Part shown: positions 1-64,000 of the stretch, piece by piece
Numbering within the stretch: the stretch's first letter is position 1
Layout: each line of letters begins with the position of its first letter
Assembly: GCA_015711795.1 (NCBI GenBank)
Contig: JACVJC010000006.1
Location: forward strand, 198 to 64,197
Origin: Candidatus Geothermocultor quzhuomuensis
GTDB taxonomy: Bacteria > Actinomycetota > Aquicultoria > Geothermocultorales > Geothermocultoraceae
Direction of reading: 5' to 3'
DNA length: 64,000 nt
Notes under the pieces: model-generated
Told to the model about the DNA's origin: nothing
Databases searched by the model: none
The model's input: the letters and a program-made list of their open reading frames with translations, nothing else
Position numbers and translations under genes: made by a program

Positions 1-2
1 TA

Positions 3-416
3 TTACTTGCTTGGGTTATTTACTATTGTAAGACACTTTCCTTGACAATTTTCTTACCCACTTTTGAACCTCTCTATCGCCTTTTATCTAACAAATACTT
101 TATTGACGAAATCTATGAAGCTACTTTTATTAAATTAGCTTTTGGTCTCAGTTCTTTGTTTGCTTGGATTGACACAAAAATAGTTGATGGAATTGTCAAT
201 GGAGTAGGTCGAGCCTCAATGGGACTTTCTAGTATTTTTACCTTTTTTGATTTAAAAGGAATAGATGGGGTGGTTAATGGATTTGGGAAGGTATTTGTTG
301 GCTTAAGCCGTTGGTTAAAATCGCTCCAAGATGGCAATGTTCAAAAGTATGCTTTTTTTATGTTAGCTATATTATCTCTTTTAATTGCTTTTTATATTTT
401 GAAAGGAGGTTTTTAA
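3..416 (+). CDS. nuoL: NADH-quinone oxidoreductase subunit L, C-terminal part (5' truncated by window)
   Basis: Frame open from base 3; contains KYFIDEIY and DxKIVDGIVNG motifs of the NuoL C-terminus; directly precedes nuoM and nuoN. Confidence 0.85.
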   Translation, partial: LLAWVIYYCKTLSLTIFLPTFEPLYRLLSNKYFIDEIYEATFIKLAFGLSSLFAWIDTKIVDGIVNGVGRASMGLSSIFTFFDLKGIDGVVNGFGKVFVGLSRWLKSLQDGNVQKYAFFMLAILSLLIAFYILKGGF

Positions 417-417
417 G

Positions 418-1911
418 ATGCAAGGCTTTCCCATTCTTTCTTTTATCGTTTTTACTCCCCTCATTGGAACGCTTTTAATCTTGCTCATTCCTAAAACGGA
501 GAAACAATCTATCAAGACGATTGCTCTCTTTGCAGCAGCAATAACCCTTTTACTCTCTCTTATGCTTTATTTCCAATTTGATAAAAGTAATCCTAAAATT
601 CAGTTTATTGAAAAGTCACCTTTTTCAGTAGGATTGGGGATAGAGTATCACCTGGGTGTTGATGGGATAAGTCTTCCCATGATTTTATTAACTGCACTTC
701 TTACTCTTTTGGCAATTGGAGCAAGTTGGAATTTAGAAAATCGTCCCAAAGGTTTTTTTGCTTTTCTCCTTCTCTTAGAAACAGGTATGCTTGGAGTTTT
801 TGCTTCTTTAGATTTGGTTCTTTTTTATGTTTTTTGGGAGATGGGATTAGTTCCCATGTATTTTCTTATTAGCATTTGGGGATATGAAAGGCGTGAATAC
901 GCTGCCATTAAATTCTTTATTTACACTTTAACCGGAAGTGTAGTTATGCTTTTAGGGATTTTAGCTCTTTACTTTTATTCAAGCCCTAATACTTTTAATA
1001 TTGCTACTTTAACCAAATCTCATTTTCCACCTTTATTCCAAGAGATTGTCTTTATTGCTCTTTCCTTTGGTTTCGCTATTAAGGTGCCTCTTTTTCCATT
1101 TCATACCTGGCTACCTGACGCTCATGTTGAAGCTCCCACAGCGGGAAGTGTTCTTTTAGCTGGCATCCTTTTAAAGATGGGTGCTTATGGGTTTATGCGA
1201 ATTTCTCTTCCCATCTTACCTCACGCTTTTTATAAATTCGCTCCTTTAATTGCTATTCCGGCTCTAATCAATATTGTTTACGGAGCTTTTGTTGCTATGG
1301 CTCAAACTGATTTAAAGAAGATGGTTGCTTATTCAAGCGTTAGTCATATGGGTTTTGTTATGTTAGGAATGGCTGCTTTAACTTCAGCAGGGATAAATGG
1401 AGCTGTTCTTCAAATGTTTAATCATGGCGTCATTACTGGGATGCTCTTTCTTTTAGTTGGTTTAATTTATGAGAGAACCCATACCCGAGAAATTCCTAAA
1501 ATGGGTGGGTTATTTTCTAAGGTTCCAATCTTAGCTGGGATTATTTCTTTTGGTGCTTTTGCTTCGATGGGTCTTCCCGGTTTAAGTGGTTTTACTGGGG
1601 AGTTTCTCTGTATGATTGGTTCTTTTACTGGAGAACTGCCAATGTATAAAGTGATTACTTCAATTGCAACTATTGGTTTAGTTATCACGGCTACTTATTT
1701 TCTTCGAATGCTTCAGCGTGTTGTCTTGGGAGTCCTCCCCTCTAGCTTAGAAAAGATGGTGGATTTAAATGGAAGAGAAGTAGCCTATCTAGTGCCTTTA
1801 ATTTTCTTGATTATTGTTATTGGGGCTTATCCTGCCACTATCATTAACTTAATTAATCCTGCTTCTTCGATGTGGCTAAACATAATGAAGACAAGGGTTT
1901 TAGGGGGTTAA
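418..1911 (+). CDS. nuoM: NADH-quinone oxidoreductase subunit M
   Basis: LGVDGIS, FYVFWE, PFHTWLPDAHVEAPTAGSVLLAGILLKMG, YSSVSHMG motifs. Confidence 0.95.
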   Translation: MQGFPILSFIVFTPLIGTLLILLIPKTEKQSIKTIALFAAAITLLLSLMLYFQFDKSNPKIQFIEKSPFSVGLGIEYHLGVDGISLPMILLTALLTLLAIGASWNLENRPKGFFAFLLLLETGMLGVFASLDLVLFYVFWEMGLVPMYFLISIWGYERREYAAIKFFIYTLTGSVVMLLGILALYFYSSPNTFNIATLTKSHFPPLFQEIVFIALSFGFAIKVPLFPFHTWLPDAHVEAPTAGSVLLAGILLKMGAYGFMRISLPILPHAFYKFAPLIAIPALINIVYGAFVAMAQTDLKKMVAYSSVSHMGFVMLGMAALTSAGINGAVLQMFNHGVITGMLFLLVGLIYERTHTREIPKMGGLFSKVPILAGIISFGAFASMGLPGLSGFTGEFLCMIGSFTGELPMYKVITSIATIGLVITATYFLRMLQRVVLGVLPSSLEKMVDLNGREVAYLVPLIFLIIVIGAYPATIINLINPASSMWLNIMKTRVLGG

Positions 1912-1912
1912 C

Positions 1913-3337
1913 TTGAGAATTGATTTAATTTATCCAGAAATTGTTATCTTGTCGCTTGCTCTCTTAATTCTTTTAATTAGTTTTTTACGGCCGAAAAGGC
2001 CAAATTATTTAGGGTATCTATCTTTGATTGGATTAATTGGAGCTTTCTTAACCTGTGGAAAAATTTTAGGCGAAGAAAGTTTTTTGTTTGAGGGGATGTT
2101 TCGAATAGACGCTATGTCCAGTTGGGTAAAGATGCTCTTTTTAGTTCTTTCCCTGTTGGTCACCTTGGCGTCAATAGATTTTTACTTAACCCATCCAGAA
2201 GAAGGAGGATACTATGCTTTGCTCTTATTTTCATTAGGAGGAGCAATGATTATGGCAAGCTCAACTGATTTAATTACTCTTTTTCTGGGTTTAGAGCTTT
2301 CCACTTTACCTTGCTTTATTTTAGTTTCTTTAAGAAAAAAGGCTAAATCTATTGAGGGAGCTTTAAAGTATTTTTTCTTAGCTTTAATTGCTACAGCTCT
2401 TTTCGTTTACGGAATCTCAATTTTTTATGGGCTTATTGGTAGCTCAAATTTTCTTGTTATTTCCAATGCTCTTAAAACCAGAATTATTTATTTACCTCTC
2501 GTTTTAGCAACTATTTTAGTTACGGTTGGTTTTAGTTTTAAAATGGCTTTAGTTCCCTTTCACTTTTGGGCTCCCGATGCTTACGAAGGAGCTCCTACTT
2601 TAGTAGCTGCTTTTTTAGCAGTTATCCCAAAGTGCGGAATACTAATAGCAATGGTAAGATTTTTCTCGCTAACCTTAAGCCAAATTAGGCTTGATTGGCT
2701 TATTTTATTTGTCACCTTATCTTTTTTCACGATGACTTTTGGAAATATAATGGCTTTAACCCAAGACAATGTGAAGAGAATGTTAGCATACTCAAGTGTT
2801 GCTCATAGCGGGTATTTATTAGTGGGATTGGCAGTTGGAACCAAGTTAGCTATTGAAGGAATGCTTCTTTATCTTATGGTTTATACCATAGCAAATTTAG
2901 GTGCTTTTTCAGTTATTTTTGCTTGCACTAAAGAAGAAAAGGAAGGTTTATTAAGTGATTTTTCAGGGATGGGCGAAAGAGCTCCTCTCCTCTCCTTTGC
3001 TATGACGCTCTTTCTCCTTTCTCTAGTTGGGATTCCTCCTCTAGCTGGGTTTATGGGAAAAATTCACCTCTTTGGTGCAGCAGTTGAGGCTGGATTTGCT
3101 TGGTTAGCAGTGGTGGGAGTTTTAAATAGTGTGATTTCTTTGGGTTATTATCTTAAAGTTGTTAAGGAAATGTATTTTGTGGCTGCTAGTGAAAGGGGAA
3201 TAATAAAGATTTCACCTCTCTTAGCAGTTGCTTTAGGAATAGAAGTTTTAGCTGTGTTACTTATTGGTATTTATCCTGCTCCCTTCATTGAATTAGCTCA
3301 ATTTTCCGCAGGGATTCTTCCTAAAGGGTTTTTTTAA
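1913..3337 (+). CDS. nuoN: NADH-quinone oxidoreductase subunit N
   Basis: EGALKYF, FKMALVPFHFWAPDAYEGAPT, KRMLAYSSVAHSGY, GIPPLAGF motifs. Confidence 0.95.
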   Translation: MRIDLIYPEIVILSLALLILLISFLRPKRPNYLGYLSLIGLIGAFLTCGKILGEESFLFEGMFRIDAMSSWVKMLFLVLSLLVTLASIDFYLTHPEEGGYYALLLFSLGGAMIMASSTDLITLFLGLELSTLPCFILVSLRKKAKSIEGALKYFFLALIATALFVYGISIFYGLIGSSNFLVISNALKTRIIYLPLVLATILVTVGFSFKMALVPFHFWAPDAYEGAPTLVAAFLAVIPKCGILIAMVRFFSLTLSQIRLDWLILFVTLSFFTMTFGNIMALTQDNVKRMLAYSSVAHSGYLLVGLAVGTKLAIEGMLLYLMVYTIANLGAFSVIFACTKEEKEGLLSDFSGMGERAPLLSFAMTLFLLSLVGIPPLAGFMGKIHLFGAAVEAGFAWLAVVGVLNSVISLGYYLKVVKEMYFVAASERGIIKISPLLAVALGIEVLAVLLIGIYPAPFIELAQFSAGILPKGFF

Positions 3338-3340
3338 TTT

Positions 3341-3388
3341 TCTCAGCTTTTTCTCAGTTTTTAATTTTAACTTTTGATTTGTTAAAAT
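3341..3388 (+). promoter_or_regulatory. TCTCAG-N5-TCTCAG direct repeat (MprA/OmpR-type box) plus extended -10 (TG-n-TAAAAT, 3380-3388) upstream of htrA
   Basis: TCTCAG at 3341-3346 and 3352-3357; same hexamer and spacing as the mycobacterial MprA box found upstream of the HtrA-like pepD. Confidence 0.55.
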
Positions 3389-3509
3389 AATTCTATTAAA
3401 AGAGGAGTGGTGTCATATAAGATTACCAGCTTTTTAGCGATTTTGAAAAACAGTGGGCTTTCAAATTTTGAAAATTATATCAATTTATTATTAAAAAGGA
3501 GTGGAGATA

Positions 3510-4727
3510 ATGTTTTTTCAATTGCCTACGGAACAATTACCTGTAGAAGAAAAAAAGAGTGGAGGGGAGCTGAGGGGATGTGCTTTTTTGGGAATCGCTC
3601 TTCTCAGTGGCTTAATTGGTACTTTAATTGGTGGTTTGGTGGTTGCCTTGTTCGTCCCTTACCTCTTGGGATTAAACTTTTCTGATTTGTTAGCAGGGAA
3701 ACTCCCCAAAATTCCCGCAGTTGGGAAAACTCTTTCTCCAAAAGAAATTAAGATTAAATCATACTATCGAGACCCCGTTGTCGCTATAGCCAAAAAGGTT
3801 CAACCTTCAGTAGTTAATATCAGAATTGAAAAAGTAATGTTGGTAGAGGATTTTTTTGGCCCTTTTTATGAAAAAGTTAAAGGAGCTGGTTCAGGGGTTA
3901 TTATCCGAGAGGATGGCTATATTTTAACCAATAATCATGTAATCCAAGATGCCAATGAAATTTGGGTCACTTTGCCAAGTGGAGAAGATGTAAAAGGCAA
4001 AGTGGTGGGAAAGGATAAAGAAAACGATATTGCCATTGTTAAAGTAGAAAAGGACAGTTTACCAGCTGTTGAGGTTGGTACATCAAAGGGACTTGAAGTT
4101 GGGCAGTTAGTAGTGGCTATTGGTAATCCCTTTGGGTTTGCTCATACCGTAACGGCTGGAGTTATTAGCGCTCTTAACCGAACCGTTTCAACTCCAGATG
4201 AGGAAGGGAACATTATTACCTATACTGACTTGATTCAAACTGATGCTGCTATTAATCCTGGAAATAGTGGGGGAGCTCTTTGTGACAGTGAAGGTAAATT
4301 GATTGGGATTAACACATTGATTTACAGTAAGACTGGTGGTTACCAAGGAATTGGTTTTGCTATTCCTATTGACACTGCTATGAGTGTGGCGGACCAGCTT
4401 ATGAAGACAGGAAAAGTTAGCCACCCCTTCATTGGAATTACAGGTGCTAGCGTAACAGAAGAAATCGCTTCTCAACATGGACTTCCGACGACTCAAGGAG
4501 CTTTGGTGGTTGATGTTTTGCCTGGGACACCAGCGGCAAAAGTTGGCTTGAGACGAGGAGATATTATTATAAAGCTGGATAATGCTGAGATTAAGAGCAT
4601 GGATGACTTAATTAGTGAGACGCGGAAAAGGAAAGTTGGCGATATCGTTAATTTAATTTATTTAAGGGGTAAAGAAAGGAAAGAAGTTAAAGTAAGGTTA
4701 GCAGAGAAAACTGGATTTATTCGATAA
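3510..4727 (+). CDS. htrA: Membrane-anchored HtrA/DegP serine protease with one PDZ domain
   Basis: N-terminal TM; GSGVII, LTNNHV, DIAIVK, IQTDAAINPGNSGG catalytic motifs; C-terminal PDZ. ATG 3510 preferred on RBS grounds (GTG 3501 alternative). Confidence 0.93.
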   Translation: MFFQLPTEQLPVEEKKSGGELRGCAFLGIALLSGLIGTLIGGLVVALFVPYLLGLNFSDLLAGKLPKIPAVGKTLSPKEIKIKSYYRDPVVAIAKKVQPSVVNIRIEKVMLVEDFFGPFYEKVKGAGSGVIIREDGYILTNNHVIQDANEIWVTLPSGEDVKGKVVGKDKENDIAIVKVEKDSLPAVEVGTSKGLEVGQLVVAIGNPFGFAHTVTAGVISALNRTVSTPDEEGNIITYTDLIQTDAAINPGNSGGALCDSEGKLIGINTLIYSKTGGYQGIGFAIPIDTAMSVADQLMKTGKVSHPFIGITGASVTEEIASQHGLPTTQGALVVDVLPGTPAAKVGLRRGDIIIKLDNAEIKSMDDLISETRKRKVGDIVNLIYLRGKERKEVKVRLAEKTGFIR

Positions 4728-4753
4728 TCATTGAAAGCGCTGGTGAAAAAAAT

Positions 4754-6415
4754 TTGATTAAAAGTGAGCTAGCCCGAGTTATCTTGAAAGTGGTTGAGAA
4801 CTTAAGAGATGAACTTGGTTTGAGAGATTTACCCCCCATAATTTTAGAAAGACCGAAAGAAAAAGCCCATGGTGATTGGTCAACTAATTTAGCTTTTCTC
4901 CTTTCTTCGCAGGTGAAATTAACTCCTCAGGAAATTGCTACAAAGTTAGTTAGCTATTTGAGAAAAGAGCTTAATCAAGTTGATAAGATAGAGGTAGCTG
5001 GCGGTGGCTTTATTAACTTTTTCTTAAAACCGGTCTCTTTTTTGCCTTTCTTACCTCAAATTATCAAAAAAGGGGGAAGATATGGGGAGATAAATATTGG
5101 TCAGGGCATAAAAACCCAGGTTGAATTTGTCAGTGCCAATCCAGTTGGTCCGATGCACATTGGACATGGTCGATGGGCAGCGGTTGGTGATAGTCTGGCT
5201 AATATTTTAGAAAAAGCAGGCTTTCGAGTAGAGCGTGAGTTTTATATCAATGATTATGGAAGCCAAATGGATATTTTTGCTAAGTCTGTTTCTGCTCGCT
5301 ACAGTGAAATCCTCGGCGAGAAGGTTACTTTCCCTGAAAATGGATATCAGGGAGCATATATTTACGAGATTGCTCAAGAGATAGTGGATAAAGATGGTAA
5401 GAAATTTCTTCAAGTTGATCCAATTAAAAGAGAGCAAATTTTTAAAGAGAGAGCTTACAAACAAGTTTTAGAGCATATAAGAAAGACTTTGGAAAAAATG
5501 GGGGTTATTTTTGATGTTTGGTTTTCTGAGAGAACTCTTCACAAGAAAGGTAAAGTTAAAGAGACAGTTAACTACCTTAAAGCTAATGGTTGTGTTTATG
5601 AAAAAGATGGAGCAGTTTGGCTGAGAACCTCTCAGTTTGGGGATGATAAAGACCGTGTTTTAATTCGGGAAAACGGTGAGCCAACTTATTTCGCTTCCGA
5701 CATTGCTTACCATAAAGACAAATATGAGCGGGGTTTTCAAAAAGTTATTGACATTTGGGGAGCTGATCATCATGGGTATGTTAAGAGGATGAAAGCAGCA
5801 ATGAAAGCTTTACGCTATTCCGATGATTTCCTAGAAGTTATCATTGGTCAAATGGTTAACCTCTTGCGAGGCAAAGATCCGGTCAGGATGTCTAAAAGAA
5901 CAGGTGAAATGGTTACTTTAGAAGAAATCTTAGATGAAGTGGGAAAAGATGCCTTAAGGTATTTCTTTGTCTCCAAAAACACTGACTCTGCTCTTGACTT
6001 TGACATTGAGCTGGCTAAAAAGGAGTCGCAAGAGAACCCTGTTTACTATGTCCAATATGCTCATGCTCGAATTTGCTCGATTTTAAAGTTTGCGGAAGAG
6101 AGGGGGATCAAACAACCTTCTTTATCTCAGGTCAATTTAAGTTTGTTGCGTAAAGGAGAAGAGCTTGATTTAATTAAGAAATTGGTCGAATTTCCCGAAA
6201 TTATCGAGGAATGTGCCTTATCAAGAGCACCTTACAAACTAACTATCTATGCTCAAGATTTAGCTGCTCTCTTTCATATTTTTTATACCCAATGCCGTGT
6301 GGTGAGTGAGGATGAGTGTTTGACAAAGGCTCGGCTTCTCTTAGTTAAAGCAACTCAGACTGTCTTGAAAGAAGTTTTACGCCTTTTAGGTGTCTCCGCT
6401 CCAGAAAAAATGTAA
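4754..6415 (+). CDS. argS: Arginine--tRNA ligase
   Basis: EFVSANPVGPMHIGHGR (HIGH), WGADHHGY, MSKRTG, YVQYAHARICS. Confidence 0.97.
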   Translation: MIKSELARVILKVVENLRDELGLRDLPPIILERPKEKAHGDWSTNLAFLLSSQVKLTPQEIATKLVSYLRKELNQVDKIEVAGGGFINFFLKPVSFLPFLPQIIKKGGRYGEINIGQGIKTQVEFVSANPVGPMHIGHGRWAAVGDSLANILEKAGFRVEREFYINDYGSQMDIFAKSVSARYSEILGEKVTFPENGYQGAYIYEIAQEIVDKDGKKFLQVDPIKREQIFKERAYKQVLEHIRKTLEKMGVIFDVWFSERTLHKKGKVKETVNYLKANGCVYEKDGAVWLRTSQFGDDKDRVLIRENGEPTYFASDIAYHKDKYERGFQKVIDIWGADHHGYVKRMKAAMKALRYSDDFLEVIIGQMVNLLRGKDPVRMSKRTGEMVTLEEILDEVGKDALRYFFVSKNTDSALDFDIELAKKESQENPVYYVQYAHARICSILKFAEERGIKQPSLSQVNLSLLRKGEELDLIKKLVEFPEIIEECALSRAPYKLTIYAQDLAALFHIFYTQCRVVSEDECLTKARLLLVKATQTVLKEVLRLLGVSAPEKM

Positions 6416-6425
6416 ACTTAAAGAA

Positions 6426-7274
6426 ATGAGGTTTGGTGTTCACATTTCCGTTACAGGAAGTTTATCTTTTGTGGCTGAAAGAGCAATTGAAAGAGGCTGC
6501 GAGGCGATTCAGATTTTTTCGAGTAATCCTCGAAGCTGGAAAGAACCTTCTTTTGATTTAATCAAAGCTCTTCAGCTCAAAGAAAAGCTTGCTCAAGCGG
6601 GAATTTATCCTTTAATTCTTCATGCTCCTTATCTCATCAGCTTAGGCTCAAGAAATTTTAACCTTCGTTTAAAATCAGCTCTTTACTTAATTGAAGGAGT
6701 TAAGAAGGCTGAAATTTTAAATGCTCCTTATTTCATTTTTCACCTTGGGAGCCATAAGAATATTAGTAAGAAGGAGGGTTTAAAGCGGGTTATTGAATCT
6801 CTCGAGTATGTTTTAAGCGAAAGTAAAAACTCCACGACCTTGCTTTTGGAAAATATGCCAAAGATGGGAGCAGTTTTGGGTTCGGACTTCAATGATTTAA
6901 AGTTAATTTTAAGGGAGTTAAACTGGGATAATCGCCTTGGTATTTGCTTTGATACCTGCCATGCTTTCTTAGCTAGTTATGACCTTTCAACCAAGAAAGG
7001 ATTTTTAAGGACAATTAAGGAGATAGAAAAGACGGTTACTTTAGAGAGGATAATGGTAATCCACGCTAACGATTCTAAGTTACCTTTTGGTTCTTCTCGT
7101 GACCTCCATGCTGATATTGGCAAAGGTTATATTGGACTCGAGGGCTTCCGGTGTCTAGTGAACTTTCCTCAATTTAGTAATTTGCCATGCATTTTAGAGA
7201 CGCCCAAAATGACTTTGAGCGATGACCTTCGCAACCTAGAAACCATTCGTCAACTAAAAAAAGGCGGTAGGTAG
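6426..7274 (+). CDS. nfo: Endonuclease IV (AP endonuclease family 2)
   Basis: HAPYLI, FHLGSH, LLENM, CFDTCH, HANDS, LETP zinc-ligand motifs; ATG 6426 preferred over 6390. Confidence 0.9.
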   Translation: MRFGVHISVTGSLSFVAERAIERGCEAIQIFSSNPRSWKEPSFDLIKALQLKEKLAQAGIYPLILHAPYLISLGSRNFNLRLKSALYLIEGVKKAEILNAPYFIFHLGSHKNISKKEGLKRVIESLEYVLSESKNSTTLLLENMPKMGAVLGSDFNDLKLILRELNWDNRLGICFDTCHAFLASYDLSTKKGFLRTIKEIEKTVTLERIMVIHANDSKLPFGSSRDLHADIGKGYIGLEGFRCLVNFPQFSNLPCILETPKMTLSDDLRNLETIRQLKKGGR

Positions 7275-7354
7275 CAGAGAGCAGGGAAAGGATAGGTCAA
7301 GGTAAAGGTTGAGGAAATCAAGAATAAAATGCAAAATGAAAAACGAAAGATAGC

Positions 7355-7381
7355 TTTTCCTCTCCCTCGGGGAGAGGAAAA
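7355..7381. repeat. 12-bp perfect stem hairpin (TTTTCCTCTCCC-tcg-GGGAGAGGAAAA), REP-like or possible terminator after nfo
   Basis: Direct reading of the inverted repeat; followed by AGGTGAGGG as in CCCTCACCC..CTCTCCC/GGGAGAGGG-type palindromic repeats. Confidence 0.5.
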
Positions 7382-7820
7382 AGGTGAGGGAGAAAGAAAA
7401 AAGACAGTCCTTTGCTCGCTCCGTCGGACCTCTCCCGCTCAAAGCAGCGGGGGCAGCCGACACCCACCTGCCGTAGCCCGATGGCGATGCCAAGGGTGGG
7501 CAGGTTTTCAGTTTGTCGACTCACCTAAGATAAATGATTCAAAGTTACTTGCACTTCGCGGGAAGACACGTTGAATCAACAAAAAGTTTACCAAAAGGGG
7601 AATATTCTTATTACCAATTAAGAAACAAGGGTAGAAGACAAAGCTAAGGACGGCGGCTTAGCGAAAGGGTTCTGAGGAGGTAAGTTTAGTCAGGTAGGTT
7701 CTTGACTTTTACGCCTTACCAAAGGCAACTTTTTTATAGACGACACCAAAATTGGACTGCACCCCTTGCATAGGACAAAAAGTTAAGACATCATGCTAGT
7801 TTTGAAGGAGGTGCGGTCTT

Positions 7821-8115
7821 TTGGGAAAGAAAAGAAGAACTTATACTCAGGAGTTCAAACTTGAGGTTATCTCCGAAGCTCAAGCTGGTATTTCAATAGC
7901 TGAGCTTTTCAGAAGATATGAGATTTCTTCTGGTCTTATCTCTAAGTGGAAAAGACAGTTTAAAAGCTCTCAAAATAATCCTTTTCCAGGCAAGGGAAGC
8001 CGAAACACTTGATAAAGCTAAAATTGCTGAGATGGAACGGCTAATTGGCTGTCAGGCAAAGGAGATTGATTTTTTAAAAAACTTGCTAAAACGCTTAAAG
8101 GAAAGCGAAGGATAG
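7821..8115 (+). pseudogene. IS3 OrfA (HTH), frameshifted near 8005
   Basis: RRTYTQEFKLEV...ISKWKRQ, continuing in another frame as KIAEMERLIG...EIDFLKN. Confidence 0.85.
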
Positions 8116-8120
8116 TTTTT

Positions 8121-8980
8121 ATGCTGATTGATGAGGAGAGAGGGCGTCTTCCGGTAAAAAGAATGTGCGGGCTGGCACAAGTAGCAAGAAGCACCTACTA
8201 TAAGTGGTTTTATAAGATACCAGCAGAAGATAGAGATTTTCATAAGAGTGAGCCATTAAAAGAAATTGAAGCCATAGTGTCTGAGTTTTCGGGTTATGAT
8301 TATTGAAGGGTTACAGCTTGCCTGAGAGGCGAGGCAAGCTCATTAACCACAAGAAAGTCTTGCGGATTATGAGAAGAGAAAAATCTCATAAAGAAAAGAA
8401 GGCGTCACTACATATGCACAACCGACTCAACCCACACCTTACTAATTTATCCAAACCTAGCCAAGGAGACTATATCATCTGGGATTAATCAACTATGGAT
8501 TGCCGACATTACCTATATCTGCTTGAGAACTGAATTTGTATATCTTGCTTTAATTTTGAACGCTTTCTCTCGGAAAGTAGTGGGCTGGGCATTAAGGAAT
8601 ACTCTGGATCGGAACTTATCGCTATCGGCTTTAAGAATGGCTCTTATGCGTCGTGATTTCTCTCCTGGTCTTATCCATCACTCAGATAGAGGTTCCCATT
8701 ATGCCTGCAAGGATTATGTTGATCTCCTAAAGGCTCATGGTATCCTTATCTCAATGGGTGCTATTGGCAATCCCTATGAGAATGCTTAAATCGAGAGTTT
8801 CATTGCTACATTAAAGAAGGAGGAGGTGTATCTATTCGAGTACGAGAACGTGGCTGAGGTCCTAAGTTGGATTAGCTACTTTATTGAAGACGTATACAAT
8901 AGGAAGCGTTTTCATTTTGCTCTCGGATATCTGCCTCCGGCAGAATTTGAGAGCAAACTGGAAGAGAATATCTTAATTTA
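8121..8980 (+). pseudogene. IS3 OrfB DDE transposase broken by stops and frameshifts
   Basis: Fragments RSTYYKW, GYDY*RV, NHKKVLRIMR, WIADITYI, IHHSDRGSHY, GNPYENA*IESFIATLKKE, YNRKRFH..LGYLPPAEFE. Confidence 0.88.
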
Positions 8981-9063
8981 ATGTCTTAATTTAATGTCCA
9001 CTTTGAGGGGTGCACTCCAAAATTGTAATTAGCAAATAATACAATGGTACTCATCGAATGTTC

Positions 9064-9425
9064 TTACCTTAGTCCTTCTTGGTATTTGTCTATAAGCTTA
9101 TAATAATAAGCATCTGTATCGAAAGCAAAGGTACACCTTATAAAAGAACCATCCTTGTTTCTCCACTCGACCACAAATCGGTCATCGTTTGGACCTCCAA
9201 TCCATACAGTCATTCCAACATCACGAAGAACATACTACATATTACCATATGGTCCATACCAATCTTCAATGTATCGTAATCATTAAGAGTAAGGTAACGC
9301 TTATGTTGTTCAAAAGTTTGTTCTTTTGTATTGGACTGAACCCCTAAAATAATGCCAAGAGTTATGATAAAAAAGATTATTGCAATAACATAGGTGGGCC
9401 TATTGGTTTGTATAGAATGTTTGAT
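9064..9425 (-). pseudogene. Frameshifted small exported protein, DUF3862-like
   Basis: Minus strand: GGGGGG RBS, hydrophobic N-terminus (VIAIIFFIITLGIILGV), YDTLKIGM, then a second frame ...VEWRNKDGSFIRCTF...KLIDKYQEGLR*; start codon appears mutated (ATC). Confidence 0.4.
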
Positions 9426-9821
9426 GTTGTTCCCCCCTTTTGTAAGTTTACGTTTTCAGCACTATAGCTTTGTGCTTTGCCTCTCTTTATTGCTTGAAAA
9501 ATTTTCAGTGCAATCTGATTTTTCACATTCTCAGTACTGTAATTTGGTACCTTGTCTCCCTTTGCGTGATGCTTTTTGTAGAATGGCCAAACTCGCGACT
9601 TTCATCTTTATTGAGAAAAACCCACGTCTTAATTCCTCGTAATCCTAAAATTCCCTTGGCATTTTTATTTTCTCTCTTGCTCCCTAAATTTGATTACTAT
9701 GCTTTCCATCCGATAAGAATTTCAGAAATACCACGTGTAATTGTTTCCTGAAAGACTTCTATTCCTCTTCTAGAGAGGCAAAAGACCGAATAAAAAAATT
9801 AATGCCAAGCACTACTTTGTC

Positions 9822-10103
9822 TCAAGAAGAACTAGGTGGTGGAATTAAGTAAAGGAGCTGGATTTGAAAAAAAAGAAGCACAAATCCAAGGAAATGGATG
9901 GTCGCGTTCCACACAAAAATTTGAATAGCTTTTAGTCTTAGTAAACGAAGAGCCCTTTCCCTGCTTGTATCATTTTTCGTGTTTTTATCACCGAATTCCT
10001 TAGAAAACCAGTAAAGGCTTATTAGCAAACTTAAGATAACTGTTATTATGAAGTAAATTAACCAGAACAGTTTATTGGTTGCTAAGAAATCAATATAACT
10101 CAT
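9822..10103 (-). CDS. Hypothetical membrane protein, probably truncated
   Basis: Two hydrophobic segments; coding-like sequence continues past the TGA in shifted frames to about 9697. Confidence 0.4.
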   Translation of the reverse strand: MSYIDFLATNKLFWLIYFIITVILSLLISLYWFSKEFGDKNTKNDTSRERALRLLRLKAIQIFVWNATIHFLGFVLLFFQIQLLYLIPPPSSS

Positions 10104-10443
10104 TCTCTTAAAATTTGACTTTTACATTATCGAGCACGAAACACTAACTATTTTATACTATCTCTTTCTATAGTTGTAATGTTGCGGAGAAATTTTTGTA
10201 CTCTAAAATGGTTGGGGCTTAAGTTTTGGCATTTTACTAAACGCTGCACGTTAAGAACGTTCAGAATGTTACTAGTGTTTACACGTTTCCTCATCCCAAC
10301 TCTTCCAACTATATAACTCTTAGAATCCTTACTCTTGCTTGCAAACATGTGATTTATACTTCTAATACGGCTTGTTGACAAAAATGACAAATAGTTTTAC
10401 AATTTATTATCGATTAAAGAATCGCTTTACAAAAAGAAAAACG

Positions 10444-10653
10444 ATGGCTCAAGTTACAATTTCTTCTAAATATCAAATAGTGATACCGAAAGAGATAAGA
10501 AAACAATTGCATCTCAAGAGTGGGCAAAAGATGTATGTGTTAGCTAAAGAAGGTGTAATCACTCTGATTCCCGACAAACGCCTTGAGGAATTTCGAGGTT
10601 ACCTTAAGGGAATGAATACTTCGGGCATCCGGGAAGAAAAGGAACGGCTATGA
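10444..10653 (+). CDS. vapB: AbrB/MazE/SpoVT-family antitoxin (VapB-like)
   Basis: MAQVTISSKYQIVIPKEIRKQLHLKSGQ is a typical AbrB fold; overlaps the PIN gene by 4 nt (ATGA); true start ATG 10444. Confidence 0.88.
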   Translation: MAQVTISSKYQIVIPKEIRKQLHLKSGQKMYVLAKEGVITLIPDKRLEEFRGYLKGMNTSGIREEKERL

Positions 10654-11021
10654 TCCTGGTCGACTCATTTGGTTGGATAGAGTTCTTCACCGATGGCCCT
10701 CTCGCAGATAAATATTATAAATATTTGAAAGATGAAAGCAGGGTAATCACACCCACTATTGTGCTCTACGAAGTGTATAAGAAGATCAAACACGAAAGAA
10801 GTGAGGAAGAAGCTCTCATTGCGGTTGCCCAACTTAACAAGACGAAAGTTCTCCCATTAAACGAGTCTATTGCTCTCTTTGCTGCCGATTTGAGCTTAAA
10901 GCATGCTTTACCGATGGCTGATGCAGTGGTGTATGCCACTGCATGTTTAGAAAATGCCGATGTTGTTACAAGCGATTCTCATTTCGAAGGGCTTTCCGGA
11001 GTTGTATTCCTTAAAATTTGA
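10650..11021 (+). CDS. vapC: PIN-domain toxin VapC
   Basis: ILVDSFGWIEFF, TIVLYEV, LPMADAVVYATA, VVTSDSHF: conserved acidic PIN residues. Confidence 0.92.
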   Translation: MILVDSFGWIEFFTDGPLADKYYKYLKDESRVITPTIVLYEVYKKIKHERSEEEALIAVAQLNKTKVLPLNESIALFAADLSLKHALPMADAVVYATACLENADVVTSDSHFEGLSGVVFLKI

Positions 11022-11436
11022 TGGAGTGGGGTTACCCATCAAAAAGCTCTCTGCCAAGATTTAATAGGCGAATAGGCGGAGTCAAGTTTTGAATCTTGTG
11101 ATTTGGCGTTGTTAGTTGCTGAAGACTACCATTTGTTAAGTTGCTAAACTTAAAAATGCTTAACGTTAAACATTCGGATTATTACCGACTCTTCTCATAA
11201 TTACTTTTTTGGATTGATTTACTTTGCCCCAAAATGATACTAATTTAATTGTTCCATTCTTAAATTCTTAAGAATATTGGATTAGCTTTTCTCACTTGGT
11301 ATTTTGAGGTTTATTGGATAAGATGATGCTCTGGACTCGTTCTTAATTACTCATAAGAGATTTAAAATGGGATGTTTTTGATTCTTATTCTATCCTATGT
11401 TAAACTAGGCAAAATCAAACTTAAGGAACGCTCTAA

Positions 11437-12780
11437 ATGGAAATTTTATCGGTTTTACCCCAAACAGCAAAAATTGATAAAAAAGGGCATTTAGAGATTG
11501 GTGGTTGTGATACCGTTCGCTTAGTTGAGAAATTTGGTTCTCCCCTTTTCATTATGGACGAGGAGACAATCCGGACACAATGTCGAAGATACAAGAATGC
11601 CTTTTCTAAATTTGACCCTAATATTGAAATCATTTACGCTGGTAAAGCTTTCATTTCGTTAGCTTTTTGTCAAATATTAAAAGAAGAAAATTTATCGCTT
11701 GATGTTTCTTCAGGGGGCGAAATATACCTTGCTCATCAGGCTGGTTTTCCGATGGAGCGAACTTACTTTCATGGCAATAATAAGACTTTAGATGAGCTCG
11801 AATTGGCTTTAAGGTTAGGGGTTGGAAGAATTATCGTTGATAGTTTCGATGAGCTTAAACTTCTCAATCAATTGGGTAAAAAGCGGAAAGAAAGGGTTAA
11901 AATACTTTTAAGGATTACTCCAGGGATTGTTCCTTCAACTCATACTTATGTTCAAACAGGGCAAGTCGATTCCAAATTTGGTTTTGGGCTAGGTGAAGGG
12001 ATAGCCTTTAAGGCAGCAAAACAAGCATTATCTTTGCCATTTCTTGATTTATGTGGCTTTCACACTCATATTGGCTCACAAATTTTTGCTCTCCACCCCT
12101 TTGCTAAAGCGGTTGAGGTTATTATGGATTTTTTGAAAGATGTCAAGGAGAAGATTGGCTTTGAAGCTAAAGAGTTAGACATGGGAGGAGGTTTAGGCAT
12201 TAAATATCAGGCGAGTGATCAACCTTCAACCATTGAGGATTTAGCTCAAGTAATTGTCAATGGGGTCAAGAGTGAATCTCAAAGACTTGGTTTAAAGATG
12301 CCTAAAGTGATGGTTGAACCTGGTCGGTCAATTGTTGGAAATGCTTGTGTCACCCTTTATAAAATTGGAACTATTAAAGAGATTCCTGGGGTAAGAGTTT
12401 ATGTATCAGTTGATGGGGGGATGTCTGATAACTTGCGTCCTATGCTGTATGGTGCAGTTTATGAGGCAATTTTAGCCAATCGAGCTAATGAAAAAAGAAA
12501 CACTCGCGTAACAGTAGTCGGAAAACATTGTGAAAGTGGTGATATTTTAATTAAGGATGCTCAGATACCTAAACCCAAAATTGGAGATATTTTGTGCACG
12601 CCCGCTACAGGGGCTTATGGTTATGTTATGTCAAATAATTATAATAAACAGCCAAGGGCTGCTGTTGTTTTAGCTAGAGAGGGAAAGGCTAAATTAATAA
12701 TTCGTCGGGAAACTTACGCTGACTTGATTAAACTAGAATGTTCATTGGAAGAAGCTGAAGAGTATGATTGCTCATCATAA
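11437..12780 (+). CDS. lysA: Diaminopimelate decarboxylase
   Basis: YAGKAF, HTHIGSQ, GGGLG, EPGRS, HCESGD, GAYG. Confidence 0.96.
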   Translation: MEILSVLPQTAKIDKKGHLEIGGCDTVRLVEKFGSPLFIMDEETIRTQCRRYKNAFSKFDPNIEIIYAGKAFISLAFCQILKEENLSLDVSSGGEIYLAHQAGFPMERTYFHGNNKTLDELELALRLGVGRIIVDSFDELKLLNQLGKKRKERVKILLRITPGIVPSTHTYVQTGQVDSKFGFGLGEGIAFKAAKQALSLPFLDLCGFHTHIGSQIFALHPFAKAVEVIMDFLKDVKEKIGFEAKELDMGGGLGIKYQASDQPSTIEDLAQVIVNGVKSESQRLGLKMPKVMVEPGRSIVGNACVTLYKIGTIKEIPGVRVYVSVDGGMSDNLRPMLYGAVYEAILANRANEKRNTRVTVVGKHCESGDILIKDAQIPKPKIGDILCTPATGAYGYVMSNNYNKQPRAAVVLAREGKAKLIIRRETYADLIKLECSLEEAEEYDCSS

Positions 12781-12955
12781 AGGGAACAAAAAGCACAAAT
12801 CTTAAGCCCTAACCACCAAACAATATTTAATGACCAAACCTTAAAAGTAACGGAAATATAGTAGCGAAGAGGGAACATAAAAATTAAATAATTAAATGTT
12901 TAAGGTTTTGAGAATTTGAATTTAGGAATTTATAAAGTTAAAAGTGGGGGTTTGG

Positions 12956-14245
12956 ATGAAAGAAAAGATTTATTTGGGTTTGATGGGTTTGGGTACAGTT
13001 GGCTCAAGTGTTTATCGAATCATAAATGAAAAAAGAGAAAAGATTAAGCAGGAAATTGGGGTTGAAATAGTTATTAAAAGAATCTTAGAAAAAGATTTTT
13101 CCAAAGCTGATAAAGTCAGTGCACCCTTAAACTTATTAACTAAGGACCCAAACGATTTACTTAATGACCCTGAAATTGAGATTGTTATTGAACTGATTGG
13201 GGGAATGGAGCCGGCAAAAACTTTTATTTTGGAAGCTATTGAAAAGGGCAAAAATATTGTTACAGCTAATAAAGAGTTGATGGCTAACTATGGGCAAGTA
13301 ATCCTTGAATCAGCAGCTCGCAATAAAGTTGATGTTTACTTTGAAGCTAGTGTCGGTGGTGGGATTCCTATTATTAAGCCCTTAAAAGAATCGCTAGCTG
13401 GTAACAAAATTAAGCGGGTAATGGGAATTGTTAATGGAACGACAAATTACATCTTATCAAGAATGAGCGATGAGGGTTGTTCCTTTGAGGAAGCTTTAAA
13501 GGAAGCTCAAAAGAAGGGATATGCTGAAGCTGATCCTACTGCTGATGTTGAAGGGCACGATGCAGCAGCTAAAATTGCAATTTTAGCTTCGATTGCTTTT
13601 AACTCAAGAGTTGTTGCTTCTCAAGTTTATACTGAAGGCATCCAAGGGATAACACCAGCTGATATCATGTATGCTAATGAATTGGGGTATGTTATTAAAT
13701 TGTTAGCATTGGCTGAGGAAGAATTTAATGGGATTGATGTTCGAGTCCATCCAACTATGATTCCAAATACCCATCCTTTAGCTGCAGTTAAAGGGGTTTA
13801 CAATGCAATATTTGTTGAAGGTGATGTGGTGGGGGAGGTAATGTTTTTTGGGCAAGGGGCTGGTGGAATGGCAGCAGGTAGTTCAGTCGTTGGCGATGTC
13901 GTTGAAGTAGCTCAAAACATCAAATGGGGAGCGACAGGTAAAATTGGCTGCACCTGCTTTGAAAAAAAACTTATTAAATCAATTGAGGAGATAAGAACAA
14001 GATACTATCTCTTAATGAATGTAGCTGACAAGCCAGGTGTTTTAGCTAAAATTGCCAAAGCTTTTGGGGATAATAATGTCAGCTTGGCAAGTGTTATTCA
14101 GAAAGGCTCTTATGGGGAATCGGCTGATGTTATGTTTACAACTCATTTAACCTCAGAGAAGGACTTAAGAGAAGCATTAAAGGAGATAAAGGGACTAGAT
14201 GTAGTGAACAAGGTTTCTAATGTGATTAGAGTGGAGGTTTCTTAA
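12956..14245 (+). CDS. hom: Homoserine dehydrogenase with C-terminal ACT domain
   Basis: [45 protein letters not shown]; ACT motif DKPGVLAKI. Confidence 0.96.
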
Positions 14246-14246
14246 A

Positions 14247-15320
14247 TTGGACTGGCTTGGAATTATTGAACATTATCGAAAGTTTTTACCGGTCTCATCA
14301 AAAACCCCAGTTATTACTCTTCTTGAAGGTAATACCCCTTTAATTGAAGGGAAAAAACTTAGTCGAGAACTTGGAGCAAGAATTTTCTTTAAGTATGAAG
14401 GGCTAAATCCTACCTGTTCGTTTAAGGATCGAGGCATGACCATGGCGATCAGTAAAGCTTTGGAGGAAAAGTCGTTAGCTGTAATGTGTGCTTCTACTGG
14501 TAATACTTCAGCTTCAGCTGCTGCCTATGCCGCAAAAGCTGGTTTAAAGTGCATTGTTTTAATTCCTGAGGGAAAGATTGCTTTAGGCAAGTTGGCTCAA
14601 GCTTTAGTTCATGGTGCTTTAGTAGTTGGCATTAAGGGGAATTTTGACGTTGCTTTAGAGATTGTTCGTTATTTAACGGCTAAATTTCCAATTACCCTAG
14701 TGAATTCACTCAATCCTTACCGTTTAGAAGGGCAAAAAACAGCCGCTTTTGAGGTATGTGATAAGTTGGGAGAAGCCCCTGATTATCTTGCTATTCCTGT
14801 TGGCAATGCTGGCAATATAACTGCTTATTGGATGGGTTTTCAAGCTTATTTTAAGGCAAAGTTGATAAAAAAGCTCCCTAAGATGATTGGCTTTCAAGCA
14901 GAAGGAGCAGCCCCAATTGTTAAGGGTTTTCCCATTGCCAATCCTGAAACAATTGCCACGGCTATTAGAATTGGAAATCCAGCCCGCTGGAAAGAAGCTG
15001 TTCAGGCTACTCAAGATTCTGGGGGGTTTATTAGTATGGTGAGTGATGAAGAGATTCTTTCAGCTTACCGCTATCTTGCATCTTCTGAGGGTATCTTTGT
15101 TGAACCAGCTTCAGCTGCTTCAGTGGCAGGGGTGATTAAAAAGGTTGAAGAAGGAAAGATAGAAAAAAATTCTATTGTTGTTTGTGTTTTAACTGGTCAT
15201 GGTCTCAAAGATCCTGATTTAGCTGTTAAAGTGGGTGGGAAAGTGGTTGAGAGTGAAGCAAAAATTGAAAAAGTGGAGCAGATTATTCTTAAGGAAATAG
15301 AAGTTTTAGGGGGAAATTAA
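14247..15320 (+). CDS. thrC: Threonine synthase
   Basis: [15 protein letters not shown] (PLP lysine), [20 protein letters not shown]. Confidence 0.96.
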
Positions 15321-16223
15321 GTGATAGAGGTAAAAGTACCTGCTTCAACTGCTAATTTAGGTTCTGGATTTGATGTCTTGGGGTTAGCCCTTTCTCTTTA
15401 TAACATAGTTCAGATTGAAGAAAATGATGAATTTTTAATTGAGGTTGAAGGAGAAGGGAAAGATGAGATTTTTATTGACGAAAGGAACCTTGTTTACCGC
15501 TCTTTAAAGTTTCTCTTTGACAAAGTGGGACATCATCCCTCAGGACTTTTTATAAAGATTATTAATCAAATTCCCATTGCTCGAGGCTTAGGAAGCAGTG
15601 CTGCTGCTATTGTGGGTAGTCTTTTGGCTGGCAATCAACTTTTAGGTAATCCGTTCTTAAATCATCAGTTAATTTCCTTTGCTATTGAATTAGAAGGGCA
15701 TCCTGATAATGTTTGTGCTTCTTTTTCCGGTGGCTTGACCATTTCTTTTAAAGTTAACGAGGCTTGGAGCCATTCCTCTTTTAAGTTGCCATCGCATATT
15801 AAAGTTTTAATTGTTGTTCCTCCTTATCGACTTGCCACCTCAAAAGCAAGAGAGGTCTTACCTCAAACTGTTTCCTTAAAAGACGTTGTTTTTAATTTAA
15901 GTCGTATCTCTTTACTCATTGCTTCTTTATTTTCAGGGAAAGATGAATTCCTGAAGTTAGGGATGGAAGACCGTATTCATCAGCCTTATCGGGCTAAGCT
16001 GATTCCAGGAATGGAGGAAATTATCTCAGGGTTTCAGGCAATCGATGGTATTTTAGGGGTTGCTTTAAGTGGGGCAGGTCCTGCTATTACTTCATTATAT
16101 CTTCGAGATAGAGAAGAAAAGGTTTTAGAAAAAGCCAATATCTTCTTAAAAGGATTGAGTGGGGATTATTTTCTTTTACCTCTTGAAGTGGATAACCAAG
16201 GAGCTCAAATCATTCAAAAATAA
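15321..16223 (+). CDS. thrB: Homoserine kinase
   Basis: VPASTANLGSGFD, IPIARGLGSSAAA, EGHPDNV, LSGAGP. Confidence 0.96.
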   Translation: MIEVKVPASTANLGSGFDVLGLALSLYNIVQIEENDEFLIEVEGEGKDEIFIDERNLVYRSLKFLFDKVGHHPSGLFIKIINQIPIARGLGSSAAAIVGSLLAGNQLLGNPFLNHQLISFAIELEGHPDNVCASFSGGLTISFKVNEAWSHSSFKLPSHIKVLIVVPPYRLATSKAREVLPQTVSLKDVVFNLSRISLLIASLFSGKDEFLKLGMEDRIHQPYRAKLIPGMEEIISGFQAIDGILGVALSGAGPAITSLYLRDREEKVLEKANIFLKGLSGDYFLLPLEVDNQGAQIIQK

Positions 16224-16517
16224 TTTGGAACAATGTTTGACAAGGTAAGATGTGCCCAGGGCTAAAGGACATTATAAACTCGAGACTCTAATGCTTCAAA
16301 CTATCAAACTCGTGAGAGATTAGAATTTAGGTTATTGAGTCATTTTAAAATTATTCAGAAATTCCAATTTCAAATTTTGAAATTTGTTCCTAATCAAGCT
16401 GCATTGTTAACGAGAAAAAAGACTTGAATTTATAAGTTTATAAGTAGTTTTTAGAAATCTATTGTGAGTTAGATCAAAAATGTCATAGGGAGGAATTAAA
16501 ATAAGGAGGTATAAAAA

Positions 16518-17549
16518 ATGAGAATTGGAATGGTGGCGCCAATTTGGGAAAGAGTTCCTCCGGAGAAATATGGGGGAATAGAGTTAGTTGTTTATCTTTT
16601 GGTGGAGGAACTAGTTAGGAGAGGGCATCAAGTCACTCTTTTTGCTAGTGGTGACTCGATAACCAGCGCCGAATTAGTCTCCGTTTATGATAAAGCTCAA
16701 AGACACCTCATAGGCAACCCCGTCCCTGATCTAAACCATGTTTCGACTGCTTTTTTAAGAGCGGATGATTTTGAGATTATTCACAATCACGCGGGATATT
16801 CAGGAGTTACCTTAGCAAATTTTGTCAAAACTCCTGTTTTAACTACTTTGCATGGAATATTCACTGAAATAAATATCCCTTTTTTTAAGAGATTTAAGGA
16901 TGCTGTTTATTACAACTCGATAAGTGACGAACAAAGAAAAGGTTTACCTGAGCTTAACTATATTGGAACTGTTTATAATGCCATTGATATTTCTTCTTAT
17001 CAGTATAGCGCTGAAAAGAAAGACTTTTTTCTTTGGTTATCTCGGGTTAGTCCTTTGAAGGGAACTCATCTGGCTGTAGAGATTGCTAAGAAAGCAAAAA
17101 TTAACTTAATAATGGCTGGGAAAATCGACCCTGGCAATGATATGGAATATTATGAGGAGAAGGTTAAGCCTTATATCGATGGGGAGCAAATAAAATTTTT
17201 GGGTGAAGTAAGTGAAGAGGAAAAAAGAAGATTGATGAAGGAAGCAAGAGCTTTTATTTTCCCAATTACTTGGCCAGAGCCATTTGGCTTAGTTATGATT
17301 GAGGCGATGGCTTGTGGAACACCAGTTATTGCTACTTACCTTGGCGCTGTTCCTGAAGTTGTGGTTGATGGGAAAACGGGATTTATTGTTAATCACCCAG
17401 AAGAAATAGTTGAAAAAATTAAACAAATTTCAGCGATTAACCCTGCTGACTGCCGAAAACATGTTGAAGAAAATTATAGTGTCGAGAGAATGACTAGTGA
17501 TTATGAAAATTTATATCAGAAAATTTTATCGATTGAAAGGGGATTGTGA
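16518..17549 (+). CDS. Glycosyltransferase family 4 (GT-B)
   Basis: VPPEKYGGIE, KGTHLA, EPFGLVMIEAMACGTPV. Confidence 0.9.
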   Translation: MRIGMVAPIWERVPPEKYGGIELVVYLLVEELVRRGHQVTLFASGDSITSAELVSVYDKAQRHLIGNPVPDLNHVSTAFLRADDFEIIHNHAGYSGVTLANFVKTPVLTTLHGIFTEINIPFFKRFKDAVYYNSISDEQRKGLPELNYIGTVYNAIDISSYQYSAEKKDFFLWLSRVSPLKGTHLAVEIAKKAKINLIMAGKIDPGNDMEYYEEKVKPYIDGEQIKFLGEVSEEEKRRLMKEARAFIFPITWPEPFGLVMIEAMACGTPVIATYLGAVPEVVVDGKTGFIVNHPEEIVEKIKQISAINPADCRKHVEENYSVERMTSDYENLYQKILSIERGL

Positions 17550-17565
17550 TTAATTTTAAAGGGGG

Positions 17566-19806
17566 TTGAGGGTTTTGTTTGGAACTAAGAGGGTATTTTC
17601 TCCCGAGGGCGAAGAGTTTAAAGTAGAAACAAGAGCTTCTAATCGTATTTTAAAGGTTTTGAATAAGGGTGTTCCTTTTTCCCTTGGAAACATTGAAGAA
17701 GGAAAGCTCATTATTAAAGAAGGAGATTATTTCCTTTTTACTAATTTAAGAGGAGATATCCCAAAATCTAATATGGTTGGTTATGGATTTTACTTTAAAG
17801 ATACGCGCTTTTTAAATTATTTCACTTTGAAAATAAATGGGGAGAGACCAATTGTTCTTCTATCGACATCTGAACGTGACTATATTGAACATTTAGAATT
17901 AACCAATTCTGATCTTGAATTAAGTGACAAAAGCCACATTCCTCAGGATACTTTGAACATCCGAAGGTTGAGAGTGATTAAAGATGGCCTTTATGAGAGA
18001 ATTAGGATAAAAAATTACAACCCAGTTCTAGTTAAGTTAAGTTTGGAGTTTGGTTTTGGAGCTGATTTTGCTGATATTTTCGAGATGAGAGGACTCAAAA
18101 GAAAAAAGAGGGGTAAAATTTTAAAGCCAAAAATTTCTGACAAGTGTCTTCGTCTTGCTTATCTTGGTTTAGATGGAATCTTTCGCCGAACAGAAGTTCA
18201 TTTGGGTCGAGAGCCTAATAAAATAAATTTTTTTCAAGAGAAAGTTTCTTTAATTTATGAGGTAGAAATTGAGCCTCATGGACGCATCATCTTTGACTTT
18301 TTCATTGAACCAGTGATTGGAGAAGATAGAAAAGAACAACTTGATTTTAATAAAGCTGTTAGTATTTTAAGGAAATCATACGATGAATGGGAAAGAAAAT
18401 GTACTCAAATTTTTACTGACAATGAACTTTTTAACACTGTTATCAAGCGAGCTCAAAATGATTTGAGAGAACTCGTTGCTTTAAATGGTCGAGGGGAAAT
18501 TATTTATGGGGGTGTGCCATGGTTTTCGGCCCCCTTTGGTCGTGACAGTTTAATCACTTCGCTTCAAACTCTTTCTCTTAACCCTAATTTATCAAAAGAA
18601 ACCTTAAAAAGTTTAAGTTTTTATCAAGGAAAGAAAGTCGACCCGTGGCGGGATGAAGAACCAGGTAAGATATTTCATGAAATAAGACAGGGTGAGCTCG
18701 CTCAATTGGATGAGATTCCTCATACCCCCTATTATGGCTCAATTGATTCTACCCCCTTATTTTTAGTTCTTTTTTCTGAATATCTTAATTGGACTGGGGA
18801 TTTAAGATTTATTTATGAAGAAAGGGAAAGTATAAACGCTGCTCTTAACTGGATTGATAGGTTTGGCGATGTTGATGGTGATTTATTCATTGAATATGAG
18901 AGGAAATCAAGTAAAGGTTTAACTAACCAGGGTTGGAAAGATTCTTGGGATGCTGTTGTTCACCAAAACGGACGGTTTCCCGTTCCTCCCATTGCTTTAG
19001 TTGAGGTGCAGGGCTATGTTTATCTGGCTAAAAGTGGATTAAGCAAAGTTTATCGCATCCTAGGTGAGAGTGAAAAAAGCCAGAGGCTTGAGAAAGAAGC
19101 AGAGGAGTTGAAGAAAAAATTTAATCAGCTCTTCTGGCTTGAGGAAGAAAGCTATTTTGCTTTGGCTTTGGATGGGGAGAAGCAACCAGTTAAAGCAATA
19201 ACGTCTAATCCTGGTCAAGGCTTATGGGCTGAAATTATCGAAAAAGAAAAAGCAGAAAAAGTAGTTAAACGCCTTCTCCAGCCTGATATGTTTTCAGGAT
19301 GGGGAATTAGAACTTTAAGTAAGTCAGCAAAAGGTTATAACCCAATGAGTTACCATAATGGTTCTGTTTGGCCACATGATAACTCAATGATAATCGCGGG
19401 AATGAAAAAGTATCAATTTGGTGAAGAGGCCAATCTAGTTGGAAGTGCCCTTTTTGATGCTGCAATTCATCATCCTTATTTCCGTTTACCTGAGCTTTTT
19501 TGTGGATTTACCAGACGAGGGAATAATTATCCTGTAACCTATCCAGTTGCTTGTACTCCCCAAGCATGGGCAGCTGGAAGCATTTTTCTAATTCTTCAGT
19601 CGATCTTAGGTTTTCAGCCTGATGCTCTCAACAACATTCTTTATCTTAATCAACCTCAATTACCTAGTTGGTTAAATAGGGTCGAGATTTCTAACTTGAG
19701 AGTAGGTCGTGGCAATTTAAGAATGCTCTTTATTCGAGAAGGAAAATTTACCCGATTTGAAGTTTCTGATAGTGAGGGAGGTATTGAAGTAAAAATTTTA
19801 GAATAA
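17566..19806 (+). CDS. Amylo-alpha-1,6-glucosidase / glycogen-debranching-like (alpha/alpha)6 glycoside hydrolase
   Basis: GVPWFSAPFGRDSLI, EEPGKIFHE, YYGSIDSTPLF, NQGWKDSWD, YHNGSVWPHDN, RLPELFCG, CTPQAWAAG. Confidence 0.88.
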   Translation: MRVLFGTKRVFSPEGEEFKVETRASNRILKVLNKGVPFSLGNIEEGKLIIKEGDYFLFTNLRGDIPKSNMVGYGFYFKDTRFLNYFTLKINGERPIVLLSTSERDYIEHLELTNSDLELSDKSHIPQDTLNIRRLRVIKDGLYERIRIKNYNPVLVKLSLEFGFGADFADIFEMRGLKRKKRGKILKPKISDKCLRLAYLGLDGIFRRTEVHLGREPNKINFFQEKVSLIYEVEIEPHGRIIFDFFIEPVIGEDRKEQLDFNKAVSILRKSYDEWERKCTQIFTDNELFNTVIKRAQNDLRELVALNGRGEIIYGGVPWFSAPFGRDSLITSLQTLSLNPNLSKETLKSLSFYQGKKVDPWRDEEPGKIFHEIRQGELAQLDEIPHTPYYGSIDSTPLFLVLFSEYLNWTGDLRFIYEERESINAALNWIDRFGDVDGDLFIEYERKSSKGLTNQGWKDSWDAVVHQNGRFPVPPIALVEVQGYVYLAKSGLSKVYRILGESEKSQRLEKEAEELKKKFNQLFWLEEESYFALALDGEKQPVKAITSNPGQGLWAEIIEKEKAEKVVKRLLQPDMFSGWGIRTLSKSAKGYNPMSYHNGSVWPHDNSMIIAGMKKYQFGEEANLVGSALFDAAIHHPYFRLPELFCGFTRRGNNYPVTYPVACTPQAWAAGSIFLILQSILGFQPDALNNILYLNQPQLPSWLNRVEISNLRVGRGNLRMLFIREGKFTRFEVSDSEGGIEVKILE

Positions 19807-19921
19807 TTTAGAATAATTTTATTTTTTAAAGGGAGTTGGGCAGAGAAAAAATTACTCTTAAGGTTTCAATTTACTATAGTGATGTATTAGACTAAAAGAA
19901 GACACAAGGAGAAAATTAAAG

Positions 19922-20824
19922 ATGAAGAAGCGTTGGGCTGTTATTTTATTAATTATTTTTTTAATCCTTTTTTTGCTTACTGGCTACTTCTTTTTAATCA
20001 TCTGGTTTATATCTCCAGGCAAGTTTATTTCGCCTCTTGAAAGGGAAGGAGTCGCTTTAATTAAATTGGAAGGGACTATTATTGCTTCTGGTGAAGGAGA
20101 TTTACTTAGTGGTAAAGGGGTTTCTCCTGAAAAGATAATTGAACAAATTAAAAAGGCTGAGGAAGATAGCCGAGCTAAGGCTATTCTCTTAAGGATAAAT
20201 AGCCCAGGTGGAACTGCCGCTGCTTCTCAAGAAATTTATAAAGAAGTTAAAAGAGCAAAGAAACCTGTGGTTGTTTCTGTAGCTGATATTGGAGCTTCTG
20301 GAGCTTACTGGGTAGCTTGCGGAGCTGATAAGATTGTTGCTTCTCCTGCTTCTGATATTGGGAGCATTGGAGTAATTTTAACCATTCCCAATTTGCAAGA
20401 ACTCTTTAAAAAGGTTGGCATTGAGTATGTGGTGATAACTCAGGGGAAGTATAAAGACATTGGTAATCCAGCTCGTCCAATGACGGAAGAAGAAAAAGAA
20501 ATTTTAAGAAAACAAGCAGAAGTTATTTATGAACAATTTATTAGTGATGTGGCTGAAGGAAGGAAGCTTTCCCGAGCTGAGGTAAAGAAACTAGCAACAG
20601 GGCTTGCTTTTTTAGGGACTGAAGCAAAAAAATATGGTCTTATTGATGAGTTAGGTAATTTTCGGGATGCAATAAAATTAGCTGGTAAAATGGGGAAGAT
20701 AAAAGGTGAGCCTGAAATCATCGAGTATGAAGTGCCATCATTATATGAAAGTTTAAAAGAGCTTTTCCGAGGTAGCTTCTTTATTCCTCAGCTGAATCCT
20801 ATTATCTTGCCATTACTCAAGTAA
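19922..20824 (+). CDS. sppA: Signal peptide peptidase SppA (36K type, S49)
   Basis: LRINSPGG, GASGAYW, GSIGVI, GKYKD. Confidence 0.93.
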   Translation: MKKRWAVILLIIFLILFLLTGYFFLIIWFISPGKFISPLEREGVALIKLEGTIIASGEGDLLSGKGVSPEKIIEQIKKAEEDSRAKAILLRINSPGGTAAASQEIYKEVKRAKKPVVVSVADIGASGAYWVACGADKIVASPASDIGSIGVILTIPNLQELFKKVGIEYVVITQGKYKDIGNPARPMTEEEKEILRKQAEVIYEQFISDVAEGRKLSRAEVKKLATGLAFLGTEAKKYGLIDELGNFRDAIKLAGKMGKIKGEPEIIEYEVPSLYESLKELFRGSFFIPQLNPIILPLLK

Positions 20825-21175
20825 ATTGGTGTGGTGCAGGAGAGAAACAAGGAGCTGTCAGGAGTAGGTTCAAAGGATTGAAGAAATGAATTTCAATGGT
20901 GGGCTAAAGAGCCAAGGCTAATTATTCTCAAAAGTGAAATTTTATGGTAAAATAAAAAAACACTTCAAGTAGACTTCATTTTAGTTTTTATCCGCCTTCG
21001 CAGAGGATTAAGGCTTGTGTTTGTGGAGGGAGATGAAAGGGATACCCTTTGAAAAATTAATAAAGAAGGGTGTTAAAATAAATGTTTTAGTGGATTTCGC
21101 TTTGAAGGGCTAAGAAGTAGAGCATGAATTATACCCATCGAGTATCATATCTTTTTTGCCTTAGGTGGAAGCAAA

Positions 21176-21967
21176 GTGTCTAAAGGAAACTCAATTCTTA
21201 TTGCTCATATTTCAGACCCTCATGCTGGGTCTCAATATTTTGTCTCGAATTTAATGAGTCGAACAATTCAGGAGTTAAATGAGCTAGAACTTGATGCGGT
21301 TTTAGTTACAGGCGATTTAACTGACGAAGGTTTTCGTCAAGAGTTCAAGACAGCTAAAGCTTTTTTAGATCTCTTGAAATGCCCGAATTTAATGGTTGTT
21401 CCGGGAAACCATGATTCTCGACATGTTGGTTATCTTCATTTTGAAGAAATGTTTGGCTTGAGGAACAAATGCATGGATTTTGAAGGATTAACCATTGTTG
21501 GTCTTGATTCCAGCCAGCCAGACTTGGATGATGGAAGGATTGGGAGGGAAAGATATAACTGGATTCGAGAGGTTTTTAGTTTTAAGGATAATTTTAAAAT
21601 TGTTGCTCTTCACCATCATTTAATTCCAGTTCCTGGAACAGGACGGGAGAGGAATATTATTTATGATGCTGGTGATTTACTCGAAGTCCTTGTGAGATGT
21701 GGGGTAAATTTGGTTTTGTGTGGTCATAAACATGTGCCATATGTTTGGCGCCTTGAAGATTTACATATAATTAATGCTGGGACAGTCTCTTCTTTGAGGC
21801 TAAGGGGCTTTACCAAACCTTGTTACAATCTTATTGAATTAAGTGAGAAAAAGATGAGGGTTTATCGGAAATATCCTTTTGGAGTAAAGGAAGCGGTTTT
21901 AGAATTCCCGATAAAGAAAAGTCTCTCTTGTGACTTAAAAAAACCAATTCTTCGGGAGGTTGATTAA
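21176..21967 (+). CDS. Calcineurin-like metallophosphoesterase (CpdA-like)
   Basis: HISDPH, TGDLTD, PGNHD, LHHH, LCGHKH metal-binding motifs; overlaps the next gene by 8 nt. Confidence 0.9.
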   Translation: MSKGNSILIAHISDPHAGSQYFVSNLMSRTIQELNELELDAVLVTGDLTDEGFRQEFKTAKAFLDLLKCPNLMVVPGNHDSRHVGYLHFEEMFGLRNKCMDFEGLTIVGLDSSQPDLDDGRIGRERYNWIREVFSFKDNFKIVALHHHLIPVPGTGRERNIIYDAGDLLEVLVRCGVNLVLCGHKHVPYVWRLEDLHIINAGTVSSLRLRGFTKPCYNLIELSEKKMRVYRKYPFGVKEAVLEFPIKKSLSCDLKKPILREVD

Positions 21968-23318
21968 GATCGAAAAGGCTATTGCCTTAATTGATGGAGA
22001 ACATTATATCTCAGTGATCAAAGCGGCTCTTGAGGGGATAGAGAAGAACTTGGGTTACGAAATTTTAGCTGCCGTTTTGATTGGGGGAACCGAAAAGTTA
22101 TTGAGGGAGGATGACTTAAATGTCTTAGGCATTCCAATAATTCTTAATGCTGACCCTCTTCGGGGAATTCGGGAAGCAATTCAAAATTATCGTCCTAAGA
22201 TAGTCATTGATTTAAGCGATGAACCTATCTTGGGTTATCGGGAAAGATTCCAACTTGCTAGTCTCGTTTTAGCTTGGGGAGTTTCTTACTTAGGAGCTGA
22301 TTTTCGCTTTGACCCTCCTCGATACTATCAGTTAGCTAAGAAACCTTCTATCTCAATTATTGGCACGGGGAAAAGGGTGGGAAAAACGGCAATTTCCGCT
22401 TATACTGCTCGTCTTTTTAAAAAAATGGGGTTAGAGCCAATAGTTGTAGCCATGGGACGTGGCGGACCTGAAAAGCCAGAGATTTTGGAGGGAGATAAGA
22501 TTAAAATCAATCCTCAATTTCTTCTTCAAGCTAGCCAGGAGGGGAAGCATGCTGCTTCTGACTACTTCGAAGACGCATTGATGAGTCAAGTGAAAACCAT
22601 TGGCTGCCGAAGATGCGGAGGAGGAATTGCTGGTTCTCCTTTCATTACTAATGTTTTGTTAGGAGCTGAACTTGCTAATAAGCTAGAAGGGAAAATAATT
22701 ATTTTTGAGGGAAGTGGTGCTTCAATACCACCGGTGAAAACTGACCGAACCGTAATGGTTATTGGAGCCAATCAACCTATTGAATATATCGCAAGTTACA
22801 TGGGTCCTTATCGGCTAATCCTATCTCATTTAGTAATTTTAGCCATGTGTGAGGAGCCTATGGCCAATAGTGAGAAGATAAAGTCTTTTGAAGACCGGAT
22901 AAAGAAAATTAACAGCAGGTTAAAGGTAATAAGAACGATTTTCCGTCCTTACCCTCTTGAATCCTTAGAAGGCGAAAAGGTTTTTTTAGCTACGACTTCT
23001 TCTTCACTGGCTCGGGAGAAGATAAGAAGTTACCTTGAGGAGACTTTCAATTGTCAAGTCGTTGGTATTAGTAATAATCTTTCCAATCGCAAAATTCTCT
23101 CAGAGGAGCTTAAAGTTTATGAGGGGAAATACACCGTGCTTCTTACTGAGCTTAAAGCAGCAGCTGTTGATATAGTTACTAAAGTTGGCTTAGATTTAGG
23201 GGTCAGAGTAGTTTATGGTGATAATGTTCCAATTTGGGTTGGAGGGGATGATGATTTAGATGCTTCTCTTCTTTCTTTAGCCCAAGAAGCAGTAAAATCC
23301 TTTAGCCAAAGGAGATAA
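21960..23318 (+). CDS. cpgS: Cyclic 2,3-diphosphoglycerate synthetase
   Basis: ALIDGEHY, GTGKRVGKTAIS, GRGGP, HAASDYFED, GCRRCGGG.AG.PF.TNV, EGSGA..PP, LTELKAAAVD. Confidence 0.88.
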   Translation: MIKIEKAIALIDGEHYISVIKAALEGIEKNLGYEILAAVLIGGTEKLLREDDLNVLGIPIILNADPLRGIREAIQNYRPKIVIDLSDEPILGYRERFQLASLVLAWGVSYLGADFRFDPPRYYQLAKKPSISIIGTGKRVGKTAISAYTARLFKKMGLEPIVVAMGRGGPEKPEILEGDKIKINPQFLLQASQEGKHAASDYFEDALMSQVKTIGCRRCGGGIAGSPFITNVLLGAELANKLEGKIIIFEGSGASIPPVKTDRTVMVIGANQPIEYIASYMGPYRLILSHLVILAMCEEPMANSEKIKSFEDRIKKINSRLKVIRTIFRPYPLESLEGEKVFLATTSSSLAREKIRSYLEETFNCQVVGISNNLSNRKILSEELKVYEGKYTVLLTELKAAAVDIVTKVGLDLGVRVVYGDNVPIWVGGDDDLDASLLSLAQEAVKSFSQRR

Positions 23319-23319
23319 T

Positions 23320-24273
23320 GTGGAGGATAAATTTAAAATTAAGCGTATAATCATTAGTGGTGAGAAAAGTGGGCTTCCTTATTCTAAAGGTTTAATGGCT
23401 TCTTCAATTATGGCTACCGGCTTACCGCCTAGTCAGTCATATGAGGTAGCCAAACGAATTGAAAATTATCTAAGGGAAAATAAAATTTATTCTGTCACTA
23501 TTGACGAATTGCGGAAGATTGCTTACAATTTTCTTTTAACTGAAGTTGGGAAGGATTTTGCAGAAAAATATTTAAAGTGGCAGGCGCTAGTAGACCTAGA
23601 AAAACCTCTTATCATTTTAATCGGTGGAACTACAGGAGTAGGAAAATCAACAATCGCAACGGAAGTTGCTCATCGCTTAGGAATTACTAGGATAGTTTCT
23701 ACTGATGCCATTCGAGAAGTTATGCGAGCCATTTTCTCAAAAGAATTAATGCCTGCTCTTTATGAATCTTCATTTAATGCTTACAAGCTTTTAAGGACAC
23801 CTCTCCCTTCAAATATGGACCCTTTAATTGTTGGCTTTGGGGAGCAAACATCAGCGGTTGTAGTGGGAGTTAAGGCAATCATTGAAAGAGCAATTAAGGA
23901 AAGCTTAAATATGGTTATTGAAGGAATTCATATTGTTCCAGGCTTTATTGATTTTTACAAGGATTATAGTGAACGCTCTATCATTGTTCCCTTAATTATC
24001 ACGGTTGAAGAGGAGAACCTTCACCGAAGTCATTTTTATGTTCGAGAGATGGAAACTGAAGGCTTTAGACCCTTTGAAAAGTATCATCGAAATTTTGATA
24101 GTATTCGTAAACTAGGTAGGTATATAAGTAATTTGGCTAAGGAAAACAACATTTCTATCATTCCAAGCCACAATTTAGATACAACAGTTGCTTCTGTCTT
24201 GGAAGTTATTATTAATCATGTATTTTCTGTACCTGAAGTAATAGAGAAAACTAAAACTGTCTTTAGTAAGTGA
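23320..24273 (+). CDS. pgk2: 2-phosphoglycerate kinase (N-terminal ATP cone + P-loop)
   Basis: PYSKGLMA (ATP cone), IGGTTGVGKST, STDAIREVMR, IEGIHIVPG; adjacent to cpgS. Confidence 0.88.
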   Translation: MEDKFKIKRIIISGEKSGLPYSKGLMASSIMATGLPPSQSYEVAKRIENYLRENKIYSVTIDELRKIAYNFLLTEVGKDFAEKYLKWQALVDLEKPLIILIGGTTGVGKSTIATEVAHRLGITRIVSTDAIREVMRAIFSKELMPALYESSFNAYKLLRTPLPSNMDPLIVGFGEQTSAVVVGVKAIIERAIKESLNMVIEGIHIVPGFIDFYKDYSERSIIVPLIITVEEENLHRSHFYVREMETEGFRPFEKYHRNFDSIRKLGRYISNLAKENNISIIPSHNLDTTVASVLEVIINHVFSVPEVIEKTKTVFSK

Positions 24274-24287
24274 GAAAGGAGTGAGAA

Positions 24288-24938
24288 GTGAAGATTTTTA
24301 TTGATACAGCTAATCTTGAAAATATCAAGGAGATTAATTCTTGGGGAATCTTAAGTGGGGTGACAACCAATCCTACCTTAGCTGCTAAGGAGGGGAAAGA
24401 GTTTAGGTTATTAATTAAAGAGATTGCCCAAGTTGTTGATGGGCCAATTAGTGCTGAAGCAGTGGCCATGGAAAGGGATGAAATTGTTGAGGAAGCAAGG
24501 AGCCTTTCTCAAATTGCCCCTAACATCGTCATTAAGATTCCAATAATGCCTGAAGGTTTAGCAGCAACTAGGATTTTAAGTAGAGAAGGAATAAAGGTTA
24601 ATATGACTTTAGTTTTCTCTGTTAATCAGGCTCTTTTAGCCGCTCAAGTTGGAGCTTCCTATGTAAGCCCTTTTGTTGGACGAATCGATGATATTAGCTA
24701 CGATGGTATTTCAACTATCTCTGATATTGCTTTAGTCTACGGGAATTACGGAATTGAAACGCAAATCATCGCAGCTAGCATTCGTCACCCTTTACATGTA
24801 GTCGAAGCAGCCTTAGCTGGTGCTGATATTGCTACTGTCCCTTATGATGTCTTAAAGATGATGGTCAAGCATCCTTTAACTGACCGCGGTATTGAGAATT
24901 TCTTAAGAGATTGGGAAAAAATTAAAAATTTGAAGTAG
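24288..24938 (+). CDS. tal: Transaldolase (short Fsa/TalC type)
   Basis: [36 protein letters not shown]. Confidence 0.92.
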
Positions 24939-24952
24939 TGAGGTGAAGATTT

Positions 24953-26284
24953 TTGGAAAGGACACAAACTTTAGAGAAAGGACAACTTGAAGAAAGAAAA
25001 TTAAGCGAGCTCCTTCCCTTAGCTGAAGAAATGGGTATTCCCAATGCAAAAAAGATGAAGAAGGGGGAACTTATTGAAGCAATTTTAAATGAGCAAAGTT
25101 TAAGAAATGAAGTGGCAGCAAAAAGGGAGCTAAATGAAGTGGCTAAGGTTCCTGAAGAAGTTTTATCCAAGAAAGGGATACTTGATATTTTACCTGAAGG
25201 ATACGGTTTCTTAAGAGTAAAAGGCTATCTTCCAAGTGAAGGTGATATTTATGTCTCGATGTCGCAGATAAGAAGGTTTAATCTTCGAAAGGGAGACGAA
25301 GTTATGGGTCAGGTTCGTCCACCAAAAGATAATGAAAAATACTTTGCTTTATTGAGAATCGAGGAAGTTAATGGTGATGAACCAGAAAAGGCTCGTTTGA
25401 GAACTCAGTTTGAGAATTTAACCCCTATCTATCCACGGGATCGATTTCGACTAGAAGTTATGGGATCTGAGGATATTGCCCCCAGAATAATGGATTTAAT
25501 TGCTCCCATCGGGAAAGGTCAAAGGGGCTTGGTCGTTTCTCCTCCTAAAGCTGGGAAGACTACTCTTTTAAAACAAATAGCCAATAGTATAACTCGAAAC
25601 AACCCTGAGGTTTGCTTAATTGTCCTTTTAGTTGATGAAAGACCAGAGGAGGTTACCGACTGGGAAAGAAGTGTTCAAGGTGAAGTGGTTAGTTCAACCT
25701 TTGACCAACCCTCAGAAAATCACATTCAAGTAGCTGAGCTTGTTTTAGAAAGAACTAAGCGGTTAGTGGAGCACAAGAAAGATGTGGTTATCTTATTAGA
25801 CAGTATTACCCGATTAGCTCGAGCCTACAACTTAACAGTCCCTCCAAGTGGTCGCATCTTATCGGGTGGTGTTGATTCCACTGCTTTATATCCCCCAAAA
25901 AGATTTTTTGGAGCTGCTCGGAATATTGAAAATGGGGGGAGTGTAACTATTTTAGCGACTGCTCTTATTGATACTGGTAGCCGAATGGATGAAGTTATTT
26001 ACGAAGAATTTAAAGGGACAGGAAACATGGAGGTTCATCTTGATAGAAAATTAGCTGACAAGAGAATCTTTCCAGCTATTGATATTGAAAAATCTGGAAC
26101 TAGAAAGGAAGAACTCCTAATGGATAACGAGGAAGCCCAAATGGTTTGGAAGTTAAGGCGTGTCCTTCATGCATTAGACCCAGCCCAAGCCTTAGAGCTT
26201 TTGATTGACAAACTCAAAGAAACTAAGACGAACCAAGAGTTTCTAACCCAAGTTCAGCGTTCTGCTTTACCCGAGAATTATTAA
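24953..26284 (+). CDS. rho: Transcription termination factor Rho
   Basis: [49 protein letters not shown]. Confidence 0.98.
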
Positions 26285-26340
26285 AGGAAAAGATAAGTGC
26301 TTTATAACAACTAACAGCTGTTTTACAGGAGGTGTAAGTC

Positions 26341-26628
26341 TTGAAAAAAGGTATCCATCCAGATTATGTTGAAGCAACGGTAACTTGTGCCTGTGGGGAA
26401 ACCTTTAAAACTCGTTCAACTAAACCCGTCATTAAAGTGGAGATTTGCTCGAAGTGCCATCCTTTTTTTACGGGAAAACAAAAGTTGGTTGACACAGCTG
26501 GAAGGGTTCAACGTTTCCAGAAAAAATATGGTTTACTTTCTGAGAGTGAAGAAAGCGAGGATTCGGAAAAGATAGCGGAGAAAGGGAAAGAAATTGAAGA
26601 AGCTTCAAAGGACTTATTTCAAGAGTAA
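26341..26628 (+). CDS. rpmE: 50S ribosomal protein L31 (zinc-binding type) with acidic C-terminal tail
   Basis: [29 protein letters not shown]. Confidence 0.95.
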
Positions 26629-26630
26629 AT

Positions 26631-27602
26631 TTGAGCGCAGCAAAGGTAGTTAAATCTGGTAGTCAGATTTTCATTCCAACTTATTCAGGTGAAGAAATGC
26701 AAATTGGTGGCTCAGCGGTTTTAGAAGGTGTAATGATGCGAGGGGAAAAACACTGGGTAGTTTCTGTTCGCCAATCCGATAAAAAAATTGTCACCCAAGA
26801 AAAGCAAATCAATTCCTTTCTTGACCCTTACTCCATTTTTAGGTTTCCAATTTTTCGAGGAATTAAAGTTCTCGTAGATACGCTTATTTTAAGTTATCAA
26901 GCTTTGAGTTTCTCGGCTGAGGTTGTAGGAGGGGAAGGAATTACTATCTCAAAAAGGGACATGTTTTTTAGCTTTTTAATCGCTTTTTTGCTTATTACTT
27001 TTCTTTTCATTGTTCTCCCAACTTCAATTCTTCGCTTTGGGGAGAACTATTTTGGATTCTTGAAAAATGTTTTTATTCTCAACTTAATTGAGGGGCTATT
27101 AAGAGTTGGATTATTCCTTATTTACCTTGGGGGAATATCTTTAATTGAAGATATAAGGAGAGTTTTTGAATATCATGGGGCAGAACATATGGTTATTCAC
27201 ACTCACGAAGCTGGTGATGAACTGACACCTGAATCAGCTTCCCGGCATAGCCCCCTTCACCTTGGTTGTGGAACGAGCTTCATTCTTATTGTTTTATTTT
27301 TGATGATTTTTGTTTTTTCTTTTTTAGGTAGACCCTCACTTTTCTATCGAATCTTTCTTAGAATAGTTTTATTACCTTTATTAGCAGGGATTTCTTATGA
27401 GGTAATTAAGATATCCCGAAAATATGAGAGAAGTTTTATTGTCAAGGCGATAACCTTCCCTGGCTTGATGCTTCAAAAAGTGACGACCCGAAAGCCCTCA
27501 AAGGACCAGCTTGAAGTGGCTATTCATTCCTTGAAGCAGCTTCTAGCCTTGGAACTTAAATCTAGCTTAGGTGAAGGAAATGCTCAACTTGGAAAAGCTT
27601 AA
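26631..27602 (+). CDS. DUF1385 family membrane protein (putative metalloprotease)
   Basis: [27 protein letters not shown]; usual position between rpmE and prfA; alternative start ATG 26697. Confidence 0.88.
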
Positions 27603-28650
27603 AGAAATTGAAAATAAATATGAAGAGGTATTAAAGAAACTAGCTGACCCTCAAATTATTTCTAATCCTAAAGAGTATCAAAGATATGCCCAACTCCATT
27701 CCCAAATGTCGGATTTGATTGAAGCAATTAAAAGATATAAAAATTTCCTTAAGGAAATTGATGAGGTTGAAGAAATGATTGCTAGGGAAAAAGAAGCAGA
27801 AATGGAAAAATTTCTCCGAGAGGAACTGGAGACCTTAAGGAGGGAGAAAGAAAGAGCTGAGAGCGATTTAAAAGAAAGGTTAATTGGGCGGGATACAAGA
27901 GATGAAAAAGATGTCATTATGGAAATAAGGGCTGGGGCTGGTGGCGAGGAAGCAAGTCTTTTTGGGGCAGACCTTTTTAGGATGTATGGAAAGTATGCAG
28001 AAAAACAAGGTTGGAAAACTGAAGTGATGAGTGTAAGCCCTTCTGATATGGGTGGATTTAAAGAAATTATTTTTGAGGTCAAAGGGAAAGGAGCATATAG
28101 TAAATTAAAATTTGAATCAGGTGTCCATAGAGTTCAAAGAATCCCTGTGACTGAATCGGGGGGAAGAATTCATACTTCAACTTCAACAGTGGCTGTTTTA
28201 CCTGAACCTGAAGAAATTGAGGTAGAGATAGACCCTAAAGATTTAAAGATTGAAACCTTTAGGGCAAGCGGTCCCGGAGGGCAGCATGTCAATGTAACTG
28301 ATTCAGCCGTTAGGATTACTCATCTTCCGACTGGGATTGTTGCTCAGTGTCAGGAGGAACGTTCCCAAATACAAAATCGAGAAAAAGCAATGAAAATTTT
28401 GCTTGCTCGTCTTTATGAAAAATTTCAGCGTGAGCAGGAAGAAGAGATTGCTCAAGCGAGAAGGAGTCAGGTGGGAAGGGGAGAGAGAAGTGAAAAAATT
28501 AGAACTTACAATTTTCCTCAAAACCGGGTAACTGACCACCGAATTGGCTTAACCCTTTACAATTTAGAGAGGGTTTTGGAAGGCGAAATCGATGAAATAA
28601 TTGAGGCTTTAGCCTCGGCTGATAAAGCTGAAAAGCTAAAAAGCTTGTGA
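27580..28650 (+). CDS. prfA: Peptide chain release factor 1
   Basis: [40 protein letters not shown] (GGQ), RTYNFPQNR. Confidence 0.97.
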
Positions 28651-29005
28651 TAGCGCCGAAGCTTTGAAGGCTTGGAAGCAAAGCTAGTAAACAGTGAGCA
28701 AGGAGTGTACGGGGAGAAGGTCTTCCTTTGGAAATGGATTAAGGGGAGGGTAAAGTCAAAGACAAAAAATCAAATATTAAGATGACCCACTTGCTACCTG
28801 CCGCTAAGCTAAATCAGTAATTATCAGTTAATCGAGACTGAGAGAACAAACTTGGATTTAAATTGCCAATTTATTTAAGGAATAGGCTTTGGCAGGTGGG
28901 AGATTTGAGCATAGCTGATGGCGAGCAGGTAAAAATCCAATTATTTTTCCATTTTGATATGTATTTTTAATTTTTGGATTTGTTTAGCTTACTTGAAGGG
29001 GAAAG

Positions 29006-29860
29006 ATGAAGGTAAGGGAAGTATTAAACTGGTCAGCACGAGAGCTCGAGAAGGCGGAGATTTTTAATTCTTGGGAAGAGGCTCAAAATTTGCTTAAGGA
29101 TGTCTTGGGCCTTTCTCAAATTGACCTTTGGGCAAAAGATTTAAACCCAAAGATAGAATGGGAAAAGATGAGGACTTTAAAGAGTCTTCTTTCACTCCGC
29201 CAAAGAGGAATCCCTTTACCATTTTTAACACAAAAAGCATATTTTCGCTTTTTGAAGTTGAAAGTTAAGCCAGGTGTATTTATTCCTCGATCCGAGACTG
29301 AGATTTTAGTTGATGTGGTTATAAGCTTACTTTCTTCAAAACTTGAACCCAAAATCCTTGATTTAGGAACTGGTTCAGGGGCAATTGCTTTGAGTCTTGC
29401 CTCAGAAATTAAAGGAGCTTTTGTTTACGCCACTGATGTTAGCCAAGATGCTTTAAGGGTTGCTTTCTCCAATGCTAGCAGGCTTGGGCTTTCCGATAAG
29501 GTGTGTTTGATTGAAAGTGATCTTTTTGAAAATTTGGCTGACTTAAAGGGTAAGTTAGACTGCATTGTCTCTAACCCTCCTTATATTCCAAGTTGGCAGA
29601 TTGATTTTCTTCCTCGAGAAGTGAAAGAGTTTGAACCATTATCTTCACTTGATGGTGGTTATGACGGCCTTACTTTTTACCGAAAAATTATTAAACAAGC
29701 TCCTGATTTTTTAAAATCTGGGGGATTAATTGCTTTTGAAGTAGGATTAGGTCAAGCTCCTTTGGTCATTAATCTTCTTTCTGAAAAGATTTTTAAGAAA
29801 AAAAAGATTTTTAAGGACTACTCAGGGCGAGAAAGAATTGTAACTACTTTTTTAAGATGA
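29006..29860 (+). CDS. prmC: Release factor glutamine methyltransferase
   Basis: FIPRSETE, LDLGTGSG, SNPPY, ..LDGG.DGL. Confidence 0.95.
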   Translation: MKVREVLNWSARELEKAEIFNSWEEAQNLLKDVLGLSQIDLWAKDLNPKIEWEKMRTLKSLLSLRQRGIPLPFLTQKAYFRFLKLKVKPGVFIPRSETEILVDVVISLLSSKLEPKILDLGTGSGAIALSLASEIKGAFVYATDVSQDALRVAFSNASRLGLSDKVCLIESDLFENLADLKGKLDCIVSNPPYIPSWQIDFLPREVKEFEPLSSLDGGYDGLTFYRKIIKQAPDFLKSGGLIAFEVGLGQAPLVINLLSEKIFKKKKIFKDYSGRERIVTTFLR

Positions 29861-30498
29861 AAAAAATTTCAATTAAACCTCATAAATTTTCACCTAAGAT
29901 TATTTTAAAAGCAAAAGAGATATTAAAAGAAGGTGGTTTAGTTGCTTTCCCTACCGAAACGGTTTATGGATTGGCGTCAAGAGCTGACAATAAAAAAGCT
30001 GTTGAAAAAATTTTTTTGATTAAGGGAAGAGATTTCAATAAACCATTGACTCTTTTTATCTCTAGTCTTAAGGATTTGAATCTTTTGGTTAAAAAGGTTC
30101 CGCCTTGGGCAGAAAAAATAATTGAGCATTTTTGGCCAGGACCATTGACATTAGTTTTTGAAAAAAGCGAAGAAGTTCCATCTTTCGTGACTCGGGGGAA
30201 GAAAACGGTTGGTATTCGCTATCCTGACCACCCATTTTGCTTTGCCCTCACTAGTTATTGCCCTTTTTTTCTTGCAGTAACCAGCGCAAATATTTCTAGC
30301 AGGAAAAGTCCTTTCTCAGCTCAAGGAGTTGAAAAGGAGATAGGCAATAAAATTGACCTTTTAATTGATGGTGGCAAAACTTCTTTAAAAGTTGAATCGA
30401 CTGTACTTGATTTGACCCAATATCCACCTTTGGTTTTGAGGGAAGGTGCTCTTTCAGTCGAAGAAATTGAGAGAGTTACCCCTTTACAGGAACTCTAG
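29857..30498 (+). CDS. tsaC: Threonylcarbamoyl-AMP synthase (YrdC/Sua5 short form)
   Basis: VAFPTETVYGL, KGR..NKPL, WPGPLTLV, TSANIS. Confidence 0.94.
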   Translation: MKKISIKPHKFSPKIILKAKEILKEGGLVAFPTETVYGLASRADNKKAVEKIFLIKGRDFNKPLTLFISSLKDLNLLVKKVPPWAEKIIEHFWPGPLTLVFEKSEEVPSFVTRGKKTVGIRYPDHPFCFALTSYCPFFLAVTSANISSRKSPFSAQGVEKEIGNKIDLLIDGGKTSLKVESTVLDLTQYPPLVLREGALSVEEIERVTPLQEL

Positions 30499-30618
30499 CC
30501 TAGAAAGTAAGGTGGTAAAGAGAAAACTTTTTCAAAAATTATTTTTAAATAGCTTATCTCTTAAATAAAAAATTGGTATCATCAAAGGAAAGGGAGAAGC
30601 GAAACGGGGTGGCTCCTT

Positions 30619-31071
30619 TTGAGAATTGCAATCGGTTCTGACCATGCTGGTTTTTCTCTTAAAGAGGAATTAAAAGAGTTTTTAATTAAAAAAGGTTACC
30701 AAGTAAAAGATGTGGGAGCTTTTAGCGATGATTCTGTCGACTATCCTGAATTTTCAGAGAAAGTAGCTGTTCTTGTTAGTCAAAAAAAGGCAGATAGGGG
30801 AATTGTTATTTGTGGCACAGGGATTGGGGTTTCTATTGTTGCCAATAAAGTTCCAGGAGTGAGAGCAGCCTTGTGCCAAAATGTTTTTACTGCTCGCTAT
30901 AGTAGGAGGCACAACGATTCTAATGTTCTTGCTTTGGGAGCGCGGGTGGTGGAGTTGACCCAAGCCAAAAAAATTATTATTACTTGGTTAACTACATCCT
31001 TTGAAGGTGGTCGCCATGAAAGGCGAGTGAAACAGATAAAAAAGATTGAAGATAAGTATTTGAAGTGCTAA
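30619..31071 (+). CDS. rpiB: Ribose-5-phosphate isomerase B
   Basis: IGSDHAG, DYP, ICGTGIG, ANKVPG.RAA, HNDSNVL, FEGGRH. Confidence 0.95.
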   Translation: MRIAIGSDHAGFSLKEELKEFLIKKGYQVKDVGAFSDDSVDYPEFSEKVAVLVSQKKADRGIVICGTGIGVSIVANKVPGVRAALCQNVFTARYSRRHNDSNVLALGARVVELTQAKKIIITWLTTSFEGGRHERRVKQIKKIEDKYLKC

Positions 31072-31086
31072 AAAAGAAGGCTGGAG

Positions 31087-32364
31087 ATGGAGGAAGAGGC
31101 GATTAAAGAAACAAAAATGGGGAAAAGTTTAAAAGATTTTGACCCTGAAATAGCTTCCTTAATTGAAGAAGAATTAAATCGGCAAAGGCAAACTTTAGTT
31201 TTAATTGCTTCAGAAAATTATGTGAGCCAAGCAGTTCTTGAGGCTCAAGGTTCTGTTTTAACTAACAAATATGCTGAAGGATATCCAGGGAAGCGCTACT
31301 ATGGCGGCTGTGAGTTTGTTGATGAGATTGAAAAGATTGCTCAAATAAGGGCAAAAAGACTTTTTGGAGCCGAATATGTCAATGTCCAACCTCATTCAGG
31401 AGCTCAAGCTAATATGGCAGCTTATTTTGCTCTTCTTGAGGTTGGCGATAAAGTTATGGGGCTTGATTTAATCCAGGGTGGGCATCTTACCCATGGGAGT
31501 CCAGTGAACTTCTCGGGCAAACTTTATTCTTTTATTCCATACGGGGTGAGTCCTAAAACAGAACTTCTTGATTATGATTTAATTAGGGATTTAGCTAAGA
31601 AACATCGACCAAAGCTCATATTAACGGGGGCTACTGCCTATCCGAGGATAATTGATTTTAAGGCTTTTAGAGAGATCGCCGATGAAGTGGGAGCTTACTT
31701 TATGGCTGATATTGCTCATATTGCAGGGTTAGTTGCTGCTGGTATCCATTTATCCCCAGTTCCCTTTGCTGATGTGGTTACTTCAACAACCCATAAAACT
31801 TTGCGGGGACCGCGGAGCGGTTTTATTCTCTCTAAGGAAAGATACGCTCAAGCAATTGATAAAGCTGTTTTCCCTGGAATTCAAGGTGGGCCTTTGGTTC
31901 ATATAATTGCAGCTAAAGCTGTTGCTTTTAAAGAAGCGATGTCTCCTGAGTTTAAGGAGTATCAGAATCAAGTAGTTAAAAATGCTCGAGTTTTAGCTGA
32001 AACTTTGTCTAATGAAGGATTTCGAATTGTAACTGGTGGAACTGACACCCATCTTTTTTTAGTTGATTTAACTGACAAAGGAATAACAGGCAAAGAGGCT
32101 CAAGAAGCTTTAGGTGAGATGGGGATTGTAGTTAACAAAAATACCATTCCTTCGGAGAAGAGAAGCCCTTTTGTCACTAGTGGCTTGAGAATTGGGACAC
32201 CTGCTGTCACCTCGCGGGGGATGAAAGAGAAGGAAATGGAAAAGATTGGGCGGATGATTGCTCGTGGGCTAAATAATTTAGGCAATGAGGAAACTTATCG
32301 CTTTATTCAATTTGAGGTAAGAGAGTTGGCTGAAGCCTTCCCCTTATACCAGAGCCTTACTTAA
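31087..32364 (+). CDS. glyA: Serine hydroxymethyltransferase
   Basis: [46 protein letters not shown]. Confidence 0.97.
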
Positions 32365-32424
32365 TTAACTGTCAATGTTTTGAAATTTTGTTATTTCAAT
32401 TAGAGGTTTATTCGAAGTTTAAAA

Positions 32425-33066
32425 ATGGGACTTTTGAGCATTTTAGTTATTTTAGTTTTAGCTTTTTTCTTTTCTCTCTTTTTTTTAGCTCTCTTTCTTT
32501 TCCCCTTTACTTATACTTTATTTTCTTTTTTAACTGTTTTTACTATTCCTTCCCAACTCTGGCGCTTGGCAAAAAGTGAAAAGATTCGTCAAAATCACGC
32601 TCTTGAACATGCAACTATTAATGTTTTATCAGAGAAGTATGGATTTAAACATTTAGCTGGTCTTTCCTTTGAGGACGGCTTTTTCATTGGGGGCATTTTC
32701 GACCCTTCTCTAGTTGAGTTAGCAGCTCGAGAAAGTTTAGCAAGGCTAAGAGGGGGTGAAAAGTCCCTTGTTATTCATCGCGAGTGTGGCACTAGCGCGG
32801 GAGTTGGTAATTTGATATCTGCTCTTGTCTTTATCTTTCTCCTCCTCTTAACTGGGCGTTTTTACTTTTTCTACATTATTATTTCTATTCTTTTAGCTTC
32901 CATCCTCGGCTCTTTTTTTGGCAAGTATGCTCAGAAGTATTTAACTACTTCTTCTAATTTAGAGGGAATTGAAATTAAGAGAGTAATCTTTAGGATGCCA
33001 CAAAAATTAGGTTTTTTCCCTCTTCATACTCCTCAAATTTTTGTAGAAACAACCTTTTCCAAGTAA
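32425..33066 (+). CDS. Membrane protein, DUF6391-like
   Basis: RQNHALEHATI and IHRECGT motifs flanked by TM helices. Confidence 0.6.
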   Translation: MGLLSILVILVLAFFFSLFFLALFLFPFTYTLFSFLTVFTIPSQLWRLAKSEKIRQNHALEHATINVLSEKYGFKHLAGLSFEDGFFIGGIFDPSLVELAARESLARLRGGEKSLVIHRECGTSAGVGNLISALVFIFLLLLTGRFYFFYIIISILLASILGSFFGKYAQKYLTTSSNLEGIEIKRVIFRMPQKLGFFPLHTPQIFVETTFSK

Positions 33067-33186
33067 AGAGACTAGGACAATCTTTCTCCTCCAGGAGGGG
33101 ATTAAAGAGGATAAACAAAATTTTCTTAAAAACTCTTGAATTAAAGAGCTTATTTTTTATTTTAGTCATATGGCTTTATTAATCAA

Positions 33187-33840
33187 TCAATTAATTTTGT
33201 AATAGACCGAGACTTTTATTAGACCAAAAAGGAGACTTTTTTCTTCCTTTTTGACGAAGTTAAATTGAGAAAATAAGGGGTCAGAACCTTCATAAGCAAA
33301 TTCTAAGGCTTCTTTGCTTTCAATTAATTTCAACAATGCAAAAAGAGCTTTTCCAATGAAAGTTTTGGTGTATGAAAAGTCAACTATAAGAGCACAACCT
33401 CGGATTTTTAAAATTCGATGAAGTTCTGAAACTGCTTTTAATCTCACTTCTTTAAGCATTTCATGAAGGGTAAAAGCGGCTAAAACAGACTCGAAAGATT
33501 CATCTGAAAAAGGCATTTGAGCCGCGTCACCAAGGATAAATTTTACTCTGGAAGTAAATTTCTTTTTCCTTGCTTCTTCAACCATTGGGCCTGATAAATC
33601 AAGACCAACTAGCTCAAAATATTCGGGGCAACCTTTATCAAGTGCTTTCAAGTTAGAGCCAGTTCCGCAACCAATCTCAAGAATCTTTGAGCCTTTCCTT
33701 AAGTTTTCACATTTTAAAAATGAAACCATTTGTTTACGTAGTTTTGATTCTCCTCCAAAGGGAAAGAGGAGAAACTTTACACCACGGTCATAATAAGGGG
33801 CTAAAAGATTAAAATCATGACTCAGAGAATTTTTTCTCAT
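33187..33840 (-). CDS. Class I SAM-dependent methyltransferase (UbiE-like)
   Basis: ILEIGCGTG, GLDLS..M, GDAAQMPF.DESF, FTLHEM. Confidence 0.85.
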   Translation of the reverse strand: MRKNSLSHDFNLLAPYYDRGVKFLLFPFGGESKLRKQMVSFLKCENLRKGSKILEIGCGTGSNLKALDKGCPEYFELVGLDLSGPMVEEARKKKFTSRVKFILGDAAQMPFSDESFESVLAAFTLHEMLKEVRLKAVSELHRILKIRGCALIVDFSYTKTFIGKALFALLKLIESKEALEFAYEGSDPLFSQFNFVKKEEKSLLFGLIKVSVYYKIN

Positions 33841-33861
33841 AAAACAATTTTGACTTAACTT

Positions 33862-35151
33862 TTAGTCATTTTCCAACTTTGGAAATGAAAAAAATAGGTA
33901 AATTGTAAGGGCAAGAGGCACTAGGGAAGCCAAACTCACAGCTGTTGGTGCCCCGAAGTAATGAGCTAAAGATCCAGCCAGGAGGCTACCAATTGGAGTT
34001 AAACCCATAAACATCCAAACAAAGAAAGACATTACTCTTCCTCGAATCTTTTGAGGAGTGATGGATTGAAGGATGGTGTTTAAAGTGGAAATCACCATCA
34101 GGAAAGAAAAACCTGCTGTTATCATAACCAGTATGGAGAGAAAATAGTTTTGGGAAAGGGCAAAGAAGAGGAGAGAAATGGAAAATATAAGAATTCCATA
34201 TTTGATAAGTTTAGAACGGCGGACAAAGCAAGAAATATAAGCGACCATTAGTGAGCCAGCTAGGGCACCAAATCCGTTTGCTCCCATCAAATTGCCAAAG
34301 ACTTTAGGACCACCGTGGAGAATGTCACGAGCAAAAATGGGCATCAAAACAGAATAAAAAGAAAGACCGAAGACGCTTAAGATGCCCACTCCTAGTAAAA
34401 GATAAAGAACAATTCGGTTTCGCCAAGCATAAAGAAAACCTTCTTTAAACTCTTCCCAACCTGAAAGCTTGATTTCTTTTGCCTGATGTTGGTGATGAAT
34501 GAATAAAAGAGAGGCAATAACTGCTAAAAAGCTGATGCTGTTGAGATAAAAGCAAGCAGCGACACCAAAAGTGGCAATGACAAAGCCAGCTAAAGTTGGT
34601 CCGAGGAGACGAGCTGCATGGAATTGAGCTGAGTTCAGAGCAATGGCATTTAAGAGGTCTTTCCGAGGCACGATTTCTGAAATAAGTGCTTGCCAAGTTG
34701 GAAAACTGAAAGCAAAAGCTATCCCAGCCAAGAAAGCTAGAATTATGATAGAGAAAATGGTATGGATTTTGAATGTAACCAAGATAGCTAAGATAAAAGC
34801 TAGGATCATAGCAGTAACTTGGGTAGCTATTATTAACCATCTCTTGTTAAAGCGGTCAGCGTAAATTCCAGCTGTGAAAGAGAGAAAAAAAACAGGAATT
34901 GAGGATGCAAAGTTAACTAAACCGAGGTATAAAGAGGAGTTAGTTATCTCAAGGACAAGCCAGCCTAAAGCAACTGTTTGAAGCCATGTCCCGATATTAG
35001 AAAGCCCAGCTCCAATCCAAAAAAGGAAAAAATCTCGGTGGTACAAGGAAGCAAAAGTTCTTTTAAATCTGGAAAGTTCTGGACTAACTTCTCTCGTTTC
35101 AGCAATGCTATTAGCTTCAATGGTTTCTCTTTCCAACTTTTTTCTTGCCAT
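33862..35151 (-). CDS. MFS transporter (DUF894/MFS_3-like)
   Basis: 12-TM pattern; GIYADRFNKR motif A, NAIALNS..F..AR..GP, RGRV. Confidence 0.9.
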   Translation of the reverse strand: MARKKLERETIEANSIAETREVSPELSRFKRTFASLYHRDFFLFWIGAGLSNIGTWLQTVALGWLVLEITNSSLYLGLVNFASSIPVFFLSFTAGIYADRFNKRWLIIATQVTAMILAFILAILVTFKIHTIFSIIILAFLAGIAFAFSFPTWQALISEIVPRKDLLNAIALNSAQFHAARLLGPTLAGFVIATFGVAACFYLNSISFLAVIASLLFIHHQHQAKEIKLSGWEEFKEGFLYAWRNRIVLYLLLGVGILSVFGLSFYSVLMPIFARDILHGGPKVFGNLMGANGFGALAGSLMVAYISCFVRRSKLIKYGILIFSISLLFFALSQNYFLSILVMITAGFSFLMVISTLNTILQSITPQKIRGRVMSFFVWMFMGLTPIGSLLAGSLAHYFGAPTAVSLASLVPLALTIYLFFSFPKLEND

Positions 35152-35218
35152 AAGTTGTTATTATATCAAATACTCTGAGGCAATTAGGAAGATTTAAAAA
35201 TAATTTGTAAGTTAATAC

Positions 35219-35248
35219 TTGACAAATATGAATATATGTTGATATAAT
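35219..35248 (+). promoter_or_regulatory. sigma70/SigA promoter of the ars island (TTGACA-18-TATAAT, extended TG) overlapping an ArsR-type imperfect palindrome
   Basis: TTGACA 35219-35224, TATAAT 35243-35248; ATATGAATATATGTTGATAT between and over them. Confidence 0.7.
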
Positions 35249-35283
35249 CAAATTGCACCTTAGTGTAGCTGAGGGGGGCAATA

Positions 35284-35625
35284 ATGGTTAAGGTAAAAAT
35301 TCAGATTTTTGATCCGCCAATGTGCTGTCCCACTGGAATGTGTGGTCCAACTATTGATCCCACTTTGATTGAAATCCACGAAGCCATCGGGCAGGTAGAA
35401 AAGGAATATAACGGGAAAGTCAAAGTGACGCGCCACCTTTTTGGGAAAGATGTGCAGCCATTTTTATCTAATAAAAAGGTTTTAAGTCTAATCCGTGAAA
35501 ATGGCCCAAGCACTCTGCCAATTACCACGGTCGATGGTGATATTATTAAGAGTGGCTCTTATCCTTCATATGAAGAATTGAAAAACTTGGTAGAGACACA
35601 GTTAAATACAGGAGGTAGACGATGA
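35284..35625 (+). CDS. arsD: Arsenic metallochaperone ArsD
   Basis: QIFDPPMCCPTGMCGP (CC-x4-C As(III) site), LPITTVDG, GSYP. Confidence 0.9.
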   Translation: MVKVKIQIFDPPMCCPTGMCGPTIDPTLIEIHEAIGQVEKEYNGKVKVTRHLFGKDVQPFLSNKKVLSLIRENGPSTLPITTVDGDIIKSGSYPSYEELKNLVETQLNTGGRR

Positions 35626-35963
35626 AAGAACTTTGTTCGTTCTTCAAAGTTTTGTCCGACGAGACAAGGTGTAAAATTTTTACTCTTCTTCTTTCCCGGG
35701 AGATGTGCGTCTGCGAGATTGTAAGTGAGCTCGGTCTTTCTCAGTCACTCATCTCTCACCATCTGTATCACTTAAAAGCGGCTGGTCTTGTTAAAGACAG
35801 GCGAGAAGGCGTTTGGATCCACTACTCAATTAATCACGAGAAACTCAATGAATATAAGCTGAAATTCTTACAAGGATTGCAGAAGGCTGCTTCAACTCAA
35901 ATCCCCTGTAAATTTGCCTGCTGTGATATGGAGGTGGCGGCCGGTGCAAAACAGGTCAGCTAA
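35622..35963 (+). CDS. arsR: ArsR/SmtB metalloregulator
   Basis: FKVLSDETR, EMCVCEI (CxC site), SQSLISHHL..L..AGLV; additional C-terminal CKFACC. Confidence 0.92.
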   Translation: MKELCSFFKVLSDETRCKIFTLLLSREMCVCEIVSELGLSQSLISHHLYHLKAAGLVKDRREGVWIHYSINHEKLNEYKLKFLQGLQKAASTQIPCKFACCDMEVAAGAKQVS

Positions 35964-36855
35964 GTTCATCTTCTTCTCGGGAAAAGGAGGCGTCGGGAAA
36001 ACCTCAATGGCTTCTGCCACTGCTGTTTACTATGCAGATCAGGGAAATAAGACCCTCATTGTAACAACAGATCCAGCTTCAAACTTGGCAGATGTCTTTG
36101 GGCAGGAGATTGGTCATAAGATTACCAAAATTAGTGGAATAGAAAACCTCTGGGCGATGGAGATAGATGCGGACAAGGCGACAGCGGAATACAAGGAAAA
36201 TGCTCTGGAACCTTTGAGAGAGCTCTTTCCAGAGGAGATGCTCAAAGTTTTCGAGGAGCAACTTAACTCCCCCTGCACCGAGGAGATGGCTGCCTTTGAC
36301 AAGTTTATCGAGTTTATGCATAATCCCGAGTTTGATGTAGTTATTTTTGACACAGCTCCGACCGGTCACACCTTGCGGCTACTGGAACTGCCTGCCGATT
36401 GGAGCAGACATATTGAAGCAAGCAAGGAGGGAAGTGGCCAGACCTGCATGGGGCCTGTGACCATGCTGGAGGAATCCAAGGCAAAGTACGACGAGGCGAT
36501 AAAACTAATGAAAGATCAAAGTCGGACTAGATTTGTTTTTGTCGTTCAACCGGAAGCGACACCGATTGCTGAGACCAAGAGGTCGGCCACAGAACTTGAA
36601 GAAAAGATCGGTATCAGGGGAACCGAACTGATAATCAACGGGATTCTTCCTGAGAATGAGTGCATCGATCCGTTTTTTAAAAAGCGCTACGAGATGCAGA
36701 TGAAATATGTTGAACAAATTAGAAACGAGATTCCACTACCGACGAAGTTAATGTACTTAAGAGAGCGTGATCTTAGAGGAATTGCGATTTTAAGGGAAGT
36801 TGCTCAGGAACTTCATCAAGAGGTAGAAGCTGAGGCGGTGGCGCAAGGTGATTGA
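35944..36855 (+). CDS. arsA: Single-domain arsenite-stimulated ATPase, A1 half
   Basis: GKGGVGKT, TDPASNL, SPCTEEMAAFD, DTAPTGHT, TCMGP; GTG 35944 follows GGAGG. Confidence 0.92.
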   Translation: MQNRSAKFIFFSGKGGVGKTSMASATAVYYADQGNKTLIVTTDPASNLADVFGQEIGHKITKISGIENLWAMEIDADKATAEYKENALEPLRELFPEEMLKVFEEQLNSPCTEEMAAFDKFIEFMHNPEFDVVIFDTAPTGHTLRLLELPADWSRHIEASKEGSGQTCMGPVTMLEESKAKYDEAIKLMKDQSRTRFVFVVQPEATPIAETKRSATELEEKIGIRGTELIINGILPENECIDPFFKKRYEMQMKYVEQIRNEIPLPTKLMYLRERDLRGIAILREVAQELHQEVEAEAVAQGD

Positions 36856-37744
36856 TGTCAAAAGTATGTTCATTCCCGAAAATGGTCAGATTCGTTCAGT
36901 CTTTTTCGCTGGTAAAGGAGGAGTCGGCAAGACGACTATCTCTTGTGTCACGGCGGTCAAGCTGGCTGAAGAAGGCTACAGAACCTTTCTCTTAAGCACC
37001 GACCCGGCATCTCACCTGGGAGAGGTGTTTGAGCAGGAGATTGGCAGCACCCCGACCGAGATAGAAGGAGTGGAGAATCTCTGGGCAGCCCGTATTGATC
37101 AGGAGAAGGCTGTGGTGGAATATAAAGAGCGTATCCTGGGCGATGCCAGAGGAAAGTACACCGAGGATGTCTTAGCAATGATGGAAGAGCAGCTCGATTC
37201 CCCTTGCACCGAGGAGATGGCAGCTTTTGATAAGTTTATTGAGTATGCTTCCTCCTCAGATTATGAAATCATTGTTTTTGATACTGCCCCAACCGGTCAT
37301 ACATTGCGTCTTCTCGAGCTTCCAGTAGACTGGAGCAAGCAACTTGAGTTTCAGGCTGGTGGAACAGTAATTGCAGATGAATTAAACAAACAGGCTCAGA
37401 ATAGATTCAGGCAAGTTATTGAGCGAATGCGCGACCCTGAGAAGACGACTTTTGCCTTCGTGGTCTACCCTGAGCATACCCCCATTATTGAGGCCTGGCG
37501 AGCCGGCGAAGAGCTCAAAGAAATTGGGGTTTCGACAAAATTGGTGGTAGCAAATTTTGTCTTGCCCGAAGAGCGCTGCACGACAGATTTCTTCAAGAAA
37601 CGATATGAGATGCAGCAGGAGCACCTAAAGGAATTAGGTAAGAAGTTTAAGGCCCCAGTTTTGACAATGCCTCTTCTTGATGGCGAGATAGTGGGTCTTT
37701 ACAATCTTAAAAAAGCTGCTCGCATTCTTTTTGACGAGGAGTGA
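36848..37744 (+). CDS. arsA: Single-domain arsenite-stimulated ATPase, A2 half
   Basis: GKGGVGKT, TDPASHL, SPCTEEMAAFD, DTAPTGHT; overlaps the A1 stop. Confidence 0.92.
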   Translation: MIDVKSMFIPENGQIRSVFFAGKGGVGKTTISCVTAVKLAEEGYRTFLLSTDPASHLGEVFEQEIGSTPTEIEGVENLWAARIDQEKAVVEYKERILGDARGKYTEDVLAMMEEQLDSPCTEEMAAFDKFIEYASSSDYEIIVFDTAPTGHTLRLLELPVDWSKQLEFQAGGTVIADELNKQAQNRFRQVIERMRDPEKTTFAFVVYPEHTPIIEAWRAGEELKEIGVSTKLVVANFVLPEERCTTDFFKKRYEMQQEHLKELGKKFKAPVLTMPLLDGEIVGLYNLKKAARILFDEE

Positions 37745-37749
37745 TAGGA

Positions 37750-37908
37750 ATGGATCAGAATATTGTTATTTCTTTTTCACCACAAGATATTATAAGATTG
37801 ACAATGATTGTAGTGGATGAAGACAAGGAGGAAGCACTTCTCTTCTTGAGAGAGCTAGAAAAAAAGGTAAAAGCTGCTCAAGAAAGTCATTGTAAGCCAA
37901 AAATATGA
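37750..37908 (+). CDS. Small hypothetical protein (52 aa), absent from the ORF track
   Basis: MDQNIVISFSPQDIIRLTMIVVDEDKEEALLFLRELEKKVKAAQESHCKPKI*; fills the gap between arsA2 and the next gene; weak AGGA RBS. Confidence 0.6.
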   Translation: MDQNIVISFSPQDIIRLTMIVVDEDKEEALLFLRELEKKVKAAQESHCKPKI

Positions 37909-37932
37909 TAAAGCTGAAAAGGAGAGTTTGTT

Positions 37933-38292
37933 TTGGGAAATAATAAAGAAAAACATGTCGTTCAGATCTTCGGTGTTGAGGCTGGGGCAGGGGGCTGAGG
38001 CCCTGTCTGTGAGCCCGCGGACTGCGGGCCGGCTCAAACTATGGCTGATCAAGCGGCGGCTGTTGAAACCGAGCTAAAGAGAAGCTTTGGCGACCAGATT
38101 GAGGTGCGCTATATCGATATCTTTATGTCTGCTGAAATTAATTCTTACCCTAACGTCATAGCTGCGGTAATGGCTGGCCAGGCTCCTCTTCCCATTACCT
38201 GCATTGACGGACAACCAAAAATAGCTGGGGGAATTTCCGTTCCAATGATTAAAAAGGAACTTGAGTCATTGGGTCTCAAGCCATCTTCTTAA
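37933..38292 (+). CDS. Putative selenoprotein, ArsD-like thioredoxin fold (119 aa, Sec at codon 22)
   Basis: AAGGAG RBS, TTG start at 37933, in-frame TGA at 37996-37998 in GAGG-U-GPVCEPADCGP, frame continuous with ORF 38041-38292; aligns by eye with ArsD. Confidence 0.75.
37999..38035 (+). promoter_or_regulatory. Candidate bacterial SECIS hairpin
   Basis: Stem GCCCGC (38013-38018) / GCGGGC (38024-38029) with G-initiated loop GGACU starting 20 nt after the UGA. Confidence 0.6.
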
Positions 38293-38334
38293 TAAAAAAA
38301 CCATTCCATTTCTGAGAACAGGAGGAGACAGCAA

Positions 38335-38553
38335 ATGCCAGAATACGACTTCAGATGCGGAAATTGCGGGGAAAAGGTAACTATTCGAGCAACCATTAGC
38401 GAAAGGGAAAAAGGCCTTAACTGCCCACATTGTGGTACTAAAGATTTGCACCAGATTTTTAGTGGTATTACCTTTATTGGTTCTTCTACTGGGTCGGATT
38501 TTTCATCTTTCCCACCAGGCTGCATCCCCGGCGGCGGCTGCTGCCCGTCTTGA
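38335..38553 (+). CDS. FmdB-family zinc-ribbon protein
   Basis: MPEYDFRCGNCG...CPHCG; Cys-rich tail GCIPGGGCCPS. Confidence 0.85.
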   Translation: MPEYDFRCGNCGEKVTIRATISEREKGLNCPHCGTKDLHQIFSGITFIGSSTGSDFSSFPPGCIPGGGCCPS

Positions 38554-38631
38554 GGCTCTGTGAAAAGATAAACTAAATCTTGATAGACCAGGTAAGTTTG
38601 GATAATCAATCTTGTAGAAAGAGGTGATTTT

Positions 38632-40581
38632 ATGCATGTAGAAACGGCACGCAGAGAGAAACTTTCCATCGTTGAGAAACTTTTGCCGGTCTGGATTATC
38701 TTAGCCATGGCGGTCGGTATGGGCGTTGGCAAGCTCATCAATGCCTCGAATGTCGAGCTTCTTCCGCCAATTGTGGCTATCATCTCTATTTTTAAAGGCA
38801 CTTTTCAGTTTGATTTGGGTCACAGCATCTCACTGGGCATCCCCATTGGCCTCTTTTTAATGATCTACCCGGCTATGGTGAAGATTCATATGGAAGATGC
38901 TAAGAAGGCGTTGACCAGTGGCCGGGCGGCTGGTGTTGTTGTCTTCTTTAACTATGCTATTAATCCCTTTCTGCTGTGGCTTTTTGGCTGGATTTTTCTA
39001 CGCAATCATCCTGATCTCTGGACTGGACTAATTCTTTTGGGTGTGGCACCGTGTATCGCTATGGTCTTAGTTTGGACCGACCTTGCCAAGGGAAACAACG
39101 CTATGGCTTTAACCCTGATGGCCTGGAACTCCTTGATTCAGATGATCACCACTCCCCTATTTATCTTTTTGATTATTGGTTCTCGGGTTAAGCTTGACAT
39201 AAGTCTGATTGCCGAAAGTGTCATCCTCTTTCTTGGCTTGCCTCTCTTGGTCGGCGTGCTAACCCGAGGGAGCGCCATCAAGCGAAAGGGAGAGGAATGG
39301 TTCGAGAAGAGATTTGTGCCGGTCATAAACAATATTCAGCTCATCGCTCTGCTTTTTACATTGGTCATTATGTTTTCACTTAAGGGCGATGTAATAATAG
39401 CCAAGCCGGAACTCATCTATCTAATGGCAGTTCCTTTGATCTTGTTTTTCGTCACCCTCTTTATGCTGACCTTCTTTGTGGCAAGGCAGGTCAAGCTCAA
39501 TTATGAGGATTCGGTAGCTGTTGCTTTCAACTCTACAGGCAGAAACTTTGAATTATCAATTGCGATTGCTCTGACTGCGTTTGTGGCAAGGCCGATGGTC
39601 GGTGTCTCAACGGTGGTAGGTCCCTTGATAGAGGTTCCAGTGATGCTGGGTCTGGTCTATTTTGCCAAGCGGGTGAGTACCAGCTTGTTTGCTGTTAGAA
39701 AGGAGCCCGAAGCGATGTTTGAGAGAGTGCTTTTTGCTACAGATTTCTCTGATTGTTCCTGGGCAGCTTTTAAGTGCCTTGAGGAGCTCAAAGTGGCCAA
39801 AGAGGTAATCCTAACACACATAGTCGACACAAACATTGCCAGTGAGGGCAAAACAGAATTCTTACTTGAAAGCGCCAGAACAGATATGGACGAGAAAAGA
39901 GAACTCCTTAAGAAACAGGGTTTTTCAGTCAAAACTGTTGTGAGGCTTGGAGTGGTGACCAGAGAAATTCTGAAAGTGGCGGAGGAAGAGAGGGCATCTC
40001 TAATCATGGTTGGCGCCCGAGGAGCCGGCCTTTTGAGAGAACTTGTTTTAGGTAGTACTCCTTCAGAGCTCATCCGCTATGGGCGCTTCCCTGTTCTAAT
40101 CCTTCGTCATCAGGTTGTAGAGCGGATGGGTGAAAGAAAATGTGAGGGCGTTTGTGAGAATTTCTTAAAGAAGGTTGTAGTGCCGACAGATTTTTCCCAG
40201 TATGCAAATCGGGTTCTTGGGCATATAGTCGAGAGAAAATCCGAGTTGCCGGTAGAAGAAGTTGTCCTGGTCAATGTGGTTGATAGAGGTGAAGACGCGC
40301 AGGCAATTGAGGCTCATAAAGAAGAGGCAAAAGCTGAGCTGGCAGCCTTGGCTGAAAAACTCGAGAAAGAAGGTTTCAAAACCAGCGTTCATGTCCATGT
40401 AGGAAGTCCTTCAAAAGAAATTATTAGAGTGGCCGAAGAGGAAGATGTCTCTCTTATTATGATAGGAGCAAAAGGAAAGGGGCTATGGAAGGAAATCCTT
40501 TTGGGGAGCACGTCAGAGCAGGTAGCACGGCATGCAGACCGTCCAGTACTTGTATTTAAGCCATTAGAAAGTTTTGCTTAA
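38632..40581 (+). CDS. acr3: Acr3 arsenite efflux permease fused to two universal stress protein (USP) domains
   Basis: LMIYPAM, GVAPCIAMV, GRNFELSIA, VGPLIEVPV in about residues 1-350; then two USP repeats VLFATDFS...LGSTPSEL and VVVPTDFS...LGSTSEQV. Confidence 0.9.
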   Translation: MHVETARREKLSIVEKLLPVWIILAMAVGMGVGKLINASNVELLPPIVAIISIFKGTFQFDLGHSISLGIPIGLFLMIYPAMVKIHMEDAKKALTSGRAAGVVVFFNYAINPFLLWLFGWIFLRNHPDLWTGLILLGVAPCIAMVLVWTDLAKGNNAMALTLMAWNSLIQMITTPLFIFLIIGSRVKLDISLIAESVILFLGLPLLVGVLTRGSAIKRKGEEWFEKRFVPVINNIQLIALLFTLVIMFSLKGDVIIAKPELIYLMAVPLILFFVTLFMLTFFVARQVKLNYEDSVAVAFNSTGRNFELSIAIALTAFVARPMVGVSTVVGPLIEVPVMLGLVYFAKRVSTSLFAVRKEPEAMFERVLFATDFSDCSWAAFKCLEELKVAKEVILTHIVDTNIASEGKTEFLLESARTDMDEKRELLKKQGFSVKTVVRLGVVTREILKVAEEERASLIMVGARGAGLLRELVLGSTPSELIRYGRFPVLILRHQVVERMGERKCEGVCENFLKKVVVPTDFSQYANRVLGHIVERKSELPVEEVVLVNVVDRGEDAQAIEAHKEEAKAELAALAEKLEKEGFKTSVHVHVGSPSKEIIRVAEEEDVSLIMIGAKGKGLWKEILLGSTSEQVARHADRPVLVFKPLESFA

Positions 40582-40590
40582 GAGGATCCA

Positions 40591-41115
40591 ATGCTCAAAA
40601 AGCAATATGACCGTGTGGAAGAACGAGAAAAAGTATTCGAATTAATGGATCTAAACACCAAGCATGTTCTTGATCTTGGCACTTGTGGCTGCGATTGTAT
40701 GACGATGATTTTGGCCAAAAATGGTTTTAGAGTGACACCAGTCGATAACTCTGAGGAGAAGTTAGCTGAAGCTAAGGAATTTGCACAGCAGGAAGGACTT
40801 TCCGAAAGCATAGATTTTCGGCATGAAGACGCAGCTAATCTTTCTTTTGCCGATGGTTCGTTTGAAGCTGTTGTGGCTTATAATCTTTTGCATCATTGTG
40901 ACGATGTTGACGGAGTCGTTTCAGAGATGTTTCGAGTTTGCAAACCAGACGGAAAAATAATCATTGCTGAACTTAATGCTGATGGGAGAAGGGAGGCAGA
41001 ACATCGGAGGGACCGGCGATTTCTCAAGAAAGTCCAGAAATTGATAGAAAAACAGGGCCGAGAATTTGAAGTATTTGATCTTGATTTCACTCGAGTATGG
41101 ATCGTCAGGAGGTGA
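40591..41115 (+). CDS. Small class I SAM-dependent methyltransferase with Cys-rich motif I
   Basis: VLDLGTCGCDC, VDNS, EDAANLSFADGSFEAV, LHH, FRVCKPDG. Confidence 0.75.
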   Translation: MLKKQYDRVEEREKVFELMDLNTKHVLDLGTCGCDCMTMILAKNGFRVTPVDNSEEKLAEAKEFAQQEGLSESIDFRHEDAANLSFADGSFEAVVAYNLLHHCDDVDGVVSEMFRVCKPDGKIIIAELNADGRREAEHRRDRRFLKKVQKLIEKQGREFEVFDLDFTRVWIVRR

Positions 41116-41119
41116 GATT

Positions 41120-41362
41120 GTGGTAACCGAAAATGAGATAAGAGAAGCGTTGCGAGAGGTGATCGATCCTGAAGTAGGAATTAATCTGGTTGATATGAAT
41201 TTAATAAAGGACATCAAGGTTGATGGCGAGAGGGTAAAAGTCAAGATGACTTTAACTATCCCGACATGCCCGTTGTCAAGTTACCTAACAAATCAAGTTA
41301 AGGAAAAAGTTGAGAGCCTCCCAGGAGTGAAGAGCGCCGAAGTCGAGCTAGTGGATTTGTGA
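41120..41362 (+). CDS. DUF59 / SufT (MIP18) Fe-S cluster assembly protein
   Basis: L.EVIDPEVGINLVDM.LI, MTLTIPTCPL; GTG 41120 follows GGAGG. Confidence 0.88.
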   Translation: MVTENEIREALREVIDPEVGINLVDMNLIKDIKVDGERVKVKMTLTIPTCPLSSYLTNQVKEKVESLPGVKSAEVELVDL

Positions 41363-41372
41363 GGAGGTTAGA

Positions 41373-41603
41373 ATGTGTTTGGGCATCCCAGCGAAAGTAA
41401 TAGAAATTAATGGGTATATGGCAGAGGTGGAAATCGGCGGCACGCGCCGGGAGGCCAGTCTCCAACTGGTACCAGATGCCAAGGTTGGAGATTTTGTGCT
41501 TATCCATACTGGCTATGCAATTCAGAAGATCGATGAAAAAGAAGCTGAAGAAACCCTTGAGCTCCTAAAACAACTGGGCGAAAGCAATGGCAGCGGGGAG
41601 TAA
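41373..41603 (+). CDS. hypC: HypC/HupF hydrogenase maturation chaperone
   Basis: MCLGIPAKV, VGDFVLIHTGYAIQKIDE.EA.ETL. Confidence 0.93.
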   Translation: MCLGIPAKVIEINGYMAEVEIGGTRREASLQLVPDAKVGDFVLIHTGYAIQKIDEKEAEETLELLKQLGESNGSGE

Positions 41604-42600
41604 GGGGATAATACCAAAGCTTGCCACAATTCTAGGCAGGTATTTAATTCTCTGGGTTTTCTTCTCCATGGCCTTAGGCACCTTGGTTGGTTATTCTTTA
41701 CCCAGGGTTTCCCAAAGGCTTGAGCCAATTGTTCCTGCTTTATTATTTATGATGATCTTTCCGGGAATGACCAAGTTAGAGTTAGAACATCTTTTTGAAG
41801 TGGTAAAGGATTATAAAAAGATAGCAGTTTCCTTTGTCACAACGTTTATTATCACCCCCCTCATAGTCGGTCTTTTTGCCTATATTTTCTTGCGGAACTA
41901 TCCGGCTTTTGCCGTTGGTTTTATTCTTCTCGGAATTGCGCCTTGCATCGGGATGGTTTTGGCCTGGATCAATCTGGCGGGCGGAGATAATGCGCTGGCA
42001 GCTGTTCTTGTTTCTGTCAATTCTACCCTCCAGTTCTTTACCATCCCTTTCTGGGTCTATGTGTTAGCTCATGTCTATGTCAAAGTTCCTGTTTTGTTAG
42101 TTGTGCGCAGCGTGGCTTTATTCGTTCTTTTACCAATGATGGCTGGTCTTCTTACCCGTCGCTATTTTCTGGTGAAGCTTGAGACTGAAAGGCACGAGCG
42201 AGTGACTACACTGCTTTCGATCATTGAAAAGCTGGCTATTCTGTTTGCAGTTGTGGTGATTCTTGCTCTGCAGGGCAGAACACTAATTGCTAAACCATGG
42301 ATATTTCTTCTAATGGCATTACCTCTGCTTATTTATTATTATTTTGTGTATTTTGTTGGTTTGGGAGTGAGCAGGCTTTTTAGATTCGACTATCCTACCT
42401 CTGTGGCTATCGCATTCAACGCCAACAGCACAAACTTCGAAATTGCCATCGCTATAGCTTTCGTCAGCTTTTCAAGCGCCACCGCTTTAGCCACCGTGGT
42501 CGGTCCAATTCTCGAACTACCGATCCTGGTTAGTTTGATCCATCTAAGTCAGCGACTGCGACCAGCCTGGGAGAGGAGGCTGAAGGATAGCATGCTATAG
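41587..42600 (+). CDS. acr3: Second Acr3-family arsenite permease
   Basis: MMIFPGM, GIAPCIGMV, NFEIAIAIA, VGPILELP. Confidence 0.82.
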   Translation: MAAGSKGIIPKLATILGRYLILWVFFSMALGTLVGYSLPRVSQRLEPIVPALLFMMIFPGMTKLELEHLFEVVKDYKKIAVSFVTTFIITPLIVGLFAYIFLRNYPAFAVGFILLGIAPCIGMVLAWINLAGGDNALAAVLVSVNSTLQFFTIPFWVYVLAHVYVKVPVLLVVRSVALFVLLPMMAGLLTRRYFLVKLETERHERVTTLLSIIEKLAILFAVVVILALQGRTLIAKPWIFLLMALPLLIYYYFVYFVGLGVSRLFRFDYPTSVAIAFNANSTNFEIAIAIAFVSFSSATALATVVGPILELPILVSLIHLSQRLRPAWERRLKDSML

Positions 42601-42639
42601 TTACATTGAGAATAATTTCTCAATGTTAAGGAGTTTCGG

Positions 42640-43371
42640 GTGCTTGAGGTTAAAGATTTAACTGTTGAGGTTGACAGAAAGACTATCCTACACAACGTGA
42701 ATCTGGCTATCGACGCTGGAGAAACTCATGCTCTGCTTGGCCCGAACGGCAGCGGAAAGACGACTCTTCTTATGGCCATTATGGGAATGCCCCGTTATCG
42801 TATTAAAAAGGGTCAGGTCCTTTTTCAAGGCAAAGACATCACCAAACTTTCCATTGATGAACGAGCCCGTTTAGGGATAGGACTGGCTTTTCAGAGACCG
42901 CCAGCAGTCAGAGGGGTTAAGACTCGTCAGATTGTTGAGCTATGTCTGGGAGAAAAAAACGCAAAAAAGGTGGAAGAGCTGGCACGAAAGCTCAATCTTG
43001 CTGCGATGCTTGAGCGAGACGTCAATCAAGGTTTCTCAGGTGGAGAAATAAAACGTTCGGAGATGCTTCAGCTCCTTGCCCAGAACCCGTCCTTTGCCAT
43101 GTTTGATGAGCCGGAATCCGGTGTCGATCTGGACAATATTGCCGTGGTTGGCGAAGCGATTAACGAGATTTTGCAGAAAGAGCGGATACGTGAGAAAAAG
43201 AAGGCTGGGCTAATAGTAACCCACACCGGACACATTCTTGATTACGTGAACGCTGACAGAGGGCATGTTCTGATGGAAGGAACAATTGTCTGCGAGGGAA
43301 ATCCGCGGGATCTTTTCGCTGATATTCGAGCTCACGGCTATGAGGAGTGTGTCAAATGTCGAAGGTGCTAA
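42640..43371 (+). CDS. sufC: Fe-S assembly ABC ATPase SufC (minimal SmsC-like)
   Basis: GPNGSGKT, RDVNQGFSGGEIKRSE, FDEPESGVD, VTHTGHILDY. Confidence 0.9.
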   Translation: MLEVKDLTVEVDRKTILHNVNLAIDAGETHALLGPNGSGKTTLLMAIMGMPRYRIKKGQVLFQGKDITKLSIDERARLGIGLAFQRPPAVRGVKTRQIVELCLGEKNAKKVEELARKLNLAAMLERDVNQGFSGGEIKRSEMLQLLAQNPSFAMFDEPESGVDLDNIAVVGEAINEILQKERIREKKKAGLIVTHTGHILDYVNADRGHVLMEGTIVCEGNPRDLFADIRAHGYEECVKCRRC

Positions 43372-44618
43372 ATAAAACCCTGGCTAAAAATAAAATAGAA
43401 TGGCGCAGGAAAGCGGAGGCTGTGAAGAGCAAGCCTGCCACCTTCGGTCCGGATATAGACCTCTCCAAATTTGCTACCCCTACTGAGAAGGAGAAGGTTG
43501 AATCACTTGAATCCCTTTCCAAGCAGGCTAAAGAGGCGGCTCTTTACGTCGGGATCGATGCTGATGAATCCTTTAGAGCTGGCAGCTACTTTCAAATAGA
43601 CCACTCAGTTATTTACGAGCGTGTTCAGCAGGCCTATCAGGGGCAATTGGAGATTATGTCAACTTCTGAGGCCCTTGAGAGATATGATTGGGTGGCGGAC
43701 TTGTGGTGGCAGGCAGTTCACGTTGATCAGGACAAGTACACTGCTCTGGCTGAACTCAAGCATACTCACGGCTACTTTATTCGGGTGTTTAAAGGCCAAA
43801 AGATTGAGCGGCCCATTCAGGCCTGTCTTTTTCTGGCAGAGAACAATATCAGCCAGAATGTCCACAATTTAATTGTCATTGAAGACGATGCCGAGGCGCA
43901 AATTATTACTGGCTGCACCCTTCACCCGCGGGTTGAAGAAGGACTGCACGTGGGAATCAGTGAGTTCTTCCTGGGTAAAAATGCTTCTCTGATGTTCACT
44001 ATGATCCACAACTGGGCCGAGAATTTCGATGTTCGTCCGCGAACCGGCGCCGTCTTAGAAGACAACGCCACCTTTGTCTCAAACTACATTCTGCTCCGCC
44101 CGGTCAAATCCATCCAGATGTTTCCGGCTGCTTTTCTTAAGGGTAAAGATTCGCGGGCTCGCTTTAATACCATTCTCTATGGAATGAAGGACTCTTATAT
44201 TGATGTTGGTTCAAAAGCTGTCTTAAGCAACAAGGAGACAAAAGCAGAAGCAATCGCTCGGGCAGTGGCATGCGACCAGTCGCAGATCTACGCCAGAGGT
44301 CAGCTCATCGGCCAGGTCAACGAGAGCCGGGCCCATCTCGATTGCCGCGGCATTCTCTTTTCAAGCGAAGCCCAAATTCGCGCCATCCCTGAGCTTTTTG
44401 CCGAAAAAGCCCCGTTGAGTGAACTCTCCCATGAGGCAGCTATCAGCCCTATTGCCGAAGAGGAAGTCGAGTATCTTATGGCCAGGGGGCTATCCAAGGA
44501 AGAAGCAGTCTCCACAATTACCCGTGGTTTCTTAGATATCGATATACCCGGCCTTCCTCCGATCCTTAAAGGCTATATCCAGCGAGTCCTGGATGCTGCC
44601 ACCAAGGAAGCTCTTTAA
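43356..44618 (+). CDS. sufB: SufB/SufD-family Fe-S scaffold (SmsB-like)
   Basis: HVGISEF, HLDCRG, AIPEL, ELSHEAAI..I..EE..YLMARG..EEA...I.RGF. Confidence 0.85.
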   Translation: MSKVLNKTLAKNKIEWRRKAEAVKSKPATFGPDIDLSKFATPTEKEKVESLESLSKQAKEAALYVGIDADESFRAGSYFQIDHSVIYERVQQAYQGQLEIMSTSEALERYDWVADLWWQAVHVDQDKYTALAELKHTHGYFIRVFKGQKIERPIQACLFLAENNISQNVHNLIVIEDDAEAQIITGCTLHPRVEEGLHVGISEFFLGKNASLMFTMIHNWAENFDVRPRTGAVLEDNATFVSNYILLRPVKSIQMFPAAFLKGKDSRARFNTILYGMKDSYIDVGSKAVLSNKETKAEAIARAVACDQSQIYARGQLIGQVNESRAHLDCRGILFSSEAQIRAIPELFAEKAPLSELSHEAAISPIAEEEVEYLMARGLSKEEAVSTITRGFLDIDIPGLPPILKGYIQRVLDAATKEAL

Positions 44619-44642
44619 TCAACAGCGAACTTGCTCAAGGTC

Positions 44643-44837
44643 TTAATGAGGTCTTAGCTCTTTTAGTTTAATCATTACTTCTTTTCTATTTTTGGGTGGC
44701 TCATTTGACAAATCAATAACGATAATTTCACCTGCGTCTACTACTGATTTGACTATGAGTTGAGTTTGCCTTTCAGTAGCTCGTTTCTTTTCAAGACTTG
44801 AGAGGTGTTCTTTGAGAAATTTTGGAAAGAGCTCTTC
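44643..44837 (-). pseudogene. Start-less 64-codon open frame at the island boundary, possible gene remnant
   Basis: EELFPKFLKEHLSSLEKKRATERQTQLIVKSVVDAGEIIVIDLSNEPPKNRKEVMIKLKELRPH* reads as protein-like, with no start codon. Confidence 0.3.
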
Positions 44838-45012
44838 TTATTTTAGCTATTACTTTCCTTTAAGCACATTGAAGTGATTATAGGATAAACCCCTTTTTAG
44901 CTGAGTAAGAAATTAATTATTAATAAGCTTTTATGTTGGCTAGTAAATTAAGAAGATTAGCAAAAAATTAGGTTAAATGGAGAAAAATTCGGCTTTATTT
45001 AGCTTCATTTTG

Positions 45013-45063
45013 ACCGTTTTTTCTTAATTTTGAACCGATTATTCTCATTTTCTTACCGCTTAA
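45013..45063 (+). promoter_or_regulatory. Three 9-bp direct repeats at exact 21-bp period (ACCGTTTTT, ACCGATTAT, ACCGCTTAA), LytTR-like
   Basis: ACCG at 45013, 45034 and 45055; candidate promoter TTGAAC-17-GATAAT at 45101-45129 downstream. Confidence 0.4.
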
Positions 45064-45173
45064 GCCCGTTTTTGAAATCCATTTTTAAAATTTTAGTTTA
45101 TTGAACAGTGATTTTATTTATTTGATAATATCGTCAGTGAGTTTAAAGAGGAGAAATAGCTTAAGGAGAAAAA

Positions 45174-47720
45174 ATGGTTATTCTTCACTTAAGAAAGGCT
45201 AAGTATTATTTGAAAAAGCTGCTGGCTTTAACGCTGGTTATTTTTCTCAACTTGAGTTTTGTCAGAGTGGCAGCAAAACCAATGACCTTAACCACAATTA
45301 CCATTGATGGCAATTTTTCTGACTGGGCGGCTGTTAAGAGTGATCCTGACAATCTTTTGGCTGATACCGTTGGTGATAACGACCCGGATTCGAACTCGCA
45401 ACAAAATCCTAATTGGACATCTGACCGCGATTTAACTCATTTTGCTTTTACTTGGGACAATACTTACCTTTATTTTTATTTCAGAGTTTCCGTTTTTCAG
45501 GCAAGACAAACTAGCTTTTTGGTTTACATCGATAAGGATTATAGTAATACTTTGACCAACTCCGATTATCTTATTGATTATCAGTTCAATGGGAGTTCAT
45601 TCCAGAATGTTGGCTCAGGTCTTTATTATTACAGCGCTATTAATCCATCGGGAGACCAAGTCACAGGAGATGGTGAATGTGAGCCTGGAGCAAGAGGCGC
45701 TGAAATTTTAAAGCCTTTATCTTCTGGCGATGGAGCTGGTGGTGGCGAGGGAAATCTGGAGAAAGAGACAAGGATTGCTTGGTCAGCTCTAGGCCTTCCT
45801 CCAGGGACACCCTTGCGGTTTCATATCTCAACTGCTCTAAATTCGTCTCAACTTCCAAATCAAGTTGTTGACAACGCTGGTCCCAAATCAACTTTATATG
45901 CTGGTGTTTCCGTTGAGCCTAATCGCTCTGCTTCGGCGCCAAAAGGAACAGTAGTTACATATACTCATACTGTTCAAAACACTGGCAACTCGACTGATAC
46001 TATTAACCTTTCGGCTACTTCTAGCAAGGGCTGGCAAGTTGGGATTTACGATGCTTCTGGCGATACCACTATTTCCTCTGTTACTTTAGCCCCTAATGAG
46101 AGCACGGTTATAACGGTTAAAGTAACTATTCCATCTAATGCGCAAAATGGAGAATCTGATGTTACAACTGTTCGAGGTACCTCAACCGTTGATTCAAGTA
46201 AAAGTGATACGGCAACAGATACAACGACTGTGGGCTCCATTACTATAACGCCTGATAATAGTGGCTCGATGACAACTGGAACAGCTATTTCCTATTACCA
46301 CACAGTGGCTAACAATACTAGTGCTACCGAGACAGTTCAGCTTTCCGCTACTTCATCTCAGGGCTGGGATGTTGTTTTTAAAGACGCCTCAGGAAGTACC
46401 ACAATTACCTCTGTTGTTATCGGACCAAACTCTTCAGTTGGTATTATTGCTCAAATTTTTGTTCCCTCAGGGGCTTCAATAGGCGACCAGGATGTCACTA
46501 CTGTCCGTGCAAAGTCAGAAAACGACCCATCTAATCAAGATGAAGCTAAAGACATAACAACAGTTAAGAAAAGAGTTTTAATTGACCCTGATAATGAAGG
46601 AGCAACTGGAGCAGGGACAACTATTTCATATCAACATACCATAACTAACAGCTGGAATACAACTGACACCATTAATTTGACTTATACAAACAGTCATAAC
46701 TGGACTGTTAAGATTTATGATTCAGGGGGAATTAACGAGATTTCTTCAGTCACTCTCGGACCAAATGGTGAATCGACTGACATAATTGTTCGAGTTAGCG
46801 TCCCTATTGAAGTCCCGATAGGGACTGTTAACTCTACGACTATTGCAGCAATCTCCGCATCTAATCCTAACTATTTTGATATAGCTGTTGACCTGACCCG
46901 AGTCCAGCAGCTCATTACTTACAAGGATGCGGCTCGTACCCAAGTGTGTACTTTCTTTCGGTTAAAGAATGGGTCGAAAGTCTATGCGCGAGCTACAAAC
47001 CTTATAAGAAACCAAGTTTACAAATTCCGATGGATTGACGCAAGTGGTAACGATGTAAGGTTGAGTGGGGAAATGCAACCAAATGCCGATGGCATCCTTG
47101 ATGACGATTACACAATGAGTGGAACCGAGACGGTTGGAAACTGGACATTGGTTTTATACAGAAAATCGGGAAACAACTTTATTGAGGTTACTAGAACAAA
47201 CTTTATTGTTACTTATGATGCTCAAATTATCAGTCTAATGGCGACTGATGCCCCCAACCTTAACCAGGATATTTTTGTCGACAGCACGGTCACAAATAAC
47301 TGTGAGCAAACCATTACTAATTCAATTATTAATTATGTCATTTGGTGGGATAGCAATGGTAATGAGGAATTTGATGCAGGTGATACTTATATAGGCTCTG
47401 ATGGAAATCCTTATACTTGGGATGGAACAAGCACCGTTTCTACCCATGAAACAACGGGAGTCAATGTACCAACAGGTGGAACTTGGAGCGACCCGGGTTG
47501 GACTATTTCAAATTCGAACTTTCCCTATCAGGGAACTTATAAGATTACTGCTACCTGGAAAACTCAGTCAGGGCTTCTTATTGATGAGAAAACAACAAGC
47601 TTCTTTTCTATACCGACCCTTGGCTATCCTTTACTTTTTGCTCTAATTGGCATGGGCTCTTATCTCCTTTATCGAAAAAGAGAAGAGGTAGACTTCTTAT
47701 TTAAAAGGGTGGTGTCATGA
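45174..47720 (+). CDS. Secreted S/T-rich surface protein: TIDGNFSDW N-domain, three Ig-like repeats, IPTL-CTERM-type anchor
   Basis: Signal peptide; about 110-aa repeats at 45903, 46233 and 46566; C-terminus SIPTLGYPLLFALIGMGSYLLYRKRE. Confidence 0.8.
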   Translation: MVILHLRKAKYYLKKLLALTLVIFLNLSFVRVAAKPMTLTTITIDGNFSDWAAVKSDPDNLLADTVGDNDPDSNSQQNPNWTSDRDLTHFAFTWDNTYLYFYFRVSVFQARQTSFLVYIDKDYSNTLTNSDYLIDYQFNGSSFQNVGSGLYYYSAINPSGDQVTGDGECEPGARGAEILKPLSSGDGAGGGEGNLEKETRIAWSALGLPPGTPLRFHISTALNSSQLPNQVVDNAGPKSTLYAGVSVEPNRSASAPKGTVVTYTHTVQNTGNSTDTINLSATSSKGWQVGIYDASGDTTISSVTLAPNESTVITVKVTIPSNAQNGESDVTTVRGTSTVDSSKSDTATDTTTVGSITITPDNSGSMTTGTAISYYHTVANNTSATETVQLSATSSQGWDVVFKDASGSTTITSVVIGPNSSVGIIAQIFVPSGASIGDQDVTTVRAKSENDPSNQDEAKDITTVKKRVLIDPDNEGATGAGTTISYQHTITNSWNTTDTINLTYTNSHNWTVKIYDSGGINEISSVTLGPNGESTDIIVRVSVPIEVPIGTVNSTTIAAISASNPNYFDIAVDLTRVQQLITYKDAARTQVCTFFRLKNGSKVYARATNLIRNQVYKFRWIDASGNDVRLSGEMQPNADGILDDDYTMSGTETVGNWTLVLYRKSGNNFIEVTRTNFIVTYDAQIISLMATDAPNLNQDIFVDSTVTNNCEQTITNSIINYVIWWDSNGNEEFDAGDTYIGSDGNPYTWDGTSTVSTHETTGVNVPTGGTWSDPGWTISNSNFPYQGTYKITATWKTQSGLLIDEKTTSFFSIPTLGYPLLFALIGMGSYLLYRKREEVDFLFKRVVS
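45903..46904 (+). repeat. Three tandem 110-111 aa Ig-like domain repeats
   Basis: Shared pattern P.....G....Y.HT..N.....TI.L....S.GW.V...D..G...I.SV.L.PN.S..I.V...P......D.TTV. Confidence 0.85.
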
Positions 47721-48304
47721 ACTGGCAACTTCTGTTATCGTTTGCTATTTTTTATACTGTTATTACCTTTACACTGTGGAAGAAGCGGCTTTGGCTTCTT
47801 TATTACACCGAAGCTGTTTTTGGGATGACTTTATTCCTCGTCTTCTTCTGCCGAGATTTAGGGCTGGAAAAAGCTTTAGAAAGATCAGAGATCTTCTATG
47901 CCCATTATTTTACTTCAATTTTAAAAATCCCCACTCAAGTCGTGAGTTTTAACTCAATTATCCATGCTGAGCGCTACGGATGGTCTATTCTTTCAATTGG
48001 TCTGGAGTGTTCTGCTCTTTTAGAAATGGCTGTTTTTTTTGGTTTGGTTATTTTCTACCCCGGCTTCAACTGGCACCAAAAGGGGATTTACTTACCAATA
48101 GGTATTTTAGGAACCTATATTATTAACTTAATAAGAGTTATGGTTATTGTTGGTATGGTCTTTTTTCTGGGTAAAAGCTATGTCTTTATTGCCCACGCAA
48201 TAATTGGAAGATTCCTTTTTTTTACCTTGATTGTTTACCTTTACTGGTTGCTCATAACTAAACCTTCGCTTAAAAAAATCAGAGCGGAGGTGGAGGCAAG
48301 ATGA
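47717..48304 (+). CDS. Exosortase/archaeosortase-family transpeptidase (XrtG-like)
   Basis: Multi-TM; Cys-Arg-His triad LECSALLE / NLIRV / AHAIIGR. Confidence 0.85.
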   Translation: MNWQLLLSFAIFYTVITFTLWKKRLWLLYYTEAVFGMTLFLVFFCRDLGLEKALERSEIFYAHYFTSILKIPTQVVSFNSIIHAERYGWSILSIGLECSALLEMAVFFGLVIFYPGFNWHQKGIYLPIGILGTYIINLIRVMVIVGMVFFLGKSYVFIAHAIIGRFLFFTLIVYLYWLLITKPSLKKIRAEVEAR

Positions 48305-49995
48305 TGGAAGGACTTTGGGCTTTCTTAATCTTTTGGAGTGTTTGGATTCTCATCCCGATTCTGGTTGATGGGGTAGATTCTCTTTATAGAATTATTTTAG
48401 TCTTAGCTAAAGGACGAAAGAGGGAAGAATTTAAAGTTTCTGAAGAAGACTTGCCCAATGTTTCAGTGATAATTCCGGCACGCAATGAGGCAAAGGTGAT
48501 TGACCGCTGCCTTAATTCTTTGAAGATTCAAGATTATCCTCATGATAAGCTCGAAGTGATTGTAGTTGATGATGGGAGCACTGATGGAACTTCGAGTATT
48601 GTTAATGGGCATATTAACGGGAATGATAGGAACAACAAAAATGGCTACATCAATGGCAATGGCGTTAGGATTAATGGCAAGTTTATTCCGATTGGCGATT
48701 TTGGTGGTGTTATAAAGTTACTTGTTAAGAAAGGGGAAGGAAAAGCAGCAGCTTTAAATGCTGGAATAAGTTTAGCTCACGGAGAAATTATAATTAATAT
48801 CGATAGCGATGTTGTGCTTGTGCCTAATGCGATTAGAAAGATGGCAGAAGCTTTTTTGAAAGATAAAACTTTAGGGGCGGCAACTGGCAACATTGAAATT
48901 AATTGGGAAATCATTGAAGAGCGTGACCGGCATGGAAATTTGGTACTTGATAGAAACGGCGAGATTAAACTTAAGAAACTTACTTCAATGGAGATGTTTT
49001 TAGCTAAATGCCAGTTCTTGGAGTATCTAAATGCTTTTAGATTAGGCAGGCAAGCTCAAGACATTACTAAAAGTATGTTCACTTTAGCAGGAGCTTTTTC
49101 TGCTTTTCGCCGGTATGTTCTCCTTAAGTCTTCACTTTACCAAGCAAAGACTGTTTCAGAGGATGCTGATTTAACCTTAGATATTCACCGCCAAAAAGTA
49201 CGAATTGGTTATGTTGCTGAAGCAAAGGCTTACCTTGAACCAGTAACTGACTGGGATAAACTTTATGCTCAAAGGATTAGGTGGGACCGAGGCAAGATGG
49301 AAGTTTGTGGCCTTCATGGGGATATAGTTGGTAACTTGAAATTTGGCAACCTTGGCTGGCTGGGCCTTCCTAAAATGCTTCTTATCGATCACACCATGGC
49401 TTTTCCTAGGCTTATTTGGACATTTCTTTTACCCCTCTTTTTCCTCTTTGGTTATTCTCCTATAGTAATCTTTTATTCTTTGGTGGCTATGTATCTTTTC
49501 TACATGACTATTGATTTTTTAACCACGGCTTTCGCTTATTATTTAGTTGATAATGATACTAAAAAAGTTATTGGATCTTCGTTTTTTTATTGCTTCTGGT
49601 TACCTCTTTACCGGTTTATCCTTTTTTATTTCCGAGTATCTGGCTATCTTGTTGTCTTTAAAGATCCTCCAACCTGGAGCGTTTCTGGACCCATTAACGG
49701 TTTTCGAAATGGTCTTAATAATTATAAGAGGAGAATGGGCGAGACAACTGCTTTCTTCCTAGCAACTTTAATGGTTGTTTTTTCCCTTTTGGCTGAGGGG
49801 GTAAGGAAAAGTCCCTTTGTTGTTTGGGACAAACTTAAAGGGTCATTTGTAATGTTTATGGCAATTATGGTTTTCTTAATGGATTCAAAATTGGCTGAAA
49901 GCTATAGGAGAAAAGTTCATGTTAACTTGACGGTGCTAAAAAGAAGATTAGCCCAAGCAACTGTCTTTTTCATCAGCTTTTGGGGAGGGGTGTAA
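48301..49995 (+). CDS. Membrane GT2 glycosyltransferase of the exosortase-G-associated type
   Basis: FWSVWILIP, IIPARNE, VVDDGSTD, GKAAALN, IDSD, FTLAGAFSAFRR, SEDADLT, QRIRW; Asn-Gly-rich insert and long C-terminal extension. Confidence 0.82.
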   Translation: MMEGLWAFLIFWSVWILIPILVDGVDSLYRIILVLAKGRKREEFKVSEEDLPNVSVIIPARNEAKVIDRCLNSLKIQDYPHDKLEVIVVDDGSTDGTSSIVNGHINGNDRNNKNGYINGNGVRINGKFIPIGDFGGVIKLLVKKGEGKAAALNAGISLAHGEIIINIDSDVVLVPNAIRKMAEAFLKDKTLGAATGNIEINWEIIEERDRHGNLVLDRNGEIKLKKLTSMEMFLAKCQFLEYLNAFRLGRQAQDITKSMFTLAGAFSAFRRYVLLKSSLYQAKTVSEDADLTLDIHRQKVRIGYVAEAKAYLEPVTDWDKLYAQRIRWDRGKMEVCGLHGDIVGNLKFGNLGWLGLPKMLLIDHTMAFPRLIWTFLLPLFFLFGYSPIVIFYSLVAMYLFYMTIDFLTTAFAYYLVDNDTKKVIGSSFFYCFWLPLYRFILFYFRVSGYLVVFKDPPTWSVSGPINGFRNGLNNYKRRMGETTAFFLATLMVVFSLLAEGVRKSPFVVWDKLKGSFVMFMAIMVFLMDSKLAESYRRKVHVNLTVLKRRLAQATVFFISFWGGV

Positions 49996-50067
49996 TCCGA
50001 AGAGAACTCATTAGAGATGTAGCTTTAAGCAGATTAGGAAGAAAGTTTGAGAAAGTAAGGAGTCAAT

Positions 50068-52398
50068 ATGGAAATTGAAAGATACAAGTTAGGCTTAATT
50101 GAGTTAATAAAAGGAAACAGGAGCAAAATTTTCCTTGCTCTTCTTGTCACAGTCTCAGCTACAGTGATATATTTCAGGCTGATAATCCAACTTCAACGGG
50201 GACCTGGTTGGGATACTTTTGCTTTTCTCTTAAATGGTTTGGAATTTGCTGGTAAGGGAAAGAACTATTTTGAAATTTATCGTCCCCCTTTGCTTTCAGC
50301 TCTTTGTGCCATTTTTTTCCGATTTGGCTTTGACCATGAATTTGTAATTTTCTTGATTGACAGTTTTCTTACAATGCTAGGGATAATTGGGGCATACTAT
50401 CTTTTTCGTCTCCGATTTTCTCCTTCGATAAGCTTTTTAGGCGGCTTATTATTTCTCTCTTTTCCTGATATGATGGAAAACTTGACTCAGGGCATCACTG
50501 ATATTATTTCAATATCCTTGTCTGTTTGGACAATTTATTTTGTCATACGTGCTGTTGAAGATGATAGCAGGTACTTTCAAATTGCAGTACCACTCTGGAT
50601 TCTAACTTTTATGGCTCGGTTCACTGGCGGCTTGATGATTTTGCCTGTTTTATTTTACATAGTGATAAGGCCTAAAGCGGAAAAGTATTTGCTAAATATT
50701 TTTCGTGGTAGTTTATGGTCTCTCCTGATTTTGGTGCCTTACTTTGTTTACTACTGGTTTCGTCTTGGGAGCCCCCTTATTCAACTCGGCGAACCTTTTA
50801 AGGCTGTTGGAGCAACTACAAGATTAGGTATGTTATCGGACCCAATAGAGCCTTCTACTTATTTTGCTACCCATTTTCTAGACTTTCTCTCAGTATTGCC
50901 TTCCAAATATCTCTTTCTTGCATTAGTAATTTTAGGTTTGATAGGCTATGCGGGGCATCTCTTCAAATTAAGGAAACAAAAGCTTTCCCTATTTGGCTTT
51001 TTCTTCTTGTTGCTAACTGGTCTCCTCCTTAGTCTGCTCTTCTTTGTCAAGATAATGAACTTTATGATAGTAAACATCCTCTGGTTTATATATTTAGGCA
51101 TTGTGTTTCCAATGTTTTTTGACTTTGATAGGAAAGCGGCTATTGGTTTAGTCTTTCTATTCTGGTTTGTAATTTTCTTTAACACTCATAGCCATATGCT
51201 TGTTAAAGTTACTCGGTATTACATTACAATGATTCCCTCGATAATTTTTTTCATCATTTATAGCCTCGATTGGGTCAAAACTTTACTTCCAGAGAAGAAA
51301 ATTAGTGCTCAGTTTGCCTTTACTTTGTTAGTTGGCGCTTCAGTAATTATGGTTGGTGTTTCAATATATTTTTCCTATCAATGGCTTAAAGCAATGAAAG
51401 ATTGGCGTATCCCAGGTGTTCAAATGGCTGCAGAGTGGTTTAACCGTTTTGAAAAGAAGGAGAACTTGAAGATTGTTGGAGATTACTTTGTGGCTTGGAG
51501 ATGGTATCTAAGGCGAGAGGTGATCCCAATGCCTCCTCTTAAAGGTGGTTCTCGTGCATTCAACCACGAGTTAGAAAAAATGAATGCTGACTATTACTTT
51601 ACAATTTCAGACCCTGGTCCACTAAATTCTTATAAGCTCTTGAAAGACTTCAAGACAGCGCGAGTATACAAGAAATCAGCTTCTCGACCGCCTGGCAGCC
51701 AAGATGTCTTTCTCATCGGACGAGATGTGGACCATTATATCGATGATATACTTGGGTTTAAGAAGTACTATGTAACAAAAGAAAACTCACCATATCCCGA
51801 TGCTTATAGTGATGTTTCTTATACATATATCGATGAATATTCTCTTGATAAGTTAAAAAGTTATGACGCTGTCCTTCTTTACAATTTTCGCTGGCACGAC
51901 CTAAGAAAAGCTGAAGAACTGTTAAAGCAATATGTTAGTGAGGGCAGATCAGTAATTATCGATGGCTCTAGGAACATGGTGGGCCTAAAGTATAATTTAG
52001 ACAATGCAGTCCTTTTTGACATCATAATCAAGCGCAAATCAACTCCTAAAAATTCTAAAGTGAACATTAATGACGGTTTTCTTGCAAACAAAGTCGATAC
52101 CCATAATTTTTCTCCTTTTTTAACTGAGACAGGAGAAGCCTGGTTTGGTACAACCTATGAGGATGTAAATAAACAGTTTAGGGTCCTAGCTACTCTCAAC
52201 GATGATGTACTTGTAGCAGTTCAAAGGGTTGGCAAAGGGAAGATTATTTGGGTTGGCTTCAATTTATTCTTCCATTCCTTTTATTATCGAAATAAAGATG
52301 AAAAACAGCTTGTCAAGAATATATTTGCTTTAATTTCAATGAATAAAGCAAGCATCGGGTCACGTTTAGAGGAGGAAAGCGATGGAAAGAGCCTCTAA
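50068..52398 (+). CDS. GT-C fold (ArnT/PMT, GT39/GT83-like) lipid-linked-sugar glycosyltransferase with large extracellular C-domain
   Basis: PGWDTF, YRPPLLS, DIIS, MARFTG, TRYY; many TM helices followed by a soluble tail. Confidence 0.72.
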   Translation: MEIERYKLGLIELIKGNRSKIFLALLVTVSATVIYFRLIIQLQRGPGWDTFAFLLNGLEFAGKGKNYFEIYRPPLLSALCAIFFRFGFDHEFVIFLIDSFLTMLGIIGAYYLFRLRFSPSISFLGGLLFLSFPDMMENLTQGITDIISISLSVWTIYFVIRAVEDDSRYFQIAVPLWILTFMARFTGGLMILPVLFYIVIRPKAEKYLLNIFRGSLWSLLILVPYFVYYWFRLGSPLIQLGEPFKAVGATTRLGMLSDPIEPSTYFATHFLDFLSVLPSKYLFLALVILGLIGYAGHLFKLRKQKLSLFGFFFLLLTGLLLSLLFFVKIMNFMIVNILWFIYLGIVFPMFFDFDRKAAIGLVFLFWFVIFFNTHSHMLVKVTRYYITMIPSIIFFIIYSLDWVKTLLPEKKISAQFAFTLLVGASVIMVGVSIYFSYQWLKAMKDWRIPGVQMAAEWFNRFEKKENLKIVGDYFVAWRWYLRREVIPMPPLKGGSRAFNHELEKMNADYYFTISDPGPLNSYKLLKDFKTARVYKKSASRPPGSQDVFLIGRDVDHYIDDILGFKKYYVTKENSPYPDAYSDVSYTYIDEYSLDKLKSYDAVLLYNFRWHDLRKAEELLKQYVSEGRSVIIDGSRNMVGLKYNLDNAVLFDIIIKRKSTPKNSKVNINDGFLANKVDTHNFSPFLTETGEAWFGTTYEDVNKQFRVLATLNDDVLVAVQRVGKGKIIWVGFNLFFHSFYYRNKDEKQLVKNIFALISMNKASIGSRLEEESDGKSL

Positions 52399-53119
52399 AA
52401 GTAAGGTTAGTATAGTGATTCCCTGTTTCAACGAGGAGAAAGGGTTACCTTCGCTTATCTCTAAACTAGAATCTGTGAAAAACTGTTTGCTGGAAAGTTT
52501 TGAGGTAGAGCTTGTTTTCGTAGATGATGGAAGCACAGATGCTACCTATAAATTACTTGATGAAAAATATCAAAATGTAAAGGGTGTGCAAATGGTGAAA
52601 CATATTCAAAATCGAGGGATTGGCGCTGCTTTAAGGACTGGTTTTTCAAAAACAAGTGGGGATATTATTGTAACAGTTGATAGTGATTGTACTTATGACC
52701 CTGAAGAAATTCCTTACCTTCTTTCTTATTTAAAAGACGGCGTTGATGTGGTGGTGGGTTCACCTTATCATCCTAAAGGTAAGTGTCTTGGAGTCCCTGG
52801 TTATAGATTTTTATTGAGCAAATGGCTTTCCTTAATTTATTCTTTTTTACTTAAATCAGACATTCATACTTACACTGGGTTGTTTAGAGCTTACCGTCGG
52901 AGCGTTCTTGACGAACTTCATTTTGTTTCTGATGGGTTTGTTGCCTTAGCTGAGATTTTAATCAAGATTATTTTAGGAGGCAAGAAAGTGGTTGAATATC
53001 CAACTACCCTTTGTGTTCGGCAGTATGGGGAATCTAAACTAAAGATTTTAAAAACTATTTTTGAACATTTAAAACTTATTAGCGTTTTAATTCTTAAAAA
53101 GAAAACTTTGAAGGAGTGA
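52382..53119 (+). CDS. GT2 polyprenol-phosphate glycosyltransferase (DPM1/ArnC-like)
   Basis: IPCFNEE, VDDGSTD, NRGIGAA, TVDSDCTYDP, GESKL. Confidence 0.85.
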   Translation: MERASKSKVSIVIPCFNEEKGLPSLISKLESVKNCLLESFEVELVFVDDGSTDATYKLLDEKYQNVKGVQMVKHIQNRGIGAALRTGFSKTSGDIIVTVDSDCTYDPEEIPYLLSYLKDGVDVVVGSPYHPKGKCLGVPGYRFLLSKWLSLIYSFLLKSDIHTYTGLFRAYRRSVLDELHFVSDGFVALAEILIKIILGGKKVVEYPTTLCVRQYGESKLKILKTIFEHLKLISVLILKKKTLKE

Positions 53120-54129
53120 TTAAAGTGAAAGTTTTAATTACTGGAGTAGCTGGTTTCATTGGCTCTAATTTATTAGATGCTTTATTAGAAAGGAAATATG
53201 AAGTTTTTGGAATCGATAATTTGTCAGTTGGCTCAATTGAGAATATTGAGCACAATTTAGCGAACCCAAATTTTAAATTTATTCAAGGTGATGTGAGGGA
53301 GATGAATGTATTTGAAAGTATTGATAAAGATGTTAGTCAAATTGTTCACTTGGCTTCTCTTAAAATCCCCAAGGAGGGACATGCGGAAGAGACTTTGCTC
53401 AATAATACTCAGGGAATGCATTCTGTTTTAGAATTTGCGCGCAAATACGGCGCAAGCGTCATTTTTGCTTCAACATCAGATGTTTACGGTAAAAGCAATC
53501 AATTTCCTTTTAAAGAGGATGAAAATTTGGTATTGGGCTCAACTGACATTTCCAGGTGGAGTTATGCTTCATCGAAGATTTTCGACGAACATCTTTGTTT
53601 TGCTTATCAATCTACATTTGGTGTTCCCGTTACTGTTTTAAGGTATTTTAATTCTTATGGGCCAAGACACAATCTAACTTGGAGAGGTGGTCCCCAGTCC
53701 CTTTTCATTGAGGCTATTTTAAAAGGCAGAGAAATAGTAATTCATGGCGATGGGAGCCAGCGAAGATGCTTTACTTATGTTTCGGATATTGTAGATGGAA
53801 CAATTTTAGCTATGGAAAGGGAAGAAGCTAAAGGAGAGATCTTTAATATTGGAAATGACCAAACCGAGATATCAATTAAGGATTTGGCTTACCTAATTAA
53901 AGATCTTTCTGGCCAGAAAGGCGATTTAAAAATAAGGTATCTTCCTCATGAAAAACTTTTTGGAAAATTTGATGAAGTTAAGAGACGAATTCCAGACTTA
54001 AGTAAGGCAAAAAAAATATTAGGATTCACTCCAAAAATAAGCTTAGTAGAAGGCTTAAAAAGAACGATCGAGTGGCAAAAAAATTACTACTTAAAGAAGG
54101 ATAAAGTTTTACATATGAGTAAGGGATAA
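53116..54129 (+). CDS. NAD-dependent epimerase/dehydratase, UDP-glucuronate decarboxylase-like
   Basis: ITGVAGFIGSNL, FASTSDVYG, RWSYASSK, RYFNSYGPR, GDGSQRRCFTYVSD. Confidence 0.82.
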   Translation: MIKVKVLITGVAGFIGSNLLDALLERKYEVFGIDNLSVGSIENIEHNLANPNFKFIQGDVREMNVFESIDKDVSQIVHLASLKIPKEGHAEETLLNNTQGMHSVLEFARKYGASVIFASTSDVYGKSNQFPFKEDENLVLGSTDISRWSYASSKIFDEHLCFAYQSTFGVPVTVLRYFNSYGPRHNLTWRGGPQSLFIEAILKGREIVIHGDGSQRRCFTYVSDIVDGTILAMEREEAKGEIFNIGNDQTEISIKDLAYLIKDLSGQKGDLKIRYLPHEKLFGKFDEVKRRIPDLSKAKKILGFTPKISLVEGLKRTIEWQKNYYLKKDKVLHMSKG

Positions 54130-54725
54130 AATAAATAATTTACCTTCTTGATTTTCTTATATTGATAAGCGAGAAATCTTATTCTAGTGAGGATAAGCTT
54201 TAATTTTTTACTTTTTTTGACGATAATAAAGATGAGGGCAGGAAGGAGATGGGAACGATGACAGAGATAATTATAGCTTTGCTAATTGCTTATCTATTTT
54301 TCTTGCACTTCTTCTTTGCTTTGTTCAATTTTGCACCCAACCTGTTTCCCATAACTCAGTGCTAGCACAACCGTCGAGCGGGAGAATTTATATTGTTAAT
54401 CAAGGTGTTTTGGAGGAGAAGACTTTAGATACCAAAGGTTCAGTTGCGAAGGTAAAACTAATAAGATCCAGCTCACAAATCCTAAATAAATCCAAAATCC
54501 TAATGCTTTAAATCCCAAACCTTAAGGTTAACTAGGTTAGATTTAAAACAATCAATTACTACTTTTACCATTTAGTTAGTGTTTTGCATTTCAGATTTTC
54601 TTTGCTGCTCGCCTTATAACCTTTGCTCTTAAATCTTTCAATCTTCACCCCCATTTTGCTTCAGACTTCTGCGCTTCAGCACCTTCGGCGTGATTTATGT
54701 CTTACCTATGTTATACTTTCTTTAA

Positions 54726-54914
54726 ATGTTAAAGGTTTCTTTAGGAGATAAAGTTAAACTAAAAAAGCCTCACCCTTGCGGAGAAAATGCTTGGAAGGTT
54801 ACCAGAGTTGGGATGGACATTGGTTTGAAATGTTTGAGATGTAGTCGGCAGGTTAGGCTTTTGCGTAGGGATTTTGAACGACGGTTCCGAGGCTACCTGG
54901 AAAAGGAAAAGTGA
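54726..54914 (+). CDS. DUF951 family protein
   Basis: GDKVKLKKPHPCG...RVGMDIGLKCLRC; commonly upstream of ychF. Confidence 0.88.
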   Translation: MLKVSLGDKVKLKKPHPCGENAWKVTRVGMDIGLKCLRCSRQVRLLRRDFERRFRGYLEKEK

Positions 54915-54942
54915 ACAGAGAAAACTAACAACTGAGGTAAAG

Positions 54943-56031
54943 ATGCAAGTTGGAATTATTGGTTTACCTAATGCAGGAAAATCAACCCTTTTTAATGCTT
55001 TAACACTTGCTCACGCACCTGTTGCCTCTTATCCTTTTACCACAGTTGATCCAAATGTTGGGATAGCGGAAGTTCCAGATGAACGATTACATAAAATTGC
55101 TCAAATCACTCACCCGGAAAAAATTGTTCCAGCAGCTATTAAATTTCTTGATGTTGCTGGTTTAGTTCGGGGAGCTAGTAAAGGCGAGGGACTTGGTAAT
55201 CAATTTTTAAGCCAAATTAGGGGAGTCGATGCCCTAATTCATGTGGTTCGATGTTTTAAAAATGAGGGTATTCCTCATGTTGATGGTGAGATTCATCCTC
55301 TTTACGACATTGAGACCATTAATATTGAACTAATCCTGGCTGATTTGGAGGTTTTAAACCGACGGATAGTCAAGATAGAAAAAAAAGCCCAAGCTGGAGA
55401 AAAGGAGTATAAGGAAGAGTTAGCTGTTTTGCTTAAGGTAAAAGAAGAGTTGGATAAAGGAATTCCCCTTCGCTCAATTGACTTAAAAGAAGAAGAGAGA
55501 GGAAAACTTATTTCTATTGACCTCCTTACCTTAAAGCCTTTGATTTATGTTCTCAATGTTTCCGAAGACGAGATTGGAAAAGAAGAAACTCTTTATCGAG
55601 AGGTTTTAGAAAGGGCTAAGAGGGAAAGAGCCTCTTCAGTAGTGGTTTCAGCCAAGCTAGAGGCGGAGCTAGCAGAACTTAGTGAGGAAGAGAGGAAAGA
55701 CTTTATCAAAGAGATGGGCTTGGGTGAATCCCGTTTACCTCAAGTAATTAAGGTAAGTTCTGACCTTTTAAATTTAATTTCTTTCTTTACTACTGAGTCA
55801 GACGAATGTCGAGCTTGGCTAATTCCTAAGGGAACTAAAGCAGCTCAAGCAGCTGGAAAAATTCATTCTGATATGGAAAAGGGCTTTATTAAGGCTGAGG
55901 TGGTTCACTATAAAGATTTAATCGAAGCCGGTTCATTTCATGCAGCTAGGGAAAGTGGTCACTTTTTAATAGAAGGGAGAGAATATGTTGTTCAAGATGG
56001 CGATATTATTACCTTTAAATTCTCTGTTTAA
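54943..56031 (+). CDS. ychF: Redox-regulated ATPase YchF
   Basis: GIIGLPNAGKSTLFNALT, YPFTTVDPN, DVAGLV.GASKGEGLGNQFL, AGKIHSD, YVVQDGD; start ATG 54943. Confidence 0.96.
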   Translation: MQVGIIGLPNAGKSTLFNALTLAHAPVASYPFTTVDPNVGIAEVPDERLHKIAQITHPEKIVPAAIKFLDVAGLVRGASKGEGLGNQFLSQIRGVDALIHVVRCFKNEGIPHVDGEIHPLYDIETINIELILADLEVLNRRIVKIEKKAQAGEKEYKEELAVLLKVKEELDKGIPLRSIDLKEEERGKLISIDLLTLKPLIYVLNVSEDEIGKEETLYREVLERAKRERASSVVVSAKLEAELAELSEEERKDFIKEMGLGESRLPQVIKVSSDLLNLISFFTTESDECRAWLIPKGTKAAQAAGKIHSDMEKGFIKAEVVHYKDLIEAGSFHAARESGHFLIEGREYVVQDGDIITFKFSV

Positions 56032-56342
56032 CCTTCAAATCGACTGAAGTTACAAGACTAAAGTCTGATTCAACACAAGGACTGAAGAATTAAGACCATA
56101 AACTAGAAGACTAAAACTAAAGTTCTTTTGAAAATAAGATGATTTTGCTTCACTCTTCAGAGTTTTAGTGTTTTTTGACTGACGCCTTTTGGTGAACAGT
56201 TTTTTGCCTCATTGGGTAGTGAAAACTTCTTTTAAGGTCGAAAAAATTTTTCCCAAAAGGGAGAGAAGTTTGCCTGAGAGGACAATTCCCTTGCTCCATT
56301 AACTCCTGTTATCTTGAAAAAAATGGGTTAGGAGGGGTTGCC

Positions 56343-57608
56343 ATGAAAAGAATTTTTTTAGCGGTCTTTTTAGTTTTTTTCCTTCTTTCTCTTACTTCTT
56401 TTACTTGGGCTGAAGAAAGTTCCTTTTTAATTTGGCCCGTTAAGGGAAAAGTTATCCTTCGTTTTGGTGAAAAATATAATCTCGATGGGAATGAAAAGAC
56501 TCATTATGGAATAGATATTCAAGCCCAATCAGGGGAAATAGTAGTGGCTGCAGCTTCAGGGGTAGTTTCTTTTGCTGGCTTTACCCCAGCTGGTGGAGAT
56601 GATAGTTCAGTTAAAAATACGGTTTCAATCGAACATTTAAATGGCCTAAAGACTACTTATCTTCAACTTGACCAGATAGTAGTTACTAAAGGTCAGGAGG
56701 TTACTCAAGGTGAGAAAATTGGTGTCATTGCTCTCTCAGGAGATAAATCTTCTAGCTATTCTCATCTTCACCTTGGTTTGAGGAGGGGAACTACCTATTT
56801 AAACCCAGAAGATTACTTACCACCTTTAGTTAATGAACCTTTAGAGGGAACAAAGGAGCAATCAGAACCCGTTGAAAAATTTGGAGAAACCCTTTTCCCA
56901 AAAGAATCAGCTTCGATTGTTAATGATGGAGAAGAAAAAATGCCCTTTGAATTAAGGCTTGAGCCCGAAACTTTAAGTATTTCTTCGGAAGAAAAAGGAG
57001 AAAGTTTAATTGATGGTTTAGCTCCTCTATTGGATAGTCAAGTTAAAGATTCCTTTAATTTAAAAGCTCCTTCTCCTAATTCCTTATTAGATAACAATTA
57101 TTTCAATTATTTGGCTAGTGCAGTTAGTTTTTCACCTTTTGTCTCTGAAAAGGAGGAAGAGCCAAAGAAAATAATAAATCAGGATTTAAAAGGGGGGCAA
57201 AACTTTAAGGTTTTAAAAGAAAGTGAGGGCAAAAGAGTTTCTTCTTCAAAAGAATCAAGTTTCCATTGGGAGGGTTTAAATAAAGCTCAGCCTTTTAAGG
57301 ATAGAAATTCTTTTAAACCTCAAAAAGCTTTAATTTTAAAACCAAATTTAATTTCTTCTTTACCTTCCCCTTTAACTGATATCAAAGATTTTCAAAAGAG
57401 AACCGTCTTTAAATTTAATCTCCAAACTTTTCAGCCAAAGGAGAAGATGAGGCTGAAAGAAGCAAAAAAGTCAAGGAAATCAGTTTTTGGTATCAACCTT
57501 GTTGAGGAAAGCTTTCTTTTTCTTGGTTCATTTATTGTATTATTGTTAACCTTTTCTCTTTTTCTACTCTCTAAAGTTAAAATCCCACACCATTTTAAGT
57601 TCATTTAA
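56343..57608 (+). CDS. M23 family metallopeptidase with signal peptide, long low-complexity linker and C-terminal TM
   Basis: WPVKG, HYGIDI, HLHLG; hydrophobic C-terminal helix. Confidence 0.8.
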   Translation: MKRIFLAVFLVFFLLSLTSFTWAEESSFLIWPVKGKVILRFGEKYNLDGNEKTHYGIDIQAQSGEIVVAAASGVVSFAGFTPAGGDDSSVKNTVSIEHLNGLKTTYLQLDQIVVTKGQEVTQGEKIGVIALSGDKSSSYSHLHLGLRRGTTYLNPEDYLPPLVNEPLEGTKEQSEPVEKFGETLFPKESASIVNDGEEKMPFELRLEPETLSISSEEKGESLIDGLAPLLDSQVKDSFNLKAPSPNSLLDNNYFNYLASAVSFSPFVSEKEEEPKKIINQDLKGGQNFKVLKESEGKRVSSSKESSFHWEGLNKAQPFKDRNSFKPQKALILKPNLISSLPSPLTDIKDFQKRTVFKFNLQTFQPKEKMRLKEAKKSRKSVFGINLVEESFLFLGSFIVLLLTFSLFLLSKVKIPHHFKFI

Positions 57609-57644
57609 TCGAGATGAGGTTAAGATTTAATTTTGAGGGAAATC

Positions 57645-57673
57645 TTGCTTCATGTTTTTCCCCTTGATATAAT
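57645..57673 (+). promoter_or_regulatory. Promoter of the rpsF operon (TTGCTT-17-TATAAT, extended TG)
   Basis: TTGCTT 57645-57650; TATAAT 57668-57673. Confidence 0.6.
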
Positions 57674-57679
57674 ACCTTC

Positions 57680-57770
57680 ACTTTGAATCCCTGCTCCCAG
57701 GAAGGCTAACTTAAAGTCAGGATGGGAGCTGTTTGCCTGTGACACAGGCAAAAGACTGAAGGGAGGTGAA
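57680..57770 (+). ncRNA. Candidate S6:S18 autoregulatory leader (rpsF leader)
   Basis: CCC followed by GCTCCC/GGGAGC stem and TTTGCCTG/CAGGCAAA hairpin directly before the RBS of rpsF-ssb-rpsR. Confidence 0.45.
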
Positions 57771-57774
57771 AAGG

Positions 57775-58074
57775 TTGCCTTTATATGAATTGATGTTTAT
57801 TCTCAACCCTTCTCAGGAGAAAGAAGCGATTAAAAAAATCATAGAAAGAATTACTTCTTTAATTTCTAAAGCTAAGGGTAAGATTGAGAAGGTTGATGAG
57901 TGGGGGAAGAGGAAGTTAGCTTACCCTATTGAAAAACATGGAGAAGGTTATTATGTTGTGATAAACTTTAAATTGGAACCCAAAAAGGTTAGTGATATTA
58001 ATCGAGCTTTAAGATTATCAAGTGATATTTTGAGACATATTATTGTCCGAACCGATGTTAAGGAGGGGGCTTAG
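57775..58074 (+). CDS. rpsF: 30S ribosomal protein S6
   Basis: YELMFILNP, DEWGKRKLAYPI, GYYVV, LRHII; TTG 57775 follows GGAGGTG. Confidence 0.96.
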   Translation: MPLYELMFILNPSQEKEAIKKIIERITSLISKAKGKIEKVDEWGKRKLAYPIEKHGEGYYVVINFKLEPKKVSDINRALRLSSDILRHIIVRTDVKEGA

Positions 58075-58485
58075 ATGGATATTAATAAAGTTGTTTTGAT
58101 TGGAAGATTAACTAAGGACCCTGAGCTAAGATTTACACCGGACGGGACACCAGTAACAACCCTAAGGTTAGCAGTAAATCGTCGTCCTAATAGGGAAGGG
58201 AAGACTGAAACAGATTTTTTCGATGTCATTGTTTGGCGTCGAGCAGCTGAGTTGTGTTCACAGTATATAAAAAAGGGATATCGAATCGCCTTGGAAGGAA
58301 GGCTTCGAACGAGGTCTTGGCAAACCTCCGACGGTCAAAATAGATCAAAGGTTGAAGTAGAGGCAACTAATGTTCAATTTCTTGACCGCCCTCGTCAAGC
58401 TAATCAAATGGTGGAGGAGGAATTAGTTGAAGGGGGAGAAATTTTAGATGAAAATGCCGAAGACACAGATGATATTCCATTTTAG
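58075..58485 (+). CDS. ssb: Single-stranded DNA-binding protein
   Basis: NKVVLIGRLTKDPELRFT, EGRLRTRSW, C-terminal DDIPF. Confidence 0.97.
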   Translation: MDINKVVLIGRLTKDPELRFTPDGTPVTTLRLAVNRRPNREGKTETDFFDVIVWRRAAELCSQYIKKGYRIALEGRLRTRSWQTSDGQNRSKVEVEATNVQFLDRPRQANQMVEEELVEGGEILDENAEDTDDIPF

Positions 58486-58497
58486 GGAGAATAAAAA

Positions 58498-58728
58498 ATG
58501 AATGGCGAGTTATTTAAAAGGAGAAAAAAATATTGTTATTTTTGTAAGGAAGGTATTGATTTCGTTGACTATAAAGATGATAACTTTCTTAGAAGGTTCC
58601 TTTCTGATCGAGGGAAAATTAGATCTCGTCGAGCAACAGGTAATTGCGCTCGTCATCAAAGGCTTGTGGCGACAGCAATTAAAAGAGCTCGAGAAATGGG
58701 TCTCTTGCCTTATACGATGACTAGGTAA
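58498..58728 (+). CDS. rpsR: 30S ribosomal protein S18 (zinc-binding)
   Basis: [36 protein letters not shown]. Confidence 0.96.
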
Positions 58729-58729
58729 G

Positions 58730-59689
58730 GTGAATGATAAACCAATCAGGAAAATTGAAGAAACCATATTAACTTTTTTCCTCTTTCTTTTAAGCTTTTT
58801 TTTCTTTTCTTATTTTCCTTTTTTCTTTTTCTTATCCCTTCCCTTTCTTCCTCTTTTAATTTTTCATTTTTATCTTCGTCATGGGTTACCTTATACTCTT
58901 TTACTCGCTTTTTTTCTCCTTTTTTCTTTAACCATTTTTCTCTCATTTTTTCAGGGATTATTTATTTGGTTAATTTTGATTTGGTTTGGGATAATTCAAA
59001 ATTGGTTAATTCAAAGAAAGATTACTCCTTTAAAGCTAATCTTTATTAACACCTTATTTATATTTTTTTTATTCATTGGGGCTGGTTTAACTGCTTACTA
59101 TTTTTTTGGGACTAATCCAATTACCTTTGAAAGGAAAGCAATTGAAAATTTTCTTGATGAGCAGAAAAAAATAGCTTTTTCATCTGGATTGACGGAAGAA
59201 AAAGTAGTAGATGAATTTCGCTTTTTAGAGAAAGCCTTGAGAAGCTCAGTTTATCTTTGGCCAAGTGGTATATTTTTTTATAGTGTTTTGATTAGCTTTT
59301 TAAATTTTATTGTTACCCGATTGACTTTAAAAGATAAAAAATTGGAATTCTTAGACCTTCCTTCCTTTAAAAATTGGCATTTTCCTTGGTATCTTGTTTG
59401 GGGATATATCTTAGGGCTAACAGGTGTTTTTTTCTACCGATTTGCTCGCAACTTTGAGCAAATAATTTTTATTGGAAGTATTAATCTTTTAGTCAGCTTT
59501 GGCTTATTATTTTTTATTCAAGGACTTTCAATTTTATGGTATTTTTTTGATAAGTACAAATTACCATGGTGGGCGAAGGCTGTGTTATGTTCAGTTGCTA
59601 TTTTGTTACAATTGGTATTTCAAGTCTTAACCTGGGTTGGGGTTTTCGATACTTGGTTTAATTATCGAAAGTTAAAGGAGGCTTATTGA
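58730..59689 (+). CDS. YybS / DUF2232 membrane protein
   Basis: Polytopic; F..W.FP, QGLSI, GVFD.WFNYRK; syntenic between rpsR and rplI. Confidence 0.85.
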   Translation: MNDKPIRKIEETILTFFLFLLSFFFFSYFPFFFFLSLPFLPLLIFHFYLRHGLPYTLLLAFFLLFSLTIFLSFFQGLFIWLILIWFGIIQNWLIQRKITPLKLIFINTLFIFFLFIGAGLTAYYFFGTNPITFERKAIENFLDEQKKIAFSSGLTEEKVVDEFRFLEKALRSSVYLWPSGIFFYSVLISFLNFIVTRLTLKDKKLEFLDLPSFKNWHFPWYLVWGYILGLTGVFFYRFARNFEQIIFIGSINLLVSFGLLFFIQGLSILWYFFDKYKLPWWAKAVLCSVAILLQLVFQVLTWVGVFDTWFNYRKLKEAY

Positions 59690-60252
59690 AAGTGGTTCTT
59701 TATTATATTATTATTGTTATTTTCTTCATTGTCATCGCTTTTTTAGTTTTTTTATTAATTAAAAGCAAGACCTCCCCAAAAGAATTCCTTGAAGAGGCTC
59801 ATGTTGATCGATATGTTTTGGTCGATCGTGAAACTGATTTATACAATCGAAGATTTTTCTTGAAGAAAATAGAGGAAGAAGTTGACCGCGGGAAAAGATA
59901 TGGTGCTGGTTTTTCCCTAGCTTTACTTCATTTACCTTTTGAGGTAACTTCTCTTGATGATGTAAATTTAAATAAAATTTTACGCAAAATTGGCTCAATT
60001 ATCACTAAAGATACACGCTTTTCGGATGTGGTTGCCCGTTATGGGAGGGAAAAAATAGGAGTTTTCTTTCCTATGACTTTAAGGAGAAGCGTTGATGTTC
60101 CAACTGAAAGAATTAAAGAGAAAATTACAGCTTTTTTGAATGAGGAAGGATTTAGCCAAGAAGAAGTTTATTTTACTATTTATTCATTTCCTGAGGATGC
60201 TTCCAAGATAGAAAAATTTATTAGAGAAATTTCTGAAACTCTCACTTATTGA
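59686..60252 (+). CDS. N-terminal TM + degenerate GGDEF domain
   Basis: D.ET.LYNRR.F, RFSDVVARYGREKI (RxxD retained, GGDEF lost). Confidence 0.75.
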   Translation: MKVVLYYIIIVIFFIVIAFLVFLLIKSKTSPKEFLEEAHVDRYVLVDRETDLYNRRFFLKKIEEEVDRGKRYGAGFSLALLHLPFEVTSLDDVNLNKILRKIGSIITKDTRFSDVVARYGREKIGVFFPMTLRRSVDVPTERIKEKITAFLNEEGFSQEEVYFTIYSFPEDASKIEKFIREISETLTY

Positions 60253-60277
60253 TACTGGTTCGAGATATAATGAGGGA

Positions 60278-60736
60278 ATGAAAGTCAAAGTTATCCTTTT
60301 AGAAAATTTAATTAAGTTAGGGGAAAAGGGAAAAGTAGTTGAGGTGTCTCGAGGTTACGCTTTTAATTATTTAATTCCTAAAGGCTTAGCTCAATTAGCT
60401 AATTCAGTTTCTTTAAAAGAATTAAGGGAAAAGGAAGAGTCTGAGAAGAGAAGAGAAGAACATTTAAAGAAAGAAGCTGAGGAAATAGCTGAAAGGTTAA
60501 GAGGAAAGGAAGTAACAATTAAAGCTAAAATTGGTAGCGAAGGTAAGCTTTTTGGTTCAATTACTTCAAAAGATATTTCAGAAGCAATTAAAAATGATTT
60601 GGGCATTGAAGTTGAAAAGAAAAAAATATTACTTGAGGAACCAATAAAGCAAGCTGGTTCCTATCCTATTCCGATAAAGTTGTTTCATCAAGTTGAGACT
60701 GAGGTTAAATTAAGGGTGGAAGAAGAAAGTGGTTGA
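60278..60736 (+). CDS. rplI: 50S ribosomal protein L9
   Basis: MKVKVILLE...LGEKG.VVEVSRGYAFNYLIPKG, GKLFGSIT. Confidence 0.96.
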   Translation: MKVKVILLENLIKLGEKGKVVEVSRGYAFNYLIPKGLAQLANSVSLKELREKEESEKRREEHLKKEAEEIAERLRGKEVTIKAKIGSEGKLFGSITSKDISEAIKNDLGIEVEKKKILLEEPIKQAGSYPIPIKLFHQVETEVKLRVEEESG

Positions 60737-62078
60737 GAAAAAAACATTAGAGTCATTTTTAGTCGATAGAGTTCCCCCTCACAATTTAGAGGCAGAGATT
60801 TCACTTTTAGGCTCGATGCTCATTTCACCAGAGGTGATTCATGATGTTTTAGAAGTCGTGGATGCTTCAAGTTTTTATCGGGAATCTCATCGACGAATTT
60901 TCGAAGCCATATTTGACCTTTACGCTAAGGGGGAGCCTGTTGATCCTATAACTGTTTCCGAAATTTTAAAGGCGAGAGGTTTTTTAGAAGAAGTTGGAGG
61001 GAAACCCTACCTTTTGACTTTGGTTTCAAGTGTTCCAACAGCAGCCAATGCTACCTACTATGCTAAGATAGTTGACCGAAATGCTGTTTTACGTTCATTA
61101 ATTAAAGTTGCCACCGAGATTGCTCAATTAGGTTACGATGCTCCTGAAGATGTCGAGTGGGCATTAGACCAAGCTGAAACCTTCATCTTCAATATTGCTA
61201 AAAAAAGAATCTCGGAAAAGTTTGTTCCCCTTAAAGAACTTGTTACTGAAGCTTTTGAAGAAATTGAGAAGCTTTACGAAACTAGGTCACTTGTTACTGG
61301 TATTTCCACTGGCTTTGAAAAACTGGATGAGCTTACTTCAGGCTTACATCCTTCGGATTTAATCGTTATTGCTGCCCGTCCCTCGATGGGCAAAACTTCT
61401 TTAGCTTTAAACATTGCTCAACATGTCGGGATTAATGAAAGAATACCAGTAGGGATCTTTTCTCTAGAAATGTCAAGGCATCAGCTGGTTCAAAGAATGC
61501 TTTGTTCCGAGGCAAGAGTGGATGCTAAAGCTTTAAGAACCGGCAATTTAAAAGATGACACTTGGCCTCGGCTAGCTAATGCGGTTGGTCGCTTGGCTGA
61601 TGCACCCATTTTCATAGATGATACTCCTAACATCAACATTATTGAGTTAAGAGCAAAAGCAAGAAGGTTGATGGCAAAGGAGAAAATTGGCTTGCTTATA
61701 ATTGACTATCTTCAATTAATGCAAGGTCGCGAAAGAATGGAAAACCGTCAGCAGGAAATTTCAGAGATTTCTCGAGCTCTTAAAATTTTAGGTAGAGAAT
61801 TAAATGTCCCAGTTATTGCAGTTTCTCAACTTTCCCGAGCTGTTGAGCAAAGAGCCGAGAAGAAACCTCAGCTTTCTGACTTAAGGGAGTCTGGAGCAAT
61901 TGAGCAAGATGCAGATTTAGTTATCTTTATTTATCGAGAAGATTATTACAACCGAGATTCTGAAAAGAAGGGAATTGCTGAAATTAATGTAGCTAAACAT
62001 CGTAATGGTCCCACAGGAGAAATTTCTCTTGCTTTTATAGAGCACTACACCAAATTTGAAAATCTTTATGAGGAGTAA
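60729..62078 (+). CDS. dnaB: Replicative DNA helicase
   Basis: PPHNLEAE, AARPSMGKT, FSLEM, IDYLQLM, SQLSRAVE, DLRESGAIEQDAD, KHRNGPTG; no intein. Confidence 0.97.
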   Translation: MVEKKTLESFLVDRVPPHNLEAEISLLGSMLISPEVIHDVLEVVDASSFYRESHRRIFEAIFDLYAKGEPVDPITVSEILKARGFLEEVGGKPYLLTLVSSVPTAANATYYAKIVDRNAVLRSLIKVATEIAQLGYDAPEDVEWALDQAETFIFNIAKKRISEKFVPLKELVTEAFEEIEKLYETRSLVTGISTGFEKLDELTSGLHPSDLIVIAARPSMGKTSLALNIAQHVGINERIPVGIFSLEMSRHQLVQRMLCSEARVDAKALRTGNLKDDTWPRLANAVGRLADAPIFIDDTPNINIIELRAKARRLMAKEKIGLLIIDYLQLMQGRERMENRQQEISEISRALKILGRELNVPVIAVSQLSRAVEQRAEKKPQLSDLRESGAIEQDADLVIFIYREDYYNRDSEKKGIAEINVAKHRNGPTGEISLAFIEHYTKFENLYEE

Positions 62079-62118
62079 AGTAACTCTTTTACCTATTTAA
62101 AGCTGCTTTAAAAGTTGG

Positions 62119-63516
62119 GTGGTTGTCATTGATTCAACTCTGAAGGAAATAGGTTCTCTTTTAGCAGAAGAAAAGAAACCAACCTTTTTACCTGAAGAAG
62201 TTTTTGAAGAATTTCTTCCTGATGATCATCCCTTTTTGCTTGAAAGTCGAATGAGGAATGAGAAGATAGGGCGCTATTCCTTTATCTCTAGTGAGCCTTT
62301 TTTAGTTTTGAAAGGTAAAGGCAGGAAACTTCAGGTTCTTGAAAGGGGAAAGTTAAAAGAAAGAAAAGGAAATCCTCTTTATCTCCTTAAGAGTTTACTT
62401 AAGAACTATCAACTTCAGGGCCATTCTGGCTTACCTTTTTTAGGTGGGGCAGTTGGTTATTTCTCTTATGATCTTAAATCCCATCTGGAAAAATTACCTT
62501 CAATTGCTCAAGACGATTTAGACCTTCCTGAAATATATTTAGGCTTTTATGACCACGGGTTAATTTTTGACCATTTTGAAAATTCTCTCTATCTCGTTTC
62601 GTTAACTCGAGAAGCAATGAGGAGGTTAAAGGAGAAAATAAAAAGAGTTGGAAACAGAAAAAGAAAAAAAAGAAAAAAGTTTTATAAGAAAAATTTTTTT
62701 CAATCCAATTTTACCAAGAAAGGTTACTTGGAAGCGGTTAAGAGAGCCATTGAATATATTTTTGCTGGTGATATTTATCAAGTCAACCTTTCTCAACGCT
62801 TTCATAGCTTACTCTCAGTCGATGGTTTTACTCTTTATCAGATTCTACAAAGAATAAACCCTTCTCCCTTCGCTGCTTATCTCAAATTTGACCAATTTGA
62901 GGTTGTTAGTTCTTCTCCTGAGAGATTTTTAAGGTTGAAGGAAGGCTGGGTTGAGACACGTCCGATAAAAGGCACTCGCCCTCGTGGTGGAAGCCCTGAA
63001 GAGGACGAGAAATTAGCTCAGGAGCTTTCCTTGAGTCCAAAGGACCGAGCGGAGAACTTAATGATTGTTGATTTAGAGCGAAACGATTTAGGAAAAGTTT
63101 GTGAGTATGGAAGTGTTAAGGTGACGGAACTTTTTTCCCTAGAAAAATACGCTACTGTTTTTCATCTTGTTTCAACGGTTGAAGGAAGACTGAGAGAAGG
63201 GAATGATGCTGTTGATTTGTTGATGGCTACTTTCCCAGGTGGTTCTATCACCGGTGCTCCTAAAATTAGAGCAATGGAAATAATTGAGGAGCTTGAACCA
63301 ACTAAAAGAGGAATCTACACCGGCTCTATTGGTTATATCTCTTTTTGCGGAGATATGGATTTAAACATTGCCATTAGGACTTTTTTGGTTAAAGAAGGAA
63401 CAGCTTACTTCCAAGTTGGTGGAGGTATAGTAGCTGATTCTGACCCTGAAGCTGAATATCAGGAAACTTTGGATAAAGCAAAAGCCTTAATAGAAGCAGT
63501 TAATCAATCTTTTTAA
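62119..63516 (+). CDS. pabB: Aminodeoxychorismate synthase component I
   Basis: GDIYQVNLS, SSSPERF, TRPIKGT, KDRAENLMIVDLERNDL, FPGGSITGAPK, GGGIV. Confidence 0.9.
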   Translation: MVVIDSTLKEIGSLLAEEKKPTFLPEEVFEEFLPDDHPFLLESRMRNEKIGRYSFISSEPFLVLKGKGRKLQVLERGKLKERKGNPLYLLKSLLKNYQLQGHSGLPFLGGAVGYFSYDLKSHLEKLPSIAQDDLDLPEIYLGFYDHGLIFDHFENSLYLVSLTREAMRRLKEKIKRVGNRKRKKRKKFYKKNFFQSNFTKKGYLEAVKRAIEYIFAGDIYQVNLSQRFHSLLSVDGFTLYQILQRINPSPFAAYLKFDQFEVVSSSPERFLRLKEGWVETRPIKGTRPRGGSPEEDEKLAQELSLSPKDRAENLMIVDLERNDLGKVCEYGSVKVTELFSLEKYATVFHLVSTVEGRLREGNDAVDLLMATFPGGSITGAPKIRAMEIIEELEPTKRGIYTGSIGYISFCGDMDLNIAIRTFLVKEGTAYFQVGGGIVADSDPEAEYQETLDKAKALIEAVNQSF

Positions 63517-63544
63517 TCAGGGGTAGAAGGGAATTGAGCGAGAA

Positions 63545-64000
63545 ATGAGCGATTTGGCTTTTGTTAATGGTCAAATAGTTCCTTTAAACGAAGCAAAAAT
63601 TTCCATTTTGGACCGCGGTTTTCAATATGGAGACGGCTTATTTGAAACTATTCGAGTTTATCATGGAAAGCCCTTCCTTATCCAAAAGCATTTGGAGAGG
63701 TTGGAGAAAGGAGCAAAAGAGATTGGAATTAAGTTCCCTCCATGGCGAAAAATTGAGAAGGCAATAGAAGAAATTTTAAATTCAAGAGGTGAAAAGATTT
63801 TAAAGATTATTTTAACGAGAGGGATTGGAAAAAGAAGTGCTATGTTTAAAGATTTTAAAGAGCCCTCTTTAATTGTTTATACTGAGGACTACCTCCCTTT
63901 ACCTGAGAATTTTTATCTAGAAGGAGTTAAGGCGCTCCTTCTTCCGGAAAATCGTTCTTTTTTTAGACACCTCAAATCACTTAACTTTTTACCTAATTTA
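63545..64000 (+). CDS. pabC: Aminotransferase class IV (4-amino-4-deoxychorismate lyase-like), 3' truncated by window
   Basis: ATG 63545; AFVNGQIV, DRGFQYGDGLFETIR, HLERL; follows pabB. Confidence 0.75.
   Translation, partial: MSDLAFVNGQIVPLNEAKISILDRGFQYGDGLFETIRVYHGKPFLIQKHLERLEKGAKEIGIKFPPWRKIEKAIEEILNSRGEKILKIILTRGIGKRSAMFKDFKEPSLIVYTEDYLPLPENFYLEGVKALLLPENRSFFRHLKSLNFLPNL

Follow-up and report, generated by a model that had tools for sequence, protein, structure and literature searches.

A probable mosaic gene block with an arsenite-efflux operon, a very likely selenoprotein gene and sufCB in Candidatus Geothermocultor quzhuomuensis

Fourteen genes running in one direction behind an ars-type promoter raise the question of whether arsenic efflux, selenium and Fe-S cluster assembly have been joined here into one system, or whether separable units lie side by side. 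In this study, profile matches placed all 14 genes on the + strand at 35284-44618 of the window (the whole 64-kb stretch of DNA analysed), in the families named by the initial annotation and with gaps of -25 to +78 nt; a small ORF described there as 52 aa is actually 55 aa. The block is indeed richer in G/C than its surroundings, with GC of 0.44-0.48 vs ~0.37 outside and GC3 of 0.445 +/- 0.067 (n=14 cluster genes) vs 0.296 +/- 0.035 (n=37 backbone genes; Mann-Whitney p = 1e-6). This foreign composition, together with the location of its relatives on contigs of 43-52% GC, makes the proposed horizontal acquisition plausible. No ArsC homologue was found by tblastn within the 64-kb window (two LMWP-type ArsC proteins and an R773-type ArsC sequence as queries; best E = 0.17) and the Pfam and NCBIfam scans matched no cluster gene to an ArsC family, in agreement with the claim that arsenate reductase is missing. 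We consider, with a probability of roughly 0.6, that the ~9.6-kb region from 35218 to ~44850 is a mosaic, acquired horizontally, in which at least three units can be separated, and this is a better reading than an integrated arsenic/selenium/Fe-S repair module.

The borders bear on how the block arrived. On the left, blastn homology to two relatives (L085 and L088) begins exactly at 35218/35219, i.e. at the -35 box of the promoter. The right edge is marked by a truncated HepT-like toxin remnant (44640..44850, - strand) with 78% nucleotide identity to the intact HepT genes of L091 and L093, which follow sufB and acr3b, respectively. The GC shift might instead come from chimeric metagenome assembly, given that the window is apparently from a metagenome-type contig (80,870 bp) and that in no relative were the window's own flanks found attached to the block. 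However, a chimera would require two junctions, and low-GC backbone of the same strand bias carries on at either side; moreover, one junction coincides with a promoter edge and the other falls within the toxin remnant, a pattern typical of a biological insertion that then decayed, so that an assembly artefact is scarcely credible.

The first unit (35218-40581) is supported as a coherent As(III)-efflux unit, as had been proposed, and would be controlled by an ArsR-type promoter and operator. P_ars (35219..35248) matches the sigma-70 consensus at 12/12 positions (TTGACA, 18 nt, TG-n-TATAAT), and its spacer holds an imperfect inverted repeat of the ATATGAATA / TATTGATAT type, presumed to be the ArsR operator; L085 and L088 have kept the promoter as well as its spacer. 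The first two genes are arsD (35284..35625; PF06953 100.5 bits; NF033727 103 bits, cutoff 90), for an As(III) metallochaperone with the triad Cys14-Cys15...Cys20 in MCCPTGMCGP, and arsR (35622..35963; PF01022; NF033788 98.8 bits), for an ArsR/SmtB repressor with an R773-type CVC motif (REMCVCEIV) and a C-terminal C-x3-CC cluster, conserved in L084, L085, L087 and L088. Two half-size ArsA ATPases follow: ArsA1 (~35944..36855, ORF open from 35914 and start uncertain; PF02374 269 bits), with the P-loop GKGGVGKT, DTAPTGHT and Cys121/Cys178, covers positions 8-299 of model NF041417 (617 positions in all), its N-terminal half, and ArsA2 (36848..37744; PF02374 263 bits) covers the C-terminal half (positions 331-612). 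We infer, as for every biochemical role assigned here, that ArsR would repress P_ars through the spacer repeat and that As(III) binding would free the promoter and induce the operon. ArsA1 and ArsA2 would form a heterodimeric ATPase that receives As(III) from ArsD and energises Acr3.

Other parts of this unit vary. The 55-aa orf55 (37741..37908) has no family match in Pfam or NCBIfam, shares 55% identity with the ORFs that take this place in L088/L089, is clearly similar to the one in L095, and is missing from L084, L085 and L087. The FmdB-family zinc ribbon (38335..38553; TIGR02605 51.5 bits) ends in a Cys tail, PPGCIPGGGCCPS, shared by the 80-83% identical copies of L084 and L087. The permease gene (38632..40581; TIGR00832 283.9 bits, cutoff 282.8) fuses Acr3 (residues ~1-360, retaining the GVAPC Cys and NFE Glu) to two universal stress protein (USP) domains (two stretches of PF00582), and its homology to the stand-alone acr3 of L085 (91% at the amino acid level) stops at 39724. 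Comparison of these sequences suggests that three elements behave as optional cassettes: orf55, the Cys-tailed ribbon and the pair of USP domains.

The operon type arsD-arsR-arsA1-arsA2-(orf55)-Sec gene-(fmdB)-acr3, where the Sec gene is the selenoprotein gene discussed below, occupies 35218-39724 of the window and was recovered, in the same order, from five further metagenomic contigs or MAGs, all distinct (L084, L085/86, L087, L088/89 and L095). In all of them arsA2 is the constant neighbour of the Sec gene, with arsD also there on each contig that extends far enough. The end of the module is visible on three of the five, lying after fmdB, after acr3 and after acr3-USP-arsC; the other two stop at acr3, beyond which absence says nothing. 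The methyltransferase, DUF59, HypC, second Acr3 and sufCB genes were on none of the recovered parts of these five contigs. In Alkaliphilus metalliredigens, split ArsA with an Acr3 pump has been shown to be functional (Fu et al. 2010, as cited in PMC2963123). The present operon resembles that ars1 type in its two half-size arsA genes beside acr3, its ArsD and ArsR, ATP-driven As(III) extrusion and the lack of ArsB, but differs in lacking arsC, in carrying the selenoprotein gene between arsA2 and acr3, and in three optional features, namely orf55, the Cys-tailed ribbon and the Acr3-fused USP domains. The earlier statement that the architecture is undescribed thus stands for the Sec gene and for the composite, but not for the combination of split arsA and acr3, which is known and experimentally tested. 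The novel element of the region is the Sec gene.

This gene ('secD-like'; 37933..38292) encodes a 119-aa protein with a thioredoxin fold, as judged from an AF2 model and Foldseek, starts at a TTG downstream of an AAGGAG ribosome-binding site, and contains an in-frame UGA at 37996-37998 within the motif GG-U-GPV-C-EPAD-C-GP. TGA occupies the identical codon in five distinct sequences (window, L085/86, L087, L088/89 and L095) and is replaced by TGT (Cys) in L084; elsewhere it is an ordinary stop, ending 10 of the 37 backbone genes and 7 of the 14 in the cluster. A SECIS-like hairpin, GCCCGC-GGACU-GCGGGC (38013..38029), lies 14 nt downstream of the UGA; the stem CCCGC/GCGGG and G in the first two loop bases are found in 5/5 Sec forms, with no covariation across them, and the Cys form of L084 also retains the hairpin. 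The gene very likely encodes a genuine selenoprotein, as the initial annotation had it, and Sec would putatively be inserted at this codon in this host. If TGA were instead a true stop, the real product would be an 83-aa C-terminal fragment or a pseudogene without selenium, in line with the 77-84 aa proteins annotated by gene callers, with the foreign nature of the block and with the lack of selA, selB, selD and tRNA-Sec in the 64-kb window. This is quite improbable, however: the 21 codons before TGA are conserved as protein across five lineages, the upstream TTG/GTG start has a Shine-Dalgarno sequence before it, which the internal ATG lacks, the internal Met is absent in L088, L084 has its Cys codon exactly there, and full-length relatives with a Cys loop measure 105-131 aa.

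What the Sec protein does is approached through its likeness to ArsD. The AF2 model is thioredoxin-like (pLDDT 73), with low pLDDT in the U-x3-C-x4-C loop; Foldseek returned thioredoxins on top and the ArsD structures 3mwh, 3kgk and 3ktb within the top 20. BLASTP against the window's own ArsD (E = 8e-5) aligned C..CGP and LPITxxDG and put the Cys residues of the Sec protein onto the metal-binding Cys residues of ArsD. Both proteins (ArsD as in PF06953; PDB 3MWH and 3KGK) share a thioredoxin fold in which the first beta-strand leads into a loop of three chalcogen ligands, an 'LPIT-x-(V/I)DG' strand, and a gene adjoining arsA, but in the Sec protein one ligand is Sec and the spacing is U-x3-C-x4-C vs CC-x4-C. 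With 12.3 bits against a PF06953 cutoff of 27, the ArsD-like label given to this gene at first holds only distantly: the protein forms a separate family of ~100 clusters for which neither Pfam nor NCBIfam has a model, and our literature search found no published description. We know of no link of DUF1462 (YuzD-like) proteins to ars operons or selenocysteine. That family (PF07315; PDB 1XG8) gave the best TM-score (0.60) and the best Pfam match, 19.6 bits against a cutoff of 25.

The U-x3-C-x4-C loop corresponds in position to the ArsD Cys triad. We propose that the Sec protein would bind or exchange metalloids through its selenol, as a second such protein of the operon, and would be either a chaperone supplying the ArsA/Acr3 pump or a keeper of the pump thiols in the free state. 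Since its score lies below the ArsD cutoff and ordinary thioredoxins match the model as well as ArsD does, there is as good a case for a redox role as for that of a chaperone. One could imagine a thioredoxin-like oxidoreductase that feeds an arsenate reductase or itself reduces As(V) or disulfides, offsetting the missing arsC. Selenoproteins are typically redox enzymes. The same general point is made in PMC1794560, thioredoxin-like genes have been reported in ars operons (PMC2963123), thioredoxins rank highest in Foldseek, and the L087 operon includes an LMWP-type ArsC. Against this, the motif sits in a long Gly-rich loop of low pLDDT, unlike typical thioredoxins, in which a CxxC stands at the N-terminus of a helix; its Cys residues align with the metal ligands of ArsD, the gene always beside it is arsA2, with arsD on every contig that extends that far, and no arsC adjoins the module in the window or the other four contigs (module end seen in the window, L084 and L085 only). 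A specifically oxidoreductase function is therefore a possibility that we regard as rather doubtful.

Unit 2 (40591-42600) begins with a short class-I SAM methyltransferase of 174 aa (40591..41115; PF08241 80.5 bits), for which no relative was recovered. First described as Cys-rich, it has five Cys, three of them within SAM-binding motif I (DLGTCGCDC), and it is not an ArsM by this measure, since all ArsM-type NCBIfam models fall far below their cutoffs. Sec is also used in arsenic-handling proteins of anaerobes modelled by NCBI as ArsM_DUF2284_UU and ArsM_AhpD_UU; unlike the Sec protein and this methyltransferase, these are ArsM fusion enzymes, and the Sec protein is in neither family and the methyltransferase reaches ~45 bits vs cutoffs of 510-575. 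Next come a DUF59/SufT-like Fe-S assembly domain protein with a TxxxCP motif (41120..41362; PF01883 85.2 bits; likely GTG start after an AGGAGG site, as read from the sequence), 98% identical in L093, and a HypC/HupF-family chaperone with N-terminal MCLGIP (41373..41603; PF01455 105.3 bits; TIGR00074 90.1 bits), 87% identical in L093/L094. The second acr3 listed initially (41587..42600) is Acr3-like and retains the GIAPC Cys and NFE Glu, but proved to be a highly divergent paralogue (Acr3b; TIGR00832 219 bits, below the cutoff of 282.8) with two close relatives only (92% and 87%; next best 37%). Outside the window, the DUF59-HypC-Acr3b core turned up in very close relatives only.

Unit 3 (42593-44618) carries its own putative promoter and operator (42593..42626), an extended -10, TGCTATAGT, followed by the perfect palindrome ACATTGAGAA-TAAT-TTCTCAATGT. 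The palindrome (42603-42626; 24 bp, perfect 10+10 arms) closely precedes the ribosome-binding site of sufC, is unique in the window (chance expectation 0 matches) and recurs in L093/L094; TGCTATAGT is upstream of sufC in L001 and L004 too. The promoter would be repressor-controlled, and such control of its own suggests that arsenic regulation governs unit 3 only in part, if at all. Transcripts from P_ars are likely to run on into units 2 and 3, and unit 2 is probably transcribed in this way from unit 1.

The initial annotation had viewed all 14 genes as a single operon against As(III) stress, with ArsR co-regulating efflux, chaperoning by selenols and thiols, and Fe-S or metallocluster repair (DUF59, HypC, SufCB). 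Fe-S proteins are damaged by As(III), which speaks for such a link, as do the tight packing, single direction and uniform GC3 of the run and its lack of a convincing terminator. The acr3b-sufCB adjacency is also common to relatives of 82-88% nucleotide identity, and in L092 sufC begins 7 nt after acr3b with no promoter between, which requires co-transcription of the two in that genome. However, the sufC palindrome is missing at P_ars, no ars-related gene was near sufCB in ~73 of 80 related genome loci, HypC adjoins none of the 80, and DUF59 occurs in one only (L033), ~5 kb downstream. In a close relative of 83% nucleotide identity (L093/L094), DUF59-HypC-Acr3b is kept and sufCB is deleted, leaving a 47-aa fusion remnant. 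Together with the lack of unit 2 and 3 genes on the other ars/Sec contigs (two being cut at acr3), this makes a single ArsR-governed operon unlikely, and we retain the mosaic of separable units as the preferred reading. In a few unrelated genomes (L001/4/5, L019, L036, L041 and L061), sufCB has ArsR-family genes, and in two cases acr3, beside it, and FmdB copies 56-60% identical to that of the window lie directly upstream of sufC in L001, L004 and L005; the presence of ArsR or acr3 beside some sufCB pairs, and of FmdB in both ars modules and sufCB loci, makes some functional connection possible.

The sufCB pair itself appears to be a generic two-gene SMS-like Fe-S scaffold system, and in the window an accessory copy, or at least one apparently dispensable in one close relative. 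It consists of a sufC/smsC-type ABC ATPase (42640..43371; TIGR01978 220.3 bits, cutoff 212.8) and a SufB/D-family, SmsB-like scaffold partner (43347..44618; PF01458 124 bits; 7290 homologues) that scores below cutoff with both NF052511 SmsB (186.8 bits) and TIGR01980 (172 bits). Like SMS (SmsCB) and minimal SUF systems (PMC12192291, PMC12442378), which are typical of anaerobes, it is a pair without sufD, sufS and sufE; it differs in its SufB, which represents a bacterial clade below the NCBIfam SmsB cutoff (187 vs 650), and in its place at the end of an ars-containing island. The C-terminus of SufC carries a CxxCxxC motif (EECVKCRRC), a CxxC-type cluster like that at the C-terminal cluster site of SmsC (PMC12192291).

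The 14-gene block at 35284-44618 is best supported as a mosaic island, in which three units can be told apart. Every gene named in the initial annotation was recovered at its assigned position in the ORF list and, apart from two small ORFs, in HMM scans, and all are on the + strand. Unit 1, an ars operon with an added TGA-interrupted gene, comprises arsD (35284-35625), arsR (35622-35963), two half-size arsA genes (arsA1, ~35944-36855; arsA2, 36848-37744), a 55-aa ORF (orf55, 37741-37908) and the TGA-interrupted ORF (37933-38292, hereafter the Sec gene), both from the ORF list, an FmdB zinc ribbon gene (38335-38553) and an acr3 fused to two USP domains (38632-40581). Unit 2 consists of genes for a 174-aa SAM methyltransferase (40591-41115), a DUF59 protein (41120-41362), HypC (41373-41603) and a second acr3-like gene, acr3b (41587-42600), and unit 3 of sufC (42640-43371) and a SufB/D-family gene (43347-44618), together sufCB. 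The packing is as tight as claimed (intergenic gaps of -25 to +78 nt), and the block is indeed richer in G/C than its backbone, with GC rising from ~0.37 outside to 0.44-0.48 inside and a mean GC3 of 0.445 in the 14 cluster genes vs 0.296 in 37 backbone genes (Mann-Whitney p = 1e-6). ArsC of either type was undetected by tblastn across the 64 kb, as the initial annotation had it.

The island genes have their nearest relatives in MAGs labelled Actinomycetota, and the window backbone, at 37% GC, is ordinary chromosome: one side carries nuo/mrp-type subunits, HtrA, ArgRS, lysA-like, hom, thrC, RF1, PrmC, TsaC, RpiB and GlyA, the other an XrtG exosortase system. Close relatives of the right-hand half share 82-88% nucleotide identity, and two of these loci (L091 and L093) run on into an intact HepT/MNT toxin pair, at the position of which the window carries a truncated HepT-like toxin remnant (~44640-44850, - strand) that marks where the acquired block ends on the right. 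The search for direct repeats of more than 12-15 nt at the island flanks gave none, no integrase or tRNA lies next to it, Rfam and ARAGORN returned no RNA genes over the window, and an exact-sequence database look-up with two window proteins gave no match. Directly downstream, 45174-49995 (+) holds the gene of a secreted repeat protein (848 aa) whose C-terminus has an anchor-like segment, and after it the genes of an XrtG-like exosortase and of the glycosyltransferase associated with it. Elsewhere in the window, a decayed insertion sequence lies ~26 kb upstream of the island, its IS3-type transposase split into several short ORFs (7821-8981, +; with HTH_Tnp_1 at 7821-8012 and the integrase core at 8523-8789), and the genes of a MazE/AbrB-type antitoxin (93 aa) and a PIN-domain toxin (123 aa) overlap at 10372-11021 (+) as a VapBC-like toxin-antitoxin pair.

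The components of unit 1 are those of an arsenite efflux operon. ArsR, an ArsR/SmtB repressor (NF033788, 98.8 bits), carries the As(III)-binding CVC motif of the R773 type and a C-terminal C-x3-CC cluster, both read from the sequence, ArsD has the CC...C triad, and one arsA gene matches the N-terminal half of NF041417 and the other its C-terminal half, both having a P-loop and DTAPTGHT, so that an ATPase with two nucleotide-binding halves is encoded. The permease domain of the acr3 fusion scored 283.9 bits against TIGR00832 (cutoff 282.8) and keeps the essential Cys of GVAPC and Glu of NFE. In Alkaliphilus metalliredigens a split ArsA has been shown to work with Acr3, according to PMC2963123; the ars part thus belongs to a known kind, and the initial view that the architecture is undescribed holds for the selenoprotein described below and for the composite, not for the ars operon itself. 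Upstream, the promoter P_ars at 35219-35248 matches the consensus at 12/12 positions; together with its spacer, which contains a repeat of the ATATGAATA-n-TATTGATAT type, it is conserved in the related contigs L085, an Actinomycetota MAG, and L088. This imperfect repeat was recognised by eye and by conservation alone, the inverted-repeat tool having returned none at P_ars. Unit 1 would act as an As(III)-derepressed ArsD/ArsA1A2/Acr3 efflux operon with an added selenoprotein.

When the TGA-interrupted protein was used as query, only eight database proteins matched, and their contigs share one gene order. The ars/Sec unit was found on five other contigs, with X standing for the Sec gene or its Cys form: arsD-arsR-arsA1-arsA2-X-fmdB in L084, arsD-arsR-arsA1-arsA2-X-acr3 in L085, arsD-arsR-arsA1-arsA2-X-fmdB-acr3-USPx2 followed by an LMWP arsC in L087, arsD-arsR-arsA1-arsA2-orf55-X-acr3 in L088/L089 and arsA2-orf55-X-acr3 in L095. 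The integrated arsenic, selenium and Fe-S system that had been proposed therefore survives in part: the ars and Sec unit recurs, and the composite as a whole is not conserved. At the nucleotide level, homology between the window and L085 or L088 starts exactly at the -35 box (35218/35219); against L085 it breaks at orf55 and fmdB and stops where the Acr3 membrane domain ends (39724), ahead of the USPs. In this respect orf55, the fmdB gene and the two USPs behave like cassettes. The USP pair itself is fused in frame to Acr3 in the window, forms a separate gene after acr3 in L087 and is absent from L085, and the fusion suggests a nucleotide- or stress-dependent gating of the permease.

The novelty of the block lies in the selenoprotein rather than in the composite. 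The frame of the annotated 83-aa protein extends upstream across a TGA (37996-37998) as far as a TTG start with AAGGAG ahead of it, and the same TGA is found in five distinct sequences (window, L085/86, L087, L088/89 and L095), which are ~70-85% identical to the window protein among the homologues, while L084 has TGT (Cys) at this codon (GASG-C-GPTCGPAGCGP vs GAGG-U-GPVCEPADCGP). The in-frame UGA is thus conserved in five Sec forms with Cys in one homologue. In addition, the 21 codons before the TGA are conserved as protein, a Shine-Dalgarno site precedes the upstream start in every homologue, and the internal Met is missing in L088. A reassigned genetic code (code 4 or 25, with UGA as sense) was rejected, as TGA is a normal stop in the window, terminating 17 of 51 listed genes. 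A hairpin, (G)CCCGC-N5-GCGGG(C) with a G in the apical loop, lies 14 nt past the UGA in all Sec forms; because its z of -0.88 is unexceptional, covariation is absent and the Cys form retains it too, this hairpin is compatible with a SECIS and no more. Within the 64-kb window we found no selA, selB, selD or tRNA-Sec, Rfam and ARAGORN detected neither tRNA-Sec nor a known SECIS model, and no further convincing selenoprotein emerged when the backbone was scanned for additional ORFs split by TGA. Taken as a whole, the UGA gene very probably encodes a true selenoprotein in the lineage it is native to, and all database copies of its product are miscalled as a hypothetical protein of 77-84 aa, which is relevant to annotation.

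What the selenoprotein does is less certain. An AlphaFold model of the Cys form has a thioredoxin fold (pLDDT 73). Foldseek returned thioredoxins, with the ArsD structures 3mwh, 3kgk and 3ktb at ranks 10-20, and the top TM-score was that of 1xg8, a DUF1462 protein; a thioredoxin-type redox role in place of a chaperone is the main rival explanation. Pfam matches were below cutoff for both DUF1462 (19.6 bits) and ArsD (PF06953, 12.3 bits against a cutoff of 27, for P0121, the Cys form from L084), the window protein itself had no match to PF06953, and NCBIfam gave none. On the side of ArsD, BLASTP against the window's own ArsD gave E = 8e-5, with the C...CGP loop and LPITxxDG aligned, and placed the U/C/C loop on the ArsD Cys residues, a loop that has a pLDDT below 50 in the model. 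The constant place of the Sec gene after arsA2 ties it to the pump, and from the ligand geometry and this gene neighbourhood we infer a metalloid chaperone. The UGA gene may even be the first known representative of an arsenic-operon selenoprotein class not described so far, thioredoxin-fold, ArsD-analogous metalloid chaperones that would bind As(III)/Sb(III) by one selenolate and two thiolates and deliver it to the split ArsA1/ArsA2-Acr3 pump; we put the probability of this reading, jointly with membership in a larger family of thioredoxin-fold proteins with a Cys loop that lacks annotation, at roughly 0.35. This wider family emerged from an exhaustive profile search of 1.84 billion proteins as 104 representatives (P0249-P0352), whose full-length members (105-131 aa) have in common a 'VxxFG' strand and, after it, a loop rich in Cys and Gly; ten of these full-length members gave no Pfam family. 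About 40 of the 104 are shorter than 90 aa and start just past the loop, as the Sec forms do, thus they may also be miscalled selenoproteins. Literature searches found no published description of a Sec-containing ArsD-like protein and nothing relevant on ArsD selenoproteins, ArsD-like proteins or acr3-sufB operons. If the chaperone reading is true, it would give the first example of selenocysteine as a metalloid-trafficking ligand and not a redox catalyst; a real pump component would add a new gene to the ars repertoire, a rare direct recruitment of selenium for arsenic handling that would bear on As-Se antagonism in anoxic sediments and aquifers.

Unit 2 has a very narrow known distribution. 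Acr3b is an orphan, with only two close relatives (92% and 87%), the next best match being 37% identical, and a metagenome scan yielded a single distant locus at 40% identity. None of the methyltransferase, DUF59, HypC, acr3b and sufCB genes was found on the recovered parts of the five other ars/Sec contigs, of which L088 and L095 end at acr3. An identity of the 174-aa methyltransferase as ArsM was rejected (NF008823, 43.9 bits vs a cutoff of 263), the protein matching the generic Methyltransf_11 domain only; in place of the glycine-rich motif for SAM binding it has DLGTCGCDC, three residues of which are Cys.

For unit 3, the initial annotation had taken sufCB as part of the arsenic module, a view that its distribution, its own promoter and palindrome, and its loss in relatives speak against. 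The SufB/D-like protein has 7290 homologues, and among 80 sufCB loci from species-representative genomes, located by tblastn of the sufC-sufB pair, the two genes are paired at all save one, where a contig end removes sufC, and ~73 have no ars-related gene nearby. In the close relative L092 sufC lies 7 nt after acr3b without a promoter, and the close relatives L093/L094 have lost the sufCB pair by deletion: what comes after DUF59-HypC-acr3b there is a 47-aa remnant that joins the six initial codons of sufC to the 39 terminal codons of sufB; these arrangements indicate that the units are separable. The link between arsenic and Fe-S genes here is mostly an accident of mosaic assembly, which cautions against reading function off one tight gene run. 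The recurrence of ArsR, FmdB and acr3 near sufCB (arsR and acr3 adjoin it in L019 and L041, arsR alone in L036 and L061) leaves some room for a real arsenic/Fe-S connection, which we consider unlikely, and read-through may still couple the three units.

Without sufD, sufS or sufE nearby, the two-gene C-B operon is an SMS-like minimal system (SMS, the minimal SmsCB Fe-S system); these three genes are also absent from the called gene tables of L001-L003, L091 and L092. The C-terminus of the window SufC, EECVKCRRC, matches the CxxC-containing Cys cluster of SmsC, which holds a [4Fe-4S] centre (PMC12192291). The SufB/D-like protein scored 186.8 bits against a cutoff of 650 for the SmsB model NF052511, an 'exception' type model that is possibly narrowly trained. 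The acr3b-sufC spacer contains an extended -10 box, TGCTATAGT, also present ahead of sufC in L001 and L004, and between this box and the sufC ribosome-binding site lies a perfect 10+10 palindrome of 24 bp (42603-42626, +), ACATTGAGAA-TAAT-TTCTCAATGT (whole: ACATTGAGAATAATTTCTCAATGT). It is unique in the window and also found in L093/L094; no further site was found in the window (up to 3 mismatches) or in any locus beyond these two. This palindrome is likely an operator for a repressor of the minimal Fe-S assembly system, and unit 3 would then be an SMS-like Fe-S scaffold with its own repressor-controlled promoter, maybe of interest for the regulation of such systems in bacteria. Upstream of sufCB, L001, L004 and L005 have an ArsR-family gene, a Sec-thioredoxin, CcdA and FmdB. 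In L001 (Actinomycetes MAG JAHEXW010000004.1, of a related lineage) the thioredoxin-like gene (7809-8249, +) is membrane-anchored and has an in-frame TGA that gives a T-U-P-T-C active site. An ArsR-family regulator stands ahead of this gene, and a CcdA-like gene, FmdB and sufCB come after it; the product looks like another selenoprotein, distinct from the first and linked to sufCB.

Follow-up and report, generated by a model that had tools for sequence, protein, structure and literature searches.

A predicted selenoprotein of the thioredoxin fold in a bacterial ArsA/ACR3 arsenic-resistance operon

Among the arsenic-resistance genes of Candidatus Geothermocultor quzhuomuensis, gene finders report an 83-residue ORF that begins at Met36 (38041) of a longer frame, the upstream part of which runs through a TGA. 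The locus, which lies in a 64,000-nucleotide stretch of DNA (the window), thus raises two questions: whether the ORF is a gene of its own or the C-terminal part of a selenoprotein, and what a selenocysteine (Sec) residue might do in an ars operon. The longer frame, of 119 codons, opens at TTG (37933-37935, + strand), closes at TAA (38290-38292) and contains the TGA at 37996-37998 as its sole internal stop. Its translation would read (M)GNNKEKHVVQIFGVEAGAGG-U-GPVCEPADCGPAQTMADQ... This frame, its TTG start, an AAGGAG ribosome-binding site, the single TGA and a hairpin beyond it had been proposed in a first-pass annotation made from the letters, and all of these sequence-level statements hold, coordinates included (Table 1). 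To judge from the comparative evidence below, the 83-residue annotated fragment is almost certainly part of the 119-residue protein, with the UGA read through as Sec.

Table 1. Features of the ars operon and of the predicted selenoprotein gene (window positions)
Feature	Positions	Strand	Remarks
Promoter-like site TTGACA-18-TATAAT, extended TG	35219..35248	+	12/12 matches, 36 nt ahead of arsD; consensus match only
arsD, canonical As(III) metallochaperone, MCCPTGMCGP	35284..35625	+	PF06953 1e-28; NF033727 103 bits (cutoff 90)
arsR-family repressor	35622..35963	+	PF01022 HTH_5 3e-17
arsA half-size gene 1, SPCTEE and QTCMGP cysteines	35914..36855	+	PF02374 7e-80
arsA half-size gene 2, SPCTEE cysteine only	36848..37744	+	PF02374 4e-78
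Conserved 55-aa ORF between arsA2 and selenoprotein gene	37741..37908	+	Orthologues in L007, L009 and L011 share a ...GHC(A/K)P(R/K)I end
Ribosome-binding site AAGGAG	37919..37924	+	Read from sequence; TTG 8 nt further on
Predicted selenoprotein gene, full	37933..38292	+	119 codons + stop; read-through frame conserved; fold and homology data; loop U22-x3-C26-x4-C31-G-P
UGA, Sec codon, residue 22 (predicted)	37996..37998	+	Same-codon TGA in orthologues, TGT in L001; TGA after GG in distant L012, L014, L015
Alternative minimum-free-energy fold	37999..38030	+	Mutually exclusive with candidate SECIS; lower stem GGCCC/GGGCC, upper GUCUGUG/CGCGGAC, loop AGCC
Cys26 codon TGT	38008..38010	+	Invariant in ars-linked clade; aligned with second Cys of ArsD triad
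Candidate SECIS hairpin GCCCGC-GGACU-GCGGGC	38013..38029	+	6-bp stem, 5-nt loop 38019-38023 led by GG, 20 nt past UGA, dG -11.6 kcal/mol
Cys31 codon TGC	38023..38025	+	Invariant CGP; aligned with ArsD CGP Cys
Cys90 codon	38200..38202	+	In LPITC(I/V)(D/N)G; invariant in ars-linked clade; 3 residues past presumed cis-Pro
FmdB-type zinc ribbon, Cys-rich tail PPGCIPGGGCCPS	38335..38553	+	PF09723, TIGR02605; syntenic partner of selenoprotein gene
ACR3-type arsenite efflux permease + two fused Usp domains	38632..40581	+	PF01758 6e-46; PF00582 4e-51

Reading of the in-frame TGA

The TGA occupies the identical codon in eight independent orthologous loci called as fragments (L002/L003, L004, L005, L006, L007/L008, L009 and L011), and a ninth locus (L001, protein P0001) has the Cys codon TGT there. 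The eight come from independent assemblies of different samples and have diverged flanks. In all orthologues a start codon (TTG, GTG or ATG) lies 21 codons ahead of the TGA or TGT, and pN/pS is 0.21 before the TGA, 0.28 from the UGA to Met36 and 0.22 thereafter, compared with 1.5-1.7 in the other two frames. The annotated start is itself not conserved, Met36 being replaced by Leu in both L007 and L011. Cys occurs in this loop in many full-length members of the family, and in distant relatives from Peptococcaceae-type genomes (L012, L014 and L015) a TGA likewise follows "GG". Homologues with Cys or TGA at position 22 had been named at the outset as the decisive check, and both were found; by the standard comparative criteria the hidden selenoprotein gene is supported, since the TGA is conserved, a homologue has Cys at its position, the sequence is conserved as coding on either flank, and a hairpin resembling a SECIS follows.

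Could the TGA instead be a real stop, a sequencing error or the lesion of a pseudogene, leaving a 21-residue leader peptide and/or an 83-residue C-terminal protein? Gene callers do annotate just the C-terminal part (77-84 residues), but such an outcome is very improbable. A sequencing error, which the first-pass annotation had listed among the findings that would overturn it, is at odds with the same TGA in eight independent assemblies and with the Cys codon of L001. A true stop is at odds with purifying selection that is equal on its two sides and with the loss of Met36 from two orthologues, and the 83-residue product would have neither beta1 nor any of the fold's Cys loop. Decoding of the TGA as Trp or Gly by an alternative code (table 4 or 25) is scarcely credible and already contradicted by stop-codon usage: TGA terminates 10 of the 41 long ORFs in the window, and the genetic code is therefore taken as standard. 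Two public proteins, P0027 and P0043, show 'W' at the position, but this 'W' is a TGA translated under the wrong table, the locus not yielding the query translation under table 11. Trp-bearing homologues, another anticipated refutation, thus turn out to be mistranslations, and homologues have Cys in this column, neither Trp nor Gly.

Sec insertion calls for comparison with the published model of the bacterial SECIS element (bSECIS), which specifies a loop of 3-9 nt on a stem of at least 4 bp, a G in the first two loop positions, a distance of 16-37 nt from the UGA and a dG of -7.5 or lower (PMC13188914, section 5). The hairpin at 38013-38029 conforms on all four published criteria, as the geometry claimed at first reading had implied. 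A synonymous-recoding control was used in place of the dinucleotide shuffle, by which the hairpin region was not significant in this G+C-rich 71-nt segment (z = -0.27). When the peptide is recoded synonymously, a SECIS-like hairpin of equal stability arises in only 1.4% of cases, and the fractions for four lineages, including the distant L012, L014 and L015, are 0.014, 0.134, 0.009 and 0.051. Each of these three distant loci has a differing hairpin of its own with a G-led loop, all at the same distance, 12 nt 3' of the UGA. Within the close clade the hairpin is inseparable from coding constraint, because its stems coincide with the conserved Pro-Ala and Cys-Gly codons and because the Cys orthologue retains it, in an even stronger form. 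The minimum-free-energy structure of the region is a different one and misfits the SECIS model, which counts against the Sec reading; as a SECIS candidate in its own right that fold fails the bSECIS model, its loop lying only 13 nt past the UGA with its G preceding C. An Rfam search of 37600-38700 gave no relevant match.

The clade appears to be rare, since scans of genomes and metagenomes with the clade alignment returned one genome only (an Actinomycetota MAG that L002 had already revealed) and a single additional partial contig; tblastn against plasmids gave no match. Screening of the whole window for other TGA-bridged frames yielded no second selenoprotein candidate, since the bridged frame at 58448-59746 joins a membrane protein to an unrelated segment upstream of it. 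No tRNA or tRNA-Sec was found by ARAGORN in the 64-kb window, and no SelD (GxGCK) or SelB (GHVDHGK) motif in its real ORFs. None of selA, selB, selC and selD is thus visible in the window, a point against Sec decoding.

Place in the ars operon

Synteny shows that the gene is a fixed part of an arsD-arsR-arsA1-arsA2-(55 aa)-X-(Zn ribbon)-ACR3 operon, X being the predicted selenoprotein gene. Throughout the close clade the order is always arsD-arsR-arsA-arsA-X-(Zn ribbon)-ACR3, as seen in L001, L002, L004, L006, L007 and L009, and the arsenic-resistance setting first read from the window is thereby confirmed. One strong promoter-like site, the only one, lies ahead of arsD, and no terminator-like site was found on the + strand from arsD to the end of ACR3. 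The split ArsA retains three metalloid-site cysteines, on equivalences that we assume from R773 ArsA. The 55-residue ORF has no Pfam or NCBIfam match, L001 and L006 have the zinc-ribbon gene in the corresponding position, and the cluster of the ACR3 protein holds one member named 'ACR3 family arsenite efflux transporter'. The real ORFs of the window contain no arsC motif (LMW-PTPase CX5R, Grx-type ArsC) and no thioredoxin WCGPC. The earlier statement that no arsC is present is thus right for the window at the motif level, but it does not carry over to L004, where an LMW-PTPase-type arsC lies near the orthologous gene.

Fold, family and relation to ArsD

As modelled by AlphaFold2 on the Cys orthologue (77% identical to the Sec forms; pLDDT 86), the protein is a thioredoxin fold with the secondary-structure order beta1 - long Gly/Pro-rich loop - alpha1 - beta2 - alpha2 - cisPro-beta3 - beta4 - alpha3, the loop being of low model confidence. 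Foldseek places 1xg8 first by TM (0.60/0.68), followed by ArsD 3kgk/3mwh (TMt 0.60/0.59). In a search of the PDB the family profile matches 1xg8 at E 2e-6, small archaeal thioredoxins at about 1e-5, 1ilo at 2e-3 and ArsD 3mwh at a non-significant 1.3. On PF07315 (DUF1462) the window protein scores 19.4 bits (E 1.3e-3), below the 25-bit gathering cutoff, and an E of 0.01 or lower is attained by 10 of the 31 family members, the best being 1.7e-5. PF13192 and TIGR00412 do not match the window protein, one of the 31 members reaching about 1e-3, and NCBIfam release 20.0 gives zero families at E <= 0.1 for the window protein and P0001. These profile comparisons show a small, previously unnamed family, of which DUF1462/YuzD are the closest relatives and ArsD a remote homologue. 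The first-pass annotation had allowed for overlap with a catalogued selenoprotein family; none was found among the 119 prokaryotic families of the 2026 catalogue or in NCBIfam.

The resemblance to DUF1462/YuzD (PF07315; 1xg8 is S. aureus SA0798) extends from the best PDB profile match and the highest TM to equal size, Cys placed in beta1-loop-alpha1 and the common blocks 'YGD.V.V.Y.D' and 'LP...ING', and JGI gives one family member the name YuzD. The site itself differs: in YuzD, alpha1 opens with a compact CxxC, whereas the window family has a long Gly/Pro/Cys-rich loop with the predicted Sec, and in the family profile the counterpart of the 1xg8 CxxC is a C...C interrupted by gaps. To our knowledge YuzD is neither a selenoprotein nor an ars gene. 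Searches of one literature library found no paper linking YuzD or DUF1462 with Sec, and nothing relevant on selenoproteins together with ArsD or ars operons.

ArsD binds As(III) through the vicinal pair Cys12-Cys13 and Cys18, the last of which we take to be the CGP cysteine in R773 ArsD numbering. Like the window protein it has a thioredoxin fold without CxxC, a triad of soft ligands past beta1 that ends in CGP, an 'LPIT.(V/I)DG' block ahead of beta3 and a gene beside arsA. By hhalign the deep family alignment (A2) matches the ArsD alignment with a probability of 96% (E 2.3e-9, 98 columns); for the shallow clade alignment (A1, Neff 1.5) the probability is 5%. The profile alignment pairs C26 with the second ArsD Cys and C31 with the CGP Cys, and puts U22 within an insertion of about seven residues past the column of the first; Cys90 falls at a position that is Thr in ArsD. 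Alignment shows U22, C26 and C31 in a probably flexible loop that matches both the thioredoxin CxxC site and the ArsD Cys triad.

The first-pass annotation had seen in this protein a true ArsD paralogue with Sec in place of the first Cys of CC-x4-C, citing a pattern common to both (QIF...CGP...LPIT.(V/I)DG). With the hhalign probability, the rank of ArsD among the better fold matches and the adjoining arsA, that pattern does point to genuine, if remote, homology. At the level of family membership or close paralogy the proposal is already contradicted by the sequence models and, as a whole, is improbable. Neither PF06953 nor NF033727 matches the window protein at E <= 0.1, whereas the ArsD encoded in the island scores 100 and 103 bits on the same two models; BLASTP between the two proteins gives E = 0.01, and the profile E value for ArsD in the PDB compares poorly with that for 1xg8. 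Nor does U22 take the position of the first ArsD Cys, since the site reads U-x3-C-x4-C, with U22 in the insertion and no vicinal Cys pair. The window protein, moreover, coexists with a canonical ArsD, and family relatives occur outside ars operons.

Those outside relatives bear on how far the site can be called arsenic-specific. Sec relatives with 'GG-U-G' are encoded beside gatCAB/ligA or psd/pssA, and of the site they retain just U...C(G[PS]), which reads U-x7-C in L014 and L015; with such contexts the Sec site is not arsenic-specific family-wide. Small thioredoxin-like selenoproteins that are routinely truncated or missed in annotation are known from the MTH895/ArsE 'redox-active disulfide protein 2' group, including Brachyspira Sec.1/Sec.2 (2017, PMC5330540). 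In the Brachyspira proteins, too, Sec/Cys lies on a short N-terminal stretch that precedes the core, and TIGR00412 relatives occur in ars operons by their NCBIfam name, but Sec.1/Sec.2 belong to a separate family with CxU / UxC motifs, in other organisms and another gene context. Selenoproteins of metal(loid) resistance are already recognised as a group, and Sec is known in arsenic-detoxification proteins (PMC13188914). The arsenic-linked cases are the arsenite methyltransferase ArsM in a Sec-containing form, which has experimental verification, and arsenate reductases with Sec, which are predicted (PMC13188914, Table 1). All of these proteins (NF008823, TIGR00014, NF041106) have unrelated folds and families, and none is an ArsA-associated small thioredoxin-fold protein.

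Proposed roles: As(III) hand-off or redox chemistry

By the standard bacterial mechanism, translation would begin at TTG 37933 and, at UGA 37996, the hairpin at 38013-38029 would bring SelB and Sec-tRNA(Sec) for insertion of Sec as residue 22. The most likely role of the U-x3-C-x4-CGP loop would be to bind As(III) and hand it on to ArsA/ACR3. One selenolate and two thiolates would hold As(III) three-coordinately, and ligand exchange would then carry it on, either to the Cys site of the split ArsA ATPase or to ACR3; with a selenolate, capture may be tighter and exchange faster than with a thiolate. Taken as a whole, the proposal of a 119-residue selenoprotein that captures As(III) and hands it on within the ars operon is given an even chance. 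Against hand-off count the canonical ArsD already present in the operon and the same-position Sec relatives in non-arsenic contexts.

A close rival has the same selenoprotein acting as a selenenylsulfide/dithiol oxidoreductase, in which U22 would be paired with C31 (or C26) and the two would alternate between the selenol/thiol and Se-S states. Such an enzyme might reduce arsenate or organoarsenicals in place of the missing ArsC, or keep the As-binding Cys of ArsD, ArsA and ACR3 reduced. The nearest relatives are thioredoxin-like redox proteins (1xg8/DUF1462 and the MJ0307 and MTH807 thioredoxins), and the name 'disulfide oxidoreductase YuzD', which one relative carries in its source, favours a generic redox role. 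A two-residue couple also fits the lone U...C pair of the Sec forms outside ars operons, the window has no arsC motif, and redox proteins of the thioredoxin fold make up the majority of the bacterial selenoproteins catalogued (PMC13188914), which was counted on this side. The spacing, however, is neither CxxC nor UxxC, the long Gly/Pro-rich loop being nearer the metalloid loop of ArsD than a thioredoxin active site, and three soft ligands, not two, are invariant in the ars clade. A substitute for ArsC is hard to square with L004, which has both this gene and an arsC, and the operon encodes no reductase partner such as TrxB. Redox cycling is quite possible, if on balance unlikely; both functions, chaperone and reductase, are ones that we infer for the window protein.

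If hand-off is the role, the protein would be the first selenium-based metalloid chaperone, its Sec/Cys/Cys site feeding the split ArsA/ACR3 beside or downstream of an all-Cys ArsD, in a wider 'GG-U-G' family, a claim to which we give not quite an even chance. The finding adds a selenoprotein family that is new to the 2026 catalogue and to NCBIfam, and whose members in public protein sets are nearly always cut to fragments of 66-84 residues or given a spurious 'W' in place of Sec. The predicted Sec falls in a loop equivalent to the arsenic-binding site in the superfamily of ArsD and thioredoxin, and its gene belongs to an ArsA/ACR3 efflux operon. The long-known antagonism between selenium and arsenic in chemistry thereby gains a specific protein on which it can be tested. 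The natural Sec and Cys orthologues, close as they are in sequence, allow a clean Sec-versus-Cys comparison, and the annotation of such ars operons can in practice be corrected. If the reading is true, the 'GG-U-G' selenoproteins would form a wider, unrecognised family that gene callers truncate almost everywhere.

A read-through gene within the ars operon

Gene finders call gene X, the candidate selenoprotein gene, as 83 residues only, from Met36 (38041) onward; reading through the TGA gives (M)GNNKEKHVVQIFGVEAGAGG-U-GPVCEPADCGPAQTMADQ..., a product of 119 residues. The start, ribosome-binding site, lone TGA, hairpin and 20-nt spacing described in the first-pass annotation are all as seen in the sequence. 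When the read-through sequence, with Cys substituted at the UGA, was searched against 5.8 billion proteins, only eight matched: P0001 (locus L001; 124 residues, full length), the window's own call of 83 residues and six others of 77-84 residues. In P0001, Cys occupies the UGA position (...QIFGYESGASG-C-GPTCGPAGCGP...) and its codon is TGT. For each truncated call the upstream DNA was retrieved and translated, and TGA was found at exactly the same codon in all of these loci (L002/L003, L004, L005, L006, L007/L008 and L009), between K(H/F)(V/I)(V/I)QIFGAE...GG and GP.C.PA.CGP, and L011, a partial metagenome contig, has the same arrangement. The calls in L007 and L011 begin still further downstream because the annotated-start Met is Leu there. 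A start codon (TTG, GTG or ATG) is kept 21 codons upstream of the TGA or TGT in the orthologues. By Nei-Gojobori counts over all sequence pairs, pN/pS is 0.21 in the 15 codons upstream of the TGA, 0.28 in the 13 codons downstream and 0.22 in the rest of the gene, and 1.5-1.7 for the upstream stretch in the other two frames.

A code-4 or code-25 reading is excluded because TGA is an ordinary stop in the window, terminating 10 of its 41 long ORFs. Selenoprotein genes are recognised in the field by these types of evidence (PMC13188914 section 6). Gene X is thereby shown to be a read-through gene within the ars operon, and comparative evidence makes decoding of the UGA as Sec highly probable. The hidden selenoprotein that had been proposed by upstream extension of the 83-aa ORF is thus supported by the homologues, which have TGA or, in P0001, Cys at position 22. 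The close clade is small, with about 10 sequences, one of them the Cys form, and the one named relative is an uncultured Actinomycetota MAG.

In the published bacterial SECIS model a stem of 4 bp or more carries a 3-9 nt loop, one of the first two loop nucleotides is G, with G or U generally next, the UGA-to-loop spacing is 16-37 nt and dG is <= -7.5 kcal/mol (PMC13188914 section 5). The gene X hairpin agrees with all four requirements (6 bp, loop GGACU, 20 nt, -11.6 kcal/mol). One caution is that the region has a competing minimum-free-energy fold (loop AGCC), incompatible with the model, whose loop lies just 13 nt from the UGA. Another is that the hairpin stem is built of conserved Pro-Ala and Cys-Gly codons and that a still stronger hairpin is retained in L001. 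Since this Cys orthologue falls inside the Sec clade (neighbour-joining tree, without support values), a recent TGA-to-TGT change leaving a relic hairpin is plausible. In three distant relatives (L012, L014, L015) the sequence after the UGA is unrelated, and each has a hairpin starting 12 nt past the UGA, with loops UGGAU, GUUG or AGUUGC, which lends independent support to the SECIS. Synonymous recodings gave an equally good hairpin in fractions of 0.014 for the window and 0.134, 0.009 and 0.051 for the distant set; combined by Fisher's method, the four give roughly 5e-4.

Fold, family placement and distant Sec forms

On the gene X product, Pfam reported DUF1462 only, below threshold (19.4 bits vs a cutoff of 25); the ArsD model gave no match in the curated Pfam/NCBIfam search, and NCBIfam none whatever. 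Exhaustive phmmer with P0001 against 1.84 billion representatives yielded 94 proteins at E <= 1e-3, comprising proteins of ~105-135 residues with a Cys-rich loop past beta1 (e.g. GGCGCGSGCCGP) and 'fragments' of ~54-90 residues. A profile from 31 full-length members (A2) matched 74 proteins, more than half of them 66-84 residues long and one bearing the JGI name 'disulfide oxidoreductase YuzD'. Three distant short or odd calls were examined in DNA, and TGA follows GG in L012 (Peptococcaceae BRH_c4b-type; ...PAPSGG-TGA-GCGPSTGCGP), L014 (Peptococcaceae 1198_IL3148; ...VFTGG-TGA-GVNNRTSCGS) and L015/L016 (...FTGG-TGA-GPSRGASCGP), so that Sec at 'GG-U-G' recurs in the family. These loci lie outside ars operons, adjoining gatCAB/ligA or psd/pssA. 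Public calls P0027 and P0043 show 'GGWGP'; for P0043 the DNA was checked and has TGA (L015 459-461, L016 450-452). Trp was rejected there, the 'W' being TGA translated with the wrong table, and TGA=Trp gene calling conceals a probable Sec in this protein.

Against PDB sequences the A2 profile matched 1xg8 (S. aureus SA0798, DUF1462) at 2e-6, the small thioredoxins 1fo5 and 1nho at ~1e-5, MTH895 (1ilo) at 2e-3 and ArsD 3mwh only at E = 1.3. An AlphaFold2 model of P0001 (A2 as alignment; pLDDT 86) has the order b1(13-19), low-confidence loop (20-41), a1, b2, a2, b3, b4, a3, and at the level of this prediction the family is shown to have a thioredoxin fold. Foldseek retrieved thioredoxins in general from the PDB, with 1xg8 at the top (TM 0.60/0.68), followed by ArsD 3kgk/3mwh (TMt 0.60/0.59). 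Alignment of A2 by hhalign with four ArsDs from orthologous loci (A3) gave a probability of 96.2% (E 2.3e-9, 98 columns); pairwise BLASTP with the island's own ArsD gave E = 0.01. The family is therefore placed between DUF1462/YuzD, the nearer relative yet below the Pfam cutoff, and ArsD, a remote but real homologue whose curated models do not match, and by curated thresholds it belongs to neither. The ArsD likeness noted at first pass survives as remote homology, not as family membership. Nor does the Sec residue, U22, sit at the first Cys of the ArsD CC-x4-C motif as had been supposed: in the hhalign alignment the second Cys of ArsD falls opposite C26 and its CGP Cys opposite C31, and U22 lies within a ~7-residue insertion relative to ArsD.

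The arsenic island

Features of gene X and the surrounding island (window positions)
Feature	Position	Strand	Remark
arsD	35284	+	first gene of ars order
arsR	after arsD	+	window gene order
arsA half 1	35914-36855	+	metalloid-site Cys motifs SPCTEE and QTCMGP both kept
arsA half 2	36848-37744	+	SPCTEE alone kept
Conserved 55-aa ORF	37741-37908	+	between arsA2 and gene X; C-terminus ...(S/G)HC(K/A)P(K/R)I
Ribosome-binding site AAGGAG	37919-24	+	direct sequence reading
Gene X	37933-38292	+	between 55-aa ORF and FmdB gene
Start codon TTG	37933	+	direct sequence reading
Single in-frame TGA	37996-98	+	direct sequence reading
Hairpin GCCCGC-GGACU-GCGGGC, candidate SECIS	38013-38029	+	loop begins 20 nt past UGA
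Stop codon of gene X	38290-92	+	direct sequence reading
FmdB-type zinc ribbon	38335-38553	+	directly 3' of gene X; C-terminal tail PPGCIPGGGCCPS
ACR3-type permease fused to two Usp (universal-stress-protein) domains	38632-40581	+	after FmdB gene
Methyltransferase gene	after ACR3-Usp		window gene order
SufT-like (FeS_assembly_P) and HypC/HupF-like genes	within 41066-44618	+	after methyltransferase
Second ACR3	41587-42600		after SufT-like/HypC-like genes
sufC, sufBD	within 41066-44618	+	after second ACR3

The core order arsD-arsR-arsA-arsA-X-(Zn ribbon)-ACR3 is repeated in L001, L002, L004, L006, L007 and L009. A perfect sigma-70 consensus, a candidate promoter, lies upstream of arsD, and no terminator-like site was seen between it and the end of ACR3. 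ArsA is split between two overlapping half-size genes, and from the Cys motifs kept in each a heterodimer would rebuild a three-Cys site. The 55-aa ORF has no Pfam or NCBIfam match; it has counterparts in some clade loci (L007 5947-6114; L009 1121-1288; L011 ~780-895) and is uncalled in L001, L002 and L004. The FmdB gene is syntenic in L001 and L006, and the protein's tail, with a vicinal Cys pair and one further Cys, could serve as an additional As(III)-binding motif; FmdB is also among the listed selenoprotein families (UxxU) (PMC13188914). The single island holds two ACR3-type permeases, the first Usp-fused. The earlier remark that arsC is absent holds for the window, where no motif is present, and not for L004, where an arsC of the LMW-PTPase type lies three genes downstream.

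The G+C content of the ars/suf island (36000-44600) is 44-48% vs 35-40% in the flanks, which suggests horizontal acquisition; the upstream flank carries the housekeeping genes prfA, prmC, rpiB and glyA. Fe-S/metallocentre assembly genes share the strand of the ars genes and lie within the G+C-richer island; they may be linked to the damage that arsenic does to Fe-S clusters. Elsewhere in the window, a transposase-like frame (~8022-8789; …STYYKWF…) is broken by several stops and probably represents an IS element that has decayed or frameshifted.

A predicted metalloid site and the novelty of the family

U22, C26, C31 and C90 do not vary within the close clade. The first three would serve as soft ligands on a flexible Gly/Pro loop that is the homologous counterpart of the ArsD site; As(III) might be held there in three-coordinate form by one Se and two S and be exchanged with ArsA (alternatively with ArsD or ACR3), a proposal that we regard as close to evenly balanced. 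The main rival is a selenenylsulfide redox role, which is favored by the YuzD/thioredoxin affinities of the family and by Sec forms with just two ligands that occur away from ars operons, and which we hold as a tentative but serious possibility.

Overlap with catalogued families, a caveat of the first-pass annotation, was not found: the 119 prokaryotic selenoprotein families of the May 2026 catalogue (PMC13188914 Table 1) include no ArsD, DUF1462 or YuzD domain entries, their arsenic-related members being ArsM, ArsC and ArsC-like proteins, and NCBIfam 20.0 has no model for the gene X family. The most similar catalogued item, the Brachyspira PF13192 'Sec.1/Sec.2' pair (PMC5330540), belongs to a different family. 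No full-text literature on the topic was found; supplementary lists of large deep-learning screens may still include the family. Gene X represents a new family within a familiar class, that of thioredoxin-fold selenoproteins and of selenoproteins in metalloid resistance; what is unusual in it is the site and the set of partners.

Follow-up and report, generated by a model that had tools for sequence, protein, structure and literature searches.

A probable one-enzyme, one-cargo sorting and glycan operon related to the Firmicutes XrtG system in an actinobacterial genome

The 64-kb window, the whole stretch of DNA analysed here, carries on its + strand six co-directional, mostly overlapping genes that form one operon (45174-54129). 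This operon probably encodes a dedicated sorting and glycan system, in which one exosortase serves one adjacent cargo protein, that belongs to a clade sister to the XrtG system of Firmicutes and lies in a Ca. Aquicultoria-like genome. The gene order is cargo, exosortase, processive GT2, GT-C glycosyltransferase, polyprenyl-phosphate-sugar-type GT2 and sugar-nucleotide epimerase/dehydratase. The initial annotation ended at 49995, and its description of a surface protein, an exosortase and a GT2 encoded by three ATGA-coupled genes is correct; the ORFs, all on the + strand, are located at 45174-47720 (848 aa), 47717-48304 (195 aa) and 48301-49995 (564 aa), with an ATGA overlap at both the target/exosortase and exosortase/GT2 junctions and a Shine-Dalgarno-like string before each. 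The target body, exosortase, GT2 and GT-C are, to judge from their sequences, divergent homologues of XrtG-system parts with only the short signal motif differing, and the operon appears to be an uncatalogued branch of this known Gram-positive system. The earlier view of an XrtG-like, dedicated enzyme/target pair outside the Firmicutes is retained. Because 35 related loci repeat the gene order, the arrangement is far beyond chance. The host was previously taken to be an actinobacterial relative, consistent with the DnaB encoded in the window, for which the closest named relatives (71-74% identity) are from Actinomycetota and Ca. Subteraquimicrobiales, followed by Ca. Aquicultor (64%). Placed by DnaB, the host appears to be a low-GC, Ca. 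Aquicultoria-like member of the Actinomycetota and, based on the DnaB relatives and the related loci, not a member of the Firmicutes/Bacillota, the XrtG taxon.

Besides a signal peptide and a CBM9/CBM74-like N-terminal domain, the target (45174..47720) contains three CARDB/NEW3-type Ig repeats, on which the Pfam FixG_C and NPCBM_assoc matches fall, two more Ig-like domains and a sorting signal at the C terminus. Its 40 homologues, the nearest 62% identical, are all unnamed or designated 'hypothetical'. The predicted Sec signal peptide (aa 1-34; 45174..45275) has a basic n-region, a hydrophobic core (hydropathy peak at aa 12-30) and V-A-A ahead of K35, with the cleavage site predicted from the translation. 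The N-terminal domain (aa ~38-235; 45285..45878) starts with ITIDGNFSDW at residues 42-51, the TIDG.F.DW start noted previously. In isolation, this domain matches the Firmicu-CTERM model TIGR04145 at profile positions 19-135 of 191 (E=4e-8; 33.3 bits, cut-off 50); six of eight relatives also match the model, and the whole target gives no match to this model at E<=0.01. An AF2 model of the domain (pLDDT 84.7) is a beta-sandwich for which Foldseek returned PDB matches to glucodextranase (1ug9), CBM9 (1i82) and CBM74 (7uwv), with E values of 5e-4 to 7e-4 and TM scores of 0.37-0.47. The N-terminal domain, but not the tail, is a homologue of the Firmicu-CTERM protein body, and the target is predicted to be a sugar-binding surface protein. 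The suggestion that it is S-layer-like was set aside, as the domains found are CBM-like and Ig-like and nothing in them indicates lattice formation.

Only one tail of the sorting-signal type, and so a single target, is present within the window. It consists of the motif F810-F-S-I-P-T-L-G817 (47601..47624) followed by a TM helix (aa 818-833, YPLLFALIGMGSYLLY) and the basic cluster R834-K835-R836 (helix and cluster, 47625..47681). The initial annotation had the target end in IPTL, a TM helix and RKR; all three are present but they are not terminal, as 12 residues (EEVDFLFKRVVS) separate R836 from the stop codon. The hydrophobic stretch is short (16 residues) and only moderately hydrophobic, with a mean Kyte-Doolittle value of ~1.4 over the 16 residues, under the TM-prediction threshold of 1.6, and each column of the helix and basic cluster aligns with TM1 and the R-K-R-x-W of the exosortases. 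A position table of 34 distinct tails gives the family consensus F-[YF]-S-[VI]-P-x-L-G, then TM, then basic cluster. Because the core in these tails reads [VI]-P-[TAIVS]-[LF]-G (V in 25 vs I in 9, and T in 18 of the 34), with conserved F-[YF]-S ahead and G-[WEF]-P behind, 'IPTL' is one form taken by a different conserved motif. None of the NCBIfam sorting-domain models detects this signal. Even at E<=10, the window tail is not matched by IPTL-CTERM (TIGR04174), the best tails of relatives reach 8.6-11.2 bits relative to a cut-off of 20.5, and TIGR04145, the model that recognizes true Firmicu tails, does not recognize those of the window clade. Evaluated by the criteria of Haft for tripartite C-terminal sorting signals (bioRxiv 10.1101/2023.06.07.544157), the target has the motif, the TM helix and the C-terminal basic cluster, trailed by the 12 residues, together with an N-terminal signal peptide, and a tail-bearing ORF lies beside or is fused to the enzyme in 34 of the 35 loci.

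The xrt-GT2 pair is present in all 35 related loci, which are from Actinomycetota, Chloroflexota, a Saccharibacteria bin and methanogens (archaeal MAGs), and a GT-C gene follows the GT2 in 25; one locus (L025) repeats the six-gene order of the window. The tail-bearing ORF is fused to the enzyme gene, upstream of it or, in L012, divergent from it. Cargo proteins unrelated to the window target but with the same signal adjoin the enzyme in L007, L012, L014, L018, L020, L022, L026, L028, L029, L030 and L032, and no Pfam domain was found in the five of these bodies that were tested. The signal is, across several phyla, a conserved modular tag carried by unrelated bodies beside the window enzyme clade. 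In 9 of the 35 loci the DNA itself encodes cargo and enzyme as a single ORF, with further fusions in L040 and P0281/P0282 (target parts 56-57% identical to the window target), and in the fused ORFs the signal TM helix is the first helix (TM1) of the enzyme. In an AF2 model of a fused relative (pLDDT 93.6), F-Y-S closes the last beta-strand, four residues (V-P-T-L) form a coil and the TM helix begins at G. Genes for c-di-GMP and two-component functions also adjoin related loci.

The exosortase (47717..48304) has about five TM helices, with hydropathy giving four or five hydrophobic helices, and scores above the cut-off of 23 bits on the exosortase/archaeosortase signature TIGR04178 (51.8 bits, E=7.7e-14). 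The intact Cys/Arg/His triad described initially is confirmed: in 25 relatives, the column of Cys98 (48008-48010) is at least 90% conserved and Arg140 (48134-48136) and His160 (48194-48196) are invariant. The best subfamily is XrtG (TIGR03110; 72.2 bits, E=5e-20), with the cut-off of 102.75 missed, XrtX is next at 32.6 bits, and XrtH is not among the seven families matched by the enzyme at E<=0.01. True XrtG proteins score 137-199 bits on TIGR03110. Relatives that score high on a window profile have XrtG scores of 72-99.5 bits, under the cut-off, and the low scorers pass XrtG at 137-173 bits. A NJ tree splits the window clade from true XrtG, with intermediates present, and the window clade is probably sister to XrtG and has its own signal. 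The HMM comparison proposed with the initial annotation thus returned TIGR03110 and the GT2 model TIGR03111 as best families, both under their cut-offs. As the enzyme, GT2 and cargo all fall under curated NCBIfam cut-offs, their names reflect relative similarity.

The processive-type membrane GT2 synthase (564 aa; 48301..49995) matches PF00535 (E=4e-29) and, as its best family, the XrtG-associated TIGR03111 (E=7e-81; 272.2 bits, cut-off 363.95), consistent with its earlier designation as a GT2 of the XrtG type, and shares 28% identity (E=1e-59) with a bona fide TIGR03111 member, that of E. eligens. The second-best NCBIfam match is PgaC/IcaA (128 bits, equivalog cut-off 422), and no equivalog cut-off is reached. 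Processive motifs are present (DDGS90, DSD168, ED287 and QRIRW324), with five predicted TM segments, one N-terminal and at least four C-terminal. The GT-C-type membrane glycosyltransferase (776 aa; 50068..52398, +) has a PMT_2 domain (PF13231, 62.6 bits) followed by a C-terminal PTPS_related/GATase1-like domain (PF10131, 40.1 bits) and has no NCBIfam match. Overlapping its gene by 17 nt is that of a small GT2 (245 aa; 52382..53119, +; PF00535, 120.9 bits) of the polyprenyl-phosphate sugar synthase type (ArnC/Dpm1/AglJ-like), with best NCBIfam matches, all under cut-off, to ArnC-type, dolichyl-phosphate hexose transferase and AglJ models. The last gene overlaps the small GT2 gene by GTGA and encodes a NAD-dependent sugar-nucleotide epimerase/dehydratase (337 aa; 53116..54129, +; LegB/UDP-xylose synthase/ArnA-like) with NCBIfam matches of 140-155 bits, all under cut-offs.

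A mechanism can be proposed in which the exported cargo would be held by its C-terminal helix, with R-K-R on the cytoplasmic side, and Cys98 and His160 would lie near the outer ends of exosortase helices 3 and 5. The exosortase could then attack the [VI]-P-x-L coil just outside the membrane, generating a thioester from which the cargo would be handed to an acceptor, most likely, as pure inference, a lipid or glycan from the co-encoded GT2/GT-C machinery; alternatively, water would release the cargo. The CBM-like domain of the cargo might bind the same glycan, giving a protein-polysaccharide surface matrix.

It is unlikely that the window simply has an ordinary, divergent XrtG/Firmicu-CTERM system, with the same signal class and function and only the taxon new. 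The gene order is identical to that of true XrtG loci, the cargo N-terminal domain matches the Firmicu-CTERM model, tree intermediates such as P0088 (102.5 bits relative to the cut-off of 102.75) are present, and true XrtG likewise includes fusions (P0121 and P0092, both of which match TIGR03110 and TIGR04145). The Firmicu-CTERM match, however, excludes the tail, and Firmicu tails, with T-x-G-[AGS]-S-x-G, a TM helix and KKKK, are recognized by TIGR04145 whereas those of the window clade are not; the enzyme, GT2 and cargo all score under the curated cut-offs, and the cassette does not have the QueD-like gene present in all three true loci inspected. A second alternative is that the tail is a permanent membrane anchor and the exosortase homologue, without cutting, has a role in the polysaccharide machinery, such as that of an EpsH-like assembly factor. 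The enzyme is always accompanied by glycosyltransferases, and none of the papers examined that name the system or its models reports a functional test of an XrtG-type enzyme. We nevertheless consider this quite improbable, as a plain anchor would have no need of a conserved F-[YF]-S-[VI]-P-x-L-G just beyond the membrane, shared by unrelated proteins from several phyla, conservation extends to the catalytic Cys, Arg and His, and cargo and enzyme are recurrently fused exactly at the motif, as expected of an enzyme-substrate pair. The homologue Archaeosortase A also cleaves and lipid-anchors its substrates, as described in PMC7157517.

The initial annotation favoured a hybrid, here taken to mean that an XrtG-type enzyme came to use the IPTL-CTERM signal that XrtH normally reads in Proteobacteria. 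The window tail does read literally I-P-T-L, which leads through an aromatic residue into a TM helix and basic residues, and fused relatives have V-P-T-L-G-E-W, loosely like IPTLxxWG, with one scoring 11.2 bits on TIGR04174 at profile positions 1-9. This explanation is nonetheless highly improbable, and is unsupported because IPTL-CTERM scores do not exceed 11.2 bits, relative to the 20.5 needed, and the signal is conserved beside the same enzyme clade. V predominates over I, T occurs in barely half of the tails, and the conserved residues ahead of and behind the core differ from the IPTLxxWG context; the window enzyme also has no XrtH match. The cargo body, enzyme and glycosyltransferases all trace to XrtG-system parts, and therefore no import is needed.

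Read as a dedicated sorting and glycan operon that is sister to the XrtG system (XrtG, TIGR03110; Firmicu-CTERM, TIGR04145; GT2, TIGR03111; GT-C, TIGR03766 or PF10131-type), the window has with that system a common order of adjacent, one-to-one genes, namely cargo, a ~190-200-aa exosortase, a membrane GT2 and a large GT-C/PTPS-related protein. As the initial annotation had reported for Firmicutes, XrtG was found paired with TIGR03111 and a Firmicu-CTERM target at the true loci inspected. The cargo proteins of both systems have an N-terminal I-D-G-x-F-x-D-W domain, both enzymes have five helices and the Cys/Arg/His triad, and cargo::enzyme fusions and nearby c-di-GMP genes are common to XrtG and the window clade. 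The window differs in that its HMM scores fall short (enzyme 72 vs 103, GT2 272 vs 364 and cargo 33 vs 50 bits), its clade has F-[YF]-S-[VI]-P-x-L-G rather than a tail with no conserved Pro, its cargo is far larger with extra Ig-like domains, the QueD-like gene is absent, and there are additional genes for a Dpm1-like GT2 and an epimerase. XrtG-system hosts are Firmicutes, whereas the window clade spans Actinomycetota, Chloroflexota, the Saccharibacteria bin and methanogens.

IPTL-CTERM signals, in the TIGRFAMs descriptions, are found on many targets per genome and are specific to XrtH. The IPTL-CTERM/XrtH system (TIGR04174/TIGR04177) of Proteobacteria has, as does the window, a tripartite C-terminal signal, and the window letters happen to be I-P-T-L plus an aromatic residue, but the window tail misses the model, the enzyme is not XrtH-like and other motif positions are conserved. 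Experimental precedent for cleavage and subsequent attachment of a lipid comes from Archaeosortase A/PGF-CTERM in Haloferax volcanii, where the signal is on a surface glycoprotein (PMC7157517). Archaeosortase A and the window enzyme belong to the same superfamily (TIGR04178 signature) and both have a tripartite signal, but Archaeosortase A is of another subfamily, with a PGF motif and many targets, and, unlike the window clade, has no operon coupling to a processive GT2 and no known fusions to cargo. The window GT2 resembles processive synthases of the PgaC/IcaA, cellulose-synthase and NodC type (PgaC/BcsA/NodC) in its D, DxD, ED and QxxRW motifs and its flanking TM helices, and differs from that type in an Asn/Gly-rich insert (aa ~100-140) and a C-terminal extension of about 100 residues.

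The gene for the cargo, a surface protein of 848 aa (45174-47720, + strand), is followed on the same strand by ORFs for an exosortase of 195 aa (47717-48304) and a GT2 glycosyltransferase of 564 aa (48301-49995). Two ATGA overlaps connect the three ORFs, each with a Shine-Dalgarno-like string ahead of it, confirming the coupling reported in the initial annotation, and the same-strand run extends beyond 49995 to 54129. The additional + strand genes encode a GT-C-type membrane protein of 776 aa (PMT_2 plus PTPS_related; 50068-52398), a Dpm1/ArnC-like GT2 of 245 aa (52382-53119) that starts with a 17-nt overlap and, after a GTGA overlap, a NAD-dependent sugar epimerase/dehydratase of 337 aa (53116-54129). 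As this co-directional, mostly overlapping run is preceded by an AT-rich gap of 550 bp upstream of the cargo gene, the operon comprises six genes, from 45174 to 54129. Promoter and terminator scans of the window detected signals only at or below shuffle expectation, and tRNA and Rfam searches of the window returned no matches.

The exosortase passes the TIGR04178 exosortase/archaeosortase signature (51.8 bits, cut-off 23) and, as initially annotated, matches XrtG best among the subfamilies (TIGR03110, E=5e-20), though the score of 72.2 bits is under the curated cut-off of 102.75. The columns of Cys98, Arg140 and His160 are invariant, or almost so, in 25 relatives. Hydropathy and the AF2 secondary structure of a relative suggest that the enzyme has five helices and, with topology deduced by the positive-inside rule, the Cys and His would lie close to the outward-facing ends of helices 3 and 5. 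A word-index protein search with the window enzyme found one relative only; an exhaustive HMMER search found 226 clusters at 50% identity (E<=1e-3), of which 54 had E<=1e-30. XrtG scores are 72-99.5 bits, under the cut-off, for members close to the window enzyme and 137-173 bits, over it, for distant members. In a rough NJ tree, the reference XrtG sequences (Aneurinibacillus, Lachnospira eligens and Lactococcus lactis) are basal and the window clade is derived, with a few intermediates. Based on this score split and tree, the window clade is read as a probable sister clade of XrtG, outside the coverage of the current model. One clade member (P0050) has Ser instead of the catalytic Cys (G-A-E-S-S-S at the Cys98 column of alignment A2) and may be an inactive or serine-type variant. 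In one subclade (P0004, P0012, P0018-P0021, P0025, P0027, P0028, P0032-P0035, P0046-P0048 and two ORFs of locus L004, 5444-6553 and 10784-11632), the XrtG-like domain carries an acidic, low-complexity C-terminal extension of 110-540 aa, with a further hydrophobic segment close to its end in the members read (P0018, P0025, P0028). L004, from a Saccharibacteria bin, has two copies of the extended enzyme, one also fused with a giant upstream ORF.

With an alignment of an 8-sequence subset of the relatives as the query, scanning a single genome for each GTDB species identified 35 related loci, all in MAGs. The majority are from Actinomycetota (Coriobacteriia; Ca. Aquicultoria/Geothermocultoraceae), with the remainder from Anaerolineales/Chloroflexota, some 'Eubacteriales' bins, one Saccharibacteria bin and three archaea (Methanobacterium, Methanofastidiosia and Methanomicrobia). 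A homologue of the window GT2 is encoded downstream of the enzyme gene in all 35 loci, a GT-C gene is next in 25, and one locus (L025) has all six genes in the order of the window. The actinobacterial host originally proposed is supported, despite a window GC content of only ~38%, by its DnaB, for which the closest named relatives, labelled Actinomycetota and Ca. Subteraquimicrobiales, show 71-74% identity; identity to a protein labelled Ca. Aquicultor is 64%, and Firmicutes are next at ~62%. An archaeal origin of the window, considered because of weak matches to Loki/Heimdall-CTERM models, was rejected, as SSB, L9, DnaB and YchF are bacterial. Genes for GGDEF/EAL proteins, or for a histidine kinase and LytTR protein, adjoin several XrtG-type cassettes (L012 2909-4276 and, on the opposite strand, 88-2754; L039 4413-6098; L040 1517-3502 and 5769-8255; L001 75-806), including the L. 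lactis plasmid locus, which suggests c-di-GMP or two-component control of such cassettes and fits a regulated matrix or biofilm function. The window itself has only a small GGDEF protein (59686-60252), encoded 5.5 kb downstream.

The cargo ends with ...K-T-T-S-F-F-S-I-P-T-L-G-YPLLFALIGMGSYLLY-R-K-R-EEVDFLFKRVVS. In 34 distinct tails collected from relatives with a pattern that forced S, [IVL], P and [GW], the unforced positions are conserved as D at -10 (32/34), K or R at -8 (30/34), T at -7 (28/34), F at -4 (34/34) and L at +2 (27/34); V outnumbers I at -1 (25 to 9), and +1 is T in 18 and A in 9. These counts define the predicted signal as F-[YF]-S-[VI]-P-x-L-G, of which 'IPTL' is one spelling. 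The IPTL-CTERM profile did not match the window tail and gave only 8.6-11.2 bits for two relatives (cut-off 20.5), and no XrtH match to the enzyme was obtained in an NCBIfam profile search. The hybrid of an XrtG-like enzyme with an IPTL-type anchor that was first envisaged is, therefore, not supported. Neither the window tail nor any signal with the Pro motif was recognised at cut-off by an NCBIfam sorting-domain model. Marginal passes in tails of relatives, LPXTG_anchor at 17.0 and 16.2 bits (cut-off 15.9) and a sortase-B target at 18.3 (cut-off 18.15), span only the TM and basic segment, and true Firmicu tails, run as controls, were recognised by TIGR04145. In loci that have no homologue of the window cargo, the product of the gene beside the enzyme is another protein, in most cases lacking domains, that carries the same tail: SIPTLGYPLL in L030, NIPTLG in L018, FVPTLGWG in Anaerolineales, YVPTLGE and SVPSLG in two archaea and, on the opposite strand, KIPTLD in L012. 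Such modularity, the occurrence of one tail on unrelated proteins, marks a dedicated sorting signal according to bioRxiv 10.1101/2023.06.07.544157. The suggestion in the initial annotation of a new dedicated enzyme/signal pair is supported by this conserved motif on unrelated cargo beside the enzyme, unmatched by existing models.

Cargo and enzyme are encoded by a single ORF in 9 of the 35 loci (L004, L006, L009, L010, L013, L017, L021, L025 and L031), and likewise in the additional locus L040 and in P0281/P0282; the fused proteins also include P0005-7, P0011, P0013, P0016, P0023, P0037, P0039 and P0053. The target parts of P0281/P0282 and L040 are 56-57% identical to the window target. At the P0281 junction, ...T-F-Y-S-V-P-T-L-G-FVLLLFLGTVCGFLVY-R-F-R-R-R-R-L-W-L-L-Y-Y..., the left half resembles the tail of the window cargo (...YLLY-R-K-R) and the right half resembles the window enzyme right after TM1 (W-K-K-R-L-W-L-L-Y-Y). 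In a 32-sequence alignment, the TM helix and basic cluster of the tails share columns with TM1 and the R-K-R-x-W of the enzymes. In fused forms, the sorting motif immediately precedes the first TM helix of the enzyme, which is also the helix of the signal. The split form in the window differs from a fusion by ~38 residues, made up of the post-basic tail and the TM1 of the separate enzyme. An AF2 model of the C-terminal 324 residues of P0281 (pLDDT 93.6) has F-Y-S closing the last beta-strand, V-P-T-L as a four-residue coil and TM1 starting from the Gly; a Foldseek search of the PDB with this model matched only the Ig-like domain, with no exosortase-like structure. Fused forms occupy at least five places in the rough NJ tree, and fusions occur in true XrtG proteins, with P0121 and P0092 matching both TIGR03110 and TIGR04145. 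Curators have noticed such extensions, as an NCBIfam model (NF045489) is named 'XrtG N-terminal extension domain-like protein'; a literature search found no paper describing XrtG N-terminal extensions or fusions. Among the side results of the analysis, the repeated occurrence of cargo::enzyme fusions is of greatest interest.

The cargo begins with a Sec-type signal peptide, followed by a domain of ~200 aa that starts ITIDGNFSDW. The homology of this domain to the Firmicu-CTERM body is settled by HMM comparison: scanned alone, it matches the TIGR04145 body over profile positions 19-135 (of 191) with E=4e-8 and 33 bits (cut-off 50), as do 6 of 8 such domains in relatives. In BLASTP against the L. 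lactis Firmicu-CTERM protein, only an ITIDGNFxDW string was shared. For the AF2 model of the window domain (pLDDT 84.7), the nearest structures are those of glucodextranase, CBM9 and CBM74 (E about 5e-4 to 7e-4, TM 0.37-0.47). A PDB profile search yielded CBM74 as a weak sequence match (E~0.05); a PDB sequence search with the whole cargo found nothing. On the basis of these structural and sequence matches, the domain is designated CBM-like with moderate confidence. Downstream are three CARDB/NEW3-type Ig repeats and then two more Ig-like domains. With this composition and no S-layer indication, the earlier description of the cargo as S-layer-like is not supported. Paralogue-like relatives of the cargo (P0288-P0293, P0296) terminate in a different C-terminal domain, without the sorting tail, and most have the repeats and the I-D-G-x-F-x-D-W N-terminal domain, the pattern being missing in P0291. 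As these proteins lack the tail, the cargo body is predicted also to exist in an unsorted form.

Upstream of the operon, a block of higher GC content (35914-42600; 0.44-0.47 over 36-44 kb versus ~0.37 elsewhere) encodes two ArsA-type ATPases, two SBF-family transporters, the first of them probably of ACR3 type and fused to two Usp domains, and, between the transporters, a small methyltransferase, and looks like an acquired arsenic-resistance island. Directly after it are paired genes for a SufC-like ATPase (42640-43371) and a SufB/D-like protein (43347-44618), the latter with 'SUF-like minimal system SmsB' as its best model (187 bits, cut-off 650). A region of ~4 kb (7300-11430) has only short ORFs on both strands, none above 123 aa, no Rfam or tRNA match and, as tandem arrays, only one 13-bp, 2.5-copy repeat.

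Exosortases are widespread but, to our knowledge, no bacterial exosortase has a demonstrated chemistry and XrtG has never been tested. In the mechanism proposed, Sec would export the cargo, its C-terminal helix would hold it back, and the exosortase, acting by way of a thioester at Cys98 with assistance from His160 and Arg140, would cut within the coil [VI]-P-x-L. This cut is modelled on the homologous archaeosortase A, which is reported to cleave and lipid-anchor its substrates (PMC7157517). The cargo might be handed to a lipid or to a glycan made by the GT2, with the GT-C protein possibly decorating that glycan outside the cell, using a polyprenyl-phosphate sugar; the small GT2 would make this sugar from a nucleotide sugar that the epimerase would modify. 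The CBM-like domain could then bind the GT2-made glycan. We propose tentatively, rating it slightly below an even chance, that the tail and the XrtG-like enzyme constitute an unmodelled sorting system, recurrently fused and split, in several phyla (Actinomycetota, Chloroflexota, a Saccharibacteria bin and methanogenic archaea), and that the fusions are natural single-chain pairs that should cut themselves. If so, they would provide the first tractable handle on exosortase signal recognition, cleavage and attachment partner, with a simple assay in self-cutting at [VI]-P-x-L-G and the identity of the new C-terminal group. The constant pairing with a processive GT2 and a GT-C allows a test of the long-standing idea that exosortases link surface proteins with exopolysaccharide, and new sorting-domain and subfamily models would name proteins now unnamed or 'hypothetical'.

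Judged from sequence, what is new here is a clade, apparently sister to XrtG and covered by no model, that has a putative sorting signal of its own. In the three annotated true XrtG loci used for comparison, the order is Firmicu-CTERM protein, XrtG, TIGR03111 GT2, a QueD-like gene and a fifth gene for either a TIGR03766 GT-C or a PF10131 '6-pyruvoyl-tetrahydropterin synthase-related' membrane protein; in Aneurinibacillus, the cargo is unnamed, the QueD-like gene is upstream of the cargo and no gene of the fifth type is annotated. The window GT2 has the processive-synthase motifs DDGS, DSD, ED and QRIRW and is 28% identical to the L. eligens TIGR03111 protein (E=1e-59). An Asn/Gly-rich low-complexity insert, NGHINGNDRNNKNGYINGNGVRINGK, within the catalytic domain of the window GT2 (48600-48720, aa ~100-140) has no counterpart in the L. 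eligens protein; L012 has a longer one. The GT-C protein of the window and the PTPS-related protein of L. eligens gave a marginal BLASTP match (E=5e-4), and their proposed equivalence is based on PF10131 and gene position only. The window locus has the skeleton of a true XrtG locus, without the QueD-like gene and with two added sugar genes; it carries the XrtG concept beyond Firmicutes, into deep-branching Actinomycetota, Chloroflexota and archaea, and defines a distinct recognition motif.
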